Shown piece after piece: positions 1-64,000 of a DNA stretch of 64,000 nucleotides. The notes under the pieces are model-generated. The model did not search any database and was not told the DNA's origin. It worked only from the letters and a program-made list of their open reading frames with translations. How positions within the stretch are numbered: the first letter of the stretch is position 1; each line of letters opens with the position of its first letter. The DNA is from Fibrobacteria bacterium (GTDB taxonomy: Bacteria; Fibrobacterota; Fibrobacteria; UBA11236): positions 1 through 64,000 of the forward strand of contig JAYTSD010000028.1 of NCBI GenBank assembly GCA_043745805.1. The letters are read 5' to 3'. The position numbers and the translations under genes were made by a program.

Positions 1-53
1 CTATGCGCCACATTCGGGATTAGGAATGATGTCGCCAAATGATTTTTTTAAAC

Positions 54-803
54 TTAAATTAGCAGCATAGCTGGTTCGAATTTAAGCCGATAAGAGCACA
101 TGCTATGCTTTGTTTCAGCTTCTAATTGTTCAATCTGTTCTCGCAGCTTCGTAATAGATTCCTTATCCGTCAATTCAATCCGACTTTCAATATTGTGATA
201 GAATGCACTTCGGGTAAAATTAATTGAGCCAATGAAGGCAATTTTATCGTCGATGAGATATGCCTTTACATGCATCAATTTCCCATCATATCCGTTTGTA
301 TCCACAACTTGGGTAGGTAAAATGAATTTATAATCATAGGTGTAAACGATAATTTTTTCATATTTCCCTTTGAGTATCCAGGTCACTATAAAAGAGGCAA
401 GACCCACCCAGAACAGATAAAGTCCAATTTTAAAGCTGATGCAAAAAAATAGAACTGCCGCTATGAGAGCAAAAACTCGGAGTCTTTTTAGTTGAACTTT
501 CTTTTTAAAATTTTCCTCGTTGGTATTTCGAACCTGTGAAACAAGTTGCTCGATTATTTCTCTTCTGTGATTATTTTTGGCGAAATCAGATGATGTGATG
601 ATTTTAACCGAAACGCCTTCATTCATTTTTTCCTGAAGGATATTGAGATAGTCCCCTGTCAAGTATGGGGAGAGTATGACGATGGATTTTTTGGCGGAGT
701 GAATTTTTTGGATGATATATTTGCCTAAACCCGAACCAATAGCAATTTTTGCATTTTTAATTTCGAAGTTTAAGCCGGATGGTTCGGAAATTTCATCACT
801 CAT
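54..803 (-). CDS. Phospholipase D-like (single HKD) protein with an internal two-TM hairpin
   Basis: N-terminal 'IHSAKKSIVILSPYLT' PLD_2-type strand; HxKxxxxD motif 'MHVKAYLIDD' followed by 'GSINFT'; hydrophobic stretch at aa ~110-145. Confidence 0.8.
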   Translation of the reverse strand: MSDEISEPSGLNFEIKNAKIAIGSGLGKYIIQKIHSAKKSIVILSPYLTGDYLNILQEKMNEGVSVKIITSSDFAKNNHRREIIEQLVSQVRNTNEENFKKKVQLKRLRVFALIAAVLFFCISFKIGLYLFWVGLASFIVTWILKGKYEKIIVYTYDYKFILPTQVVDTNGYDGKLMHVKAYLIDDKIAFIGSINFTRSAFYHNIESRIELTDKESITKLREQIEQLEAETKHSMCSYRLKFEPAMLLI

Positions 804-989
804 TTAACCCTCAATATTAATGGATTTTGCTGAATCTTTTAAGTTAGAATTCTGCCAAATATTTTCCCAAAACTGGATTCAATTTCATTCAAAGCCATTT
901 AGGATTTCCTTCAGAAATCCTGCCCCCGGTATTCACCGGAGACGAGAAACATAACACCCACGCATCACTTGAGCGTGGTTGTTATGGAT

Positions 990-1261
990 GTCCCCCCTGG
1001 TCTTGACTTAGGCGCTCTCGCAAGGCGAGGCCTCGGAGGATACCTCAGCCAGCCCTAGGCCATCACAAACGTCTTCGCCGTTCGTGCTGACCAAGGCCTG
1101 GACGTGCCTACGTCACAAAGCTTGTCACAGTTTTCCTTCGGAAACCTGCGCCAATCTTTGCTCCTTCCCCTCAATCCCGTGCCGGGATTTCGGCGGCACT
1201 CTGGTCATCCTCCGAGGCCTCGCCTTCGTCTCAGCGCCTGTCATATTATGCCAGGGGGGAC
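990..1261. repeat. Long GC-rich inverted repeat / fold-back upstream of the relaxase (candidate oriT or ssDNA promoter)
   Basis: GTCCCCCCTGG (990-1000) pairs with CCAGGGGGGAC (1251-1261); perfect 20-bp stem AAGGCGAGGCCTCGGAGGAT (1022-1041) / ATCCTCCGAGGCCTCGCCTT (1207-1226). Confidence 0.8.
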
Positions 1262-1376
1262 TTAGCCTAGTACCTAGGCTGCATTTTGCAGAGCAAAATA
1301 CGAGAATACTAAAACCATTAACCACAAACCTCCAAAACTAATCCCCACTTAATTTAAAATTTGTGTGGATTTATTT

Positions 1377-1402
1377 TAATTAAAATATTATTTAAATAGT
1401 AT
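1377..1402 (+). promoter_or_regulatory. ICE operator-like motif, copy 1 (overlaps relaxase start codon)
   Basis: TAATTAAAATATTATTTAAATAGTAT, near-identical to copies at 12261 and 35889. Confidence 0.7.
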
Positions 1403-2576
1403 GGTAAATCAAGAAACAAATACCGTTATCGAAATTGATCCAAAACCAAAATCAAGACATCGAGGGATTACCGAACGATCTAAATCGCTTTTATTCCTTC
1501 TTAGAGAAGTACCCTACATAACAATGAGGGATATTCATAAGTTTTTCTACCCCTCAAATAAAAACAATGCTTATGCAAAAGAAATGGTTCGGGTCTTAAC
1601 TAAAAACAAACTTTTACATTGTTACATGTTAGAGAATTGTGTCTGTGTTTATTATTTGACTGGGTATGGAAGAAAAATCGTAGACTTTTATTTAGAGGAT
1701 AATCCTAAATACCATATTCAAACTCAATCTTTCTATTACGCAATACCACCCCATAAAAGTTCTGAGGTAAACCCCTTTTTCTTTTTTCCCGCCAAGAAAT
1801 TAGAGTTTCAAAATTTTACTCCCCATGATATGTTTAGAAATCCATTTAAACATACTACATACTTTTTAGAACTTTATTTTCTGATTAGAAATGCTTATCG
1901 ATTTCTTTATGTTATCTGGGTAGATCAGGTTCAAAATAAAAAAGATTCACTTAACCTCACGTATAACCCAGACTTACTTCTCACGAATAATCTGAGTACA
2001 GAAGCCAACCGCGTGTTTGTTGAGTTAGAGAACTCCAAAATCAGAGAGTTGAAATTAATTAATAAGCTCAATCATCTTACCGTTCTTCCCGCAGACTGGT
2101 ATTTATTAATTTGTACTTCCGAAGAAATCTTTTACAATTTGGGGCGACTCATTCGTAAAATCGTTTTGGGAACTGCTAAAGTTAATCAACATACAGTTTT
2201 CTTCTCGACAAGAGCACAAGCGGCATTATCTAAAAATGTTTTGATGGGGTTTTGGACACCATCAGAAAAAGGGAGTGGAGTTTACCATAAGCTCAAAGAA
2301 TTGGAATTGTTTCGCTATGACGCAGAAATATTTGATAAAAAGATATGGATGAATGGGGTAGGTAAGGGCGTTTACAAAACTGATGTACATGGATCAAAAC
2401 CACTTATGGAAGAGCATACTGTACCTTATGCATCGCGTAAACCCGGAACCAAAGTTTATAAGATGGGCGAAATTTTTGACGGATACATTGATGGTTTTAA
2501 TCAGGCATTAGACAAGGTTCTTTTGAAACATATTTCCATTAAAGACCCTTTTGATAAGAATGGAGAGGGGAAATGA
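1401..2576 (+). CDS. Replication-relaxation (Replic_Relax) family protein, putative relaxase
   Basis: N-terminal winged-helix-like segment (LREVPYITMRDIHKFFY...YYLTGYG), 'KHT' His, and PD-(D/E)xK-like 'NPDLLL...VFVELEN'; overlaps the T4CP start. Confidence 0.65.
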   Translation: MVNQETNTVIEIDPKPKSRHRGITERSKSLLFLLREVPYITMRDIHKFFYPSNKNNAYAKEMVRVLTKNKLLHCYMLENCVCVYYLTGYGRKIVDFYLEDNPKYHIQTQSFYYAIPPHKSSEVNPFFFFPAKKLEFQNFTPHDMFRNPFKHTTYFLELYFLIRNAYRFLYVIWVDQVQNKKDSLNLTYNPDLLLTNNLSTEANRVFVELENSKIRELKLINKLNHLTVLPADWYLLICTSEEIFYNLGRLIRKIVLGTAKVNQHTVFFSTRAQAALSKNVLMGFWTPSEKGSGVYHKLKELELFRYDAEIFDKKIWMNGVGKGVYKTDVHGSKPLMEEHTVPYASRKPGTKVYKMGEIFDGYIDGFNQALDKVLLKHISIKDPFDKNGEGK

Positions 2577-4669
2577 TTTCGCATGAAATTCATCGAGTCA
2601 AAATTAAATGGTATCAAACATTGTTGTGGGATTTCATTCTGCCTTTATCGATTGTATTCGCGATTGCATTTTATTTAGACAGGCATTATGCGAAATTCGT
2701 TTTGCAGTATATACTTGATACTCCTTGGATAGGAGCATTTTTATTTCGCAGTCCATTCTTTCATTGGTATGTGAAATGGCATTTAACGGTATTCATAATT
2801 CCATTTCTTTTGTTTTCAATTGCTATAAGTTTTCACACGGCAAGAATACCAGGGCCGGGAAGAGCTTTCTTGCATTGGTGGCAAAGCCTTTTGCAGCTCA
2901 AAGTGAAAAAGGAAGAATATGTCGATCCCTTTCCCCCCCTTTTTGATAGGAATAAAACTGAAGTATTGAGGTTAATTCATACAACCCATGAGAAAGAAAC
3001 ATTATCGAGGGTACTAGGTTTTTATAAAAGGTTCGCTTCCGATTTGGAAAAAGAAGTTCGAGAAGGAAAGGAACCCGAAAAGGTAAATGAGTATTTCCCC
3101 ATCATTGTCACCGAGGAATTAAGGTATAGGCATATTCAAGTTGTGGGAGGTTCAGGTTCGGGAAAGTCAGCTTCTATTATTGCTCCTATGCTTAAAGAAG
3201 ATGCTTTATCTTCACGACTCGCCACTTTAACCATTAACCCCAAAGCGGATCTTTATTTAATCAAGGTTATGGCTGATGGTGTTCGCAAAAGAAAAAAAAT
3301 CAATCCAGATGATGAAATGCCAACAGCGATTCTTTCTTTCTCCCGCAAGGATAGTTTGTCCTATGACCCCTTATTATATGGGGATGCCGATGCCTTAACT
3401 AAAAAAATCATGGGTAGTTCGGAAATCACCCATCCCTTTTATAAAGCTTTTCAGGAAACGTGGTTAATGAGTTTCTTTCGAGTGATTAAAACTGAGCCTT
3501 TATTGATTGACAGAATAATGTTGCGCCATTTGTATCGTTTCTTAACTAAACCTATTTCCTTAATAGAGGAATTAATGCCCCTTTGCCATAATGAGCATAA
3601 TCACCGCAGGCTTTTAGTTCTATCCGCGTCCAAGCCTGAATCTTTAGCAGGAGTTGCCAGTCATATTTCGCAATTAGTGGAGGATGAAAGCCTTTCCCAT
3701 ATTTTTGATAACCCTAAAGGTCAAATGTTAAATCTTCGGGATATCATAAAACGCGGCGGGAATATTTTTATTGAAGTGGACACGTCTTCAAAAGGTCCAC
3801 AGGGTAGGGCATTAGGTCGAATGATTATGATGGAAGTGCAACTATTGGCGGGGGCGAGGCAGGCAGGCTTTGAACCTAAACATGTAGGAGTGCAAGTTTA
3901 CCTCGATGAGTTTGCTTCCTTTGCGTATAACGGATTTATTGATTTAATTGATAAATGCCGTTCCGCGAGGGTAGGTCTTTTATTAGCGCATCAGTCCCTT
4001 GGGAATTTGCAAAGAGATAATTTATCCAAATCATTTAAGGATGAAATTGTAGATAACACCTATACCAAGATATTCCTTTCACTTAAGGATGAAACGGCTG
4101 AATGGGCTTCAAGGCAATTAGGTACAAGGAAAATTGTTAAGAAAGGATTGTCCTTAGGGCAGGGAACGGATAAAACCGATACCGGCGCAAGGGAAACGCG
4201 TACCCTAACCTTTCGGGAAGAATTTGAACCATATGTTCAACCCTCTGATTTTAATTTGGAAGTGGGCTTTGGATATGCCAACTTAGAAACCAAAGAGGGA
4301 CGACTTGTCAAAGGGCCAGTGCGAGTTGGGTATGTGGATGAAAAAGATTTGTGTTCGGATGAAGAGCTATTTGATTTTCTGCGGGATAGCTTGAAAGGAC
4401 ATCCTTTCCGTCCTCGAAATGGAAGTCTTATAGATAATCAAATTCCCCCAGGCGAAGTTAAGGGAAATATTTTACCCGTTACCCCATATACCGAAAAAGA
4501 TATTACCCCGCAAGAACAATTTGTGAATACGCAAGTATTCCATCAGGTTCTGAAAGCGGACAATGAAGAAAATTTATCCAAGGCTATTAATAAAAGGGAT
4601 TCGGCTAAACCAATGCGAAAGCCTTTAAAAAATGGATTGGATGAAATGATTAACTCTAAGGATTTTTAA
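2573..4669 (+). CDS. virD4: Type IV coupling protein (VirD4/TraD family)
   Basis: Two N-terminal TM helices, Walker A 'VVGGSGSGKS', Walker B 'VYLDEF', 'RSARVGLLLAHQS' and 'TAEWASRQLG' TraD C-terminal motifs. Confidence 0.92.
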   Translation: MISHEIHRVKIKWYQTLLWDFILPLSIVFAIAFYLDRHYAKFVLQYILDTPWIGAFLFRSPFFHWYVKWHLTVFIIPFLLFSIAISFHTARIPGPGRAFLHWWQSLLQLKVKKEEYVDPFPPLFDRNKTEVLRLIHTTHEKETLSRVLGFYKRFASDLEKEVREGKEPEKVNEYFPIIVTEELRYRHIQVVGGSGSGKSASIIAPMLKEDALSSRLATLTINPKADLYLIKVMADGVRKRKKINPDDEMPTAILSFSRKDSLSYDPLLYGDADALTKKIMGSSEITHPFYKAFQETWLMSFFRVIKTEPLLIDRIMLRHLYRFLTKPISLIEELMPLCHNEHNHRRLLVLSASKPESLAGVASHISQLVEDESLSHIFDNPKGQMLNLRDIIKRGGNIFIEVDTSSKGPQGRALGRMIMMEVQLLAGARQAGFEPKHVGVQVYLDEFASFAYNGFIDLIDKCRSARVGLLLAHQSLGNLQRDNLSKSFKDEIVDNTYTKIFLSLKDETAEWASRQLGTRKIVKKGLSLGQGTDKTDTGARETRTLTFREEFEPYVQPSDFNLEVGFGYANLETKEGRLVKGPVRVGYVDEKDLCSDEELFDFLRDSLKGHPFRPRNGSLIDNQIPPGEVKGNILPVTPYTEKDITPQEQFVNTQVFHQVLKADNEENLSKAINKRDSAKPMRKPLKNGLDEMINSKDF

Positions 4670-4681
4670 CCAGGAGGAAAT

Positions 4682-5146
4682 ATGCCTAGAGGAATTAAAA
4701 AAGAGTTGGGCTTGGCAGATGAAATTGTAGGAGTAGATAGAACCTTATTGGCTTCTATCAAAAAAAACTATTCTCTTGCGAAGCTTATGGTCAGGACTTC
4801 ACCAGATAAGGACGTTAAGGAAACCCTGGAGAAGTTTTTAGAAAAACATTTTCTAACTCCTAAGGATGAATCTAAAGAAAATCTTGCGAACGCGGAGCCT
4901 GTTACAGAGAAGGATAAACATATTTATCGCTTGAATCGGTATTTATCCGACCTTACCGAATATGATATTCAAAATTTACTTGAGTTAAGTAAATCGATGT
5001 ACCGTATTCATAATGCCGCGACTTTATCTGATGGTAAATCGGATAGGTTGGAGTCTACCGATACAGATACTAATGCAGGAGCTAATTCAATGCGGCATCC
5101 GAAAAAACCGCGAGCTAAAATAGAGAAAAATGAGGGTGGAAACTAG
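4682..5146 (+). CDS. Hypothetical protein, third gene of the relaxase-T4CP operon
   Basis: Strong RBS AGGAGG before ATG, 12 bp after the T4CP stop. Confidence 0.7.
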   Translation: MPRGIKKELGLADEIVGVDRTLLASIKKNYSLAKLMVRTSPDKDVKETLEKFLEKHFLTPKDESKENLANAEPVTEKDKHIYRLNRYLSDLTEYDIQNLLELSKSMYRIHNAATLSDGKSDRLESTDTDTNAGANSMRHPKKPRAKIEKNEGGN

Positions 5147-5364
5147 GTTTCAAATGAGAAAATATACCTTGTTTTAGAAATCAATTAAAAATAAAATCTG
5201 TTGCAAGCCCGTTCCACGCTTGTAGTTTGTTTAGATTCAATGAGTTAGTAGTGTCATATCTGTAGTTCTTGATGAAACGATTTAATCTTTAAATAAATGT
5301 GATTATAGTTACAGTTTAAAACTGATGCGATATTGCATCAATTTAAATATTAAGGATACATAGT

Positions 5365-5541
5365 ATGCCAGATAATCTAAATATACTGAGACCGCAGGAC
5401 CCCACCAAAATAAATATTAATGAAAAATGGGAATTAGAATATTGGACGAAAACATTAAATGTTACGCAGGACCAATTACGCAAAGCTGTTCAAGCAGTCG
5501 GAGTTTTGGTGATTAATGTTAAAAAGCATCTTGGCAAATAA
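5365..5541 (+). CDS. DUF3606 family small protein (58 aa; absent from the ORF track)
   Basis: Translates to MPDNLNILRPQDPTKININEKWELEYWTKTLNVTQDQLRKAVQAVGVLVINVKKHLGK, which matches the DUF3606 pattern (D..kIn..e.wEv.yW...l.v....L..AV..VG); AAGGA upstream. Confidence 0.8.
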   Translation: MPDNLNILRPQDPTKININEKWELEYWTKTLNVTQDQLRKAVQAVGVLVINVKKHLGK

Positions 5542-5611
5542 AAAAATCAATGATGCTTTTTTCTGCGATTTATAAAAATATTTTATAAATCGTATGAAGT
5601 AGTTTATCGAT

Positions 5612-5992
5612 TTACGTTTTAGATCGACTTTTCCTACGCAACCATTTTTTGGGATGCTTAATGGCGCGAATGAGGCGCAAGGCACTCCGCAAGACTCTCA
5701 CTCGAAGAGAGTAATAAGATTTAAGTCCATGGTTGGTGGATAGTTTGTGATACCATTGGCTTTCTTCAATGCAGTAGTCAATGATAAAAATAAGACTTTT
5801 ATCATTTCCATTACCTTTTGCCAAAAGAAGCACTTCTTCTAATATGGCTTCTTGCGATTCATAAAAGGATCGAAGGTCTACATTAAGCGTATGGCATTCA
5901 CGTTGATGAATTTCTTTAAGCCTTTTTTGGATCAGTGCTTTAACCTTATCATTATCGGGTTCGGGTGATTCTTTTAGTTTATTAATAACCAT
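5612..5992 (-). CDS. Hypothetical protein
   Basis: 126-aa ATG ORF, helical with a basic C-terminus; no family recognised. Confidence 0.5.
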   Translation of the reverse strand: MVINKLKESPEPDNDKVKALIQKRLKEIHQRECHTLNVDLRSFYESQEAILEEVLLLAKGNGNDKSLIFIIDYCIEESQWYHKLSTNHGLKSYYSLRVRVLRSALRLIRAIKHPKKWLRRKSRSKT

Positions 5993-6335
5993 GACTTTTC
6001 CATTTGAAAGCGTTGAGGGCCTTTGTGTTTACGGGAGATGAGCTGCGTTCAATATTACTATTAGTAGTAGACATATAGTAAGAAAGCATTTACTTAATCT
6101 ACTCTCTTTTTTTAAAGCAAGTACAAATATTTAAAATATATTTTCTTTCCGTCCTGAGATTTTGTTCCAAGAGTCACACTAGCTTCACATTGCTATTAAG
6201 GAAGGATCATTTTCATTCTTAATCCAAGAAAACCTTTAGATTTGAAGGGAATTGAGTGGTGGTTTTGGGTAAAGCGGGTTAAAAAAAGTTAGGAAAGCGT
6301 TTGACTTCCCTAATCAAAGAATGTAAATGCAGAAA

Positions 6336-6611
6336 TTATATAGATATTCCTACCTCTTTCATGGCAAAGACTTTAATCACTTCAATCCAATCTGGGTCCG
6401 TGATAAAAGCTTGGTCTATATACCCTGAATGCGCTTTATCCCTCACCTTTTTTCCTTTTAAGGACTCTACGAATTTACTGGGATTATTGAGATAATATTT
6501 CCCATCCCTTTCGACTAAAGTAAACTGTGCGGTCAGCCGTCCTTCGGTGACAGTGACATTTGCTTTGATTTTTCCTTCTCCATGTGCTGGGGTGACTTTG
6601 ACGTTTTCCAT
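6336..6611 (-). CDS. SpoVG-like nucleic-acid-binding protein
   Basis: Pattern 'ENVKVTP...GKIKANVTVT...FTLVERDGKYYLNNPSK...GYIDQAF' resembles the SpoVG fold; GGAGG RBS. Confidence 0.6.
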   Translation of the reverse strand: MENVKVTPAHGEGKIKANVTVTEGRLTAQFTLVERDGKYYLNNPSKFVESLKGKKVRDKAHSGYIDQAFITDPDWIEVIKVFAMKEVGISI

Positions 6612-6630
6612 GATTTGCCTCCGGTTGTGT

Positions 6631-6670
6631 GGTTAATTTAAATAATATATAAATAGTATTTAAATTAACC
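6631..6670. promoter_or_regulatory. Palindromic operator-like motif upstream of the SpoVG-like gene
   Basis: Perfect 14-bp IR GGTTAATTTAAATA (6631-6644) / TATTTAAATTAACC (6657-6670); the minus strand matches the ICE motif with 2 mismatches. Confidence 0.6.
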
Positions 6671-6824
6671 CGTGAGAAATGGATTATAGCAGCACCTCTT
6701 TATAGATTTTTGACCCTAACCTTCAAGTATTCCCCTCGTTTGCTTTAATGCATTCAGTTTTTATTCGGATGACTTAGCAATAATTCATTTAGTGTAGCAT
6801 GCGGTTTTCGTTTTCTCATCCTTT

Positions 6825-7086
6825 TTGCCCTATACCGGTTCAGGGTTGTGTGACGCGGCTGGGGTCGCCACGCAAGCTTGTTTCTTCGCAACATCTTTCT
6901 TTGGCTAAACGGTATTAAGCAGTCCATGCGCAAGCTTTGGACACGGAGGCGATAAACAATCGGTTCCCCCATTAAAAAATGGTTTCCCCCAATTCTTTTT
7001 CGGCCACGGGCAACCTCCTTGCTAAACCGTTTTCCCCGCTTTCTGGCGTTCACATCAACGCACTGAACCGGAAAAGGTTCGGGCAA
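6825..7086 (+). promoter_or_regulatory. Long imperfect fold-back upstream of radC (Frpo-like ssDNA promoter candidate)
   Basis: TTGCCC/GGGCAA (6825/7081) and CCGGTTCAG/CTGAACCGG (6835/7063) arms, plus further partial pairing. Confidence 0.55.
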
Positions 7087-7102
7087 GGAAAGAAAAAAGC
7101 AA

Positions 7103-7654
7103 ATGGAAAATCTTAATTACAATAATGAAAATGAAGAAGAATCACTCATCCTCACCCCAGAAAAACTTCGCAAAAATAAACGCAATGATGGTAAAAGAAT
7201 TATCGAAGGGGTTACCTATGTCCGCGATGCTTTCGGATGCTATTTCCCTGAATCCTATCTCACCCAAAGGCCGCAAATCAGGGTGCCAAAAGATGCTCTC
7301 CCTGCACTCTCCAAGATTAGGATATCTCCTCAGGAAATCTTCATGGTCTTAGATTTAGACGGTTGCCACAAAGTGATAGAGGCTCGTGAAGTCACGGTGG
7401 GCCTAGCAAATCAAAGTCAGATTCATCCCCGTGAAACCTTTCGAGGAGCCATTCTAAACAATGCCGTTTCGATTCTCGTAGCCCATAATCATCCAAGCGG
7501 TAATTTAGAACCTAGCCCTTCTGACTTGGATGCAACCAGAAAATTGGTGGATGCCGGTAAAATCATGGGTATCACGGTATTGGATCATCTAATCGTAGCT
7601 GCGACGGGATTTTATTCAATCCGTGAACATCATTCTCGTTGCTTCTCTGACTAG
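7103..7654 (+). CDS. radC: RadC-like JAB/MPN domain protein (short mobile-element type)
   Basis: 'QEIFMVLDLD', 'IHPRETFRGAI', metal motif 'HNHPSGNLEPSPSD', 'LDHLIV'. Confidence 0.92.
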   Translation: MENLNYNNENEEESLILTPEKLRKNKRNDGKRIIEGVTYVRDAFGCYFPESYLTQRPQIRVPKDALPALSKIRISPQEIFMVLDLDGCHKVIEAREVTVGLANQSQIHPRETFRGAILNNAVSILVAHNHPSGNLEPSPSDLDATRKLVDAGKIMGITVLDHLIVAATGFYSIREHHSRCFSD

Positions 7655-7825
7655 GGGTAACCCTTTTATAGGGTGAACCCGTAAGATTAAACTGACTATG
7701 GTCCTTTTCTACCCCTTCACCGCAGACCCGGACCCTTGAATTTTGAGATAGGGTAGGGGTAGGGCAGGCCTGCTACCCTACAAACTTTATTTTAAATGCT
7801 TCTCCTTCGGGTGTTTTGTTTTTCA

Positions 7826-8093
7826 TCCTTTCGGTGATTTCCTAAGTCGCCAAGGGGCCACACTCGATACTCGGTATCCTGTTGCTAATCCAAATTTTAT
7901 GGGCCGCTCGTCATCCTTCCTCACTAAATAATTTCGGTTCCCCCATTTAAAAAATGGTTTCCCCCAAATTTATTTGCCAAGAAAATTTTGCTTAGCTGCC
8001 GGGCTTTGCCCGTCACCACATGATACCTGCGTGTCTCGCTTTCTTTGTGGCCCTTGGACTCCTAACTAGGAAATCAAATAACAGCCGAAAGGA
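7826..8093 (+). promoter_or_regulatory. Long imperfect fold-back upstream of ardC (Frpo-like ssDNA promoter candidate)
   Basis: TCCTTTCGG/CCGAAAGGA (7826/8085), TGATTTCCTA/TAGGAAATCA (7835/8067), CCAAGGGGCCAC/GTGGCCCTTGG (7850/8047); the 3' arm contains the RBS. Confidence 0.6.
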
Positions 8094-8099
8094 AATATC

Positions 8100-9083
8100 A
8101 TGAAAAACGAAAACACTAAAACCACCGCCCTCGAAGCAAATGAAAATCAAACTTCGACCCTGAACAGCCTTCAAGAAAATCAAATGGAGAGAAAGGGGAA
8201 AATTGATGTTTACCAATTGGTAACGGATAAAATCATTTCTCAACTGGAAGCTGGGAATGTGCCTTGGAGAAAACCGTGGGCGAGTGCAAATGCTTTCCCA
8301 GAAAACTTTTTGTCTAAGAAAAAATATAGGGGCATTAATGTTTTCATTTTGTCCGCTATGGGTTATTTAAGTCCCTATTGGTTGACTTATAAACAAACGC
8401 GAGAACTGGGAGGCCATGTTAAAAAAGGGGAAAAGAGTACACCCGTTATCTATTGGAATTTTATTGATAAAAAAAATAATTGCGACGGTTCAGAAGAAAA
8501 TCAAAAACAAGCCTTTGCAAAATATTATTCTGTTTTTAATGCGGAACAAATTGAGGGTATTGATTTTCCTTTACATGAAGAATATGTAAAAAGCGAATTC
8601 CTGACTCATGAAGCTTGTGAAAGTATTGTAAACGGTTATCACAATGGCCCAGAGGTAGTGCATAATGTTCAAAGGGCTTGTTATTCGTCAGTATTTGATA
8701 TTATCAATATGCCAAAAAAAGAGTCTTTCGAATCATCCGAATTTTATTTCTCGGCCTTATTTCATGAATTTTGTCACAGCACAGGTCATGCAAAGCGTTT
8801 GAATAGAGAGGGCATTACCAACCCGAATAAATTCGCATCGCATGAATACAGCAAAGAGGAATTGGTGGCAGAAATGGGAGCGGCTTTCCTTTGTGGCATT
8901 ACTGGGATCTCTCCGGTTACCTTAGAAAATAGTTCGGCTTATCTTAATTGCTGGATACGGGTATTAAAAGGGAATAAAAAATATTTGGTGCAAGCGGCAC
9001 AAGCAGCGCAAAGAGCGGCTGACCATATTCAAGGCATAACCCATCAAGAAAATCAAAATGAATTCATTACGGTTCAGGTTTAA
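8100..9083 (+). CDS. ardC: ArdC family antirestriction protein (ssDNA-binding N-domain plus zincin-like domain)
   Basis: 'VTDKIISQLEAGNVPWRKPW', 'YRGIN', 'WLTYKQ...VKKGEK', 'VFNAEQ', 'HEFCHSTGH', 'YSKEELVAEMGAAFLC'. Confidence 0.93.
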   Translation: MKNENTKTTALEANENQTSTLNSLQENQMERKGKIDVYQLVTDKIISQLEAGNVPWRKPWASANAFPENFLSKKKYRGINVFILSAMGYLSPYWLTYKQTRELGGHVKKGEKSTPVIYWNFIDKKNNCDGSEENQKQAFAKYYSVFNAEQIEGIDFPLHEEYVKSEFLTHEACESIVNGYHNGPEVVHNVQRACYSSVFDIINMPKKESFESSEFYFSALFHEFCHSTGHAKRLNREGITNPNKFASHEYSKEELVAEMGAAFLCGITGISPVTLENSSAYLNCWIRVLKGNKKYLVQAAQAAQRAADHIQGITHQENQNEFITVQV

Positions 9084-9100
9084 TAGGAAAGGTATTTATT

Positions 9101-9427
9101 ATGAACGAGTTAGACATAGCCAAAGAAATAAAAAATCAAATTGACTTTGTGGATCCTTCTGCTTGGTTTGCATGGGGTGCCAATTCGGCCAAGTGTTTAA
9201 GAGAAGGAGCCGTAAAAGAAGGTGGGTATTTTGCAGGGCTGCATTTTGAAGTTACTGGCCTATTATTTCAAGGAGTGGTCAGAGTGTATTTAATGTATTC
9301 GGATACTTATACGATACAGTTAGGGAATTTCACGGATCAAGTTTTTATGGTTTCAAAGACCGTGCAAAATGTTTATTGTGATGATTTGATGTGTATCATT
9401 GATGGACTTATTGAGCTGAAGAAATAA
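9101..9427 (+). CDS. Hypothetical protein, co-transcribed with ardC
   Basis: 108-aa ORF with AGGAAAGG RBS, 17 bp after ardC. Confidence 0.7.
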   Translation: MNELDIAKEIKNQIDFVDPSAWFAWGANSAKCLREGAVKEGGYFAGLHFEVTGLLFQGVVRVYLMYSDTYTIQLGNFTDQVFMVSKTVQNVYCDDLMCIIDGLIELKK

Positions 9428-9451
9428 TTAAATATTCACACAGGGTATATA

Positions 9452-9495
9452 AAGGCAAGTAAAGCAGAAATGATTTACTTGCCTTACTTGCTTTA
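9452..9495 (+). terminator. Putative intrinsic terminator
   Basis: AAGGCAAGTAAA / TTTACTTGCCTT hairpin followed by T-rich sequence. Confidence 0.55.
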
Positions 9496-9505
9496 TGTTC
9501 TTTTT

Positions 9506-9566
9506 ATGGTTTGCTCCACGGCCGCAGGGCTGCGCGGGAATCTGCTTCCCGCGACCCTTGGTTTTC
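9506..9566 (+). repeat. Conserved structured element, copy A
   Basis: CACGGCCGCAGGGCTGCGCGGGAATCTGCTTCCCGCGACCCT, homologous to 10971-11032. Confidence 0.75.
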
Positions 9567-9698
9567 AATCTTTAAAATAAAGAGTTAAAACCGTAACCTA
9601 TATGTTTCTAATCAGAAATTATTCTGATTTTCAAATTCATAATAAGGCTTTTGATTTCCACAACGGGGAATGTGTTTGGCAATTTCTCATTAATCCAT

Positions 9699-9941
9699 TT
9701 AGTGTGCTCTTCAACATGAACGTATGACCCAGGCGGGGTCGGCCCCCAAGGCCTAACGAAGAACTGTCCCTTAATAATAATGGCACAAGCGGCTCAAAAA
9801 TAATCCTCACCCTTCGCTTTGCTACAGGACCCAAGATTTTTTTTGGGTTCAGGACACGTCCCTCACTTCCCGCTTTCAGTTCTGCTTATCCCCTCGCAAA
9901 ACGTGGGTCATACGGTCAAGTCTCAGAAGAAAGCACACTAA
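9699..9941 (+). promoter_or_regulatory. Long fold-back upstream of the 97-aa/ssb unit (Frpo-like candidate)
   Basis: TTAGTGTGCT/AGCACACTAA (9699/9932), CGTATGACCCA/TGGGTCATACG (9721/9904), AGAACTG/CAGTTCT. Confidence 0.6.
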
Positions 9942-9954
9942 AAAAGGAAACACT

Positions 9955-10248
9955 ATGAAAAACCAAGCACAAATTTTAATCCCCCTTTTGAAAAGCAAAA
10001 GCCTTGAAACTCTAAGTAATGGGGTCTCCAAGTCAGAACTCGAAAAAAGCACTCATGAAGAGATAATGCCTACTAGAAGCGAACTATCAGAGATGATGGA
10101 AGAAGCCGAAGAAAAAATAAAAGAGAAAAAAACTTTACTCTATGAGGCTTTAAGCCAGGGTAACAAAAATCTTGCTCGACTTCTCAAATCAGAAATTATC
10201 CGCTTGGAAGAAGACTGCGCTCATATTTATGAATGTGACGAATACTAA
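9955..10248 (+). CDS. Hypothetical acidic coiled-coil protein
   Basis: AAGGA RBS; E/K-rich helical sequence. Confidence 0.6.
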   Translation: MKNQAQILIPLLKSKSLETLSNGVSKSELEKSTHEEIMPTRSELSEMMEEAEEKIKEKKTLLYEALSQGNKNLARLLKSEIIRLEEDCAHIYECDEY

Positions 10249-10354
10249 ACAACTTAAAAAAACTTCAAAGAAACTCCGACTTGTACCCGGATTTAGGTAC
10301 AAAAGGCAAAGGGTTGAGCCGATTATAAATCAACTCACAAAAAAGGAAATAAAA

Positions 10355-10729
10355 ATGTCAGTATCAAAAAATAAAATCATCATCATAGGAAATCTTGGTC
10401 AAAATCCAGAGTTAAAAATTTTGCCAAATGGGAATAAGGTTACCAATATATCCATTGCCACTACTAATAAATATGGGGACAAACAAAAAACCGATTGGCA
10501 TCAAGTGGTCTGTTTCGGAAAACTCGCTGAGATTGTTTGTGAGTATTTGAAATCTGGTAAGCTTGTAGAAGTAGAAGGGTCGCTTCATTATTCAACTTGG
10601 GAAAAACAAGGAGTAAAACATACCAGCGCGAAAATTTACGCTAACGAAGTTTTATTTCTGAATCGTATCGAAAGACAAGACGTGACAGAGATTCCCGCAC
10701 AATTAAGAGAAGAGGACTTGCCATTCTAG
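10355..10729 (+). CDS. ssb: Single-stranded DNA-binding protein
   Basis: Start reassigned to MSVSKNK (AAGGA RBS); 'IIGNLGQNPE', 'TDWHQVVCFGKLAE', 'VEVEGSL', acidic tail 'EEDLPF'. Confidence 0.95.
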   Translation: MSVSKNKIIIIGNLGQNPELKILPNGNKVTNISIATTNKYGDKQKTDWHQVVCFGKLAEIVCEYLKSGKLVEVEGSLHYSTWEKQGVKHTSAKIYANEVLFLNRIERQDVTEIPAQLREEDLPF

Positions 10730-10970
10730 TCAATAAAATAAAGGAGAACGCAAGGTCTTCTTTATCATCTTTCACAAATAAAAAGACGCGGATGGCAAAT
10801 ACTCGATCTATTTTCAGCAAGTATAATACTCCAAGTTTATCAAAGACCAAACGAAACCGATCGAAACCGATAAAATCAAATTTGAAAATTTAAGCCCAAA
10901 TAGTGCTTTAGAAATAGCGCTTAAATGCATTAAGTAAAGCATTGATTTAACACTTAGGATTAGATCCTTA

Positions 10971-11032
10971 ATGGGTTTCGCTTCACAGCCGCAGGGCTGC
11001 ACGGGAACCTTCTTCCCGTGACCCTCGCTTTC
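10971..11032 (+). repeat. Conserved structured element, copy B
   Basis: CACAGCCGCAGGGCTGCACGGGAACCTTCTTCCCGTGACCCT, with a compensatory G-C to A-T change relative to copy A. Confidence 0.75.
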
Positions 11033-11111
11033 TTTTTTAATTATTTTATTTTCATGCTTACTCGTTTTCTAAAAACGGGAATGGTTTAGAATTAATCAAG
11101 GATATAATTAG

Positions 11112-11382
11112 ATGCCAAAATCTTTAAACCAAGTTATTCGTCTCGTAATGCTTTTAAATCTTGGTTATTTCGTTTTAGAATTCATCGTTGCGCTTTCTAT
11201 TGGCTCGTAATGATGTATTTGCTAATGTGGCCATTGTTATGGCGGGTCTTATAACATTTTTCCATTCTTCCATTTGGCCTGATTTACTGGTAGGTATTGG
11301 TATTGTCATCATGAATGCTGATGCGGCTAGAGAAGTATGGGAAGCGGCGCGTGAAGAATATCATTTGGCAAGGACCTCATAG
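11112..11382 (+). pseudogene. Internally deleted cation diffusion facilitator (CDF)-type transporter
   Basis: N-terminal frame MPKSLNQVIRLVMLLNLGYFVLEFIVALSIGS* is joined out of frame to C-terminal 'ARNDVFANVAIVMAG...WPDLLVGIGI..MNADAAREVW'; the middle is missing. Confidence 0.75.
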
Positions 11383-11434
11383 GAAATTTATAATAGGAAA
11401 TTTATTTTTCATATCTGAAACAAATAAAAACGCT

Positions 11435-11477
11435 TATTTAACAAGTATTTAAAGGCTATTTAAAAAATATTTAAATA
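11435..11477 (+). promoter_or_regulatory. Four TATTTAA boxes with 11-bp period upstream of the RHH gene
   Basis: TATTTAA starts at 11435, 11446, 11457 and 11468. Confidence 0.6.
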
Positions 11478-11504
11478 ATGAATGAAATTTCGTATATTTA
11501 AGCT

Positions 11505-11774
11505 ATGAAGAAAAAAATCTCTAAATCAAAACCGAAAAAGAAAATCAAAAATAGCGTGGGTCGTCCCTCTATTGAGATCAAAAAGAAACCTTTTCAGGTC
11601 ATGCTTGATCCCCGTTATATTGAACTCTTTCGTGAAACGGCTGAAGCAAATAATGTGCAACCACAGGAACTTGCTCGTTTTGCTTTGATTTCTGTTGTCA
11701 AAGACCCATTTAATCCTTGGTCAGGAAAGCCACCTGAAGCTGTGAAAAATATTTTGAAAATACCCCATAAGTAA
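11505..11774 (+). CDS. Ribbon-helix-helix (CopG/MobC-like) DNA-binding protein
   Basis: Basic N-terminus, 'GRP', beta-strand 'PFQVMLDP', helices 'RYIELFRETAEANNVQPQELARFAL'. Confidence 0.65.
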   Translation: MKKKISKSKPKKKIKNSVGRPSIEIKKKPFQVMLDPRYIELFRETAEANNVQPQELARFALISVVKDPFNPWSGKPPEAVKNILKIPHK

Positions 11775-12011
11775 AATTTATTTCCACAGTTACATAACAA
11801 GGTTTACTACCCATTTTAAAATGGACATGGATTCACTTAAGAGCCCATCCATTCTACGACTCATCATCTCGCTTCTATTTGCAATATTTCGCTAGCTTGA
11901 GGAATGAGGAACGGGACTCTAAAAGAGAGTCCTGTCTAGATTGGGAGTGTAAGCAATCGGGATACCTACGCATTCCCAGGGGTTATTTGGTGGTTGGAAT
12001 ATCCTTCCACC

Positions 12012-12065
12012 GCCAACTACAGAGTTAAAGCCAACTACAGAGTTAAAGCCAATTACAGAGTTAAA
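12012..12065 (+). repeat. Tandem direct repeat, 3 x 18 bp
   Basis: GCCAACTACAGAGTTAAA twice, then GCCAATTACAGAGTTAAA. Confidence 0.9.
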
Positions 12066-12260
12066 ATACGAAAATTGATGAAAACTGCCAGGTGCCTTTC
12101 TGTGCAGAACTTTCCAATTCATGATTTAATGAATGCCTTTAGTTTCCTCGAATTCTCCCCATTTCCGGATTTCATGGGTTCGGTTCAAGGTAGCGACTAC
12201 TTCTCTAAATCGTAAAAATCTAAAGTCAAAATATTTCTTTAACAAAATGTGTGCGGCGTA

Positions 12261-12286
12261 TAATTAAAATAGTATTTAAATAATAT
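12261..12286 (+). promoter_or_regulatory. ICE operator-like motif, copy 2 (pilin operon)
   Basis: TAATTAAAATAGTATTTAAATAATAT, followed by a further TAAATACTATT unit. Confidence 0.7.
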
Positions 12287-12339
12287 GTAAATACTATTCA
12301 CCACCAAGGTACAACCAAGACACAACAAAGGAGACTCAC

Positions 12340-12723
12340 ATGAAAACCGCACTTATAAACCAAACAAAACACCATAACCTCATATCCTTACTGGATAACT
12401 TTGCTTCATTAATACATCGTCGTAGCTTACTCATTATGGCAATTGCCTATTTTTTATTGCTGGGAGTTTCTAATGCACAAGCAGGATTTGCAACTTCGGA
12501 AATCACAAATCCAATTCGCAACCTTGTCACTATTGCCAATGCTGCTATTGCAGGCCTCGCTATTTTGGCAGTCATCTATTATGCCATTCGTTGGATAGGG
12601 GGTGATGAAGGAGCCGCTAAGAAAATCATTGGTGTAATTGTTGTTGCAGTGATTGCATTAGGTGCTGCGAATTTTCTCGGATGGGTTACGGGCAAGGCTG
12701 AGTTTGACACATTCACGAATTAA
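12340..12723 (+). CDS. virB2: TrbC/VirB2-like pilin precursor
   Basis: Long leader ending 'SNAQA', two hydrophobic helices around 'RWIGGDEGAAKK'; first gene of the tra operon; AGGAG RBS. Confidence 0.75.
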   Translation: MKTALINQTKHHNLISLLDNFASLIHRRSLLIMAIAYFLLLGVSNAQAGFATSEITNPIRNLVTIANAAIAGLAILAVIYYAIRWIGGDEGAAKKIIGVIVVAVIALGAANFLGWVTGKAEFDTFTN

Positions 12724-12726
12724 AAA

Positions 12727-13104
12727 GTGAAGAACGAAAAAATGAAAATCATACCATTGCATTCAGCCGAGCCCACCTTTTTAAAGCTCAATCGTTTCGA
12801 GTGGGGCGTATCTCTATTCTTTGCCCTGCTCATTCCTTTATTCCTACAAAGCGTTCTTGCCATATTTGGTATCATCACAGCCTGGCCGCTTTATATAGGC
12901 CTTTGCCTTGTGGCATCGGTCGATGTTGTCATCATCCATGCCAAGTCTCGCGAGCAAGATTTTCTTGTGACTTGGTATTATAACCGAGCAATTCCTGATT
13001 CCATTGTTGGCAAGCATCAAATGCCATTTCACATATCACAGCCTTTTACTCGCTCTTCAAATAGGGAGAATATTCATCATGAAAACCCATTTTATCACCG
13101 TTGA
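12727..13104 (+). CDS. VirB3/TraL-like inner membrane protein
   Basis: Small two-TM protein between the pilin and VirB4. Confidence 0.55.
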   Translation: MKNEKMKIIPLHSAEPTFLKLNRFEWGVSLFFALLIPLFLQSVLAIFGIITAWPLYIGLCLVASVDVVIIHAKSREQDFLVTWYYNRAIPDSIVGKHQMPFHISQPFTRSSNRENIHHENPFYHR

Positions 13105-14155
13105 TAATGCTTGGCCTGCATTAAAAGAACGCGGTATGGCGGGAGTTATTCCTGCTTCAGAAGCTTATCCAGTTCATGCCTTGGCTTCAGATTTGCATTA
13201 TACCTTACTTGAAAATGGAGTGTTGTCTTGTTTGTTTCAGGCGAAGTCACTTACATCCATTCATTTCGACAATGTTTTAAATGGCTTGCCTTATTCTTCG
13301 GGTTTACAACTTTATTCACATCATTTGCCAAGTGGCGAAGCCAATCATTTTTTAGCTCTTTCTTCACTAGTCCCTTATCGTTATCAGTTCTCGCCTTTGC
13401 GAGGATTTGTGTCTTTGATTAAAAGGCATTCATTAAATCATGAATTGGAAAGCTTGCAATATTCCACGCGTGATTCTTATGAAACTTTATTGCACTCGGT
13501 AGAAGGAGAGTCGAAGAATTTAAATCTGCTTTCCAATCCCAGTCCACTATTACAAGTCTTGGGTCCGATACGCATCAGTGAAGGAAATATTAAATGTTCC
13601 GAATCTATAACTTATAATCTCAGCTATCTCCTTTTAGAACCCTCGCGGCTTGCATTACTCATTGAGTTCAATGATTTTATGTTTCCTGAATATTGCGAAA
13701 TGTTTCATCCCACCAATGACCTCGCCACGAGTGGCCTTGAATATTTAGCCGCCACTTGTATTCACCGACCTGATGCAGAAGGCCTTTCAAAATTGGATGT
13801 AGAGACAGAAGACTATCAAAGCTTTCTAAAGTTTTTCCGTAAAGAGGGGCAGACAAAAGAAAAAGGATTTCCTGCTTTGGATTTGAAAATTTCAGAAAAG
13901 TCACCGAATCCTAAAGGAAAAGTTTTGGCTAAACATTATGTGTTACTGTTCGGTTCATCTCTGGTAGACTTAATGCTCAAGGTTCAAGGGTATATTCGTG
14001 ACTTATGCCATAAAGGTGTGTCTTTTCATGCATCCATGATTAGAACCCGAGAAAACTATTGCCATCTGTATCCAGGGAATTATCGTCTTATCAATGATGG
14101 AATACTAATGGACGCTTATCAAGCCCCATTCATTTTGAAAGCGTTGCATCCATGA
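13079..14155 (+). CDS. Conjugation protein resembling the VirB4 N-terminal domain, without the ATPase
   Basis: Start reassigned to MKTHFI (AGGGAG RBS); segments 'NVLNGLPYSSGLQLY' and 'HYVLLFGSSLVDLMLKVQ...YCHLYPGN' parallel those of the downstream VirB4; no Walker A. Confidence 0.5.
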   Translation: MKTHFITVDNAWPALKERGMAGVIPASEAYPVHALASDLHYTLLENGVLSCLFQAKSLTSIHFDNVLNGLPYSSGLQLYSHHLPSGEANHFLALSSLVPYRYQFSPLRGFVSLIKRHSLNHELESLQYSTRDSYETLLHSVEGESKNLNLLSNPSPLLQVLGPIRISEGNIKCSESITYNLSYLLLEPSRLALLIEFNDFMFPEYCEMFHPTNDLATSGLEYLAATCIHRPDAEGLSKLDVETEDYQSFLKFFRKEGQTKEKGFPALDLKISEKSPNPKGKVLAKHYVLLFGSSLVDLMLKVQGYIRDLCHKGVSFHASMIRTRENYCHLYPGNYRLINDGILMDAYQAPFILKALHP

Positions 14156-16641
14156 ATGCCTCTCACAATCACCGATTTCGCATTCATTCAACTTTAAAAG
14201 ATGTTTGGAAAGTATTGACCATACAAGAGGGTACAGTCATCACCGAGTTACCCTATGCTGTTACCGCAGTCTGTTATTTCCCACCCTTTTATCTTAAAGA
14301 TGTACAAAGCTTGGAAGAAGAATTATCCAGCTTTGTGCGCAGTCTCTTTGCTTTGCCATCAGGTTCTATGGTATCCGTTTACCTAGTCAAACAGTTCAAG
14401 GATTATACCGTTCCTTCACATCTTAAAAGCAAACATGCGGTAATGAATTTTTTAGAAGAAAAAAGAATGGAACGCATCAATGGTTATGCATCACCGGAAT
14501 ATAATCCTTTCTTTTCTATCACCTTGCCATTGCAATTTGAAGCCAATGAAAAAACCTCTTTAAAGGATAGGCTAACCGCTAAAGTATTTCGTCCTAAGCT
14601 ATCTTCGCCCATGATGCTTAAAGAAATTCGCACAGGTATGGATATTTTGGATTCAGCTATTGATCAAATCCGTTCTCGATTTGGCGGGGCTTGTGTCAAA
14701 TTATCCACCGAAGGAGTGATGGAGTTTTTGGGATTATTGCTAAATCATTCTACGCAAAATAACTCAACCGATCTTTCCTCATTACTTGTGTCCGACATAT
14801 TTTCCAGAGGAGAAAAGGGCATTAGTTATTATGGAGGAAATTTTCATGGGGCTTTAAGTTTAAGAACGACCGGGTTTCCACAAAATGCAACCCCCGATTT
14901 TTCCACTCTACTATACAGCGAAGAATTAAAGTCCGTGCCCTTTCTAGTTCAAGCAACATTAAGGTTACCGGACCCAGCCGAAGCCAAACGTAAAGCTAAT
15001 GCTATGGTATCTCGTATTAGCGTCTATTCAGGACTCTTTCAAAAGCTGGTTAAAGACTTAATGGTTCAAAAGGAAAAATTAGATCAAGCCCTACTTGCCA
15101 TTGAAGAAGAAGGTGGGCGATTGCTTGATTTAAGCTATGTCGTTCACTCCTTTGCAGAGAATGAATCTTTATTAGAGGGCCAATTAAAAACCTTGACCAA
15201 TGTCTTTCGAGGCAAAGAAATGATTTTAAAGCGGGATACACATAATCATAAGGCAACTTTTCACGCGTTACCCCCTTTTGCCGTTCATCTTAATCGCATC
15301 GCTTCACGGCTTATATCCATGAATGCCGAGCCATTCTTACCGCTTTTATATCCACCCTTTTACCGTAACCCAGAAGGTAAGCCTCCAGAGGTTCCAGTTT
15401 ATTTTCATAATACCCATGATGTACTCATGACATTTGATCTCATGGACCCCAGAGACCCTTCTTGGAATGGGATTATTTGCGGTGGGTCTGGAAGTGGTAA
15501 ATCATTCCTTACGAATTATCTCATCATGAATCATTTGAAGGGCAATGGAAAAGTATTCCTTATCGACAAAGGGGGTCCTGGACAAGGTAGTTTCCGTAAT
15601 CTTGTGATGAATTTACCGACGGGTCGATACATCGAACTTAAGTTCGTGGGTGATGCAGGCTTCACCGTTAATTTTTTTGATGGACCTTTATTTATTCGTG
15701 AATCTCTGGAGGGTGGAGTAGTACCCGATTTAAATGGAGGGGTGGATGCCTATAAAGAAAGTTTTCTTATTCAAGTTATAACACTTATGTGTTTGGATGA
15801 CCCACAGGGTCGACTTTCAAAAACCGAAGAAGGCAAACTTTCTGAATCGCTGCGCCAAGCATTTTTAGAAACAAGTAACAATGAAGGTAATACTCTTAAT
15901 TTAGAACGCTTTGCGGAAACCTATATGCAAGAGCGTTTTCATAATCTCTATGAACAAATGAGTAAATATATCGGAAGCGGAATCTATGCTCGCTTCTTTC
16001 GTGCTACCACTTCCATGCAGGAAGTGGATGTATTCTGTTTTGATTTAGAAGGGTTAAGTGAACATCCCGATCTAGAAACCATTCTCACATTAATTATCAC
16101 GCGCTTCACATATGATATGTGCGTTCGCGGTCGTGGCTTTCGCAAAATGGTGATTTTGGATGAAGCCTGGGCTCAGTTATCAGGTGGGGGATTAACCGCC
16201 ACCGTCGAAGGAATATGGAGAACCATTCGAAAGCATGGGGGATTTATTTATTGTGTCACCCAATCCTATGATGATATTTTACGTTCTACCGTTGGTCCCG
16301 CGCTCTTAACCAATACTACGCATTTCTTTATGTGTGGAGCGAGCCATTCCTTTGAATCGCTTTCGCATCTTAAGGCGACAGGTTCGCACACGCATACCAT
16401 GAATGAATATGACTATCAATGCATACAAGGTTTAAAGTTTAATCCTCCTGAGTTTGCAGACTATTATATGATGACCCCCATATACAAAGGCAGTTTACGT
16501 CTACGCCCATCACCCTACGACTATTGGTTTTCCACCACTAATGCCAAAGACAAGGAGAAAATTGAAAAGGTAAAGAAACGCCTTCATGCCACTTTCGTAA
16601 CTCCCGAAGTCTTGGAGGAGCTTATCCATGGCCGCTTTTAG
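14152..16641 (+). CDS. virB4: VirB4/TraC family T4SS ATPase
   Basis: Walker A 'ICGGSGSGKSF', 'FLIDKG', Walker B 'VILDEAW', 'RTIRKHGG...VTQS'. Confidence 0.95.
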   Translation: MNASHNHRFRIHSTLKDVWKVLTIQEGTVITELPYAVTAVCYFPPFYLKDVQSLEEELSSFVRSLFALPSGSMVSVYLVKQFKDYTVPSHLKSKHAVMNFLEEKRMERINGYASPEYNPFFSITLPLQFEANEKTSLKDRLTAKVFRPKLSSPMMLKEIRTGMDILDSAIDQIRSRFGGACVKLSTEGVMEFLGLLLNHSTQNNSTDLSSLLVSDIFSRGEKGISYYGGNFHGALSLRTTGFPQNATPDFSTLLYSEELKSVPFLVQATLRLPDPAEAKRKANAMVSRISVYSGLFQKLVKDLMVQKEKLDQALLAIEEEGGRLLDLSYVVHSFAENESLLEGQLKTLTNVFRGKEMILKRDTHNHKATFHALPPFAVHLNRIASRLISMNAEPFLPLLYPPFYRNPEGKPPEVPVYFHNTHDVLMTFDLMDPRDPSWNGIICGGSGSGKSFLTNYLIMNHLKGNGKVFLIDKGGPGQGSFRNLVMNLPTGRYIELKFVGDAGFTVNFFDGPLFIRESLEGGVVPDLNGGVDAYKESFLIQVITLMCLDDPQGRLSKTEEGKLSESLRQAFLETSNNEGNTLNLERFAETYMQERFHNLYEQMSKYIGSGIYARFFRATTSMQEVDVFCFDLEGLSEHPDLETILTLIITRFTYDMCVRGRGFRKMVILDEAWAQLSGGGLTATVEGIWRTIRKHGGFIYCVTQSYDDILRSTVGPALLTNTTHFFMCGASHSFESLSHLKATGSHTHTMNEYDYQCIQGLKFNPPEFADYYMMTPIYKGSLRLRPSPYDYWFSTTNAKDKEKIEKVKKRLHATFVTPEVLEELIHGRF

Positions 16642-19600
16642 TAGCAACAAAGTTGCTTTTATAGGAATGCTTATATGCATGATGCTTGATTTGAATTATT
16701 CTCAAGTTTCCTGCAATTGCATGGCATCAGATTATTACGCATCTGAGGCTTTGCCAACCGCATCCATTGTTACCTCTTGCCCCGATTGGCCAGCTAATAT
16801 TTTAACCAATGGTGCTAAGGGTAATATCATCACAACTCCAGTTCAGCCGTATCAAGGCAAGCTTTTTTTAAGCCAAAAACTTATTCCTTATTCAGATGGG
16901 GATGTTAAGACACTATCGGCAACTATTAAAGGAAGTAAGCAAGATTGCCAGCAAATAATTCGTACCACCGATGAAGCATTAAGCGGTTGGAATATTGTGC
17001 TTTTAAATCAATGGTATACCCCTGTATCGGGTCAATGGAGTCGGTTGGCAAATAATATTATCTCGGCACTTCCAGGCATCATGTTTATCCCCTTAGAAGA
17101 AAATAATGCTATGCAGGTTAAAGCTTTTTTCCAAAGCAATGGAAAAATTCTTCCACCCACAATTTCAGGTTTGCAATTTGGGGCTTACGCTAAACAATAT
17201 CAATTAACGACTAATCCCGATATCACATACTCTCCCTATCTTAAGACTACAGGACAAAATAGAGTGAATGGGGTATTAACCACTCAAACTTTATTGAATG
17301 ATATAAAAAAGACATTAACAGCCAATGGTTGGAAACAATTGGATGTAGGGATGATAATCGTCGATGGTAAATGGTGGCCCGCTATTATAAAGCTTTTTGG
17401 AAAGCCTGGAAAAGTCTATGCCTATTACGGACGCTTTACCGATGGGGCAGAGGCTAAGCATTATGGATATACAACTTCCGATGAACTTTATTTTTCCAGA
17501 AGGTCTTTGGTGCCCAAAGAAGAAACAGAAATCTTTCAGCCGGACATACGTTATGGTTCAAAGATTTTTAAAAGAGATGAAGTATTACAAAATCGTCAGT
17601 TTTTGGAATGGCATACGGAGTGTCGCTGTTCGGATCTCCCTTTTAATGGCGATGATAGAAATATGGCAAAAATCGAGAGTAACAATAATTGGACACCCAT
17701 TGCTCCCGATAAACCAGAAAACTCAAATCCTCCTATGTTTGTGGATTGCCCCGATCAAAGAACTTATTTCACCTTGTATCAAACTTGTGTGGAAAAAGAT
17801 TTAAAAGAAAATCATTTCACACCAGACCCCAGTGGACGCATAAATTATAGCGATTATGTGGCTTCTAAAGTAAATGCCAGTCCCGTTTATAAATCGGTGA
17901 ATCCTGATGGAACCATTGACCATGAAGATTTATCCACCGATATAATGCCTGAAACACCTGCCTATTATGATAAACAGGGGCAACGCCTAAATCCCAGTAC
18001 CGAAGACTTTATGGATCCGTTTGATGCGAACACGGTCTTCTATGGTTTTCGTCATGGACCCAAATCTTTATTCGATTGGTCTGGACCTAAGAGAAATCAA
18101 TACCTTATCAATCCGAAAATCCATGTGGTAGTGAATGATATGCAAAGTCTTTTTGATTCAAAAATAAATGGGAGCATTGTACCCTTACTTAATCTCTTTC
18201 AAATTACCTTCGATGGGTCGGGTAACATACAAATACCCGAGAATTCCAAGCATAATCCCAATGAACCATTGCAAGCACAGGCTAATTTCGCCAGCTTAGA
18301 GTTAAGCATAACCGTACCAAATCCTTTAGACCTTAATCGCCCCATCAAAGTTTTAAATGCTTCTGATAAATATTTGGAATATAAATCCGCACGAACATTT
18401 TTATCGCAATCATTAAGTGGAAGACCTTTAAGGGTTCAAGTGTGGGTTAATGGTCGAGATTGGACCGATAACTTATTTGGTAGCAATATCGAAGACTACA
18501 ACTTCCGCGTCTATTGGGATTATGGATTATATGCTTTTAATAATCATGGTGATCCTGAACAAGTTGGGACTATTCATATATCCAATGTGTTTTGGAGAAA
18601 TAGTGTAGATGATGGTCAAAACTTGGTTGGGGAATGGATGGATGAAATACATATGGAAGGTGGAAAATTACTGTCTTCTGCCGATACTTATAATTTGAAT
18701 TCCCGTGAAGCCCATACCGACCTTAAATCATTGCATGATAGAGATCCCGTAACCTTTGAAGATAAAAGTGAAGCAGTAGCACGTATTGCTTATTATATCG
18801 CAGTCGCAGAAGGCTTAGATATGGCTATGAAGTGGCTGTATAATCAAAAAGATAAACCCTATATATATGAATCTGCAAAACGATTAGAGAATATGGTTGC
18901 TGTGAAGCAAAGTGCGAAAGTGGCTTATGCCTTTTATAAATCTTATATAGAATGGAAAAGGTTAATGGATATATTAGCCGAGATACGTGATTCACGAAGA
19001 GCTTTGGAAAGAGCCTATTCGCGATTTAAAAGATCAGGCGGGTTACTTGTGGATTACTTCGTCAATTTAGAATATTCCAAAATCAGGCCAACGAATATCA
19101 CTATGATATATCCCACAAGAGCCATGCGCTATTTCGACTGGTCAGCAAACGAATTTCGTAATGAGCTAATGCATTTTGAAACATCGCTTCATGCTTTGAA
19201 TTTGGACTTAGATAGATTTATGGATGGACCTGGAAAAAGAACCTTGGCATATATCTATCGTGAAACAGGCAGTTCATTGGCACAGATTGAAACAATTAAT
19301 GATAGAGATAGAGAGAATACCCATAAAGCTTTAAAGGATGCCCAAGCGGCTTTAGGAAGAGGAGGAGATAATACTTCCAACTATATTCGCTTATCTTCAT
19401 TGACACGGCTTGCTATTCAAAAGACACGTAACACTCAAGTTAAATCACTAGAAGCTTCGACATCGGGTTTAAGATCCGTGCTTATAGCTATTCAATCGGA
19501 TTCACGTGACTGGTTAACCATGCAAGATTATGTGACGCATAATTTAGCTGGTAGTCCGCAGGCTTTGGGTCAAGCTTATCAAGACCGAGATCCAGGAGCT

Positions 19601-19678
19601 ATATCCAAACAATTCGATGTACATCCAGTTTTTAAAAATACTTGGGTCGAGGACCAATTGAAAGAAGGTGAACCGTGA
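16628..19678 (+). CDS. Large secreted T4SS-associated protein (Cys-containing N-terminal region, helical C-terminal region)
   Basis: Signal-like N-terminus; overlaps the virB4 stop; C-terminal ~250 aa amphipathic helical. Confidence 0.7.
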   Translation: MAAFSSNKVAFIGMLICMMLDLNYSQVSCNCMASDYYASEALPTASIVTSCPDWPANILTNGAKGNIITTPVQPYQGKLFLSQKLIPYSDGDVKTLSATIKGSKQDCQQIIRTTDEALSGWNIVLLNQWYTPVSGQWSRLANNIISALPGIMFIPLEENNAMQVKAFFQSNGKILPPTISGLQFGAYAKQYQLTTNPDITYSPYLKTTGQNRVNGVLTTQTLLNDIKKTLTANGWKQLDVGMIIVDGKWWPAIIKLFGKPGKVYAYYGRFTDGAEAKHYGYTTSDELYFSRRSLVPKEETEIFQPDIRYGSKIFKRDEVLQNRQFLEWHTECRCSDLPFNGDDRNMAKIESNNNWTPIAPDKPENSNPPMFVDCPDQRTYFTLYQTCVEKDLKENHFTPDPSGRINYSDYVASKVNASPVYKSVNPDGTIDHEDLSTDIMPETPAYYDKQGQRLNPSTEDFMDPFDANTVFYGFRHGPKSLFDWSGPKRNQYLINPKIHVVVNDMQSLFDSKINGSIVPLLNLFQITFDGSGNIQIPENSKHNPNEPLQAQANFASLELSITVPNPLDLNRPIKVLNASDKYLEYKSARTFLSQSLSGRPLRVQVWVNGRDWTDNLFGSNIEDYNFRVYWDYGLYAFNNHGDPEQVGTIHISNVFWRNSVDDGQNLVGEWMDEIHMEGGKLLSSADTYNLNSREAHTDLKSLHDRDPVTFEDKSEAVARIAYYIAVAEGLDMAMKWLYNQKDKPYIYESAKRLENMVAVKQSAKVAYAFYKSYIEWKRLMDILAEIRDSRRALERAYSRFKRSGGLLVDYFVNLEYSKIRPTNITMIYPTRAMRYFDWSANEFRNELMHFETSLHALNLDLDRFMDGPGKRTLAYIYRETGSSLAQIETINDRDRENTHKALKDAQAALGRGGDNTSNYIRLSSLTRLAIQKTRNTQVKSLEASTSGLRSVLIAIQSDSRDWLTMQDYVTHNLAGSPQALGQAYQDRDPGAISKQFDVHPVFKNTWVEDQLKEGEP

Positions 19679-20907
19679 AAGCATATATGCGAGGATTATT
19701 TCTGATTTTGCTTTTAGGTAACATGCAATTGTTCGCACAGAGTTCATCGATTTTAAAAAAGGCAACGAAGTATTTGCCATCCTTAACGGAAATTGGTTTT
19801 GTAACAGGTGCGATTAATTGCTATGTGCAAACGGCCACCTTAGTTCGAGCCGTGAATAAAGAAATTGTTTTGGCTAAAAGTATGTCACGTAGACTTGATG
19901 ACCTTAAAGATGAAACGGATAAGATGCTAGGACAATTTGGTTCACTCTCGAATATTAATCCTTATAGCATGGATTCTTGGGCCGCATGGTTAGATAGAGC
20001 CAATGGCTTAGTTACCGAAGAAACCAGCGACTTCACTGATATTTTATTTAATAGTGTGCTTAAAACCTTGGATGAAAGAATGACAGTAGGCTTTTACAGT
20101 CAGGTGAAGCGAGGTCTTTCTTATGATGCTTCTCAAGGCCAAATTAAAGAGGTATTACGAGCATATTACTTAAGTCGAGATTATGAAAATAATCATGATA
20201 AAATTCGCAAGATAGCCTTAAATGCAAAGCGGCTAAGTCTCTTAAGTAAACAAAGCGAATTATCTTCAATTCAAGCGGAAATTATAACCACCAATGATCC
20301 CGATACAAAAAATTCGCTGAGTATAAGGTATCAAACACTTGTGGGAGATATTCTTCAATTAGAAGATGAAATAAGAGACCCTGCTGTGGGAGGAACAGTG
20401 CTTGATAGACAGATTTCTTTTTTGATGGATATGGCGCAAAACTTGGGAGGGGAGATAAGCACGGCATCGTCTGAATTGGATATGCATCAAAAAGATTTGG
20501 CAGACCTTAATGCAGAATGGGCTTTGGCTTCAAAGGATAAATTGCCGAAATCAAAAGATAGAAGCGTTTCTAATAAACCTGTCCCTATAATTAGGGATTT
20601 ATATAGCGCAACGGATGCGGATAAAGTCCCGACTCCTACAAATAATATTCCTAAACCCATAAAACAAAACACTTCGGAAACGTCATCACCAACTACTTTG
20701 GCCGACCTTTTGTCTCTACAAAATAAAATTGAGTTTAAAAGATTAGAGATGATGGAAAGTGCCATGCATATGGCTTTGAATGTGGCTCAGACAAAGGCTG
20801 CTCTGATTGCGGTGGATGCCTATCAAGCAGAGGCCAAAAGGAATCAGCGGAGTAATGTTCATTTTGAAGCTGAAAATTTGAGTAATGTGATTCAGCATGA
20901 AAAATGA
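19675..20907 (+). CDS. Secreted all-helical T4SS-associated protein (VirB5/TrbJ-like candidate)
   Basis: Signal peptide, coiled-coil character, translationally coupled within the tra operon. Confidence 0.6.
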   Translation: MKAYMRGLFLILLLGNMQLFAQSSSILKKATKYLPSLTEIGFVTGAINCYVQTATLVRAVNKEIVLAKSMSRRLDDLKDETDKMLGQFGSLSNINPYSMDSWAAWLDRANGLVTEETSDFTDILFNSVLKTLDERMTVGFYSQVKRGLSYDASQGQIKEVLRAYYLSRDYENNHDKIRKIALNAKRLSLLSKQSELSSIQAEIITTNDPDTKNSLSIRYQTLVGDILQLEDEIRDPAVGGTVLDRQISFLMDMAQNLGGEISTASSELDMHQKDLADLNAEWALASKDKLPKSKDRSVSNKPVPIIRDLYSATDADKVPTPTNNIPKPIKQNTSETSSPTTLADLLSLQNKIEFKRLEMMESAMHMALNVAQTKAALIAVDAYQAEAKRNQRSNVHFEAENLSNVIQHEK

Positions 20908-21253
20908 TTTCCCTAAGTTTTATCACCCAATAAAGACACCTTTGATTTAGAACACATCGATTTTACCCAATGTTTTTTTAAAATTTTTCTTTTTCTATTG
21001 CCATTAATCGCCAAAATTTGATTGTTTCAGGCAGATTCAAAGTTTGAAAAACCATTTTTGTAAGCAAAATGTATGAAGAAAATTTTCGCAAAGTATATGT
21101 ACTAAATACTTAAGAGTACGTGATCACTAATATATTACACTAGTAAAAAATCCTATTATGACAGGGATACCCTGAAGTCATTGCGTTATGGGGACGATGA
21201 ATAATTCATTAGAAAGCGAAAAAGGTTAGAATTATTAATCAATTATTTTTTTA

Positions 21254-21281
21254 TTGACATTTAAGAATTTATACATATATT
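21254..21281 (+). promoter_or_regulatory. Putative sigma70 promoter of the cargo cassette
   Basis: TTGACA (21254) N16 TATATT, ~40 bp upstream of the ATG at 21321. Confidence 0.4.
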
Positions 21282-21320
21282 TTTTTCAGTTCCGTTATAG
21301 CATTTAATTAAGGACAAAGT

Positions 21321-22004
21321 ATGCGACTCGTTTTGATGGCCCTTCTGGGTATTCCATTATTTATTTCTGCATTAACTTTAGACGATATACAGCAGGCGCT
21401 TGTATCCCATCCAGTAACTGATACGCTTGATATGCGAGTTGAAGTTGTTGCAGCGTCCGGTACATTTAGTTCTTCAACAAAAATGCATTTGATTACTAAA
21501 AGCCTAAATAAGACTTGGGTTGAATTAGAAAGTCCTATGGGAACCCAAAGATTCACTAAGAATGGTTTGCAGTACAAAGTAGAGGATGTTAAATCTGGCA
21601 AAGTTGTTTATCCGAATCAGGCCCCTATGGGTTTGAACTCCGTAGGTAATGTGACTAATCCGAATTCAGATATATTGAGGAAGGGGCAGTATACTCAGCC
21701 AGTTTCTAAGAGTGATGGTATTTTTGAATTAAAAATGATTATTGGTAGTGATACCACTGTAAAGGCAAGGATAGTCAAGTACGATAAAAATTTCAAACAG
21801 ATTGTTGGAATTGATGAAGTTTCCAAAGATGATGACACAACTAATACAATTATTAAATACAGCAAAGGGAGTTCTGGGGAGTTTCCCAAAAAAATTGAAA
21901 TTGTTATGCATTCCAAAGGGGCGGTTTCGAATGTAACTGTTTCAATTCTTAGCGCTATCAAACCAAAAAATCTTGGGGACGCTTTGTTTCAGGTGAATCA
22001 ATGA
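21321..22004 (+). CDS. Secreted beta-rich protein, LolA-like / outer-membrane lipoprotein-sorting fold candidate
   Basis: Signal peptide; beta-meander pattern ('NKTWVELESPMGTQRF', 'IVGIDEV', 'FPKKIEI'); ends 'LGDALF'. Confidence 0.5.
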   Translation: MRLVLMALLGIPLFISALTLDDIQQALVSHPVTDTLDMRVEVVAASGTFSSSTKMHLITKSLNKTWVELESPMGTQRFTKNGLQYKVEDVKSGKVVYPNQAPMGLNSVGNVTNPNSDILRKGQYTQPVSKSDGIFELKMIIGSDTTVKARIVKYDKNFKQIVGIDEVSKDDDTTNTIIKYSKGSSGEFPKKIEIVMHSKGAVSNVTVSILSAIKPKNLGDALFQVNQ

Positions 22005-22828
22005 TTCGCCGCATTCTTATTACTGCTCTGGCTCCTTTTATTTTATTATCGGGCTTGTCCGCTCAAGGCCTTTGGCATCTATCTGGGGTGGCTTGTAAGG
22101 TTGATAGCGGCAAGACTACATTTTTTTTCCTTGATCAAGTTGGATCAGATAAGGCCGCAAAAAATGGATGGCTTGGAGGTTACTCTCTTTCACAGGGTCC
22201 ACTATCAATAGATACCTTAATCTCATGGGCACAGTTCGGAGACCGTTTTAGTACGAATAGAAATCAGGAATGTATTGCTGGGGATTCGGGTAGTGTTTTC
22301 TCCACGGAAATCACTACTGGCAGTGGAGAAAAATCGAGATTTTCGAATGATGGTCATTGGAATAATTATAAGCTTTTTGATAATGGCGTTATTTCTTCTT
22401 CTTTTGATCTTCGATCTGCTTCTGGTTTAGGTTGGGAGTTCCCCAAAACCTCACCTGAAATAGGAAGTACTTCTATTTTTGATTCATCAGCTGAACTGTC
22501 TTGTCAAGTACCTGGTCCACAGGGAGAGAAATATACTGCGAGAGGAGTTTGGAAAACTTCAGTTCCAGTAAAAGTCAATATTAAATCTCGGCATTACGAA
22601 AATCCTGTAATGGCATATTATTTGGAAACACAATTTATTCCACAAAACTATCGTCGGGGATCAGCCACAATCTTATCCCAGCTTGAAGGGTTTCCTCAGT
22701 ATGTGAAGCGTAAATTTACAGGAAGAAAAATTTCCATTCTAATTCCTGGGACTGGTATTATTGCAAGCTTAAGCGAAGAAAATTCCAATGACGAGCGAAA
22801 ATGGAAAGTGGTCGTTTATGAATATTAA
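22001..22828 (+). CDS. Secreted hypothetical protein
   Basis: Signal peptide ending 'LSA'; start overlaps the upstream stop (ATGA). Confidence 0.7.
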   Translation: MIRRILITALAPFILLSGLSAQGLWHLSGVACKVDSGKTTFFFLDQVGSDKAAKNGWLGGYSLSQGPLSIDTLISWAQFGDRFSTNRNQECIAGDSGSVFSTEITTGSGEKSRFSNDGHWNNYKLFDNGVISSSFDLRSASGLGWEFPKTSPEIGSTSIFDSSAELSCQVPGPQGEKYTARGVWKTSVPVKVNIKSRHYENPVMAYYLETQFIPQNYRRGSATILSQLEGFPQYVKRKFTGRKISILIPGTGIIASLSEENSNDERKWKVVVYEY

Positions 22829-22888
22829 TTCGCAAAGTGTATTGTTATTTATTTCCCAAGTGCAAAAAATATGGATTGGAATACTCTC

Positions 22889-25800
22889 ATGAAGCGCATT
22901 TTTATTCTTTGTATCACTTTAGCATTTGGATGGACCCATGCTTGGAAACCCCAAGAACCAATAGGCAAAGTATTAATTATCATGGCCGCAGGAATTAATC
23001 CAAATACAGGGGACCTTTATAAATCTACTCCGGCGTCAAGGAAGAATCACAAAGGTGATTTACCATGCAGTGATGAAAGTGGGCATGCACATATTTTCAG
23101 ATCTTATGGGGTGACGAGTTTTTTAGAAAAAAATGTCGCTCGCTCGATCAATGAATTACATGCCCAAGCATTTCCAGATGCAAGCGGATCACCAATCGAA
23201 GAAGTACCTTGGTTGGCGTCTCGGACATTTTCCTTAGATCGCGAATGCGATGGTGATCGAACAACGTTCGTAGCAAAAGATGGAAAAGTAATTTGGGGAG
23301 TTGAAGCTTCGACAGGAGTTCATAACTATACTGTTAAAAGTTTTTTTGAGCAGGCAGTTATTCGATGGTACGAGGGAGAACTTCTTAAGTTTCAATCGAA
23401 TGACAAATCAGGAGACCCTGATGTTTTTAAATGGATTGGTGATTTTAAAATCGCGAAAGGTATTTATCCTTCGCTAACGGATATGCGTGCGGGGAGCCGT
23501 GAATTAGTGCCCTCTCGATATATTATCATAGCACATAGTATGGGAGGAAATACTACCAGAGAATATGTGCATTCACCTATTTATGCTGGTGATGTTGATA
23601 AATTAATCACTCTTGATACTCCACATGAAGGATCGTATCTCGTTGATATAAATAAAGAAATAGTAGATCACGACGCGCTAGCGATAAAAATAGTTTCCCA
23701 AGATATTGCTCAATTCGCATTAGGAGGACTAATTCTTTATTTGTCGAACAATAAGGTGGGCGATGATATAGGATGGGGAATAATTATTTCCACCGCGCTC
23801 ACTTCTTTAATAGAGCCGATTGCAAAAGTAACATTTGCAAATACATTATGCATGGGATATGGCTATAGCAACGGTGCTAACAGTTACTTGAGTCCAAGTA
23901 ATCCAGACCAAACTATTCAAAAACTTAATAATGATGTTACTGTAGGGAATGGATTTCGCCACCCCGCCTATCGAATTTTTCATAATGAAGGTTTGGTTTC
24001 ACCAGGAAATCCATCTTTGCTTATTGGAAATGCTGAGGGACCATTTGGACTTTTGTATCCTAAGGCATTTGAAGGGCTTCTAGCGACAACTTTTCATTCA
24101 GGTGTGCAAGATTATGTACGCACTCCTAATGAGCAAAAATTTTCTAATGCAATTCTTGCTGGTCTAATGGGTGGTGCGGCTCAGTTAAATTTTTCCAATC
24201 AAGGAACTATCGCGGTAAATGCCTCAAGCAGCAAGGGTAATGCAGTTAAAGCGTTCCAGCTTCCAGATGCAGACCTTAAGCGATATCTTTTTTCCCTTGA
24301 TGGCAGTGCAATCGTACCGGGAAGTTTTGAAGAGCTGCCGGGTGCACTTCCATCCCTTTTGTTTAAAGGTTGGATAGAGTCTGTATTAGCTAATGCAGCT
24401 TTAAATTCATTATCAGTACCTCAGCCATGGGTAAAGTGGTTGAAATGGCCTGCTTCAATGGCTATGGCATATGTACTTGAATCGAAGGCAGGTAAAGGAC
24501 AACGTGAAACTATAGGGAAAAATGACCAAGTGACCGCTGCGAATGCAAAATCTTGGACCGATTTTTTATCGTTGGATTTCTTAAAAGATTTCAGTCCGAT
24601 GCCTACTACTCATGATTATTCAACAGTACATTCAACGGATAAGTTAGAAACTCGCTCGATAAAAGATCCATTAGGAAATACTATCAGCAATGATGTTTCT
24701 TTTCTCGAGGATGCGCTTTGGGAAAAACCGTATGCAAACATGAGTAGTGTCGCATCTTCAGACAATATTTCACTTAATCTGGGGATTGTGGCAGGTGGGA
24801 AGTCTATATACCAAGTAAAACAATCAGATATAGTTTCTCCTAATAATGAAATCGATTTTACCAAGTTCAATTGGCAAGAACGAATTGGAGTTAAATCAGA
24901 TGAATGGGGGAAGGCTCCGGGCAGCACTATTGATGTTCGACATCCTAAAACCTATTTTTTACCACCAAGCCCTTTAGTTACAACAATGCCTGATGAGTTT
25001 CAATTTGTAGTTGATGACTTGCGACCAGATTTAATGCCTCTTTTTAGCATCGATTTTAATTATGGAAAATTTGTTTTGACTTGGAAGCTTAATTCTACTA
25101 CAGGTAAGTATGATGTAATTCGTCAGGCGTTTGGTGAGGCTGGTCCGACTACTATTCTGACAGGGGTTGCAAGTCCAATTGATTTTAAAGGAAATTGGAA
25201 AGTATCTCTGCTAGCAGATAAAATACTGGCTCAAGGCAGGCCATTAGCATCCGTATACAACGATGGTCAAAATACGATTTCGCTTTTTATGTTTAATAAA
25301 GCTGGAATGAGTAATACGCAAAGATTTTTTATCACCTTTCAGGCAACTCCTCCGTTAATTACTATGAATTGGCCGCTTCCAGATGTTGTTATTTCAGGAA
25401 CAAAACCACTTATTGAAGCGTCGGTAAATTTACAGGCCTATGCAAACTTGTTTGCCAATAAAGACAAAACATTTTTCAGAATTTATCCTCGTTCAACTAG
25501 TGCAGGACCCATTGATGGTGGCGCGGGAGTTGCGCAGATTCCTTTCGATAATGTAGCTACAGCGGATTGGGGCAAAAATGTATTTATACTAAAACATAAA
25601 TGGACTACTGGTTCAATCTCTCTAACTGGGCCTTTGTGGTTGGAGATTCAACTGGCTACACAGCAAGTCGATCCCATTACACATCTAGTTACCTCTCAAG
25701 GAGCAACGGAAATCCGTCGTATTCCTTTTTCTATAGATAATGTTCCGCCTGTACTTTCAATTTCACCTTCAAATCGAACCTGGAATTTAGTATCAAACTC

Positions 25801-28800
25801 ATCTTTGCGATTTGACTATAGTTTTCAGGATCCGCCACTGCAAGTAATGACGACTTCTAGGTGGCGTATTTTCGATGCAGCGAATATAAAAGTTTTTGAA
25901 TCCCAACCACTTCCACGATATTCAGGGCAAACCTCAAGTTTTTTTTGGGATGGAAAAAATACTTCAGGAATAAGTAAAGAAGGGTTATATACAGTAACCT
26001 ACGAGGGATTTGATCAAACCGTAACAGACAAAACAACTTATGCGCAAGCCCAAAATCTGCAAACTTTAGCAACAGGGCCTGTTAACGCTGCATTTGAAAC
26101 CGCTTGGAACGGATTAAATACAAAGGTAGGGTTTAACCTTGGAAAGGCCCAATCTCAAGTGTATTTGGATTTAACGCCACCATCATTTGTAATGGATAAT
26201 TTTACAGCTTTGGTTTCTTCGGCAAACCGACAAATAATTCATTTTCGAATTGCTGATGCTAGTTCCATACTTCCCAGTGCGCAAAGTAAAGTTACTTGGA
26301 CATTCACTCGAAAATATCTAGGTGGCACAGAAGTCATACCCGTTGAAATGTTACCTATTATTACAACATCGTCTTTAGGTAACGCATCTGTTTTAACATT
26401 AGAAGAATCCCTTGATGAAGGGGGATGGAAGCTTAATGATGGTAGTTATGATTTAAGTGTAACGGTTACCGATGAAGCGGGCAATATTAATGAAGATAAA
26501 ACCAGATTGTGGTCTTTTCGAGTTGATCGTAAAGCTCCGGTAATCGACGGTCTTAAGACTAATGAATTAACTTTTCAATCGAAATCAATGTCATCTAATC
26601 CACAGGTATTGTTTGATATAACTGAACCGGATGAAGATTTAGCCAATCAAGAAACAAATCCTTCCGCATTTCTTACGCGTATGAAGGTAACTTTAGTTTC
26701 TCCCATAGCAGGCGCTCCCATATTAGCCTTGATTCCATCGTACTCTGCTGAAACTAAATTTTCAACACCTTTGCCAAAGGATTTACTTGCAACGGGTAAG
26801 GGTGTTTGGACAGCAAAAGTTGAAGTTTCCGATGCGATAGGTAACAAATCTGCTACCTCACATCAGTTTTGGGTCGATTTACGACCATCTGAAATTAGCT
26901 ATCCGAAAACGAGTGATGCTACACCTACAGCCGTTGTTGAAGCATCGCAAACGGTTATTCGTGGTCTTGCATTGAATCCAGCTCTTTCAGGGAAATTGGA
27001 GTACTATGAATTGGTTTGGCGGCCGCTAGGACAGACTACTTGGAAAACCACAGGAATAACTGTTCCTGAATCACGTCGTGGAAGTGCCGGTATAGCTAAT
27101 CGATCTTATTTGGAACAATCAATAGATGGAGTGTTAGGGTATTGGAATCTTTCTGCATTAGCTACGGGAAGTTATCAATTAGGTTTAAAAACTCATCAAA
27201 AGGAAGAAAATATTGATGGTTTGGTCATAAAGGAAATCCTTTATACTCCCTCTACTGTCCTTCCTGATTTCACTGTAAGCTTAAAAGGTTTGCCTGCATC
27301 AGGAACATCTTTTAGTGCGGGATCACCTATGGATTTAAGTCTTTCTATCGCTCCAAAAGGGGTTTGGCCAGTTTCCAAAGGGGATGGAGTAAGTGCTGAG
27401 CGGCATTTTCGGGCAGATATTTTTCTAGCGGATGCTTTGGGTCAACCAATGGCAGAGTTTCCTACTCAGTCTTTAAAGGCATCTTATTTTTCCGGTGTGC
27501 CAGTCAACAAAACCGCTGCAGGGGTTTATCTCTGGCATGATGGTGATGGCACTTGGAATCTTCAAACCAAAAATATTGCTGATAATCTCCAGTTTTCTAT
27601 TGGATATAATTCATTAGAACCGATGTCGTTTGATTGCGTAGCGCCAATGTCTTGCGAAGAAAATACGATCATGGAAAGGACAATGAATCTTCCTCAGGAA
27701 AAATCCGTTATAGTAAACCGTAATTTAACGATTTTAGTAAATAAAGGCAGTAATGGTTTAATGACTTTTAAATTGCCCTCACGTGCAATATTTTCTGTGA
27801 TGAAACTGTTGCCTACAGATGCCCCGGATGGTACCACAAATCTTTATCCGGCTTCCACATTTTATTTAGGACAAGATGCTAAGACCACATTCTCTAATGG
27901 TATTGCAGGGATGGTAGTACCACCTTTTGCTCTGGATCCAATGCCTTCCTCTTATAATTTTAGTTGGAATGGTTTTCTCCAGACTAATGGTTTTCCTGCC
28001 CCAGGTAAAGCGACTGTTAAAATTGAAGTTGTCGATGAAGAAACCGGATTGACTCGCGAGGCGGCAGGCACCATACTAATTGGTCAAACTCCTTTAAAGT
28101 TGGAAGTACCCACCTCAAGTCCTACAACACTTTTGTTTGAGCCTGGAAGCGATTTGTCTCGCATAACTTTTAATTATGGAATAACCGGTCAGGCAGGATT
28201 GATAACGGCAGGTATAAAAGATGCAAGTGGTAAAGTGATTCATCTCTTCTTTCAAGACCAGCCTCGTCAGCCCAGCTCAAATAAACTCGCTTATTCAGAA
28301 ACATGGAATGGAATATGCAATCAAGGCGATATGAACGGATTATCGGTTAAAGCTGATCAAACGCTCACCTTTTTCGTGGAAGCTAAAGGGCTTCCTACTG
28401 CCACAGTTACTTTAGCCTTCCCAGTACAATCGGTAAACTGGCAAAAAGGTGGTTCAGGATATGATTTCAAGGTAGACGGTGGCACTATTATAGGTGACAA
28501 GACTTATATAAAAGCCCAACCCTTGTATCGTCTCATGGCTGAAGCTAAAGGTGATTATGCTGATGCTACTGTCGTTAATTATAATGTCAACTATTCAGGA
28601 GAACAACAAGGAATACAATATGAATCCGAACGTTATAATTTATGGATTCAGCGCAAACGGAATACATTTAAGGCGACCGTATTTGTATGGTTCCGATCTA
28701 GTGAGGCGTATTTTAGAGATACCCCATGGTATTTAACATGCGATAAAAGCAGTGTCCCTGACTTCACGGATAGATTCGATAAATTTGAAGTCACCCTAAA

Positions 28801-31800
28801 TAAGGGAGAAGAAATCGATCTAAATATGATTTACGGATCGAAAGGAAAAGATTTTGTTTTCAGATGTCTTGGTGATAATTGTCAAGAAGATCTTTTAAGA
28901 ACAGTGTCCATTGCTGTGCTGCCGGGATCCATTGATGAACTAATCCCTTCGGGATCCTATGCGAACAAAGTGGCACAATGGGATCGGCTCGAAACCAAGG
29001 CTCTTTATAAAATTAATAATATCCAATTATTCAATAATAAAATTTATCAAAACGGGCCGACTCCGAATGTAGATGACCCAAGAGGCTGGACGCTTGGTGC
29101 AGGATCAGTTGCCTATCAACCTGGAGATTGGTTCAGAAACACTGTGAAAGTCGATCCTGCTAATCCTTATAAGGTGGAAGACCATTGCAAGTTCAAAGTG
29201 GATCCCACAAGTCACGAAGGCACTCCATTGGTGGATGACAAAAATGACGGTGTTTTTTCCTCCAAGAGTGATAAATGCGAGGATAATACACAGTATGATC
29301 CGGAAGATAATTTGCTCAATTATTCTTTCGATTTTGGGAAAGATAATGGCAGTTGGCCCTATGATAATAAAGATCCTACTACTTGCACACCGGATCATAA
29401 TCATATAAAGGTAGGCTTTATTTTGAAGCTTAAGGTTCCAAATGAATATTGGGATGCACCCTTTGGTTATAATAACCAAGCCAATAAATCTATGCGTTGG
29501 GATCCCAAAAACACTTATCTATTTGGGCAGGGTACGGGTATTTTCTCTAAAGACGGTTGGAACAATAGGCAAAACAAAAAAGGCGATGACCCTGAAGATT
29601 ACTTTGGATTCATTAATCCTTTTGAACAGGCTAGTTTTAATTTGCTCCCTTATAGTAAAACTCCATTTTTAGGGGCAAACGGAATTATTTCCGGAATTCC
29701 TTATTTTGCCATCCACCCTCTTAGTTTTGGTGACGAAGAATATTCACAAAGTATGCCAAATTCGCGATTGGAAATTGGATTCAATGGCAAACCAAATGGC
29801 AACTCATCGCAATTCGATTTACAAATTGGTAGATCTGAATGTAAGGGCTTGGCTATCGAATGCAAAGAAAATAATTCAGTAAATGTACTGTCCCTCAATA
29901 GCAAGCTTAATCAATGGGACAATGGAAGAGTTACTCTGAAGGATTTTCAATTTGGCTATTCCGAGCTCGCTAACTCAACATTTTTAGGATCAATTGCCGG
30001 AGCATTATTCGGAAGTGCGAGTAGTGCTATCGTGACCAATCATAGTTATAACTGGTTTTTCCGATTAACCTTACGCGCGTCGTTAAATGAATCAGCTGCA
30101 AAAACGAAAAGTATGCTATGGCCAAATGTAGGAGCATTGCCAACTCCAGTTAAAAATGTATTAATTGAACCTTATTGCCAAAAATTATATTCTTCCGTTT
30201 CCAATCTTCACTATGGAGTTGGTGATGGAATAACCAACAGTGGAAGTTATACCACTCTTTTAAATCTCGGTGGTCCGTATGTTAGAGCAGATGGATTTTT
30301 CAAAAACCCCTCCGATCCAGATTTTATTAATCCTGAAAATGAACCTGTCGAATTGTCAAAAATAAATAATGCGTCATTAAATTCAGGAAATGTTCCTCTT
30401 ACACTTAATCCTACCACCAAAATTTTGGAGTTCAGAGATTATGTTCATTTTATAAAACCGACAGGAAGCGTATCATATTCGAATATTCAAGCTGGAGTTG
30501 AGTTTGGAAAAAATGTGACAGTAGCAACTGCAATACCAAGTTTGGCACCGCTAAGAACGGAACAAGAAAATGGCAATAATGTTGTAGTGTTTTCGGGTGG
30601 GAAAACTATTCCTTGGTCAGGCAAAGATGATGAAAATATGGCTAATCGTGATCTTGATGGCGATGGTGTAAAAGGCGAAGAACCACTTAACTTTGCAGAT
30701 GACGATGTCGATAATTTTGTGGATGAGGATGTTCCTGGGGCATTATCTTCATTACTTTCTTTTACTCCTGGCTTGATAACTGAAAATATTAACTTCAAAC
30801 AAAAGTTATACGAACCTAGTTTAACCGTAAGGGGAAAGGGTGCTCACGCACTCATTCAATATTCATCAGCAACACCTAGTATACCTAGTATAAATCCGCT
30901 AGTATCGGGAGTAAATTTGGCTTTTTCGGTAAGATACCCTGATGGTACCGCACGTGACGATATTTCTGCATCAATACCCACGGGTAATTTTAATCCTATG
31001 TTGGGAACGATTAATATTAAACACAATAATTTTAATTGGACAAAGAGCAAAGAGTTTGTCGCTTTAAAAGGTACAGTACCAGGGCATTATGATCTCGAAT
31101 ATGTAGATAAAGATGGAAGAATACAACTTTTTGGTTCTTCTATGAAGAAGGTTACTACAGAACGAATATTGGGATATTTACCCATTGAAAAGCTACAAGG
31201 TAGAACCAGTTTGTTTCTTATTAATTATTTGGACAATGGTAAGGTGGAATACCGTCAATTGGATGTTGAAGTAGGAACTCCCGTTTTACCGACAGCCGTG
31301 ACAGATGTATCGTCAGAATTCGGTGAGGCAAATGTTCATTTTGAAGCGGGAGTATTGACGCAAACACAGGCCGTTACCGTACGCGTAACTAATGTTGCTG
31401 ATGCGGGTCTGGCTTTACGTAACAACCTTTCCGCGGTTGGGCCAGTAATTGAGGTATTACCTCATCAGGTTTTTGATCCAACAAAACCCCTACCACAAAT
31501 TTTTATGCGCATACCATTTTTTGTATTAGCGGGAAGAGATCCTAGTAGTATTCGACTATTCAAACCAGATGGAGACAATTTAGTGGAGTTGTCAAATCAA
31601 CAATATGCATTTTATATAAATGATGGTACCCAGGTTTGTGTTGGCAATGCATCTGGAATTTGTAGCACATTTGACATAATGCAAATCAGCGCTAGTACAC
31701 CCAGTTTCAGCCATTTTGTGGCTTTAGAAAAATTTGCTACTCAAACTCAGCCTTTTACATTGAGTGTAACTCCTGACAGAAGTATGGATCCCGTAAGGCA

Positions 31801-34360
31801 AGTAACCTTAAAAGGAATTTTGCCTACAGCTCTCAATCTATATATTGATGATGATTCTGTTTTCACGGAGGACAATGATGTTACCCCTCCGCAAAGCTTG
31901 ACCACTGCATGGACAAAAAATTCAGCAGGAGATTATGTAACCAACATTACAGTGCCAGGAAAGAGAGTATTTTGGATTCAGGCAGTTCCCAATGCGGTTA
32001 ATTCACATGTATCAACTTTCAAAATCGAAAGAATGGATGGATTTACTTTCACCAATATTTCGGATGAAAAAGTTTATTTAGGAACACTTGGCGGTAATAG
32101 TGCTTATATGAGCTTTGCATCTAATCGGGAAGGAAGCTTGGAGATATTCATCTATCAAGGTGAACAACTTATGGCTCGATTAGATAGGCCTTTGGTGTCT
32201 GGATATAATTACACTGAAATCAAAGCAATGGTGGGTTCTACACTTCTGCCTTTAGGTACTTTTAGGACGGCAATTCGGGCTCAAAGTTTTGATGGAAGTC
32301 AAATTTCCATCGATGGACCACAACTTATTGTTGATGGCGCAGCACCCGAAGCTTTATTGAGCGCATCATTGATGGGTACACCGGAAAATCTAACAGCGCA
32401 AATAAAAGGTCTAATGCGTGATTATGGCGGATTGGATTATGGCGAATTACAAGTACGCTTAGGTGCGGATATTTTGGATTGGCAATACTTTTTTGATAAA
32501 ACATTTGAACTGAATTCTGCAATCCCCCTAGCAAGTCTTCAAGCACATTGTGGTAGTCCATTGCAGATAACACTTTCTGTACATGATTTTGCCGGAAATA
32601 TCACTAAGAAAATAGTGACCCTCGATTTAACGGATATGACAAAGTCTTATTGCTCTAATTATCTGGCGGTAACCCCTATTTTGGAGAAAACAGTCAGGAA
32701 TTGCGATGGAACCTTTACCGCTTATTTCGCATATAATAATCCTAATCCCTCTTACACGGAAATACCCGTTGGTGATCGAAATTACTTCCTTTATCAAGGG
32801 AATAGCCAAGTAGAGTTAGGTCAGGGTACGGTGTACTTAGCAGGAGCGCATAGCGGAAACTTCTCGGTTACCTTTGATGGCGGAGATTTAATTTGGCATC
32901 TTGATGGCAATACCGTTACGGCTTCAGGACGTAATTTGAATCAATCCTGCAATCTCAAAGATATTGCCCCCATTTTGGAAAAGGTTACTCGTGATTGTAG
33001 TGGTATCTATCATGCCATATTCGGTTATGATAATTGCAATAGGTCCGTGATCACTTTAGCACCTGGCTTGGATAATGGATTTAAATATAATGGTCAAACA
33101 AACGCTGATTTGGGCCAAATCACTCGTTTCTTACCCGGCCATCATTCTGCGGCTTTTTCTATAGCCTTTGATGGTACAGATTTGATATGGACATTAATGG
33201 GGAAAACCTCAAAAGCCAATAAATCAAGGGCTGTCGAACAATGCTCAGCATTGCCTATTCGGCCTTTCCTTGTAAAAGTGGAAAAGAATTGTAAGGGTGA
33301 TTATCTAGCAACCTTTGGATATTCGAATCCAAATGCTATGGCTATATCCATACCTGCAGGAAACAAGAATGGCATTAATTATAATGGACATTGCAATGCC
33401 AATCTTGGACAGCCAATAGTTTTTCAACCCGGTCGTATTGATAGTGCCTTTACGGTAACATTTAATGGCGGTGATTTGGTATGGGAAGTAGACTGCCGTG
33501 GTGCAACGGCTGCTATTCGTAACGCTTATGAATCTTGTCCGACTAGACAAAATGTGCAACCTATAATCACTCGCGTGGACATTGTTCAAGCCGGTGTTTT
33601 TCGAGCTTGGTTTGGCTATAATAATCCAGGCCAATTGAAGGAACAGTTCAACAAAGGCACCTTAAATCAATTCACCTATCGTGGGGAAACGGTGATGGAT
33701 TTTGGCCAACCAGAATCTTTCGATCCGGGATTAAAGACAGCCGTATTCTCAATAGACTATGATGGCTCACCATTAACATGGAATCTACATGGAAAATCAA
33801 TAACCGCGACAATACCCGCTATTAATGGAACGGATTTAGGAAATCCTACAAGCAAGGGTTCCTATAGTTTTATCGGTGATACATTGAAACTCATAGGTGC
33901 TGGAACCGGATTTAAAGGGAGCTCCGATCAGGGATATTATGCCAATATTCCCTTTCACGGTGATGGTGAAGTATCCTTTCGTTTGGGAACTGTAACTGGA
34001 TCAACAACTGCAGATATAGGTATAATGTTAAGAGAAAATCTTACGGCTTCTGGAAAGGCATTATATTTAGGCGTGAATGCAGCTGGAAAGGCTTTTTTAT
34101 ATGCTCGTTCAGCAGCTTCAACCTCACCAAAGGTGACTCAAGGAACGCTTCCTGCACTTGGGGGGAAATGGTTAAAGTTGCGCAAGAGTGGAACAACTTT
34201 TACAGCTTATGAATCTGTTGATGGGGATGAATGGAAATTGGTAGGTAGCGCAACAGTTACCTTGCCTGTGGATTTCATAGCCGGTTTTGCTATCAGTTCG
34301 GGATCCACTACCACTTTGGCCACAGGAAAAGTTTCTAGCTTGACATTAACTACCAAGTAA
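22889..34360 (+). CDS. Giant secreted multidomain protein (~3,820 aa): N-terminal lipase-type alpha/beta-hydrolase, Ig/FlgD-like domains, ZU5-like domain, 4 repeats, C-terminal ConA-like/DUF1349-like domain
   Basis: Signal peptide MKRIFILCITLAFGWTHA; 'IIAHSMGG' nucleophile elbow and 'LITLDTPHEGS'; 'DNVPP', 'DLTPP', 'DRKAP' Ig linkers; 'WDGKN...GLYTV'; four P(I/F)(L/I)...AxF(G/A)Y..N repeats; C-terminal 'GDGEV...GIMLRE...WLKLRKSG...SVDG'. Confidence 0.85.
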   Translation: MKRIFILCITLAFGWTHAWKPQEPIGKVLIIMAAGINPNTGDLYKSTPASRKNHKGDLPCSDESGHAHIFRSYGVTSFLEKNVARSINELHAQAFPDASGSPIEEVPWLASRTFSLDRECDGDRTTFVAKDGKVIWGVEASTGVHNYTVKSFFEQAVIRWYEGELLKFQSNDKSGDPDVFKWIGDFKIAKGIYPSLTDMRAGSRELVPSRYIIIAHSMGGNTTREYVHSPIYAGDVDKLITLDTPHEGSYLVDINKEIVDHDALAIKIVSQDIAQFALGGLILYLSNNKVGDDIGWGIIISTALTSLIEPIAKVTFANTLCMGYGYSNGANSYLSPSNPDQTIQKLNNDVTVGNGFRHPAYRIFHNEGLVSPGNPSLLIGNAEGPFGLLYPKAFEGLLATTFHSGVQDYVRTPNEQKFSNAILAGLMGGAAQLNFSNQGTIAVNASSSKGNAVKAFQLPDADLKRYLFSLDGSAIVPGSFEELPGALPSLLFKGWIESVLANAALNSLSVPQPWVKWLKWPASMAMAYVLESKAGKGQRETIGKNDQVTAANAKSWTDFLSLDFLKDFSPMPTTHDYSTVHSTDKLETRSIKDPLGNTISNDVSFLEDALWEKPYANMSSVASSDNISLNLGIVAGGKSIYQVKQSDIVSPNNEIDFTKFNWQERIGVKSDEWGKAPGSTIDVRHPKTYFLPPSPLVTTMPDEFQFVVDDLRPDLMPLFSIDFNYGKFVLTWKLNSTTGKYDVIRQAFGEAGPTTILTGVASPIDFKGNWKVSLLADKILAQGRPLASVYNDGQNTISLFMFNKAGMSNTQRFFITFQATPPLITMNWPLPDVVISGTKPLIEASVNLQAYANLFANKDKTFFRIYPRSTSAGPIDGGAGVAQIPFDNVATADWGKNVFILKHKWTTGSISLTGPLWLEIQLATQQVDPITHLVTSQGATEIRRIPFSIDNVPPVLSISPSNRTWNLVSNSSLRFDYSFQDPPLQVMTTSRWRIFDAANIKVFESQPLPRYSGQTSSFFWDGKNTSGISKEGLYTVTYEGFDQTVTDKTTYAQAQNLQTLATGPVNAAFETAWNGLNTKVGFNLGKAQSQVYLDLTPPSFVMDNFTALVSSANRQIIHFRIADASSILPSAQSKVTWTFTRKYLGGTEVIPVEMLPIITTSSLGNASVLTLEESLDEGGWKLNDGSYDLSVTVTDEAGNINEDKTRLWSFRVDRKAPVIDGLKTNELTFQSKSMSSNPQVLFDITEPDEDLANQETNPSAFLTRMKVTLVSPIAGAPILALIPSYSAETKFSTPLPKDLLATGKGVWTAKVEVSDAIGNKSATSHQFWVDLRPSEISYPKTSDATPTAVVEASQTVIRGLALNPALSGKLEYYELVWRPLGQTTWKTTGITVPESRRGSAGIANRSYLEQSIDGVLGYWNLSALATGSYQLGLKTHQKEENIDGLVIKEILYTPSTVLPDFTVSLKGLPASGTSFSAGSPMDLSLSIAPKGVWPVSKGDGVSAERHFRADIFLADALGQPMAEFPTQSLKASYFSGVPVNKTAAGVYLWHDGDGTWNLQTKNIADNLQFSIGYNSLEPMSFDCVAPMSCEENTIMERTMNLPQEKSVIVNRNLTILVNKGSNGLMTFKLPSRAIFSVMKLLPTDAPDGTTNLYPASTFYLGQDAKTTFSNGIAGMVVPPFALDPMPSSYNFSWNGFLQTNGFPAPGKATVKIEVVDEETGLTREAAGTILIGQTPLKLEVPTSSPTTLLFEPGSDLSRITFNYGITGQAGLITAGIKDASGKVIHLFFQDQPRQPSSNKLAYSETWNGICNQGDMNGLSVKADQTLTFFVEAKGLPTATVTLAFPVQSVNWQKGGSGYDFKVDGGTIIGDKTYIKAQPLYRLMAEAKGDYADATVVNYNVNYSGEQQGIQYESERYNLWIQRKRNTFKATVFVWFRSSEAYFRDTPWYLTCDKSSVPDFTDRFDKFEVTLNKGEEIDLNMIYGSKGKDFVFRCLGDNCQEDLLRTVSIAVLPGSIDELIPSGSYANKVAQWDRLETKALYKINNIQLFNNKIYQNGPTPNVDDPRGWTLGAGSVAYQPGDWFRNTVKVDPANPYKVEDHCKFKVDPTSHEGTPLVDDKNDGVFSSKSDKCEDNTQYDPEDNLLNYSFDFGKDNGSWPYDNKDPTTCTPDHNHIKVGFILKLKVPNEYWDAPFGYNNQANKSMRWDPKNTYLFGQGTGIFSKDGWNNRQNKKGDDPEDYFGFINPFEQASFNLLPYSKTPFLGANGIISGIPYFAIHPLSFGDEEYSQSMPNSRLEIGFNGKPNGNSSQFDLQIGRSECKGLAIECKENNSVNVLSLNSKLNQWDNGRVTLKDFQFGYSELANSTFLGSIAGALFGSASSAIVTNHSYNWFFRLTLRASLNESAAKTKSMLWPNVGALPTPVKNVLIEPYCQKLYSSVSNLHYGVGDGITNSGSYTTLLNLGGPYVRADGFFKNPSDPDFINPENEPVELSKINNASLNSGNVPLTLNPTTKILEFRDYVHFIKPTGSVSYSNIQAGVEFGKNVTVATAIPSLAPLRTEQENGNNVVVFSGGKTIPWSGKDDENMANRDLDGDGVKGEEPLNFADDDVDNFVDEDVPGALSSLLSFTPGLITENINFKQKLYEPSLTVRGKGAHALIQYSSATPSIPSINPLVSGVNLAFSVRYPDGTARDDISASIPTGNFNPMLGTINIKHNNFNWTKSKEFVALKGTVPGHYDLEYVDKDGRIQLFGSSMKKVTTERILGYLPIEKLQGRTSLFLINYLDNGKVEYRQLDVEVGTPVLPTAVTDVSSEFGEANVHFEAGVLTQTQAVTVRVTNVADAGLALRNNLSAVGPVIEVLPHQVFDPTKPLPQIFMRIPFFVLAGRDPSSIRLFKPDGDNLVELSNQQYAFYINDGTQVCVGNASGICSTFDIMQISASTPSFSHFVALEKFATQTQPFTLSVTPDRSMDPVRQVTLKGILPTALNLYIDDDSVFTEDNDVTPPQSLTTAWTKNSAGDYVTNITVPGKRVFWIQAVPNAVNSHVSTFKIERMDGFTFTNISDEKVYLGTLGGNSAYMSFASNREGSLEIFIYQGEQLMARLDRPLVSGYNYTEIKAMVGSTLLPLGTFRTAIRAQSFDGSQISIDGPQLIVDGAAPEALLSASLMGTPENLTAQIKGLMRDYGGLDYGELQVRLGADILDWQYFFDKTFELNSAIPLASLQAHCGSPLQITLSVHDFAGNITKKIVTLDLTDMTKSYCSNYLAVTPILEKTVRNCDGTFTAYFAYNNPNPSYTEIPVGDRNYFLYQGNSQVELGQGTVYLAGAHSGNFSVTFDGGDLIWHLDGNTVTASGRNLNQSCNLKDIAPILEKVTRDCSGIYHAIFGYDNCNRSVITLAPGLDNGFKYNGQTNADLGQITRFLPGHHSAAFSIAFDGTDLIWTLMGKTSKANKSRAVEQCSALPIRPFLVKVEKNCKGDYLATFGYSNPNAMAISIPAGNKNGINYNGHCNANLGQPIVFQPGRIDSAFTVTFNGGDLVWEVDCRGATAAIRNAYESCPTRQNVQPIITRVDIVQAGVFRAWFGYNNPGQLKEQFNKGTLNQFTYRGETVMDFGQPESFDPGLKTAVFSIDYDGSPLTWNLHGKSITATIPAINGTDLGNPTSKGSYSFIGDTLKLIGAGTGFKGSSDQGYYANIPFHGDGEVSFRLGTVTGSTTADIGIMLRENLTASGKALYLGVNAAGKAFLYARSAASTSPKVTQGTLPALGGKWLKLRKSGTTFTAYESVDGDEWKLVGSATVTLPVDFIAGFAISSGSTTTLATGKVSSLTLTTK

Positions 34361-34369
34361 GGAGTTGAG

Positions 34370-34822
34370 ATGGTCGGTTTGTTTAGAGGTATGGTTCTGT
34401 GTTCTGTAATAGCAACTCTTTTTGGATGCGGTAAAGAAACTGAACCAGAACCCTTACCCCCCTTAGTAGTCTCCGAGCTAAAAGCGTGTTGGTATATCGT
34501 TGAAAGTAAATCTGGTTGTGTTGAGATGTGCTTCGGGGGGGGGGGCACTTATTATACCCGTTCAAATAATGCTTCATCTAAAGGTGGTGAAGGACTAGGA
34601 AAGTTCAAAGTAACGGGAAATTTAGTACAAATTCGATTCCAATCTAGGTCACTCGTGAATTCGTATATTGACTCTGTGTTTATCCAATGGAACTTTTTTA
34701 TTCAAAGCGATTCGCTTAAAGATTCTAACGGGGATAATATGTACATGCGTTCAGATTCCACCCACAATTGCGGCCCGCACTGGCTGATATTTTCAAAGCC
34801 TGCTGATTGGGATAGTGTTTAA
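34370..34822 (+). CDS. Lipoprotein (candidate immunity or accessory protein)
   Basis: Lipobox LFG-C at aa ~17-20; AAGGAG RBS; 9 bp after the giant gene; contains a G11 tract. Confidence 0.75.
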   Translation: MVGLFRGMVLCSVIATLFGCGKETEPEPLPPLVVSELKACWYIVESKSGCVEMCFGGGGTYYTRSNNASSKGGEGLGKFKVTGNLVQIRFQSRSLVNSYIDSVFIQWNFFIQSDSLKDSNGDNMYMRSDSTHNCGPHWLIFSKPADWDSV

Positions 34823-34848
34823 GTCTTCATAAAAACAAAAGGGAAATA

Positions 34849-35577
34849 GTGCAAACATTTTTACTTCTTACATTGTTCTTTGGAATTCCATTTAACCCCT
34901 TTATTTTGCAAAATAAACAAACACCCTCAATGATTATTCAAGAATATGCCGGAGTCCAATGGGAGACGACTTTTGATTGGATAAATGATACTGTTATGAT
35001 TAAAAAATACAGTCGGCCAGCAAAAAATATAACTATAAGCGTTACCTATATAATGAACAAAAAAGGTTATGTCCAAAGATTAGAAGGGGTGAATTCAACT
35101 ATTCAAACAATATCTTATGCGTATGATAGCAGTAATAATTTGTCATCGGTTCAAAAGGACGAGTTTGTTTTTTATAAAAACTCAGAAATTGATTCTGTTC
35201 GCCAAAACATCGGGCAAGATTTGGAAATGTTTAAGATTAGACGTGCAAATGACATGATTCAATCCATAGTTAAATACACTAAAAATTTTGCGACCACAGA
35301 TACATATAAAGATTCGATTTCATATACTTATCAATCCGACAAATATATTTTTGCAAAAAATGAAAGTTCTAAAAAAATTGATACTGCCTTTTTTGAAAAT
35401 GGATTGCTTGTGAAATTGTCCTTCCCAAATGATTTTGACGGTGGTTCCATTTATACTTTTACTTACCCTAAAAGCGTAAATATATTGTCTAAGGAATATC
35501 ATAAAAAAAATAAAAGGATCTCATTACAATCGATTATTAAATCAATTCAAGGGCGCAATCCGATCATGCTTGATTGA
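34849..35577 (+). CDS. Secreted beta-hairpin-rich protein with basic C-terminal tail
   Basis: Hydrophobic N-terminus; 'YAYDSSNNL', 'YTYQ', 'YTFTY' YD-like strands; tail 'HKKNKRISL..IQGR'. Confidence 0.6.
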   Translation: MQTFLLLTLFFGIPFNPFILQNKQTPSMIIQEYAGVQWETTFDWINDTVMIKKYSRPAKNITISVTYIMNKKGYVQRLEGVNSTIQTISYAYDSSNNLSSVQKDEFVFYKNSEIDSVRQNIGQDLEMFKIRRANDMIQSIVKYTKNFATTDTYKDSISYTYQSDKYIFAKNESSKKIDTAFFENGLLVKLSFPNDFDGGSIYTFTYPKSVNILSKEYHKKNKRISLQSIIKSIQGRNPIMLD

Positions 35578-35888
35578 GTGAAGTGCTGTGACCTACATTC
35601 CGACACCCTCCTGACCACTTTTTGGGTTAAGCCCATACATCCCACTGTAATCCCCACATTTGTGGCTGTTGATTTAAGCAGAGGTTAATGGGTCATCAAC
35701 ATTTTTCCGGGTAGTTCTCGTATTGATTTTGGATGCATTTTTCAATTCGAAAAAACAAGACAGGTCAAAAATCAAACCGTAATTCTTTTTTAACTCGAAT
35801 TAATCTTGTATTTAATCATTATTTAACTCAAAAACCCAAACTCAATAAATAATTCTTAAAAAATACAGCAACCGAAGTGGTTTTGCTT

Positions 35889-35914
35889 TAATTAAAATAG
35901 TATTTAAATACTAT
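35889..35914 (+). promoter_or_regulatory. ICE operator-like motif, copy 3 (second tra operon)
   Basis: TAATTAAAATAGTATTTAAATACTAT, 17 bp upstream of the ATG at 35932. Confidence 0.7.
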
Positions 35915-35931
35915 TAATATAAAGTGAAATT

Positions 35932-36870
35932 ATGTTTTACCTCGGCTCGACACTCAATCACCAATCTCACAAAAAAGCAATAATCATTTCAGCATTTTTA
36001 ATTGGAAGCATCCTAGCTATGCCAGTAATAGCTGATCCAGGAGTAAATGGTTCATTCAGCTTAAACGAAACAGTGAACACAAAAAAATCCATTCGTAAAA
36101 TATGGAGCAACTTCTTAGCAGGCTATCAACAAGCCCGTAATGCTGCACAGTCCATGGTTCGCCAGATGCAGCTCACAGCGAGCTTGGCTAATTCCATGGA
36201 GCAAAATCTAATAGCCTGGGAAAGCGTCGCAAAACGCACGGAAGCACTTTTACATGCTGATATCTGGGATGAAAATCCAATCACAGAAATAGAAAAACTA
36301 GAAGAGAATCTTTTTCAAAAATCCGATGACTTGCTTTATAACCGAATTCCCAATGCCCGCCAAAGTTCTAAGAACTTAAATAAAGTCCGTCGTGATTGGG
36401 TTAATGGTCTTGGTTGGGGAGATGACCCTGTGCCTGGTACAGTAGATAAATCACTTCGTGAAGCACTTGGTTTCATAGCATTAAGCCCAGGGCAAAGACC
36501 ACAGCAATCAAGAGATAAAACCACTTTCGATATTCGTAATGGTGCAATAGCCAAATCAGGAGCAAGACAAGATCAAATGGTTTATATGGCAGACAATACC
36601 GATGCGCATTTATCCGCATTAGGTACTTCGCTCGCCAAATTAGAAACTTCCGATCAAAAAACCATCTCTGATATGAATGTGCAACTTTCCGAAAATGATT
36701 TTGTGCAAGGACAAATGGAGGTGAGGCAGAATATGGATAAACTTGAACTCTATACGCATATCCTCTTAACAAAAGCTTCTGATTATAACCGTATGGGTCT
36801 TGCCGCTTATGCAACTCTTCAACCCCTTTTGCTTTTATCTGATGAATTAGAAAGACAGAGGGGCAGATGA
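35932..36870 (+). CDS. Secreted helical T4SS-associated protein (paralogue of 47167-48114)
   Basis: Signal peptide; 'YQQARN...QNLIAWESVAKR...LFQKSDDLL' aligns with the 315-aa protein. Confidence 0.65.
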   Translation: MFYLGSTLNHQSHKKAIIISAFLIGSILAMPVIADPGVNGSFSLNETVNTKKSIRKIWSNFLAGYQQARNAAQSMVRQMQLTASLANSMEQNLIAWESVAKRTEALLHADIWDENPITEIEKLEENLFQKSDDLLYNRIPNARQSSKNLNKVRRDWVNGLGWGDDPVPGTVDKSLREALGFIALSPGQRPQQSRDKTTFDIRNGAIAKSGARQDQMVYMADNTDAHLSALGTSLAKLETSDQKTISDMNVQLSENDFVQGQMEVRQNMDKLELYTHILLTKASDYNRMGLAAYATLQPLLLLSDELERQRGR

Positions 36871-37946
36871 AAAAGTTATTGCATGTCACTCTTTCATTTT
36901 TAAAAAAGTTTTCAATAATCATTCTCTTAAATTACGGATTTGGATTTTCAGAAACCGATCAAACCACTGCGCCCCTTGGTCAATTTTTCGATCCTGACAA
37001 TGCGGAAAATATCAATAAAGTTCAATCAGGAGCGCAAACGGCTAAGGATGCAAAAAAGGGGAAAGACCTTGTGAGCCAAGGGAAATATAAAGACTTAGCT
37101 GCGGATTTATTTCTGAAATACCAGAACTCAAAAGTGGGGCTGATGACGCTTATCCGCAAAGTTCAACAAAAGACTTCGGATGTCATTCAAAAGGCTTCGG
37201 AGCGCGTAGATAAATGGCGTACAACTGTTCCAAAAATAAAATCATATACACAGAAAACCATTCGCTATACGGATGACACCTATAATTTCGCCAAGACTTT
37301 TGAAATGTCCGACCTATGGGATATAGACAGAAACTTTTCCAAAGAAATGGAATGGAGACTCAAGCAAGGCCGTCGACTGGGGCTTTCCATTTGGGATTTT
37401 CTGATTTCACGTATTCAAAGAGATGATTTTTTAAAAGGTATAGAGAAAATCCTTTATCCAGATTATACGGTTGAGTTAAACAAATCCGCATTACATGGTT
37501 TTCAATACGATGATAAACCTTCGGAAAGTGAAAAGGTTCCCATTTTCATTATCCATGAATGCCTTGATGTTTTAAACACTGTACAGCAAATGGCAGAAGC
37601 CGAACTTTCTCCTTCTGAATTATCACCGACTCTCACTAAAGAACAATTTGATACCCATCGTATTCGCGAAGCGCTATTCGATCCAAAATCAGGTTACACC
37701 GACCAGGTGGCACTTCGGCAAGACATACTCAATAAGCAATATGAGCTTTCAACACGCTTATCCATTGTTCAAGATAAAATTGCACGCTTAGAAATTCTTT
37801 GGGGAAAACTGGCAGTGCAAAGACTTGAATCTAAAGAGAGAAATACCTCAGCCATTGCAGGAGAAATAAACAAACTCACCGGAGTGGAATTAAACCCCGA
37901 TGCCTGGTTACTTGAAAAATTTGGATTAAAGGACCAAACACCATGA
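36867..37946 (+). CDS. Secreted helical T4SS-associated protein
   Basis: Signal-like N-terminus, coiled-coil character, overlapping start/stop codons in the operon. Confidence 0.6.
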   Translation: MKKLLHVTLSFLKKFSIIILLNYGFGFSETDQTTAPLGQFFDPDNAENINKVQSGAQTAKDAKKGKDLVSQGKYKDLAADLFLKYQNSKVGLMTLIRKVQQKTSDVIQKASERVDKWRTTVPKIKSYTQKTIRYTDDTYNFAKTFEMSDLWDIDRNFSKEMEWRLKQGRRLGLSIWDFLISRIQRDDFLKGIEKILYPDYTVELNKSALHGFQYDDKPSESEKVPIFIIHECLDVLNTVQQMAEAELSPSELSPTLTKEQFDTHRIREALFDPKSGYTDQVALRQDILNKQYELSTRLSIVQDKIARLEILWGKLAVQRLESKERNTSAIAGEINKLTGVELNPDAWLLEKFGLKDQTP

Positions 37947-38809
37947 CACCTCTCGAAGCTGTAAATGAATTAGCTGCAATGAGTATAAAAGGAAGCTTTT
38001 GGAATCCCTATCGCTTCCTCAATGAAAATGTTTTTCTCTTTAATGATTTCTTAAATAAAATTATTCCGCTCACTGCGGGTCTACTCATTTTCTTTTTTGT
38101 TTTGGAAATGCTTCGGCATCAGAAAGCTTTCTTAGAGGGAGGAAGCACTTCTTCTTTGAATGGGTATTTCTTTTGGTCTGCGGTACTCGCTACATTTTTA
38201 ACAGCCCCTACACTTTATTTTTATGGTGTTCGCCTCGTCATAGAATTAGCGGCTTCTATTGCATCAGCTATTCATAATGCCGATGTAGATGCAATGGATA
38301 TGGATATTCAAAACCTCATGAAAGCGGTTTTGTTATCCACTGAAAATCCTATTTCACTCTTCACAGCATTTTTAGAACTACTTACACCGGTGGGATTTTT
38401 AACAGTCGTGGCCTATTACTTGGTGATAGCGGTGCTTTATCTGTTACCCTATGTTCAAGCCATGTTCATCGCTGTCTTTGTGATGCTAGGTCCCATTTTG
38501 CTTCCCTTTGCATTATGGTCTCCAACACGTAGTGTTGCTAAAAAATGGTTTTTGTCGCTACTTAGCGCGGCTTTTATTTCCGTATTTGGCATGATTGCTT
38601 ATACGGCAATTTCTGTCTCAGGTTTATTATCCAATATGGCAATGGCGGGGGAGAAACATATCCCATCGTTGGTTTACAGCTTTACCACTTTGGCATTTCT
38701 CTTAACCATTGTATGGTCATCCTATCGTTTATTCGGAGCGCTTACAATATCGGTTAATCATGGCTTTGGATATGTTATGCGTCCTTTAAGAAAATTCGGA
38801 GTTTTCTAA
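37943..38809 (+). CDS. VirB6/TrbL-like polytopic membrane protein, copy 1
   Basis: Multiple TMs; 'MLGPILLPFALWSPTRSVAKKWF' VirB6-type motif. Confidence 0.75.
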   Translation: MTPLEAVNELAAMSIKGSFWNPYRFLNENVFLFNDFLNKIIPLTAGLLIFFFVLEMLRHQKAFLEGGSTSSLNGYFFWSAVLATFLTAPTLYFYGVRLVIELAASIASAIHNADVDAMDMDIQNLMKAVLLSTENPISLFTAFLELLTPVGFLTVVAYYLVIAVLYLLPYVQAMFIAVFVMLGPILLPFALWSPTRSVAKKWFLSLLSAAFISVFGMIAYTAISVSGLLSNMAMAGEKHIPSLVYSFTTLAFLLTIVWSSYRLFGALTISVNHGFGYVMRPLRKFGVF

Positions 38810-39822
38810 TGGCTGCATTACAAGACGCATTTCAAGAATCTGTTTCCGAACTTGGCAAAATGTCCAGTCTATGGAATCCCTTTGCTGTAATTGATCTTAA
38901 GGGTATTGAGGGGCATACTGTATTTTCTGCAATACTACCTCGCATCATAGTCATAGGCATGGGGATAATGCTTCTCATGGTTTTATTACGCATTCTTTTG
39001 TTTTTAACGAGAACCATTTCCGGTCAAGATAGTGGACAAAGTGTTTTAGGAACGGCTACGGAAATATCCATAATCGCAGCATTACTTGTGAGTTACCCCG
39101 ATTGGATAAGGTTAATTCCACAAATATTTACTTCCATTGGTAAAGGGATTTTAGAATCATCAGTATCGGATCTCACAGCTCAAATATCCGGGGCCTTGGT
39201 GCAGATGGGGAATGAATCGGCATCCGATTTTCCATTCTGGTCAGCAGAGGCTATTTCTATAACGGTTATCAGTCTCTTGGCTTCACTATTGTCGACGATA
39301 GCATTGGTACTCATTTGGGTTATAGCCAAGCTACAAGCTTATCTATTCACTTTCTGGTATCTCTTAGGACCTATTGCACTTCCGACTTTGATTTTTCCTC
39401 CACTTAGCCATATATGCCGTATTTGGTTTTCCACTTTACTGGGTGTGTCTTTTATGAGCGTAACCGGACCGCTACTCTATGTCATTTTGCTTCGCACGCA
39501 TTGGATGGTCAATGCCTTTGCCGCAGGAGGGGAGATGGATGCAATAACCTGCTTAGTTTTTGCATTGCTTTGTCTTTTGACTTTGGTCTCAGTACCAGTT
39601 TTATCCATGAAGATATGGAACGGCATTGAAAGCCGTGTCTTTGCCGGAGGAGCAGGTGCAAGCGATGGTATAGGTAAAACTGTTTCAATATTGCAATCAG
39701 TCGCTACGACAGCCAAATCCACTTATCAAAATTTGAGGGGTGGAAATAAAGACGTTTCGATCCCTAGCACAGAAAAATCAAGTGAACGAAGTATTAGCTC
39801 TGATTTAAGAGGAAGGGGTTGA
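38809..39822 (+). CDS. VirB6/TrbL-like polytopic membrane protein, copy 2
   Basis: 'LLGPIALPTLIFPPLSHICRIWF'; N-terminal 'WNPF'. Confidence 0.75.
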   Translation: MAALQDAFQESVSELGKMSSLWNPFAVIDLKGIEGHTVFSAILPRIIVIGMGIMLLMVLLRILLFLTRTISGQDSGQSVLGTATEISIIAALLVSYPDWIRLIPQIFTSIGKGILESSVSDLTAQISGALVQMGNESASDFPFWSAEAISITVISLLASLLSTIALVLIWVIAKLQAYLFTFWYLLGPIALPTLIFPPLSHICRIWFSTLLGVSFMSVTGPLLYVILLRTHWMVNAFAAGGEMDAITCLVFALLCLLTLVSVPVLSMKIWNGIESRVFAGGAGASDGIGKTVSILQSVATTAKSTYQNLRGGNKDVSIPSTEKSSERSISSDLRGRG

Positions 39823-39824
39823 TT

Positions 39825-41783
39825 ATGGCTTACACACCTATGAATGCCTACACAGATGCAGTAGCAGAACTCTCTTCAGTGCAAGCGATTTGGAATCCAT
39901 TTCAACTGATTTATATACCCTCCGAAGGAGGTGATATCAACCAATGGGAAATATTGCTTCATTCTATGCAGTCGATAGGTATAGCCCTTCTTGTCCTTAT
40001 GGCGGCTCTTAAATTCGTAAAAGTCTATCTCGATGAATTAAATCATATTCCCGCGATTACCACGATATTTGGAATAACTGTGGAAATGATTTTGGTAACG
40101 GTTTTTCTCCTTAATTATACCTGGTTTGCAGAAATATTCCCGATGCTCTTTCATCGCATAACTACGCAAATTCTAAATGCTTATGACGCGAGCTTAATGG
40201 ATCAAGTGATAGCGTCTTTACAATCGGTGGGAGCTGAGAAATCGCAGGAAACCAAATGGTTTTCCCTCAATGCACTCGCAGCTTCCATCCCCAATATTTT
40301 ATCTACTGCCGCCGCAGGATTAGCCCTTGCATTGTATTGGGTGATGTCCAAGTATCAAGCCCTCTTATACACATTCTGGTATCTCATCGGTCCGATATTA
40401 TTGCCCTTTTATCTCTTTCCACCCTTTCGCGGTGTAGCTGAAAGATGGTTTTCTTCATTGCTCGGTGCTTCTTTCATGGGTGTTGTGGGCAGTCTCATGT
40501 TTGTCTTAATGGCTAAAGCGCAATGGCTAACCAAAGCTTTTAGTGCAGGAGCCAATACCAGTTATATCACCGCATTAGTTTTTTCGCTTCTCACCTTATT
40601 ACTTATGGTCAGCATACCCAGATTATCCAATTCCATTTGGGATGGCATATCTTCATCGCTTACACAAGCTATGGCAACAGGTAGCATGTTGGGCGGTGCT
40701 GCAACGGCAGTCACGTTGGGTGTGGCTGGTGGCGCTACTCAAGCTGCGGGTTCAACTATTCGCGGAGGTACTGGCATGGCGGGAATTATTCACCGCTATG
40801 GCAATACCCAAAACTCCGGCCTATCCCAAGGAAAACGAGTGCTTGATGCAATCCGTAACCGTAATAGTTTTGCGCAGGAAGGAAAAGAAAAAACACGCGG
40901 AGAAAAAATGTTATCAGGACTTTATGAAGCTGGGTCAGGGCTTAAGGAAATGGGACATGGCGTGCTTATGTCACAAATGCCTTCTTCAATTCAAAGGGCT
41001 GAAAGAGCCGTGAATCAAGCTTTAAAAGCGAAAGAACCTTTAAAGCAAAGACGTAAAGAAGAAGAGGCGGTCAGAACTCATGTTGAGAACGCTTTAGGAA
41101 AAGACATAGCCAAGAGCATGCTCTTTCCTGAAAAATGGAGACTCTCACAAAGAGTAGGACAAAGTTTTGAAGAGTCCGTTGCAAAGACAGCCGAGGGCTT
41201 TATTCGCACTCGAAAAATTCAGGACATGGATAAAAATCTTAGGCAAGCAGCTACAAATTTAGCAGGCCCCGAAAAAGCCGCAGCACTTGATATTCCAAAA
41301 AACTTTCGCTTAAAACCAAAACGTGGGCAAAGCGAAGAAGAAGCATTAAAGTCGGCAGCCCTTGGTCTATTGCGTAAACAAGGTGGCATTGATACTGGAC
41401 TAAAAAAGAAATTGGATCGTGAAGCCATTGGCAAAGAAGCGATTCGAATATTAGGTGCACAAAGAGCCAAACAAGTTCAAATACCATCGGACTGGGGAAT
41501 TGTCGCTCGTAAAGGACAAACAGCACAGCAAGCTCTAGAAGGCTCTACTCGTGCTTTATTGCAAAAGCAAGGACTCATCGATAAAAAAGAAGAGAATACC
41601 ATTGCGCTTAAGTATCGCTATGCATTGGCTAGAAAACGTGTCGCAATTGGATCTAAAGGCTCTGCTAGCTCTAACACGGCTACGGGTGCCAATGGTGTGA
41701 AAAATCCCAGCACTTTAAACAATTCAAAAAGTAAACGTAACTCACAAAGTAAATCCAAAAATCATGGAGGAAAAAAATTATGA
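39825..41783 (+). CDS. VirB6/TrbL-like protein, copy 3, with long basic C-terminal extension
   Basis: 'LIGPILLPFYLFPPFRGVAERWF'; Gly/Ala-rich linker; three ~55-aa repeats in the tail. Confidence 0.78.
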   Translation: MAYTPMNAYTDAVAELSSVQAIWNPFQLIYIPSEGGDINQWEILLHSMQSIGIALLVLMAALKFVKVYLDELNHIPAITTIFGITVEMILVTVFLLNYTWFAEIFPMLFHRITTQILNAYDASLMDQVIASLQSVGAEKSQETKWFSLNALAASIPNILSTAAAGLALALYWVMSKYQALLYTFWYLIGPILLPFYLFPPFRGVAERWFSSLLGASFMGVVGSLMFVLMAKAQWLTKAFSAGANTSYITALVFSLLTLLLMVSIPRLSNSIWDGISSSLTQAMATGSMLGGAATAVTLGVAGGATQAAGSTIRGGTGMAGIIHRYGNTQNSGLSQGKRVLDAIRNRNSFAQEGKEKTRGEKMLSGLYEAGSGLKEMGHGVLMSQMPSSIQRAERAVNQALKAKEPLKQRRKEEEAVRTHVENALGKDIAKSMLFPEKWRLSQRVGQSFEESVAKTAEGFIRTRKIQDMDKNLRQAATNLAGPEKAAALDIPKNFRLKPKRGQSEEEALKSAALGLLRKQGGIDTGLKKKLDREAIGKEAIRILGAQRAKQVQIPSDWGIVARKGQTAQQALEGSTRALLQKQGLIDKKEENTIALKYRYALARKRVAIGSKGSASSNTATGANGVKNPSTLNNSKSKRNSQSKSKNHGGKKL

Positions 41784-42436
41784 TAAGCAAAGAGCGTTAT
41801 CGCACCGACCTGCCTTGGTTTGCAGGACTTTTAAAAGAAAATCAAGCTTATAAACTAGCTTTAGCCGTATTTCTGATTTCCAATCTTTGTTTGGTTGGTA
41901 TGCTCTTTTGGGAAATAAAAAAGGGCAAAGAAGTATATGCTTTTGATTCAAGTTCCGGTCGCACTTATGTTACGGGGCGCATTACTCCAAAACACTTTGA
42001 AAATATGGTGCTATATGCTACAAAGACTTTTACAACTGATTTCTTGAACTATGACTATCTCTATTTAGAACAAGCGAGACTTTCAGCCTTTAGACGTTTA
42101 TCCCCTGCGCTTCGTCAAAAATTTAAAGAACAATTAAGTGCGGAAGATCCTATTAAAGAAGCCATATCCGGTAAGACAAAATATGAATTGTCTTTTTTAA
42201 CGGAGCCAGCTCTCATTGCAAGAGCGCATCCCAATTATCGAACATTCTGCAAAGTCAAAAGAACCATTCATTTTGCAGATGGCAAAAACTCGGAGTCGGA
42301 GCATAACCTAAGGATTACCTGGAAAATGTTGGAGTCAACACCAGATAGACCAGACGGGCTTTATGTAACGGATATCGAGCGTATTAGTCCGAATGATAAA
42401 GAAACATTAAATGCCATTTTAAACCAAATACAATGA
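41780..42436 (+). CDS. VirB8/TraE-like bitopic protein
   Basis: Single N-terminal TM, NTF2-like pattern, C-terminal 'PDRPDGLYVTDI' typical of VirB8-like ends. Confidence 0.7.
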   Translation: MISKERYRTDLPWFAGLLKENQAYKLALAVFLISNLCLVGMLFWEIKKGKEVYAFDSSSGRTYVTGRITPKHFENMVLYATKTFTTDFLNYDYLYLEQARLSAFRRLSPALRQKFKEQLSAEDPIKEAISGKTKYELSFLTEPALIARAHPNYRTFCKVKRTIHFADGKNSESEHNLRITWKMLESTPDRPDGLYVTDIERISPNDKETLNAILNQIQ

Positions 42437-43281
42437 GGTGTATCATGAACTTATTTTTTTTCTTCTCTGTAATTTTATTCAATACTCTTTGGGCCGAAAA
42501 AGTCTTTACCATCAAAGCGGCCAAGGACGAATACCCGCTTAATTGGGAAACCATATACAAAGTCAATATTTGCAATGCGTATAGCACTGTCATAGAACCT
42601 CCACAAGGATATGTTCTTTCAGATATGATACTTGGCGACTCCAAACTATTTAAAGCAGAGCGCAGCGAGAATCGCGGAATTATTAAAAGGCTTGCGCCAG
42701 ATAATGCGAGAACTAATCTCGTGATGATACTCGAAGGGCCTGATAAGGTAAGTCATAGCTTAACCTTTGAATTAACAGGTGAAGAAAATCCCAAGATTGC
42801 GAATGTGCAATTTGTAATCGCGCAAGATAAAGGGAAGGATAAAGCTTTAGAAGCCGCAAGAACCCTTTATGAAAATCAATTGCAAATGACTTTAATAGCA
42901 CAGGAGAAAAGACTGGGAAATCTCATTCGCGATAAAACTCTAGAAAACATGGAGCCTTTTCACCTTATCACTTCCGAGTTTACTATGGAAAAACTTGGAG
43001 CCAAGTTTACTTTGGAAACGGTGACCAATAGCGGAGGCTTTGGATATGTCTATGTCTTCACAACAGCTGTAGAGCCTGATTTTCAAGTGGTGCATTTAAC
43101 CGGCATTCAAGGAAAAGATATAGCAAAGACTGTAAGGCTATTCAGAGCTATGCCAAGGCGCGACGGAATGCTTTATATCTATGAAACCACACCCTTTATT
43201 AAAAGTCCCGAAGGACATAAATACACCTTTAATTTTCGTGTGTATAAAGAAACCACATCCATCAAAGCCACCGTTGAATAA
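42433..43281 (+). CDS. VirB9/TrbG/TraK-like outer-membrane core protein
   Basis: Signal peptide; 'YSTVIEPP...MILGDS...TNLVM' VirB9 N-domain pattern; lies between the VirB8-like and VirB10-like genes. Confidence 0.6.
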   Translation: MRCIMNLFFFFSVILFNTLWAEKVFTIKAAKDEYPLNWETIYKVNICNAYSTVIEPPQGYVLSDMILGDSKLFKAERSENRGIIKRLAPDNARTNLVMILEGPDKVSHSLTFELTGEENPKIANVQFVIAQDKGKDKALEAARTLYENQLQMTLIAQEKRLGNLIRDKTLENMEPFHLITSEFTMEKLGAKFTLETVTNSGGFGYVYVFTTAVEPDFQVVHLTGIQGKDIAKTVRLFRAMPRRDGMLYIYETTPFIKSPEGHKYTFNFRVYKETTSIKATVE

Positions 43282-43295
43282 AGAAGGAGAATATC

Positions 43296-44573
43296 ATGGA
43301 ACCGTTATTGCCAAATCAAGAACCTAATCAAGAATATGAAAATGAAATGGAACGCAAAATGCGAAGTATGGAAGGCTTGCCACCAGAAGAAAATGGCCTT
43401 AGTAAAAAAAGAAAAATCCAAATCGTAATAGTCGCCATTGTGCTAATGCTGATAATGGCTATAGTTCTTTTTTTGATGGGAAGTAAAAATTCACAAAAGC
43501 CGGATGAAAAAGTCTCAGCCGCCAATCGTGGTCTAATGCAAGCGGAGTCCATTCGTAGGCAAAAAGAATTATTCGATGAAAAGTCAAATCGTAAAAATAT
43601 GGGGGAAGAGGGCTTTACCCATAAACTGCCCATGAATAATGAAAACTTAAATCCTATGGATTCATCGGGAGTCGTTCTCGATGCAATAGAGCCTGTTTTG
43701 GAGAATAATAAATTTTCTGAAAATCTTGAAACTATTAAACCTTCGCCAACGCATAGCAATGGTTTAATCAGCAAATTAAATCATGTGAAGAGCAATAAGA
43801 AATCTTCATCATTGATTTCAAGTAATGCGGATCCAAGTTTCGAAAACAATAATGAATTACTCCCTATAGAAAAACCAAAGGAGTATAAAAACAAACCCGA
43901 ATTAGCATCGAGATTATCCGAAGAATATCAAAAGGCCGTAGCCTATAATGCTTCCGAACAATTGGTATTTACAAAGGATAGAGGAAGCGATGGACAAAAA
44001 GATAAAGTGACTATGGTAAACGCTACAGCAAAAATGGGTTCAAGCAATAAGGTTATTGTATCCGCGGGTCAAGAGATGACCGCAGTTTTAAATGAATCTT
44101 TAGATTCGGATTATCCTTCCGTAGCCAAAGCCACTTTAACTTCACCTTCTGAGCTTGTGGGTACTACCGTACTTTTATCCTATAGCTTAGGTAATGAGCG
44201 GGTTACTGCACAAATCATGAAAATGGTATTGCCTCCTAAGGATGGAGAGAAAGCAAAAGAAATAACTTTATCTGCCGTGGTGAAAAGTGGTTTGCCTGGT
44301 TTATCGGGAGATGTCAGTCATCATTGGACTTCCCAAATTGCTGCGGGTGTAGCTAGTGCAGGACTTACGGCTGGTGCTTTAGCTTATGCTGCACAGAACG
44401 GTAGTAAAGACTTAGGTACGGCAGTATTAGTTGCTCCCATGGTAGAACAAAGCGTACAAGGTGTATTAAAGCCTATTAATTATTTAGGACGAGATAGACC
44501 TGTAACGGTAACCGTACCTGCAGGAACGGAGTTCACGATTTTAGTCACCGAAGGTTTTGAGGTAAACCTATGA
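43296..44573 (+). CDS. virB10: VirB10/TrbI-like core complex protein
   Basis: N-terminal TM, low-complexity linker, 'AGQEMTAVLNESLDSDYPS', 'GLPGLSGDVSHH', 'PVTVTVPAGTEFTI'. Confidence 0.85.
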   Translation: MEPLLPNQEPNQEYENEMERKMRSMEGLPPEENGLSKKRKIQIVIVAIVLMLIMAIVLFLMGSKNSQKPDEKVSAANRGLMQAESIRRQKELFDEKSNRKNMGEEGFTHKLPMNNENLNPMDSSGVVLDAIEPVLENNKFSENLETIKPSPTHSNGLISKLNHVKSNKKSSSLISSNADPSFENNNELLPIEKPKEYKNKPELASRLSEEYQKAVAYNASEQLVFTKDRGSDGQKDKVTMVNATAKMGSSNKVIVSAGQEMTAVLNESLDSDYPSVAKATLTSPSELVGTTVLLSYSLGNERVTAQIMKMVLPPKDGEKAKEITLSAVVKSGLPGLSGDVSHHWTSQIAAGVASAGLTAGALAYAAQNGSKDLGTAVLVAPMVEQSVQGVLKPINYLGRDRPVTVTVPAGTEFTILVTEGFEVNL

Positions 44574-45019
44574 AAACTTTATCCCTATTAGTTTTGCTTT
44601 TGGTTTTAACTCTTCACGCGAATCCTGCTCCCATGCAATGCGAAGAGTTGGCTAAAAGAACCGATGAAACATTTAAAAAAATGGATAATGCCTTAAAGCT
44701 TAAAGCAGGATTGCTACTAGGTGAAATGGAAATGGCTAAAGGGGCTTTGGAAGGATGTATTGGGCAGAACAAACAGGTGAGTATTCATTTAGCTTTGATG
44801 TGGTTCTTAACTGACTTGGGTTTACTGGCAACAAGCATTTTAATCTTATTGCATCAAAAGCGTATGAAACGAGCTATCAGGGTATTATCAGAAATCCTGT
44901 ATTCAAAAGATCCAGCACATTCCTATAAATATGTCCCTTCTCAAACTTTATATCGATTTGCATGGGGATTATTAGGGTTAACCTTTCTCATAGTAAATGG
45001 GATAGCGCTTTTATTATGA
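44570..45019 (+). CDS. Hypothetical membrane protein
   Basis: Signal peptide plus two TM helices; coupled to virB10. Confidence 0.65.
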   Translation: MKTLSLLVLLLVLTLHANPAPMQCEELAKRTDETFKKMDNALKLKAGLLLGEMEMAKGALEGCIGQNKQVSIHLALMWFLTDLGLLATSILILLHQKRMKRAIRVLSEILYSKDPAHSYKYVPSQTLYRFAWGLLGLTFLIVNGIALLL

Positions 45020-45498
45020 AAACTCTTGGCATAACAATATTGCTTATGATAAGTTTGCTCCTTCATTCAAGCGAAGCTTTTTCTGGATTGGAATTAACCG
45101 TATCAAAACCTTATCCTGGCACAGCACTAGATAATAAAGGGATATACTCCTTATCCTATTTTACCACAGGCTTTTCATTTTGGCCGGGTTTTTCGGAATG
45201 GGGAATAACGGGTATGCCTTCCTGGGGCGGCATTGCCTCTTCTAATGATAAGTCTCAAACCAAAAGTTTTGTTGGGTTATATGGGGGCCATTTATTTCTT
45301 TTGCGAGGTGGCTTTATTCGCCCTGGATTTGAATTGGGTTCGGTGTGGGAAGAAACACAGATGTTACAGGGTCATTCAAACTCAATTGTGAATCAATCCC
45401 AACTTGCGCTCTATTATGCTTTTAAAGTTCAAGTGCTTTGTTTGAGTTTTCTTGTTTCCAATATGGGTTATGGAATAGGTCTTAATTTCAGTCTATAG
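45016..45498 (+). CDS. Small outer-membrane beta-barrel-like protein
   Basis: Start reassigned to MKTLGITILL (ATGA overlap); signal peptide; alternating beta pattern ending 'GYGIGLNFSL'. Confidence 0.55.
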   Translation: MKTLGITILLMISLLLHSSEAFSGLELTVSKPYPGTALDNKGIYSLSYFTTGFSFWPGFSEWGITGMPSWGGIASSNDKSQTKSFVGLYGGHLFLLRGGFIRPGFELGSVWEETQMLQGHSNSIVNQSQLALYYAFKVQVLCLSFLVSNMGYGIGLNFSL

Positions 45499-45506
45499 GA
45501 TGAGAT

Positions 45507-47165
45507 ATGAAAAATACAGTTTCGATTTCTCGCCAATCACTTAGGTGTTACTTTAAAGTATTTCTTTTCATATTTTGGTCTTCATTTACACCCCAAATAT
45601 TTTCACAAGATTTTCCATTAAAGGGACAGACATGGGTATTTGTGAATGGACCCAATGAAGAAACCCATATTGTTAAATCAGTTTCTGACTTTGCTCCATC
45701 CTCCGTTATCGTTGCAAAGTTCAATGAAGATGCAACTGCTGATATTCATTACGCGAATTTATCTGGACGTTTTTGTCGTTCAACAGCGGAAGCTATTGAT
45801 ACCATAATCTCTGAGCTAAGAAAAAATGTTCTTCTTCATTCAAAATTGTTTCAAGCCAGTAAACGAAATTTTCCTGACACGGCTTATAGCTGTGATGCGG
45901 AATTGGTTCGCTTAGCAGGAATGCTTCGTTATAATCGTTATGTAGTTAATGGAAATGAAGTAAAGCCCAACTCTAACCCATCCTCATGGCAATGGCTATT
46001 TGACCCACCAGAATGCTATGCCACAAGGCCAGCTAGAGAGCAAGATAAACAAGAAAAAGATTTATGCGAAAATCATTGGTGTGTCGATCCCACGCCAGAC
46101 CCAACCATCCCTTTTCAAGAAACTTGTAATGACACCTATACTGAATGTCATCAAGTGATAGAAGAGTCAGCACTTAAAACTCGCGCTTCCATGCGTACTT
46201 TTTGGAATCTGCATCTTTTCCCCAATATCATATTACATCCCAGGCATCCAGCCACCGAACGTATCATAAAAGAAATCAGTTTGTCAGAACAAGAAGCAGA
46301 AAACTTTAGGCAACAAGCAATTGAAAATCCAAATAATCAAGATTTAAAGATTTATCTGAATCCAGTTATGGATGATTCCGCTTCGGTGTATTTCTCAGGA
46401 CAATTTCTTACTCCCGCATTGAATCCCTATCAAATAGGGTCACTTAGTTTAGATATACAGCCTGAAGGTGAGGGGGCATCGGGATATACCCATGACCCAC
46501 CCATGGCTTTACGTATTGCTTCCGTTGATGATTGGACAGGTTTGCAAAAAGCTTTGTTATTGCCTTTTAGTCGGGATGAAAATGAAAAACAGTTTTTGGA
46601 AAATATTGATACTCGCTGCCCTGGTTGGGTAACAGCAGATAGGCTTATTGGACAAAAAGCGTTTGAAGTTAAAAGTGGCTTGGACGTTACTCTTCCAGAT
46701 GTGCTCCCTACTGAAACACAAGATCCTAGTTGGAAAAAAGTTAGGCAAGAAAGAGTTCTTGTCAATGGAGGCTTTGAAGTTAAAACCATTGTCGATGATG
46801 ATAGAATGATAACGGGGCAAATGGCTTTAGTTAAAAATCTGGATTTTCCATATGGAGACCATTTTTGGAAAGGCTGTCCTGATTTACCTGATACTTTTTT
46901 TAAACTCACTAAATCACAAGCAGCACGTTTATTAAACTTTCCAGTTCCAACCTGTAATTTATCCACCTTGAGTATTTCGGCAGATTTTCATCGCAATTTG
47001 AAAAGTCGTTTTAATAGTGTCGATGACGCAAAAGAAATAGAAATGGCTAATCAAAGAGCTTTGGAGGCAGAGTTTCAATTTGACCGAACGAAAAACAAGG
47101 AAAGACCCGCAGATATTATTTGTCCGGACACACCCTTAGACATCATTATACGCGAGATGCAATAA
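45507..47165 (+). CDS. Secreted Cys-rich hypothetical protein in the tra operon
   Basis: Signal peptide ending 'IFS'; ~10 Cys in the mature part. Confidence 0.65.
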   Translation: MKNTVSISRQSLRCYFKVFLFIFWSSFTPQIFSQDFPLKGQTWVFVNGPNEETHIVKSVSDFAPSSVIVAKFNEDATADIHYANLSGRFCRSTAEAIDTIISELRKNVLLHSKLFQASKRNFPDTAYSCDAELVRLAGMLRYNRYVVNGNEVKPNSNPSSWQWLFDPPECYATRPAREQDKQEKDLCENHWCVDPTPDPTIPFQETCNDTYTECHQVIEESALKTRASMRTFWNLHLFPNIILHPRHPATERIIKEISLSEQEAENFRQQAIENPNNQDLKIYLNPVMDDSASVYFSGQFLTPALNPYQIGSLSLDIQPEGEGASGYTHDPPMALRIASVDDWTGLQKALLLPFSRDENEKQFLENIDTRCPGWVTADRLIGQKAFEVKSGLDVTLPDVLPTETQDPSWKKVRQERVLVNGGFEVKTIVDDDRMITGQMALVKNLDFPYGDHFWKGCPDLPDTFFKLTKSQAARLLNFPVPTCNLSTLSISADFHRNLKSRFNSVDDAKEIEMANQRALEAEFQFDRTKNKERPADIICPDTPLDIIIREMQ

Positions 47166-47166
47166 C

Positions 47167-48114
47167 ATGAAACGCCTTTTAATGTTAATCATTTTTATCC
47201 TAACCTTAACAAGTGCCGATGATTTGCTGCAACCGACAACCACACAGCCAGGGAGCAAAGAAGAAAATGGCGTGGTCACAACCTTAGCTTTAACCTATGT
47301 GAAAATCAGAAACACAGTTCGAGATGCTTACATGTCCATTCAATACACAAGAGCTATGGTGCAAACATTAGATGATCAAAAAGAATGGGTGAAACGAAAT
47401 TTGAAAAGTTGGGATTTAGTGGGAAAGAGGGTTGTAAAGCTAGTCAATGAACCAGGGCGTTGGGATCAGAAGCTGCAAGATTTAGAAGGCATTTTTGATA
47501 AAACCGATTATTTGCTTTGGGAAGAAAGCAAAAACTTTGATGACTTAATGTATAGGCAAGAGCGTTATGCAGAGAAAATTGGTGGACATCTTTCACCTTA
47601 TCTTCCTTTGAATCATCCTTCCTTAACTGAGTTTTACAAATTCAATAGCAGTCTGTATAGAGCGGATCCAGCATGGGTTGCACCCATAGCAGGAGCTTCC
47701 AAAGATGAAAATACGATTCATGCCGAAAGAGAAAAATCGCGTTTACATGGAGCATATACAGCTATGCAAAATATGAGCGAAGGTAAAGTCCGTGATGCAA
47801 CGATATTAGCTGCCTCAAGAGCGCAAGCACAAATAGCTGCTATTCGAAGAATACAGAAAGAAAGAATGCAAAAGTATGGCGAAACCCTAGAGGCTTTGAA
47901 GAATGCTAAAAATGTGAATGCTCAAGAGTTAGGTAAAACCCTTTCTGATTTAAAAGGGATGGAAAATGTTTTGGATGAGCTGGCATTGAATAAGTTGGAA
48001 ATGGAAATTGTCTGGGCGCACTTAGGTACAATGATTTTTGATTTATCGAATACTAGGGCAGGGGAGTTAAGAACCTCAGCTGCCTTTGATGATTTGGCGA
48101 ATAAGTTGAAGTAA
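47167..48114 (+). CDS. Secreted helical T4SS-associated protein (paralogue of 35932-36870)
   Basis: Signal peptide; 'YVKIRN...RNLKSWDLVGKR...IFDKTDYLL'. Confidence 0.65.
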   Translation: MKRLLMLIIFILTLTSADDLLQPTTTQPGSKEENGVVTTLALTYVKIRNTVRDAYMSIQYTRAMVQTLDDQKEWVKRNLKSWDLVGKRVVKLVNEPGRWDQKLQDLEGIFDKTDYLLWEESKNFDDLMYRQERYAEKIGGHLSPYLPLNHPSLTEFYKFNSSLYRADPAWVAPIAGASKDENTIHAEREKSRLHGAYTAMQNMSEGKVRDATILAASRAQAQIAAIRRIQKERMQKYGETLEALKNAKNVNAQELGKTLSDLKGMENVLDELALNKLEMEIVWAHLGTMIFDLSNTRAGELRTSAAFDDLANKLK

Positions 48115-48154
48115 TGAGACGTAACACTTTTTTGTTTATGGAGTTGGTGGTAAA

Positions 48155-48379
48155 ATGGAATCGCTTGACCCAGAATACCTTTCCCCAAAGCAACTGGCTG
48201 ATAAACTTAATATGTCCTTAAAATGGGTTGAAAAGCATACCCAAGAACATAGAATTCCTGGCCAAGTTAAAATGGGTCGCGTCTGGCGTTACCATTGGAT
48301 TGAAATCCAGAAACACCTTATTTCAGGGCAATTGTTATTGGAAAAACTCAAATCAAAATTGCGCCAAAAATGGAAATAA
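48155..48379 (+). CDS. xis: Excisionase / HTH_17 DNA-binding protein
   Basis: 'YLSPKQLADKLNMSLKWV...IPGQVKMGRVWRY', immediately upstream of the integrase. Confidence 0.85.
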   Translation: MESLDPEYLSPKQLADKLNMSLKWVEKHTQEHRIPGQVKMGRVWRYHWIEIQKHLISGQLLLEKLKSKLRQKWK

Positions 48380-48431
48380 ATAAATTACTTTTAGACTTCC
48401 TGCTTAGAGCGCCCATCACCTGAAAGGTATT

Positions 48432-49526
48432 GTGATGGGACTTAATATTAAAAAAATCGGACCCAATAAATATTTCCTAGATGTTCGAGTTAGAGCTATT
48501 TCTGGCCGCCTTCGAGAGCGAGAAACTTTTCTCGGAACAAAACAGGAAGCCGAAGAAAGATTTCTTCAACTTCGAGAAGAGTTAAAGGCCGGAAAGACTT
48601 TAATATGCGCGTTAAAAACATTTGCGGATGTTCTCAATCTCTATAAGGAAAAACGTTTAACCTTACCTGGTAAAGAAATCAGTATCTATGCAAGACTAAT
48701 GCGTGATCTTGGTGCAATAGATCTGAAATCAATATCCCAACGGTTAGATGCTTATATCATGCTTTTGCGTAGATCATCATCAAAAAGGACAGGGAAGCCA
48801 CTTTCCAATGGAAGTATAAATCGACTTCTAACCTTTATTCGCGCTGCTTTTAACTTGGCTGTATCGTTAGAGTATTTGGAAAAAAGCCCAATTAGCAAAG
48901 CCCGATTTCCACGATTAAAGGAGACTCCACGGGACACAATTTTATCTCCACTTGCATTAGAAAATCTTTTTAATGCTATGGAAAAATATGCTCCACATCT
49001 GATATCCATTACTCAGTATGCCTTACAGGTTCCTTCACGAAAATCAGAATTAATCAATATGCGTTGCGAAGACTTAGATATGTTTCACCATGCAATAAGG
49101 GTTAGGAATGGGACTACTAAAAATAATGATGGAATATGGAAGCCAATTCCACCAAATATGCTTTCTTATTTTCGTTCGATTCCCGCAGGTAGCACTTTTA
49201 TCTTCTTCCGAGAAGAGAAAGGTGAATTTTTCCCTTTAGGAGATTTTAAAAAAGCCTGGGCCACTTGTCTCAAACACGCGGATATAAAAGATTTTCATTT
49301 TCACGATACCCGACATATGTCAGCTACCGATTTAGTCAATAATGGTACCCCAGAACAAACTGTTATGCAGATAGCTGGATGGCGTTCTAATATGCTTAGA
49401 AATTATTTTCATCGTGATGGCAAAGTTGCCCTGTCCCTTGTTAAATTTTCTCCGGGGTGGGTACACTCTGGGTACACTTTTGACGATCAAGGGGAAAAAG
49501 CGGAAGTAAATCAAAAATTACGGTGA
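48432..49526 (+). CDS. int: Tyrosine recombinase / integrase
   Basis: Catalytic residues R ('SRKSE'), K ('TTKN'), HxxR ('FHDTRH'), W ('AGW'), Y ('RNYF'); adjacent to tRNA. Confidence 0.95.
   Translation: MMGLNIKKIGPNKYFLDVRVRAISGRLRERETFLGTKQEAEERFLQLREELKAGKTLICALKTFADVLNLYKEKRLTLPGKEISIYARLMRDLGAIDLKSISQRLDAYIMLLRRSSSKRTGKPLSNGSINRLLTFIRAAFNLAVSLEYLEKSPISKARFPRLKETPRDTILSPLALENLFNAMEKYAPHLISITQYALQVPSRKSELINMRCEDLDMFHHAIRVRNGTTKNNDGIWKPIPPNMLSYFRSIPAGSTFIFFREEKGEFFPLGDFKKAWATCLKHADIKDFHFHDTRHMSATDLVNNGTPEQTVMQIAGWRSNMLRNYFHRDGKVALSLVKFSPGWVHSGYTFDDQGEKAEVNQKLR
49458..49478 (+). repeat. Direct repeat TGGGTACACT x2, candidate integrase arm-type sites
   Basis: Copies at 49458 and 49469, ~125 bp from the tRNA 3' end. 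Confidence 0.5.
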
Positions 49527-49570
49527 ATGAGAAATTGAGGTAAATATGGCGAATTTATGTGAATTAAAGC

Positions 49571-49601
49571 AAAAAAAGCCCCTCATTTCTGAGGAGCTTT
49601 T
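49571..49601 (-). terminator. Terminator hairpin downstream of tRNA-Gly (possibly bidirectional)
   Basis: AAAAGC-C-CCTCA TTTC TGAGG-A-GCTTTT with an A7 run (U-tract on the minus strand). Confidence 0.65.
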
Positions 49602-49676
49602 GGAGCGGGTTAAGCGACTCGAACGCTCGACCTTCTCCTTGGCAAGGAGATGCTCTACCAACTGAGCTAAACCCGC
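49601..49676 (-). tRNA. tRNA-Gly (anticodon GCC)
   Basis: Reverse complement GCGGGTTTAGCTCAGTTGGTAGAGCATCTCCTTGCCAAGGAGAAGGTCGAGCGTTCGAGTCGCTTAACCCGCTCCA: 76 nt cloverleaf with encoded CCA. Confidence 0.97.
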
Positions 49677-49730
49677 AAGTCAGTTTTCACTGAATTGAGG
49701 CAACAATTTTAAAATTTATTTGCAAAACGG

Positions 49731-50165
49731 TCAACCCTTTACCGGCTTTTTTTTGCCATTTGCAGCTAAAACTAAGATAGTCGCTCCTGAATTATGCGGT
49801 TCCTGATAATATGCTTTGAGTTTACCTTTCCAAACCGTTTTAGCACACCAATAAATACGTCCCCTAATGGTATCACGAGAATGTCCGCTACGACCATGCA
49901 CGACCCGCAAACGTGCCCCTGGAAGGTGTGAGAACTGTTCCAGCCATAATTCCACTTGGGCAATCGCCTCGTCAATCGTAAGTCCATGTAAATCCATTTC
50001 TTCATCCACCGCTTCTTCAATACGATGGCGAATTTTGGTCACAATTCTTTTTTTGGAACGCGCCCCATTTTTACCCTTCAATAAATTTGGATCGAGCAAA
50101 TCTTTTTTAGGGATCGGATTACGACTCATCCACTCCAATTGTTGTTTTCTTTTTTCTTCTGACAT
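49731..50165 (-). CDS. Smr/MutS2 C-terminal domain protein
   Basis: 'MDLHGLTIDEA', 'RVVHGRS', 'NSGATILVL'. Confidence 0.9.
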   Translation of the reverse strand: MSEEKRKQQLEWMSRNPIPKKDLLDPNLLKGKNGARSKKRIVTKIRHRIEEAVDEEMDLHGLTIDEAIAQVELWLEQFSHLPGARLRVVHGRSGHSRDTIRGRIYWCAKTVWKGKLKAYYQEPHNSGATILVLAANGKKKPVKG

Positions 50166-50185
50166 GCTACGATTTCATTTATCGA

Positions 50186-51241
50186 TTAAGGCAAAACCAA
50201 ATCAGGATGAGATTGCATTACACTCTCTACAATAGAAAAAAAAGGATGACTATCATTCCATGTTTCCCCATGTTTTCGATATCCATATTTTCCGCCGCTA
50301 TTTTGCAATTTAAATTTCTCTCCCATTTTTCTTAAGAATAGCACGGTTCTTTGTTGGCTTTCCACTTGTTGCAAATGCTGGCGAGTGAGTTTTAGCTCCT
50401 GCGACAGATAACCTGGAATGTCCACGGCTTCGCCGGTTTTACGTAAATACATAATATCACCGAGTAAATTTAATCGAGTATCTTGTGATAAAGTTAAAGC
50501 TAATTGGGTGAGTATTTCTGCATCCATTTCTCGTGTGAAGCCTTTCGCATGTGTCATCTCATGACATATCCCAATTAATCGCCAATAATGGGGTTCCGGA
50601 TGTTGGGCATTGGAGACCATAGCAATTTCACCAAAAAAAGGATCATGAAATGCTGGGCCACCATAAGCAAGGCCTAAAGTAGTGGTGAAGGGTCCCATGG
50701 TTTTAATGCGTTTAACTTTTCGGCCAGGCATAAGATCGAGTTTTAAAAGTAAACTGTCGAGCGCATTATTACAGCGGAATAACATTTCCTCCTCGCTTAG
50801 TGATTCATAAAAACTTGGGCTAAAATTTTCATTCAAATGTTTTTCATGTTGATTTTTTTGTGCTAAAAAACGGTCATAGACAAGGGGTTTGCCTTTAAGG
50901 ACCTTTGCCAAAGGCGCGCGCCAAGCTGTGGGAGCCATACATAAAGGAAATGCGCCTTGTCCCAAACTTAAAATGAACAAAAATAAGGGTCCGCAATAAA
51001 AGCAAAAATTGCGAATACTTTTTAAGGGATGCTGTTTTTGTTTTCGAAAAATCAACCAAAGCGCCAACCAAAATAGGGTAGAAGCAAGCCCAAGCCAAAT
51101 GCCCAATTCAACCATAGAAAATGGTGCTTTGTCTACTAAACTCCCTTTCAAACAGGATAATGGGTAACCCAAAAAAGTCCAATAAATCGCAAACAAAGGA
51201 ATAGGCCATGACATAGCTGAAAAGTAAAAATTAAAAGCCAC
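50186..51241 (-). CDS. DUF3810-like membrane-anchored zincin-motif protein
   Basis: N-terminal TMs with 'PFSMVEL', 'PFFGE', HExxH motif 'CHEMTHAKGFTRE'. Confidence 0.7.
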   Translation of the reverse strand: MAFNFYFSAMSWPIPLFAIYWTFLGYPLSCLKGSLVDKAPFSMVELGIWLGLASTLFWLALWLIFRKQKQHPLKSIRNFCFYCGPLFLFILSLGQGAFPLCMAPTAWRAPLAKVLKGKPLVYDRFLAQKNQHEKHLNENFSPSFYESLSEEEMLFRCNNALDSLLLKLDLMPGRKVKRIKTMGPFTTTLGLAYGGPAFHDPFFGEIAMVSNAQHPEPHYWRLIGICHEMTHAKGFTREMDAEILTQLALTLSQDTRLNLLGDIMYLRKTGEAVDIPGYLSQELKLTRQHLQQVESQQRTVLFLRKMGEKFKLQNSGGKYGYRKHGETWNDSHPFFSIVESVMQSHPDLVLP

Positions 51242-51360
51242 GCAAACTAAAAGGATGTTTTATTGGCATCTTTATGGAAGACAAAATGGAGGATTAAAAT
51301 AAAATAACCCGACGCAGACAGACGCTTTGCAATCACAGGGCGAATACTTAACTTTAGCGC

Positions 51361-52128
51361 ATGTTGATTTTACCTCTAGGATTATTCTTAAGTGGACTCT
51401 TTGGTTTTTGGCTGGGCAGTCCGCATTTTTTAAATCGTCGTAGCGAATTTCAAAATTGGCTGGATTACTTATATCCTATCGCTATCGCTTTCTTTTTAGG
51501 CTTTGTTTTCGCGACTTTAGTACCGCATGTATTTTTTCATCAGCCGCGCGCCATTCCTGCCTTTGCTTTGGGTGTACTTTGCATGTGGTTTTTGAATCGT
51601 AAAGTTTTTCATCAAGATCCTTGCTGCGAAGGTGGACATAATGCCAAGGGTTTTGGCATCGTATCTGCTGCGGCGATGAGTATCTGTTCATTAAATGATG
51701 GTCTACTTTTAGGCTTATTGGTTCCGCCGGTTTGGTCTAGCTTAAATTTGGGAATGACTATTCATAAAATCACTTCCACTTTTGCCGTAGCGCAAATTTT
51801 ACAACGCAGTCGTTACAAAGGTTTTAGTCTGTGGATATTCGGCATACTGTATAATCTAGTGAGTCCTGCGGCTTATTATATGGGCATCATGGGCTTGGTC
51901 GGTGGCGAGCGTTATCAAATTTGGGCATTGGGATTTTCCACGGGATTATTATCGTATATGGCCATTGCGAATATGTTACCCCATGCGAAAACTATTTTTC
52001 AAACCAAACCTAAAAGCCGTTATGTATTCGCGGTGGTTTTGCTTTTCTCTTTAGGCTTAGGGCTTTTGCATCAATCCTATCATGAGGCATTAGAAGAACG
52101 TTTTTTAAATGTGATTCATGTTCCCTAA
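51361..52128 (+). CDS. ZIP family metal transporter
   Basis: ~8 TM helices; 'SLNDGLLLG', 'IHKI', 'GFSTGLLSYMAIANMLPH'. Confidence 0.8.
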   Translation: MLILPLGLFLSGLFGFWLGSPHFLNRRSEFQNWLDYLYPIAIAFFLGFVFATLVPHVFFHQPRAIPAFALGVLCMWFLNRKVFHQDPCCEGGHNAKGFGIVSAAAMSICSLNDGLLLGLLVPPVWSSLNLGMTIHKITSTFAVAQILQRSRYKGFSLWIFGILYNLVSPAAYYMGIMGLVGGERYQIWALGFSTGLLSYMAIANMLPHAKTIFQTKPKSRYVFAVVLLFSLGLGLLHQSYHEALEERFLNVIHVP

Positions 52129-52137
52129 TTGATTTAA

Positions 52138-52236
52138 AGGGAGAGGTCTCTCCCTGGCTTCGGCCTCACAATTTCATTTGGACATTTCGATAGGCTCAAT
52201 GTCCAAATGAAATTGCGGGGTCCTCAGCCACCCACT
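52138..52236. repeat. REP-like palindromic element / bidirectional terminator between convergent genes
   Basis: 18-bp stem CAATTTCATTTGGACATT / AATGTCCAAATGAAATTG (52169-52215) with loop TCGATAGGCTC; adjacent palindrome AGGGAGAGGTCTCTCCCT. Confidence 0.65.
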
Positions 52237-52237
52237 C

Positions 52238-53215
52238 TTACCAGCCCAGAGGCTGGAATTCATTTTGCAAATAGGGGAGAAAGTCAGCTATGCCTTCTTC
52301 CAAGGAATACGATTTACCCTTAAATCCCACACTATGAATTTTATCCAACTTCGCTTCAGTGAAGTACTGGTATTTTTCTCTTAAACCTTCGGGCATGGGA
52401 ATAAAATCAATGCATGGATTTTTCCCTAAACATTTAAAAATGGCATTCATCATATCCACCCAACTTCGAGCTTGGCCGGTGCCTACATTATATAAACCAC
52501 CGGGAATTTTTTTATCGAGAAAAAATAAAGTCATTTCCACAGCCGATTTGATATACACAAAATCACGTAATTGCTCGCCGTCTTTATAATCGGGACGATG
52601 CGATTTAAATAGTTGTACTTTGCCTTGCGCTTGAATTTGTTGAAAGGCTTTGACCACCATACTTTTCATATCGCCTTTATGATATTCATTCGGGCCATAG
52701 ACATTAAAATATTTTAGTCCCACGCAATCTTTTAGATATTTTTTTTCTTGCAGCCACAAATCAAAAATTTGCTTGGAATAGCCATACATATTTAAAGGGC
52801 GAAGTTTTCCGATTTGACTTTCATCATCGGTATAGTGATTTTCTCCATTGCCATAGGTAGCGGCGGAAGAGGCATAAATAAAGCGAGCTTTATGGTCCAT
52901 ACACCACTGTGTTAAAACTTTGCTGTATTCAAAATTATTTTTGATTAAATAACTACCATCTTTTTCCGTAGTGGCAGAGCAAGCCCCCAAATGCAATATG
53001 GCTTCCACTGAAGAATTGTTAAACTGTCCATTTTGCAAAGCGAGGAGAAAATCGTTTTTTTCCATATAATCTTGAAAACGTAAAGGTACTAGATTTTTCC
53101 ATTTTTCGGAAATGCCGATTTCGTCAACCAGTAATAAATCGGTACGTCCCATGTCATTGAGTTTCCATGCTAATGCACTGCCGATAAATCCTGAGGCGCC
53201 TGTGATGATGATCAT
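52238..53215 (-). CDS. rfaD: ADP-L-glycero-D-manno-heptose 6-epimerase
   Basis: 'IIITGASGFIGS', 'HLGACSATTE', 'YASSAATYG', 'PLNMYGYSK', 'YFNVYGPNEYHKG', 'KYQYFTEA'. Confidence 0.95.
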   Translation of the reverse strand: MIIITGASGFIGSALAWKLNDMGRTDLLLVDEIGISEKWKNLVPLRFQDYMEKNDFLLALQNGQFNNSSVEAILHLGACSATTEKDGSYLIKNNFEYSKVLTQWCMDHKARFIYASSAATYGNGENHYTDDESQIGKLRPLNMYGYSKQIFDLWLQEKKYLKDCVGLKYFNVYGPNEYHKGDMKSMVVKAFQQIQAQGKVQLFKSHRPDYKDGEQLRDFVYIKSAVEMTLFFLDKKIPGGLYNVGTGQARSWVDMMNAIFKCLGKNPCIDFIPMPEGLREKYQYFTEAKLDKIHSVGFKGKSYSLEEGIADFLPYLQNEFQPLGW

Positions 53216-53293
53216 TTAATATCACTTTCCCAATCTGTTTGCTGTAAATGTAATTTTTATCCAACAAACTTTTTATGTAAGCGAAAGGCTTTT

Positions 53294-53950
53294 GTGAAAA
53301 AGTCGATCAAAGCGTTGGAAATATTGAATATCTTGGAAGAATACTATCCTAATCCACCTATTCCTTTAATTCATTATAGTCCTTTTACTTTATGCATTGC
53401 AGTATTGCTTTCGGCACAAACGACGGATAAAGCAGTGAACTTGGCTACACCAGCTCTATTTGCCTTAGCCGACAATCCCAAGGATATGCTTAAGCTATCC
53501 ATTCCCAAAATTCAAAGTTTAATTAAAACCATTGGCTTAGCACCAACTAAAGCCAAGGCCATTTGGAATCTCTCCCAACTAGTGATCAATAAATTCGGTG
53601 GGGAAATGCCACGCACTTTTGAAGAATTAGAAACCCTGCCCGGTGTGGGGCATAAAACCGCATCGGTGGTCATGTCGCAGGCTTTTGGTTTTGCAGCATT
53701 TCCGGTGGATACACATATACATCGCTTAGCGCATCGTTGGGGATTATCTAACGGAAAAAATGTGGAGCAAACGGAAAAAGATTTGAAGGCTTTGTTTCCC
53801 GAAAAGCATTGGAATAAATTGCATTTACAAATTATTTATTATGGTCGTGAATATTGCCCAGCGCGAAATCATGACTTAATGAAGTGTAAAATTTGTGTGC
53901 AATATGGTGTAGCTTCGGTGTTACGTGCAGAGGCTTCTAAATCCAAATAG
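53294..53950 (+). CDS. nth: Endonuclease III
   Basis: 'AVLLSAQTTDKAVN', HhH motif 'LPGVGHKTA', 'FPVDTHIHR'. Confidence 0.95.
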   Translation: MKKSIKALEILNILEEYYPNPPIPLIHYSPFTLCIAVLLSAQTTDKAVNLATPALFALADNPKDMLKLSIPKIQSLIKTIGLAPTKAKAIWNLSQLVINKFGGEMPRTFEELETLPGVGHKTASVVMSQAFGFAAFPVDTHIHRLAHRWGLSNGKNVEQTEKDLKALFPEKHWNKLHLQIIYYGREYCPARNHDLMKCKICVQYGVASVLRAEASKSK

Positions 53951-54369
53951 ACCAAGCTCCAAAATATACGAAGCCTCTTTTTATTTAAATGGGGGTACGG
54001 ATAAGGTTTTTTTAAATTCACTTGGGCGAGGATTTGTAACATTTCTGTATTTGGAAGCATATTTGGTGACTTGTCCCATAATTTTTTGCGTTTTTTAGGG
54101 TAAAATATTAGTCAACAGTCATAGTTTAATGTTTTGTAAATACTTTTAAAATGTATTTTTGTAGTGTAAAATAAATATTTTAATATAGCTATATTCTTTT
54201 ATTATTCAATAAAATAATATAATTAAAGACTTATTTGTAGTGTATTATTTTGTTAAATTATCTTTTAAATTGGAAATTTGAATTTGAAATGAGTTTGTCA
54301 CTTAAACGAAAAAAAGTGTAATGCCCTTGTAAATATTTGTGAGGTTTAATTATCTTATTAGTTCCTCGA

Positions 54370-54434
54370 TTAGCTTCCGTTGCGCGGGTAATAACGGGCT
54401 AGTCATTTATGCGGCGACTCTTCGGAGTCGCCGT
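54370..54434 (+). other. Tandem hairpins in the leader of the 1376-aa gene
   Basis: TAGC..CCGTT / AACGG GCTA stem and CGGCGACTC-TTCG-GAGTCGCCG stem with UUCG tetraloop. Confidence 0.45.
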
Positions 54435-54526
54435 CCTCGTTTTAAGAATTATTTTAGCGAACTTTTTTTCGACTAAAGCAATGAACGGTTGCCGCTTAAA
54501 CCCAAAAAATCCATTTTCTGAATTCG

Positions 54527-57500
54527 ATGATGAATCTTAAGTCAAACTATCTTCCCTTGGTAATTTTACTCACATTATTATACGGCATTGGAATAAGCGG
54601 ACAGGTTTATACCATTGACAATACCCATACGCTTTCTTCTGTGGCAACCACGATAGCCTCACTTGCCCCCACGGATACATCAACTCAACAAATTCGTTTT
54701 AAAGAATATTCCAATGTGAGCCAAAGCTCCTTCAAATTGATTTCTGCTTTTCAAGGCAATATTGTTTTTGAACGTGAGTCTGAAAGCGATTCGCTGATCA
54801 CTATTCCACAAGACTCAATTCTTTTTGAATTTAAACGCATTAAGGGGACGGTAACCTTAAGGGGACTAGCCTTTAAATTGAATGGGGATAATAGTGTGCT
54901 CATTGCAGGTTCGGAAACAGGTAAGGAAAATGCCAAACTCATTTTGGATTCGTGCATTATCATGGGTGACGACATCAAATCCACTTTTATTTCATGGTTG
55001 GGTAAAGTGGATAGTCGCATTGAAATACGCCGCTCCTATTTCGTGGCAAAAAATGGAACAAGTTTAATCAATTTAAATGCTGGTACGATTGTATTAGAAA
55101 ATAATGCAATTAATTTTAGTGGCCGAATTATTTCCAGCGCGAATGAATTATTACATGTTGAATATAATACTGTGATACGAACTCAATTGGATTGTCGTGA
55201 TGGAAATAATGCGGTGGCGACTTTTTTAAATAATTGGTTTCCTTTAAGAGGTAGAGATTATTCTAAGCCACCTAATACGGTAGGCTATTTCCCCATTTAT
55301 TTTGCAGGTTTTTTTTCAGTGAATGATACGATTAAAAATAATTTGATTTCCAATGGGGAATGGAAAGGTTTTGATTTTCCCGACGGCACTTCAAAATTTA
55401 GCGATATCTCCAATAAACATAATGCACGCCCATCCTCGCGCGACACCACAGAATTATGGAATTGGTATTTTTTGGATTCAACGAATGTCGGTTTTGGTGC
55501 TGGCCCACATAGAAAAAAAACAGCGTATAATGTTTTTCCTGACTCCAATGAATTTAGTACTTCATTTGATAATCGGTTTTTGCGTTTAAGTTTTATGTCT
55601 TCCGCAATTCCCCGCACATTAGTTCCCGAGTATAGTTCGGTGCTGCTTTCAGATACATCCTTGTATAATGATTTGCGTTTGGTTTGGCCACAAAAAGGGG
55701 GATTACATTTCGGCGCATTTAAAATATTTAGTATCATACTGGATACGGTAACAAATTTTGGTACGCCGATATTATTAGCTAATCAAGGCGCAACGGGATT
55801 ATATAAAAGACAAAGTTCAGGGTCTGCAAATGAAAATGATAAAGTTATTCTTTTTAGTAATGAATGGCTCTCGGCAAAATATTTTCATCCTGCCTTCAGC
55901 GCAAATACATCAAAAGGCATTAACATCACTCCTGATTCGCAAAACTTAGGCGTAGGTGACAGTATTCTTTTTACTCAAGTTACTTTACCGGGTAGAACTA
56001 TTTTTGTGGGTTCAAGCGCACCGCCAATGCCTAGCAACTATCGTGATTTAAATGTGAGTGTGGGTTATAGTACCAATGCCGTATTAAATGGAAATATTGA
56101 TTTTGGAACCAATGTCAAAACACAAATCCCCTATGAGGCGAATAAGGTTTATTGGTGGATTCCTTCTGGTGATACACTATTGTCTACCACAAGCAAGAAT
56201 GGACGCTTTATGTCGAAATATAAGGCCGTAAATGCCTTACAGGCCTATCTCGTCGAAGTAGTAAATACCCCCAAAGGTAAAAGCAGCTTATCCTCTTCTA
56301 CATGGGGACAAATTCAATTTCAATCTGAAAATGGTTTTCAATTTTATTTGGATAGCACTTCTTTTACTGCGGATAGCAATAAATATGGGAGCAGTAGTAA
56401 ACCTTTAAAGTTTGATTGGGCGGGGCGAGGAATTAATGATAGTGTGATTTGGAGTGGGAATTTTAAAACACCCGATCATGAACTTTGGAAAAATGTCAAT
56501 GGAGTATATTCGCCGGTGCTGGTTAAAGCAGATAGTTCGCATTTTGAATTTGCATTGTCGGCAGGCGATAGTAATGCTTATTTCTTTCAAGCCATTCCTT
56601 TTAATGTGTTTAAAAACCAACTATTTACAGCTACCCTAGGTGATGTTTCCGTTGCGAATTTATTGTCTTCGAATTCCGGTAAAATAAGTTTTGCGAATGC
56701 CGATCCAGATCCGCTCGATCCTTTATTTCTGAATACTAAATGGCTCGGTGGTAAATCGATAAAAACTTTACGCATCAATTTAACACAAGCTTATCAAATC
56801 ATTTTGGACCAAGTGAAAGCCCATGCCCCCAGTGATAAGGTTAAGCTATTGGGATATGATGGCAGTAATTGGATGGCCATGGATTCCGGCAATTTTGTGC
56901 TGGGCTCGCCGAGTAAATATCAATTTAATTTGCCCTTACTGCCTTCGTTACCATTAAGTGGAATTAGTAAATTTGCTATTCTAGAAGTATTACCTCCGGC
57001 AGAAAATATAGTGACCTTTACGGAGCCAGTTGTAAAAGGGGAAACCGCGGTAACCTTTTTGGCTGTAACTAAACCTGGTTTTGATTCTTCGGTTATAAAA
57101 AAATATGGAGTACAAATGTTTTCGCTCAATGCTCAAGGGCAATTTGTGGCCGAATCTCCACCCGATTCTTTAAGCGCTAAGCCAATAGGCACCGCATTGA
57201 CCAAGACTTTATCACCGGGGAAAATTTATTGGTATCAATTACAATATTTGGAAAAAGATTATCAAGTTTATGGAAATCAATTGGTGAATAATTTGGAGGG
57301 GCCTAAAATTAAATATGGTGATTTGCCGCTGATTTCACCCACTGCAAAAAATCATTGGCAAATTATTGGTTTTCCGTTTGATGGATTGGGTAAACATTTT
57401 ATTAAAAATTCAAATTTGGAATTGGATGTCTTGAAATTTAAAGATGTATCGGAATTTTATGATGGTATCGCGAAGGTTACAAATAATGGAGCAAAGGACA

Positions 57501-58657
57501 GTTCTTATTTTAATAAGGTTGCCTTTCCACAAACCTTAAAAAGAGCGAGTGCCTATTTGTTTGCCGCTTCCCGCCCCTTTAACTTCGCTCTAGATAGCAC
57601 GGCTAAGTTTCCTGACGGCAAAGTTTATACCACGGCTGCATCGTCTGCGGGTTGGAAGTTTATTGGAAACCCATTTCCTTTTCCTTTTGCGGTGAACGCG
57701 ATTCATTCCAATCAGGATCAAAACTTTGTTTTTCAAAATTTAACTTTTAAGGACACTCTGGAAACCTATCAGTGGGATACGGTTACTGTTCTGCAACCCT
57801 TTAAAGGCTATGCGGTTTATTTACAGGCTGGTGAAATGTTAAGCTTTGATCCCTTTAAATTAGGTAATAATGCCCTTGCCAAAAAAAGCAGAATGGCTAA
57901 TTTGCAAGCCGTAAACCCATGGGCCACGTTAAAGATTGGTGAGGATGTCAATGCGCTCTCAGGCATGACTTTTTTTGCTGGAAATAAATACCGCTCTATT
58001 CCGAATTTGCCTGCACTGCAACAAAAGCTTAGACTTAAAATAGGTGGCGGCGAGGGCTATTTATACAAAGCCGTGACACTGTCGGATAAAGCCATGTCGC
58101 TGTCAAAAAAAGCCATGACGGTCATGGAAATAAATGAAAGCTTGAATATTTTTAGCGATAAAACAAAATCGGCTTTATTGAAATTCACTTCGGAGGCGGA
58201 TAAGGATTTAGAGACTTTTGCATTATGGAACAAAAATTCTGGGGAAACTATTCAGGCTAATCATGAGGTAACTTTGCAGTTAATAGCAGGAAATAATGCT
58301 TATCAATTTATTGCAGGCGATTCTGATTTTGTAAAGCAAACTTTAAGTGCTTTGCAGGCAAATATTAAAGACCTGCAATTAACTTTGCAAAATTATCCGA
58401 ATCCATTTAATGCGCAAACTCAAATCAACTTTACTTTACCGGCGGGTTTAGGGCATTATGAAAAATTAGCTTTGGAAATAATTAATTTGCAAGGTATTCG
58501 CATTTGGAATAAGTCCCTAAATGATTTTACCTTGGGTTCACATTTTATTGCGATCGAGCCTTTACATTGGGCGCCCGGAGTTTATGTGGCAAAATTAAGA
58601 GTGCAAACCGACAAAAAAACTTTTACCATTAAACGGAAGATGATGAGGGTACCTTGA
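54527..58657 (+). CDS. Large secreted protein with T9SS-type C-terminal sorting domain; N-terminal beta-helix-like region
   Basis: Signal peptide; 'GWKFIGNPFPF' motif; C-terminal 'QNYPNPFN...INFTLP...IINLQG...PGVYVAKL...KMM'. Confidence 0.85.
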   Translation: MMNLKSNYLPLVILLTLLYGIGISGQVYTIDNTHTLSSVATTIASLAPTDTSTQQIRFKEYSNVSQSSFKLISAFQGNIVFERESESDSLITIPQDSILFEFKRIKGTVTLRGLAFKLNGDNSVLIAGSETGKENAKLILDSCIIMGDDIKSTFISWLGKVDSRIEIRRSYFVAKNGTSLINLNAGTIVLENNAINFSGRIISSANELLHVEYNTVIRTQLDCRDGNNAVATFLNNWFPLRGRDYSKPPNTVGYFPIYFAGFFSVNDTIKNNLISNGEWKGFDFPDGTSKFSDISNKHNARPSSRDTTELWNWYFLDSTNVGFGAGPHRKKTAYNVFPDSNEFSTSFDNRFLRLSFMSSAIPRTLVPEYSSVLLSDTSLYNDLRLVWPQKGGLHFGAFKIFSIILDTVTNFGTPILLANQGATGLYKRQSSGSANENDKVILFSNEWLSAKYFHPAFSANTSKGINITPDSQNLGVGDSILFTQVTLPGRTIFVGSSAPPMPSNYRDLNVSVGYSTNAVLNGNIDFGTNVKTQIPYEANKVYWWIPSGDTLLSTTSKNGRFMSKYKAVNALQAYLVEVVNTPKGKSSLSSSTWGQIQFQSENGFQFYLDSTSFTADSNKYGSSSKPLKFDWAGRGINDSVIWSGNFKTPDHELWKNVNGVYSPVLVKADSSHFEFALSAGDSNAYFFQAIPFNVFKNQLFTATLGDVSVANLLSSNSGKISFANADPDPLDPLFLNTKWLGGKSIKTLRINLTQAYQIILDQVKAHAPSDKVKLLGYDGSNWMAMDSGNFVLGSPSKYQFNLPLLPSLPLSGISKFAILEVLPPAENIVTFTEPVVKGETAVTFLAVTKPGFDSSVIKKYGVQMFSLNAQGQFVAESPPDSLSAKPIGTALTKTLSPGKIYWYQLQYLEKDYQVYGNQLVNNLEGPKIKYGDLPLISPTAKNHWQIIGFPFDGLGKHFIKNSNLELDVLKFKDVSEFYDGIAKVTNNGAKDSSYFNKVAFPQTLKRASAYLFAASRPFNFALDSTAKFPDGKVYTTAASSAGWKFIGNPFPFPFAVNAIHSNQDQNFVFQNLTFKDTLETYQWDTVTVLQPFKGYAVYLQAGEMLSFDPFKLGNNALAKKSRMANLQAVNPWATLKIGEDVNALSGMTFFAGNKYRSIPNLPALQQKLRLKIGGGEGYLYKAVTLSDKAMSLSKKAMTVMEINESLNIFSDKTKSALLKFTSEADKDLETFALWNKNSGETIQANHEVTLQLIAGNNAYQFIAGDSDFVKQTLSALQANIKDLQLTLQNYPNPFNAQTQINFTLPAGLGHYEKLALEIINLQGIRIWNKSLNDFTLGSHFIAIEPLHWAPGVYVAKLRVQTDKKTFTIKRKMMRVP

Positions 58658-59499
58658 AGTTATATCTTAACGGAATCTTCCTAATTTTGTTTTTCGCCTG
58701 TAAATTAACTTTGGCTTTTCATTGTGATGACTCTCGTGGAGCCAGCCAAAATTTGCCTTTAGATATAGGTCCAAGCGATACTTTGGCGAAGCTTCCATAT
58801 ACTATGCATTGTGACACAATGTGGGTTCCTAAGGGCCAAATTACCCGTATTCATGCGGGTAGCCATTTATTTTTTGCGAAAAGTATTGCCGACGGCTGGA
58901 TAAAAGTTGAGGGTGTTTTAAAAATTGAAGGCAGTAAAGATAATTATGTATTCATTTCCGGGGCGGTAGAAAATATAAAGGGAAATTTACAACCCACAGC
59001 AAAAAAATGGAATGGAATAGAAGTTACCCCTAATGGTGAATTGGAAATGAAATTCGTTGGGGTGACTAATGCACCCAATGCGATTACCGCTTTTTCAAAC
59101 AAAGTAAAAATCACTAATTCTTGGTTTAAAGGATCTTCGGGATTGTATTTCCCTGATGGAAGCTTGTATAAAATGGAACCTAAATGGGAAGCTATTAATG
59201 CCATTGATTTTGCACAAGGTAACACCAATGTTTTACCTATTGCGACAACACCCAAGGCTGCAAACTCAGCACCCAAAGAAGATAAACTTTCTGCTAATGA
59301 AAAATCGTCCTTATTTAAAAACCCAAACCCATGGAGTATGGGAAAAAAAATAGGGGCGGCTTCTGCATTAGGTGTGGTAGGGATTGTAGGCGGTTACTGG
59401 ATTTTTCATGGGAAGAGTTCAGGATCGGGAAATACCGATCCTGACAATGCTAAACTCTCGCCTTTGGATCCACTGGGTGATATCCCTTTTCCGAAGTAA
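58654..59499 (+). CDS. Hypothetical exported protein with short beta-helix-like domain and C-terminal TM
   Basis: Signal peptide; 'IKVEGVLKIEGSKDNYVFI...WNGI' pattern; C-terminal hydrophobic helix. Confidence 0.7.
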   Translation: MKLYLNGIFLILFFACKLTLAFHCDDSRGASQNLPLDIGPSDTLAKLPYTMHCDTMWVPKGQITRIHAGSHLFFAKSIADGWIKVEGVLKIEGSKDNYVFISGAVENIKGNLQPTAKKWNGIEVTPNGELEMKFVGVTNAPNAITAFSNKVKITNSWFKGSSGLYFPDGSLYKMEPKWEAINAIDFAQGNTNVLPIATTPKAANSAPKEDKLSANEKSSLFKNPNPWSMGKKIGAASALGVVGIVGGYWIFHGKSSGSGNTDPDNAKLSPLDPLGDIPFPK

Positions 59500-59572
59500 T
59501 TGTTTTTCCACAAACCAAAAACAAACGCATTTTATTTTAAAAATGAATAAATGAGCATTTAAACCACAATTT

Positions 59573-59740
59573 GTACCTAACTTATTTATAATATAAAGTA
59601 AAATATTAGGTACTTTTATATAGTGTCCGCAAAATTTTGAGTTCAAATAGCTTTAATTATCTAAAAAACCTTAAAAAATGATTAAAAAAATGATTTTATA
59701 CCTAATAAAATTGTATTAAACTTAATAAGTTAGGTATAAA
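59573..59740. promoter_or_regulatory. Two related inverted-repeat operators upstream of the nucleotidyltransferase pair
   Basis: GTACCTAA...TTAGGTAC (59573-59613) and TTTATACCTAA...TTAGGTATAAA (59695-59740). Confidence 0.55.
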
Positions 59741-59742
59741 TT

Positions 59743-60063
59743 ATGAGTATTATCTTTGGCATTTTAAAAGAAGAAAACGAGCGACTTAAAGAAGCTATGA
59801 AGCTTTATGCAGAACGTGTGGAAAAATTACCGCGCGGAACTCCATGGGTAAAAAAACGTGGCGAGCGAAAATATGCTTACCTGGCTTATCACGAAGAAGG
59901 AACGGTGCATTTTGATTATGTAGCGCCCATACCTTCGATTAAATATGATACCATGTTGCAAATGGTGAAGGAGCGTAACCTATTAGTTACTAGTCTAAAG
60001 AACATGCGCAAGGATTTAATGATAATCGAAAGGACATTGCGCAATGTCAGTCGAGCGAAGTGA
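59743..60063 (+). CDS. Small helix-beta-helix protein, partner of the nucleotidyltransferase
   Basis: 'LPRGTPWVKKRGERKYAYLAYHEEGTVHFDYV' flanked by coiled coils; overlaps the next gene. Confidence 0.7.
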   Translation: MSIIFGILKEENERLKEAMKLYAERVEKLPRGTPWVKKRGERKYAYLAYHEEGTVHFDYVAPIPSIKYDTMLQMVKERNLLVTSLKNMRKDLMIIERTLRNVSRAK

Positions 60064-60742
60064 ACCTCATAATGATATATTTCTCTTAGTTCTCAAAGCT
60101 TTGAATGAAGCGGGGGCCTTAAACGAACTTGTGCTTATAGGGAGTTGGTGTCTCTTGCTTTATCGGCAGCATTTTAACAATAACGATCTTATACCAGCGG
60201 TACGCACAACCGATATCGATCTTTTGGTACCTCGACCAAGCAAACCTATGCGGGAAGTGGATATACCGAAAGTCTTAGCGAGCGTGGGATTTTTGGAACA
60301 AGTTGCTTGGATAACAGGCTACTGTAAGTTTAATCGCGAAGGTTTTGTAGTAGAATTTCTAACTCCATTGCGGGGAAGCGTAGAAGAGCAGGTAACATTG
60401 GTGAAACCTCTTAAGATAACTGCACAAGGTTTACGACACTTGAATTATCAAGAAGATGAGCTTATGACTTTATATTATCATGGTTTTGCGGTGCGAGTAC
60501 CACGCCCGGAACTTTATACTCTGTTTAAGTTCATTGTGCATGAAGAACGAAAAAATCCTGCGAAGAAAGAAAAAGATTTGGATACAGCACAACAGTTGGC
60601 GCGTTTCTTGATGGAGAGTGAAAGTGGACGTGCGGGCCTACTGTGGGCTTTTTCACGTTTGACTAAAAAAGAGCGACAAGCGGTTTTGCGAATAGTAATA
60701 GACAAGGCCCCTTTACTGGGGGCTTTGTTCCAAAGTGTATAG
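60044..60742 (+). CDS. GSU2403-like nucleotidyltransferase-fold protein
   Basis: 'LVLIGSWC', 'RTTDIDLLV', 'VEFLTP', 'VPRPELYTLFK', 'KKEKD'. Confidence 0.8.
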   Translation: MSVERSEPHNDIFLLVLKALNEAGALNELVLIGSWCLLLYRQHFNNNDLIPAVRTTDIDLLVPRPSKPMREVDIPKVLASVGFLEQVAWITGYCKFNREGFVVEFLTPLRGSVEEQVTLVKPLKITAQGLRHLNYQEDELMTLYYHGFAVRVPRPELYTLFKFIVHEERKNPAKKEKDLDTAQQLARFLMESESGRAGLLWAFSRLTKKERQAVLRIVIDKAPLLGALFQSV

Positions 60743-60804
60743 AGATAGGTATCACCTGAGTTATATGAGTATTTGACAATACCCATCATTACACAATAAG
60801 TTTC

Positions 60805-61917
60805 TCACACATTCGACAAGAAATGCACGATGTCGCCATCTTGCATGACATATTCTTTCCCTTCAGTACGTACTACACCCTTTTCTTTAGCGGCTGGCCA
60901 ATTGCCAAACTTTATAAAATCAACAAAGCCAAGTACTTCGGCGCGAATAAATCCCCGTTCCAAATCGCTATGAATAACCCCTGCAGCGGCGGGAGCTTTC
61001 CAACCTTTATGAATAGTCCAAGCGCGGGTTTCTTGTGGACCGGCAGTTAAATAAGTTTGTAGGCCTAGCATATCAAAGCCTTTGCGAATCACTTGATCTA
61101 AGCCACTTTCTTTTAAACCCATTTCATGCAGAAAAGTTTCTTTTTCATCTTCACTTAATTCTGCAATTTCACTTTCAATTTTTCCACTTATAGAAAGGAC
61201 GTCACAATTTTGGTCTTTGGCATAAGTTTGAAGAGCAGTTAAATGCGCATTGCCCGTTTGAATTTCGTCTTCACGCATATTGGCGCAATAGAACATGGGT
61301 TTGGTGGTTAATAAACCTAAATCTTTAATGCTAAAGGATTCTTCTTCGGTTAAATCCGCGTTCCGACCGGGTTTAGTATTGTTGAATACTTCCATTAACT
61401 TTTCCATAGCCGAAACACGAAGTTTAACCTCTTTGGCTTCCTTTGGATCGCTGATGGCTGTGGGTGATAGCTTTTTATCACGACCTAGTTTTTTACTCAC
61501 GGTGTCCATATCGCGCAGGATTAATTCCATGTTTACAATATCCGCATCAAAAACAGGATCTATCTTGCCTACTACATGGGTAACATCAATGTCTTCAAAA
61601 CAACGAACCACATGCATAATGGCATCGGTTTCTCGAATATGCGAAAGAAATTGATTGCCTAAGCCTTCCCCTTGCGAGGCGCCCTTAACTAATCCTGCGA
61701 TGTCAACGAATTGCATTATCGCGGGAATTTCCTTCTTGGATTTGTAAACCGTGGATAATTGGCGAATCCGTTTATCAGGAATATTAACCATACCCACATT
61801 GGGTTCTTTAGTGCAGAAAGGAAAATTGGCAGCTTCTGCTCCTGCGCTTGTTAAAGCATTGAAAATTGTGGATTTTCCAACATTAGGTAAACCGACTATT
61901 CCACATTTAAATCCCAT
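60805..61917 (-). CDS. ychF: Redox-regulated ATPase YchF
   Basis: Start reassigned to MGFKCGIVGLPNVGKST; 'FVDIAGLVKGASQGEGLGNQFL'; TGS domain 'EGKEYVMQDGD'. Confidence 0.97.
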   Translation of the reverse strand: MGFKCGIVGLPNVGKSTIFNALTSAGAEAANFPFCTKEPNVGMVNIPDKRIRQLSTVYKSKKEIPAIMQFVDIAGLVKGASQGEGLGNQFLSHIRETDAIMHVVRCFEDIDVTHVVGKIDPVFDADIVNMELILRDMDTVSKKLGRDKKLSPTAISDPKEAKEVKLRVSAMEKLMEVFNNTKPGRNADLTEEESFSIKDLGLLTTKPMFYCANMREDEIQTGNAHLTALQTYAKDQNCDVLSISGKIESEIAELSEDEKETFLHEMGLKESGLDQVIRKGFDMLGLQTYLTAGPQETRAWTIHKGWKAPAAAGVIHSDLERGFIRAEVLGFVDFIKFGNWPAAKEKGVVRTEGKEYVMQDGDIVHFLSNV

Positions 61918-62103
61918 TAAAAAGCTCCTGAAACAATTTTTGAACAGGGGAAAGTTAATCTGGCAGGGCAGAGGTTGCAATAAAAAGCCGAAAAATGCTT
62001 AAAAAAGCTAAATCTGGATAAATTTGCCAGATTTGCGAGATGCCTTTTTTATGAGATAATAAAAATGCATGTTTCATTTTGGGTTTTAGAGAGACAAAGG
62101 GTT

Positions 62104-63828
62104 ATGGCCAAAGCCGCAAACCGGAGTAATTTACGAAAGCAATTGCTGCGCATTCAGCGTGAGCATTATGAACGCAATGCCCGTTTGGTGAAACAAAGTT
62201 TAACACCTAATAAAGCCGTTTCAAAATATGGTCGAGAATATGCGCGTTACCTAAAAAATTACGAAGCGATAGCCTCTAAAGCGGAATTAATAAAAAATGT
62301 TTTAGCGAGCGATATAGTGTATCACGGCGATTATCATCCATTGCGACATTCGCAAAGAGCTATTCTGGCTGTGCTCGAACAAATTGCCGATAAGCGAAAA
62401 ATAATTTTGTGTTTAGAAATGTTTCATGCGACGGATCAAAATCGTTTGGATCAATATTTACGCGGTGAATTAGATGAAAAAACTTTTTTACAAAAAATCG
62501 ATTATGCGGGTAAATGGGCTTATAATTTTAATCCTTGGCGGCACATTTTAAATTTTTGTCGCGCTAATAATATTGCGGTATTGGGAATTAATCGGGCAGT
62601 GGAGAATGGAGAAGATTCTTTATTGCAACGCGATATTTTTTCCGCACAAATCATCGGTAAAGCTTGTATCGCGAATCCAGAGGCTTTAGTTTATGTGATA
62701 GATGGCGATTATCATATTTCCCCTAATCATTTGCCCTTACAAGTGGAGTCGCGTGTAGCGCCCTTAGGAGTCACTTTAAAGCGCACTATCATTTATCAAA
62801 ATGCCGAAAATCTTTTTTGGAAATTGGCGGAAGAAGGATTAGAAGAAGCTGATGTTTTGCAAATTCGCGCCGATGCTTTTTGTTTAATGAATACTATGCC
62901 GGCAAATAAATCCCAATCGTATTTGCATTGGTTAGAATATGCCGAAGAAGGTTATTATCCTGTTAAGGGGCATTGGGCAGAACTTTCCGGAGAAAATTAT
63001 TTTTTAGTTTTGCAAAGTTTAATTCAAGATTTGGATAGTATTTTTACTTTGAATTTTCCCATGTCCGCTTTGGATCGTCTAACGGTTTATTCCTCACGCA
63101 ACCTAGACTTTATGGAAATTATTCAGGACACTCCTGAGTTACGTAAAAGTTTGCGTCAGGTAAAGTCAAAAATAAAATTAGACGAAGGTTTTTTACTGGA
63201 TTATTTACGCGGCAAATCCCATTCCTATATTATTTATTTGCCTAATTCGAGTATTAATATGGCCGCCGAAGAAGCGACGCATTTTATCCATGCTGTATTG
63301 CGTGGACCCAATAAAACCGTATCGGGCTTTGATTATTTTTATCGCAATCTTTTAACGGAAGCTCTGGGATTTTTCGGTTCCAAGCTTATTAATGAAAAGC
63401 GCAAAGCGCCTTCGGAAACGGCTTTGAAAGTGTGGTTGGGTCGTTTACGTAAAGGCGTAGATTTTATTTCCAAAAAAGAAGCGACGCGTTTTGAAAATAC
63501 AGCTCGTTTGATGTTGCAACATTTTCATTTGGAGCGTCGCCAAGCAACGGAAATAGATTTCCGCAAAAAATTTATGGAAATCTATTCCGAAAAAAATCCG
63601 CAAGCACAAATTTTAAGTACGCAAATGGGTTATGCTTTAGGTAATAAACTTTATGAAGCGGTTAAAAAAGGACTCATTCCACTTAAAGAAATACGCCAAT
63701 TATTTTTTGAGAAAATGGATGTTTCAGGACATGCATTTACACGTTACCTAGAGTTTAATGAAAAATTGAAGCCTAAACGCTCATCCTCTAAAGAAAACTT
63801 GCCCAGCTTACCCAAAAAAGCCGCTTAA
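62104..63828 (+). CDS. ChaN-like (EreA/ChaN fold) domain protein with C-terminal extension
   Basis: 'DIVYHGDYH', 'LCLEMF...Q..LDQYL.G.LDE..FL', 'QRD', 'GDYH'; start probably MAKAANRS. Confidence 0.7.
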   Translation: MAKAANRSNLRKQLLRIQREHYERNARLVKQSLTPNKAVSKYGREYARYLKNYEAIASKAELIKNVLASDIVYHGDYHPLRHSQRAILAVLEQIADKRKIILCLEMFHATDQNRLDQYLRGELDEKTFLQKIDYAGKWAYNFNPWRHILNFCRANNIAVLGINRAVENGEDSLLQRDIFSAQIIGKACIANPEALVYVIDGDYHISPNHLPLQVESRVAPLGVTLKRTIIYQNAENLFWKLAEEGLEEADVLQIRADAFCLMNTMPANKSQSYLHWLEYAEEGYYPVKGHWAELSGENYFLVLQSLIQDLDSIFTLNFPMSALDRLTVYSSRNLDFMEIIQDTPELRKSLRQVKSKIKLDEGFLLDYLRGKSHSYIIYLPNSSINMAAEEATHFIHAVLRGPNKTVSGFDYFYRNLLTEALGFFGSKLINEKRKAPSETALKVWLGRLRKGVDFISKKEATRFENTARLMLQHFHLERRQATEIDFRKKFMEIYSEKNPQAQILSTQMGYALGNKLYEAVKKGLIPLKEIRQLFFEKMDVSGHAFTRYLEFNEKLKPKRSSSKENLPSLPKKAA

Positions 63829-63888
63829 ACTCGATTAATTCATAAGCCACGGGGACAAATTAATGAGTTCCCTTTTTACCTTTACAAT

Positions 63889-64000
63889 ATGTTGAAAATT
63901 ATGAGTTTCCTATTTTTGGTGATGACATTTTCCCTTTTTGCGGAAACAAAAAATTATATAGCGGTTTTTTCCGAACAACAAACTCTTTGGCCTGCATTGA
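63889..64000 (+). CDS. Partial ORF with signal-peptide-like N-terminus (runs off window)
   Basis: MLKIMSFLFLVMTFSLFAETKNYIAVF..., open to the window end. Confidence 0.4.
   Translation, partial: MLKIMSFLFLVMTFSLFAETKNYIAVFSEQQTLWPAL

Follow-up and report, generated by a model that had tools for sequence, protein, structure and literature searches.

The window analysed here is a stretch of 64,000 nucleotides from a Fibrobacteria bacterium (contig JAYTSD010000028.1), and the cassette described below covers positions 21254 to 35577. Five co-oriented genes for exported proteins, all on the forward strand, are present as originally predicted: a 227-aa gene (21321-22004), a 275-aa gene (22001-22828), a giant gene (22871-34360; 3829 aa if the first ATG is used, 3823 aa with the ATG at 22889), a 150-aa lipoprotein gene, which directly follows the giant (34370-34822), and a 242-aa gene (34849-35577). 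A sigma70-like promoter candidate, TTGACA-16-TATATT (21254..21281, forward strand), matches the consensus at 11 of 12 positions. It is indeed the best scoring site within 20800-36200, but since the scan returned 34 sites in total where 46 are expected by chance, it is treated as a candidate only. The whole stretch is covered without differences by contigs of two runs, although the assembly may itself derive from these runs. In the contigs of four runs from one study, in which rare variants drop out, no junction bypassing the cassette was found.

The 227-aa protein (AlphaFold pLDDT 88.5) has the LolA-type incomplete beta-barrel with a helical lid. Its top structural matches all belong to the LolA/LolB superfamily, confirming the predicted LolA-like partner, and alignment to P. 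gingivalis LolA3 gave Z 14.4 and rmsd 4.4 with 194 residues aligned. This family adjoins the giant in 13 of 16 loci, and in all 17 loci with a visible downstream side in the clade that has lost the catalytic serine (Ser-lost, see below).

The 150-aa protein carries a lipobox-like LFGC. Its family is tandemly multiplied beside the giants of the window's clade, with homologues in tandem after the giant in G286 (3) and G282 (4) and one directly before it in G260; a related subfamily stands beside Ser-lost giants (G142, G161, G174). The gene mostly lies at the 3' end of the giant, far from the lipase-coding end. For the window copy it is the likeliest immunity protein, at about even odds. A run of 11 G at 34535 within this gene is the only G or C run of at least 9 in the 3.95-Mb genome; the contigs of the four runs, with thin cover in two independent ones, gave no length change there.

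The other two genes are not conserved in the module. For the 275-aa protein there was no Pfam or NCBIfam match, a DUF3108-like lead was weak with a recognition score under threshold, and no further match was found across 296 genomes. The equivalent slot in G247 holds a 290-aa gene, and homology between the two products was rejected (BLASTP E 0.93, not significant). By position the 275-aa protein is a second, weaker candidate for immunity or an accessory role. The 242-aa gene, rejected as part of the module, has a low GC content (0.31), and 31 other genomes of the family yielded no homologue; its exported product is probably a passenger.

Architecture of the giant protein

Members of the giant family are exported proteins of 3,000-6,000 aa with a signal peptide, an N-terminal alpha/beta-hydrolase, an Ig-like stalk and a variable, carbohydrate-binding-like tip. 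The window genome has a single copy, which shares 36% identity with the G260 giant across aa 1-3245. A whole-length word search returned no giant homologues; this search was candidate-limited and is contradicted by the other searches.

The hydrolase domain (22943..24748, forward strand) has helical insertions and contains Ser223, the candidate acid Asp249 and His581, with AHSMGG beginning at aa 221 and LDTPHEGS at aa 248. The PGAP1 profile matched with E 3.4e-5 and 24.2 bits against a cut-off of 24.3, while the PDB profile matches are family I triacylglycerol lipases. The model of the domain (pLDDT 68.6) aligned to lipases with Z 16.2; Foldseek gave nothing at E 0.001, where the wider structure aligner did match. 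Taken together, the PDB profiles, Foldseek and structure alignment uphold the lipase fold. The helices that had been placed after the hydrolase and called hydrophobic are only moderately so in the window copy (19-residue Kyte-Doolittle maximum 1.49; 49 of 59 family members reach 1.6), and they are insertions inside the fold, which extends to about aa 620, and a transmembrane anchor after the lipase was rejected.

Ser223 and His581 are conserved in the family, which does not have the usual DGxV acid. Asp249 is Asp in all 59 Ser-intact sequences and is, by conservation, the candidate catalytic acid. The window copy may be weakened, because it alone among the 59 sequences has the conserved His40 changed to Ala, and because it has Asn443 at a position that is Asp or Glu in 45 of 57 sequences. 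Predicted as a complex, the lipase domain and the 150-aa lipoprotein scored 0.00, a result counted neither for nor against.

The predicted long stalk (24749..31280, forward strand) has Ig-like domains, matched by Big_13 (E 3.5e-9) and FlgD_ig (E 8e-6), and is conserved and collinear across 16 other giants, the G250 giant being left out of the stalk profiles. It is followed by the most conserved block of the family (31283..31720, forward strand), ending in [ST]FSxF; aa 2801-2900 are 29-45% identical in 15 of 16 giants. We take this block to resemble a ZU5-like autoproteolysis site, and cleavage there is conceivable, although the piece searched gave no Pfam match and has no His ahead of the motif.

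At about aa 3245 the likeness to relatives stops. The window copy continues with four beta-rich repeats of about 98 aa (32663..33835, forward strand; DNA spacing 294 nt), which are specific to it, and ends in the lectin-like tip that had been predicted (33848..34357, forward strand), for which the evidence is weak (DUF1349, E 0.051) and no solved relative was found. Tips of relatives match LamG (E 1e-14 to 1e-18) and, weakly, CBM_3 (E 0.002). Among gut giants the tip is the most conserved region, and in the window copy it has been swapped; the window copy also lacks the basic tail of some 70 aa that is conserved in gut giants. The last 120 aa gave no NCBIfam match and no T9SS signal match, T9SS sorting-domain models matched 0 of 12 C-terminal pieces, and no outer-membrane export signal was matched in such pieces. 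SprA is encoded in the window genome.

Upstream arrays and co-varying lipoproteins

The lipase domain matches 79 of 296 genomes of the phylum. In the gut family (Fibrobacteraceae), the lipase is found in 67 and the lipoprotein in 83 of 151 genomes. Gut relatives carry a different organisation from the window, namely repeats of a lipoprotein gene and a truncated N-terminal copy upstream of the full gene. Such arrays were seen at 7 of the 16 loci first fetched, that is, at 7 of the 12 Ser-intact ones. Over aa 1-550, the copies are mostly 20-50% identical to the full gene of the same locus in four of six long copies and more similar in the remaining two, whereas identity is 70-100% near the stalk junction and 80-100% at it; in G216, the junction contains exact matches of 572 nt and 395 nt. 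A variable aa 1-550 is joined to a conserved junction and body. The first 250 aa of an upstream copy in G134 are 94-100% identical to the full-length giant of G159, and the accompanying lipoproteins are 84-100% identical, while the giant of G134 itself reaches only 14-60% in that comparison and its lipoprotein 24-50%. Judged from these identities, this appears to be a lipase-lipoprotein swap caught across genomes. Exchanged standalone tip cassettes with partner genes are a property of the family and not of the window copy, which has neither an upstream array nor the 300-aa lipoprotein and belongs to an environmental clade as a single-allele member.

Of 84 lipase starts (found with HSMG patterns and including overlapping loci), 76 are immediately preceded by a gene for a variable lipoprotein of about 300 aa. 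This upstream candidate immunity gene, found in most relatives, belongs to a different family from the 150-aa lipoprotein, and no solved relative was found for either. Co-variation was evaluated on 32 distinct pairs with a lipoprotein of at least 270 aa and a lipase ORF of at least 600 aa. Identity between lipoproteins rises with identity between their lipases (rho 0.57, partial 0.55; 0 of 2000 permutations), with a control value of 0.28 against the adjacent conserved stretch, lowered because some control windows are cut by contig ends. Nearest-neighbour agreement was modest (13 of 32 versus 9 of 32). Adjacency and co-variation make these lipoproteins candidate cognate immunity proteins.

In the Ser-lost sister clade, the 300-aa lipoprotein is upstream at 1 of 20 loci, 4 of which have no full upstream gene in view, and no truncated copies were seen. 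Asp249 is replaced by Asn in 16 of 19 Ser-lost sequences. These giants are nevertheless kept intact at 3,600-4,100 aa together with the LolA-like partner. Since the serine was lost in one clade, the contrast with Ser-intact loci counts as one evolutionary event.

Proposed mechanism and rival explanations

What defines polymorphic toxins is a variable tip at the C-terminus. With a probability of about 0.64, we consider the cassette to be one allele of a back-to-front polymorphic toxin system of Fibrobacterota. The toxin-immunity reading of the original prediction is still a predicted one, strengthened by comparative genomics well beyond the window. The giant would be exported by Sec and would present a phospholipase or lipase at its N-terminus on the long Ig-like stalk, and the carbohydrate-binding-like tip would anchor it to the cell, to polysaccharide or to a neighbour. 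The lipase would attack membranes of competing, probably related, cells, the cognate lipoprotein would shield the producer, and the dedicated LolA-fold protein may carry what is hydrophobic, either the lid of the lipase or the immunity lipoprotein, across the periplasm. Gut species would obtain new specificities from the upstream arrays by homologous recombination, either in the nucleophile block (about aa 200-250) or where the stalk begins (about aa 550-800), and the single environmental-clade allele of the window would have been inserted into an ICE as cargo.

The flanks of the cassette carry T4SS genes (TrbC, VirB4, three TrbL, CagX-like, TrbI, VirD4-like), with an integrase adjoining tRNA-Gly. 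The cassette was correctly placed within the conjugation cluster, but what had been called two tra operons is one cluster split by the insertion, because the flanking genes are adjacent in all three related ICEs where both are visible (G259, G028, G072). An ICE operator-like repeat (35877..35914, forward strand) restarts the downstream half of the tra cluster; with the pattern used, just four copies of the repeat were found genome-wide, at 1377, 6634, 12261 and 35889. The cassette is without this operator, as predicted, the best upstream match having 7 mismatches in 21. Only two giant loci were seen adjoining VirB4, the one in the window and that of G260, directly upstream of a pilin-VirB4 operon. 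These positions are what speaks for the cassette as part of the conjugation machine (a mating-pair adhesin, entry exclusion or membrane remodelling), a highly improbable reading given that the same site is empty in the three related ICEs, that the operator is missing, that the slots in the two ICEs differ and that VirB4 occurs in 0-1 of the 151 gut-family genomes against the 67 with the lipase. With neither a fixed place in related ICEs nor operator control, an ICE core function was rejected; the suggested role in mating-pair attachment and the reading as an ICE-borne system are not supported. What would refute the original prediction is borne out in part: homologues lie mostly outside ICEs, but the LolA-like and lipoprotein partners do accompany the giant. 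From the gut-family counts, the ICE link of the lipase family is incidental, and the mobile element merely carries one copy.

The giant might instead be an adhesin at the cell surface or an esterase of biopolymers, subject to antigenic variation and binding cellulose or other polymers, with an N-terminus that varies to evade phage or host antibodies and lipoproteins as structural partners. The LamG and weak CBM_3 matches of relatives' tips agree with this, excerpts of PMC3482391 note that ZU5 domains occur in surface proteins that carry adhesion modules and lipases, and the scaffold must be useful without the enzyme, because the large Ser-lost clade is kept intact with its LolA-like partner. 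We nevertheless find it unlikely, as arrays and the co-varying lipoprotein accompany the intact serine, and it is the enzyme domain that varies while the tip is conserved among gut giants. Rather more doubtful is that the adjoining lipoprotein is a private folding chaperone and the giant a nutritional lipase. Family I lipases have a lipase-specific foldase, among solved sequences the Burkholderia-type family I lipases come closest, and a private chaperone would likewise co-vary with its enzyme. However, none of 34 lipoproteins matched Pfam at E 0.01, lipase chaperones included, and the role is filled by two unrelated families (hhalign probability 0.1%). Spare lipoprotein copies also occur without a lipase copy (e.g. 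G104 and G228, and the tandem 150-aa genes of G282 and G286), and therefore immunity hoarding fits better than a chaperone.

If the back-to-front toxin reading is true, a reversed class with upstream toxin cassettes reaches a new phylum and a new export route; the reversed lipase toxins found in print by literature search were all of the Gram-positive T7SS. Strain competition among cellulose degraders of rumen and hindgut would gain a testable explanation, candidate functions could be given to two lipoprotein families that lack annotation and to an orphan LolA-like family, and dozens of natural lipase/inhibitor pairs would be supplied. The main value of the window's ICE copy lies in the evidence it gives that the module can move horizontally. 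A bolder version, which we regard as evenly balanced, is that the main inter-strain weapon of Fibrobacterota is a surface filament of about 400 kDa with a membrane-destroying N-terminal lipase, re-armed from upstream tip-plus-immunity arrays and served by a private LolA-fold export carrier, the catalytically dead sister family having been retained for a structural or adhesive role as a filament. Such a system would constitute a mirror-image class of polymorphic toxins and would serve kin discrimination in the dominant cellulose degraders of the rumen, while single alleles would spread among environmental relatives on ICEs.

Comparison with known systems

No paper describing the giant family was found by literature search, though the supplement of PMC3482391 may list such proteins among ZU5 surface proteins. 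The best sequence (E 3e-6) and Foldseek (E 1.4e-3) matches are family I.1/I.2 triacylglycerol lipases (Burkholderia, Proteus), from which the domain differs by its double length, its fusion to a stalk, the lack of a DGxV acid and an invariant Asp after strand beta6. Like the T6SS effector pair Tle4/Tli4 (TplE; excerpts of PMC9846239; PDB 4r1d), the giant combines a PGAP1-like alpha/beta-hydrolase, having a nucleophile elbow, His and large helical insertions, with an adjoining lipoprotein (model versus Tle4: Z 13.3, rmsd 4.2, 289 aligned, 12% identity). Compared with what those excerpts describe, the giant family has a signal peptide and a giant fusion, no VgrG/PAAR neighbour, a nucleophile of the form [AGS]HSMGG instead of TxSxG, and unrelated lipoproteins. 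Because of the signal peptide and the absence of T6SS context (no T6SS genes among 42 window proteins), Tle/Tli membership was rejected.

With the classical polymorphic toxins Rhs, CdiA and MafB, as outlined in parts of PMC3482391, the family shares a long conserved body, a variable enzyme tip, a tip-adjacent gene that is a candidate for cognate immunity, and recombining standalone cassettes. Relative to that outline, its variable tip is N-terminal with the cassettes upstream, all the tips seen belong as variants to a single lipase family, and RHS or filamentous haemagglutinin repeats are absent.

According to sections of PMC10730906, the S. aureus toxin TslA has an N-terminal phospholipase that is neutralised by upstream, variable immunity lipoproteins. 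Against the portions of PMC10730906 and PMC13560087 on TslA/TilA and TslM (T7SS), the giant family is set apart by its Gram-negative host, a signal peptide in place of LXG/T7SS, a length of 3,000-6,000 aa that includes a stalk and a binding tip, arrays that hold truncated toxin copies in addition to lipoproteins, a LolA-fold partner, and lipoproteins without a Pfam match; its tip is beta-rich, and Pfam gave no match to an LXG-like helical domain or to DUF576 immunity. What these portions have in common with the giant family is an N-terminal lipase with a C-terminal trafficking part, a polymorphic toxin domain, and upstream lipoproteins in variable tandem copies, which in the giant family are candidate immunity proteins.

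The cassette and the surrounding ICE

Five co-oriented ORFs on the forward strand (21321-35577) were found at the positions given in the original prediction; they encode a 227-aa protein with a LolA/LolB fold, a 275-aa protein, a giant exported protein of 3829 aa, a 150-aa lipoprotein and a 242-aa protein. The predicted ICE around them was likewise identified, comprising a VirD4-like gene (2573), TrbC (12340), VirB4 (14152), three TrbL genes, a CagX-like gene, a TrbI gene, an integrase (48432) and, near the latter, tRNA-Gly (49601-49676). As had been noted, the 21-bp operator-like motif is absent before the cassette; its four genomic occurrences all lie inside this ICE. The proposed promoter candidate does score highest in its region, though promoter-like sites as a class show no enrichment there. 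Instead of two tra operons there is a single tra cluster, since the genes flanking the cassette adjoin in three related ICEs, and we therefore regard the cassette as an insertion splitting it. The window sequence is present in sediment metagenomes.

Three tandem TrbL/VirB6 paralogues are found within the one ICE (37943-41783). A perfect 31-nt inverted repeat (12110-12140 and 13422-13452, 1,281 nt apart) surrounds two genes, that for the pilin and the one following it, and the segment between may possibly be invertible. The contig starts with a PLD-family nuclease-like gene (54-803; DrmC-like, score below the cut-off), possibly defence cargo of the ICE. At locus L194 (G000:C45:189554-198080), on a contig separate from C28, the 3' end of tRNA-Gly occurs again beside an integrase fragment, followed by genes for secreted metallopeptidase-like, WYL, MBL-fold, E1-E2-JAB and HNH proteins; the locus may be the left end of the ICE with a defence island. 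Two neighbouring genes beyond the ICE (54527-59499), one for a 1376-aa protein bearing a T9SS sorting domain and one for a 281-aa protein, have a paralogous pair on contig C27 and a homologous pair within the ICE of genome G259.

Architecture of the giant protein

The giant begins with a signal-like sequence and a conserved P-x-E motif; an alpha/beta-hydrolase then extends to approximately aa 620 and is followed by an Ig-like stalk. The model of the lipase domain had a pLDDT of 68.6, with aa 478-576 poorly predicted, and structural comparison gave Z 16.2 for lipases and Z 13.3 over 289 residues for Tle4. The PDB profile matches of the domain are family I lipases. Conservation was evaluated on 59 sequences with intact catalytic serine, chosen by HSMGG. 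Asp249 is invariant in this set and His581 is present in 57 of 58, while the usual DGxV acid was not found in the 59 sequences. Because Asn replaces Asp249 in 16 of 19 proteins that have lost the serine, Asp249 is the likeliest candidate for the catalytic acid; the alternative would be position 443, which is Asp or Glu in 45 of 57 sequences, but Asn in the window copy. Only the window copy, among the 59, has Ala in place of His40, and the chance that its lipase has decayed may be put at perhaps one in four.

After the stalk comes the best-conserved block of the giant, ending in [ST]FSxF, which we take to bear a putative likeness to ZU5 autopeptidases. The C-terminal ends of relatives carry DUF2341, LamG and weak CBM3-like modules, and a basic tail is common to gut-family giants. 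The window giant's tip differs from these from approximately aa 3245, where it has a 98-aa repeat present four times as well as a weakly matching DUF1349-like domain. SprA is encoded in the window's genome, and sorting-domain models gave no matches among 12 C-terminal tails of giants. T9SS export has been proposed for F. succinogenes enzymes (PMC6851124).

Partner genes and gut arrays

The LolA-like protein is the constant partner of the giant, its family adjoining 13 of 16 giants as well as all 17 of those Ser-lost giants whose downstream flank was visible. No conservation of the 275-aa and 242-aa genes was found among relatives. The 150-aa lipoprotein belongs to a family with a cysteine pattern. 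One member lies directly before the closest giant, in genome G260 (lipase 44% identical); others follow giants in tandem (three copies in G286, four in G282) or stand after apparent 3' ends of giants, judged by eye, in G247, G256 and G248. In a stalk tree built on 46 sequences and 371 columns, the window, G260, G247, G286 and G282 form one clade (support 0.995). A related gut-genome subfamily, found in pairs with a beta-barrel gene, stands beside Ser-lost giants too, which speaks against a simple reading of the 150-aa lipoprotein; for the window copy, the odds that this lipoprotein has an immunity role are about even.

The 150-aa lipoprotein gene holds an 11-G run (34535-34545), the sole G or C run of at least 9 in the genome, and the homologue on contig C34 of G260 (L021) is frameshifted at a 9-G run in a different position; phase variation is possible, as is chance. 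Beside gut giants, a small lipoprotein and an outer-membrane beta-barrel-like gene recur as a pair (L161, L163, L039, L057, L099), the latter matching PF13505 (E 6e-5) in one of three tested.

The gut locus order, seen in 7/16 loci and in many further gut loci of the wider locus set, is an unrelated ~300-aa lipoprotein and a truncated N-terminal copy of the giant, and later a lipoprotein, the giant and the LolA-like gene. Long truncated copies end at 750-830 aa, short ones at ~250 aa, right past the nucleophile. In the lipase part, array copies are strongly divergent from the full gene, but they become alike at the junction, where exact matches in G216 span 572 nt and 395 nt. An upstream unit of G134 (lipoprotein and first 250 aa) shows near-identity with the full-length G159 unit and is unlike G134's own. 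The ~300-aa lipoprotein lies directly upstream of 76 of 84 lipase starts, which were found with HSMG patterns and include overlapping loci; another lipoprotein-like gene, judged by eye, takes that place in 5 of the remaining 8. Lipoprotein identity follows lipase identity with a rho of 0.57 versus 0.28 for the control, in a sample that contains non-independent kin, and nearest-neighbour agreement between the two is modest (13/32 vs 9/32).

Function and relation to known systems

Our best reading, with a probability of roughly 0.64, is that the system is a polymorphic lipase toxin of reversed layout: the lipase at the N-terminal end would act as toxin and the lipoprotein as immunity protein, the order of the ends being reversed relative to classical polymorphic toxins. 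A variable adhesin or esterase is a much less probable explanation. The catalytic serine is missing from 16 of 40 long proteins, and the Ser-lost giants, possibly a structural or adhesive filament, constitute a single sister clade that retains the stalk and the LolA-like gene. No truncated N-terminal copies were seen at Ser-lost loci, the ~300-aa lipoprotein is upstream in 1 of 20, and the giants are flanked by other lipoproteins, which resemble the common Fibrobacter major-domain family. Ser-lost giants are widespread and intact at 3,600-4,100 aa (L174-L193; genomes G089, G142, G161, G233), and many genomes carry both kinds.

That the giant is a lipase with a private foldase is unlikely, somewhat more so than the adhesin or esterase. 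A role in conjugation is very improbable. VirB4 adjoins the giant locus only in G260, among 16 loci fetched with flanks, and there the giant is upstream of a pilin gene, a slot differing from that in the window; G256 has the ICE as well as what resembles the 3' end of a giant, each on short separate contigs, with no bearing either way on linkage. The cassette had been proposed as a possible ICE-borne system, but the link is incidental, as the lipase domain is widespread where VirB4 is nearly missing: the N-terminal domain has matches in 79 of 296 phylum genomes and 67 of 151 in gut family f6, the window VirB4 in 11/296 and 0/151, and the Pfam TraG/VirB4 model in 10/296 and 1/151.

A few records from Bacteroidales and Saganbacteria/WOR-1 contain distant relatives. 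Saganbacteria/WOR-1 proteins of 760-5,300 aa (L150; P0141, P0143, P0147) start with a lipase related to that of the giant, in one case close to a LolA gene (PF03548 E 5e-9), and the system may extend beyond Fibrobacterota.

The observation is real, and the family-level picture appears more interesting than ICE cargo, its function being one that we infer from genomics alone. No description of the giant family was found in the open full-text literature searched. The nearest systems in working are S. aureus TslA/TilA (PMC10730906) and TslM (PMC13560087), from which the giant differs in not being a T7SS substrate. Tle4 (PMC9846239) shares its fold with the giant's lipase, but the giant does not fit T6SS delivery: it has a signal-like N-terminus, and no T6SS gene was found among 42 window proteins. 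Classical polymorphic toxins share the cassette logic and are described with C-terminal tips in PMC3482391 and PMC12419801.
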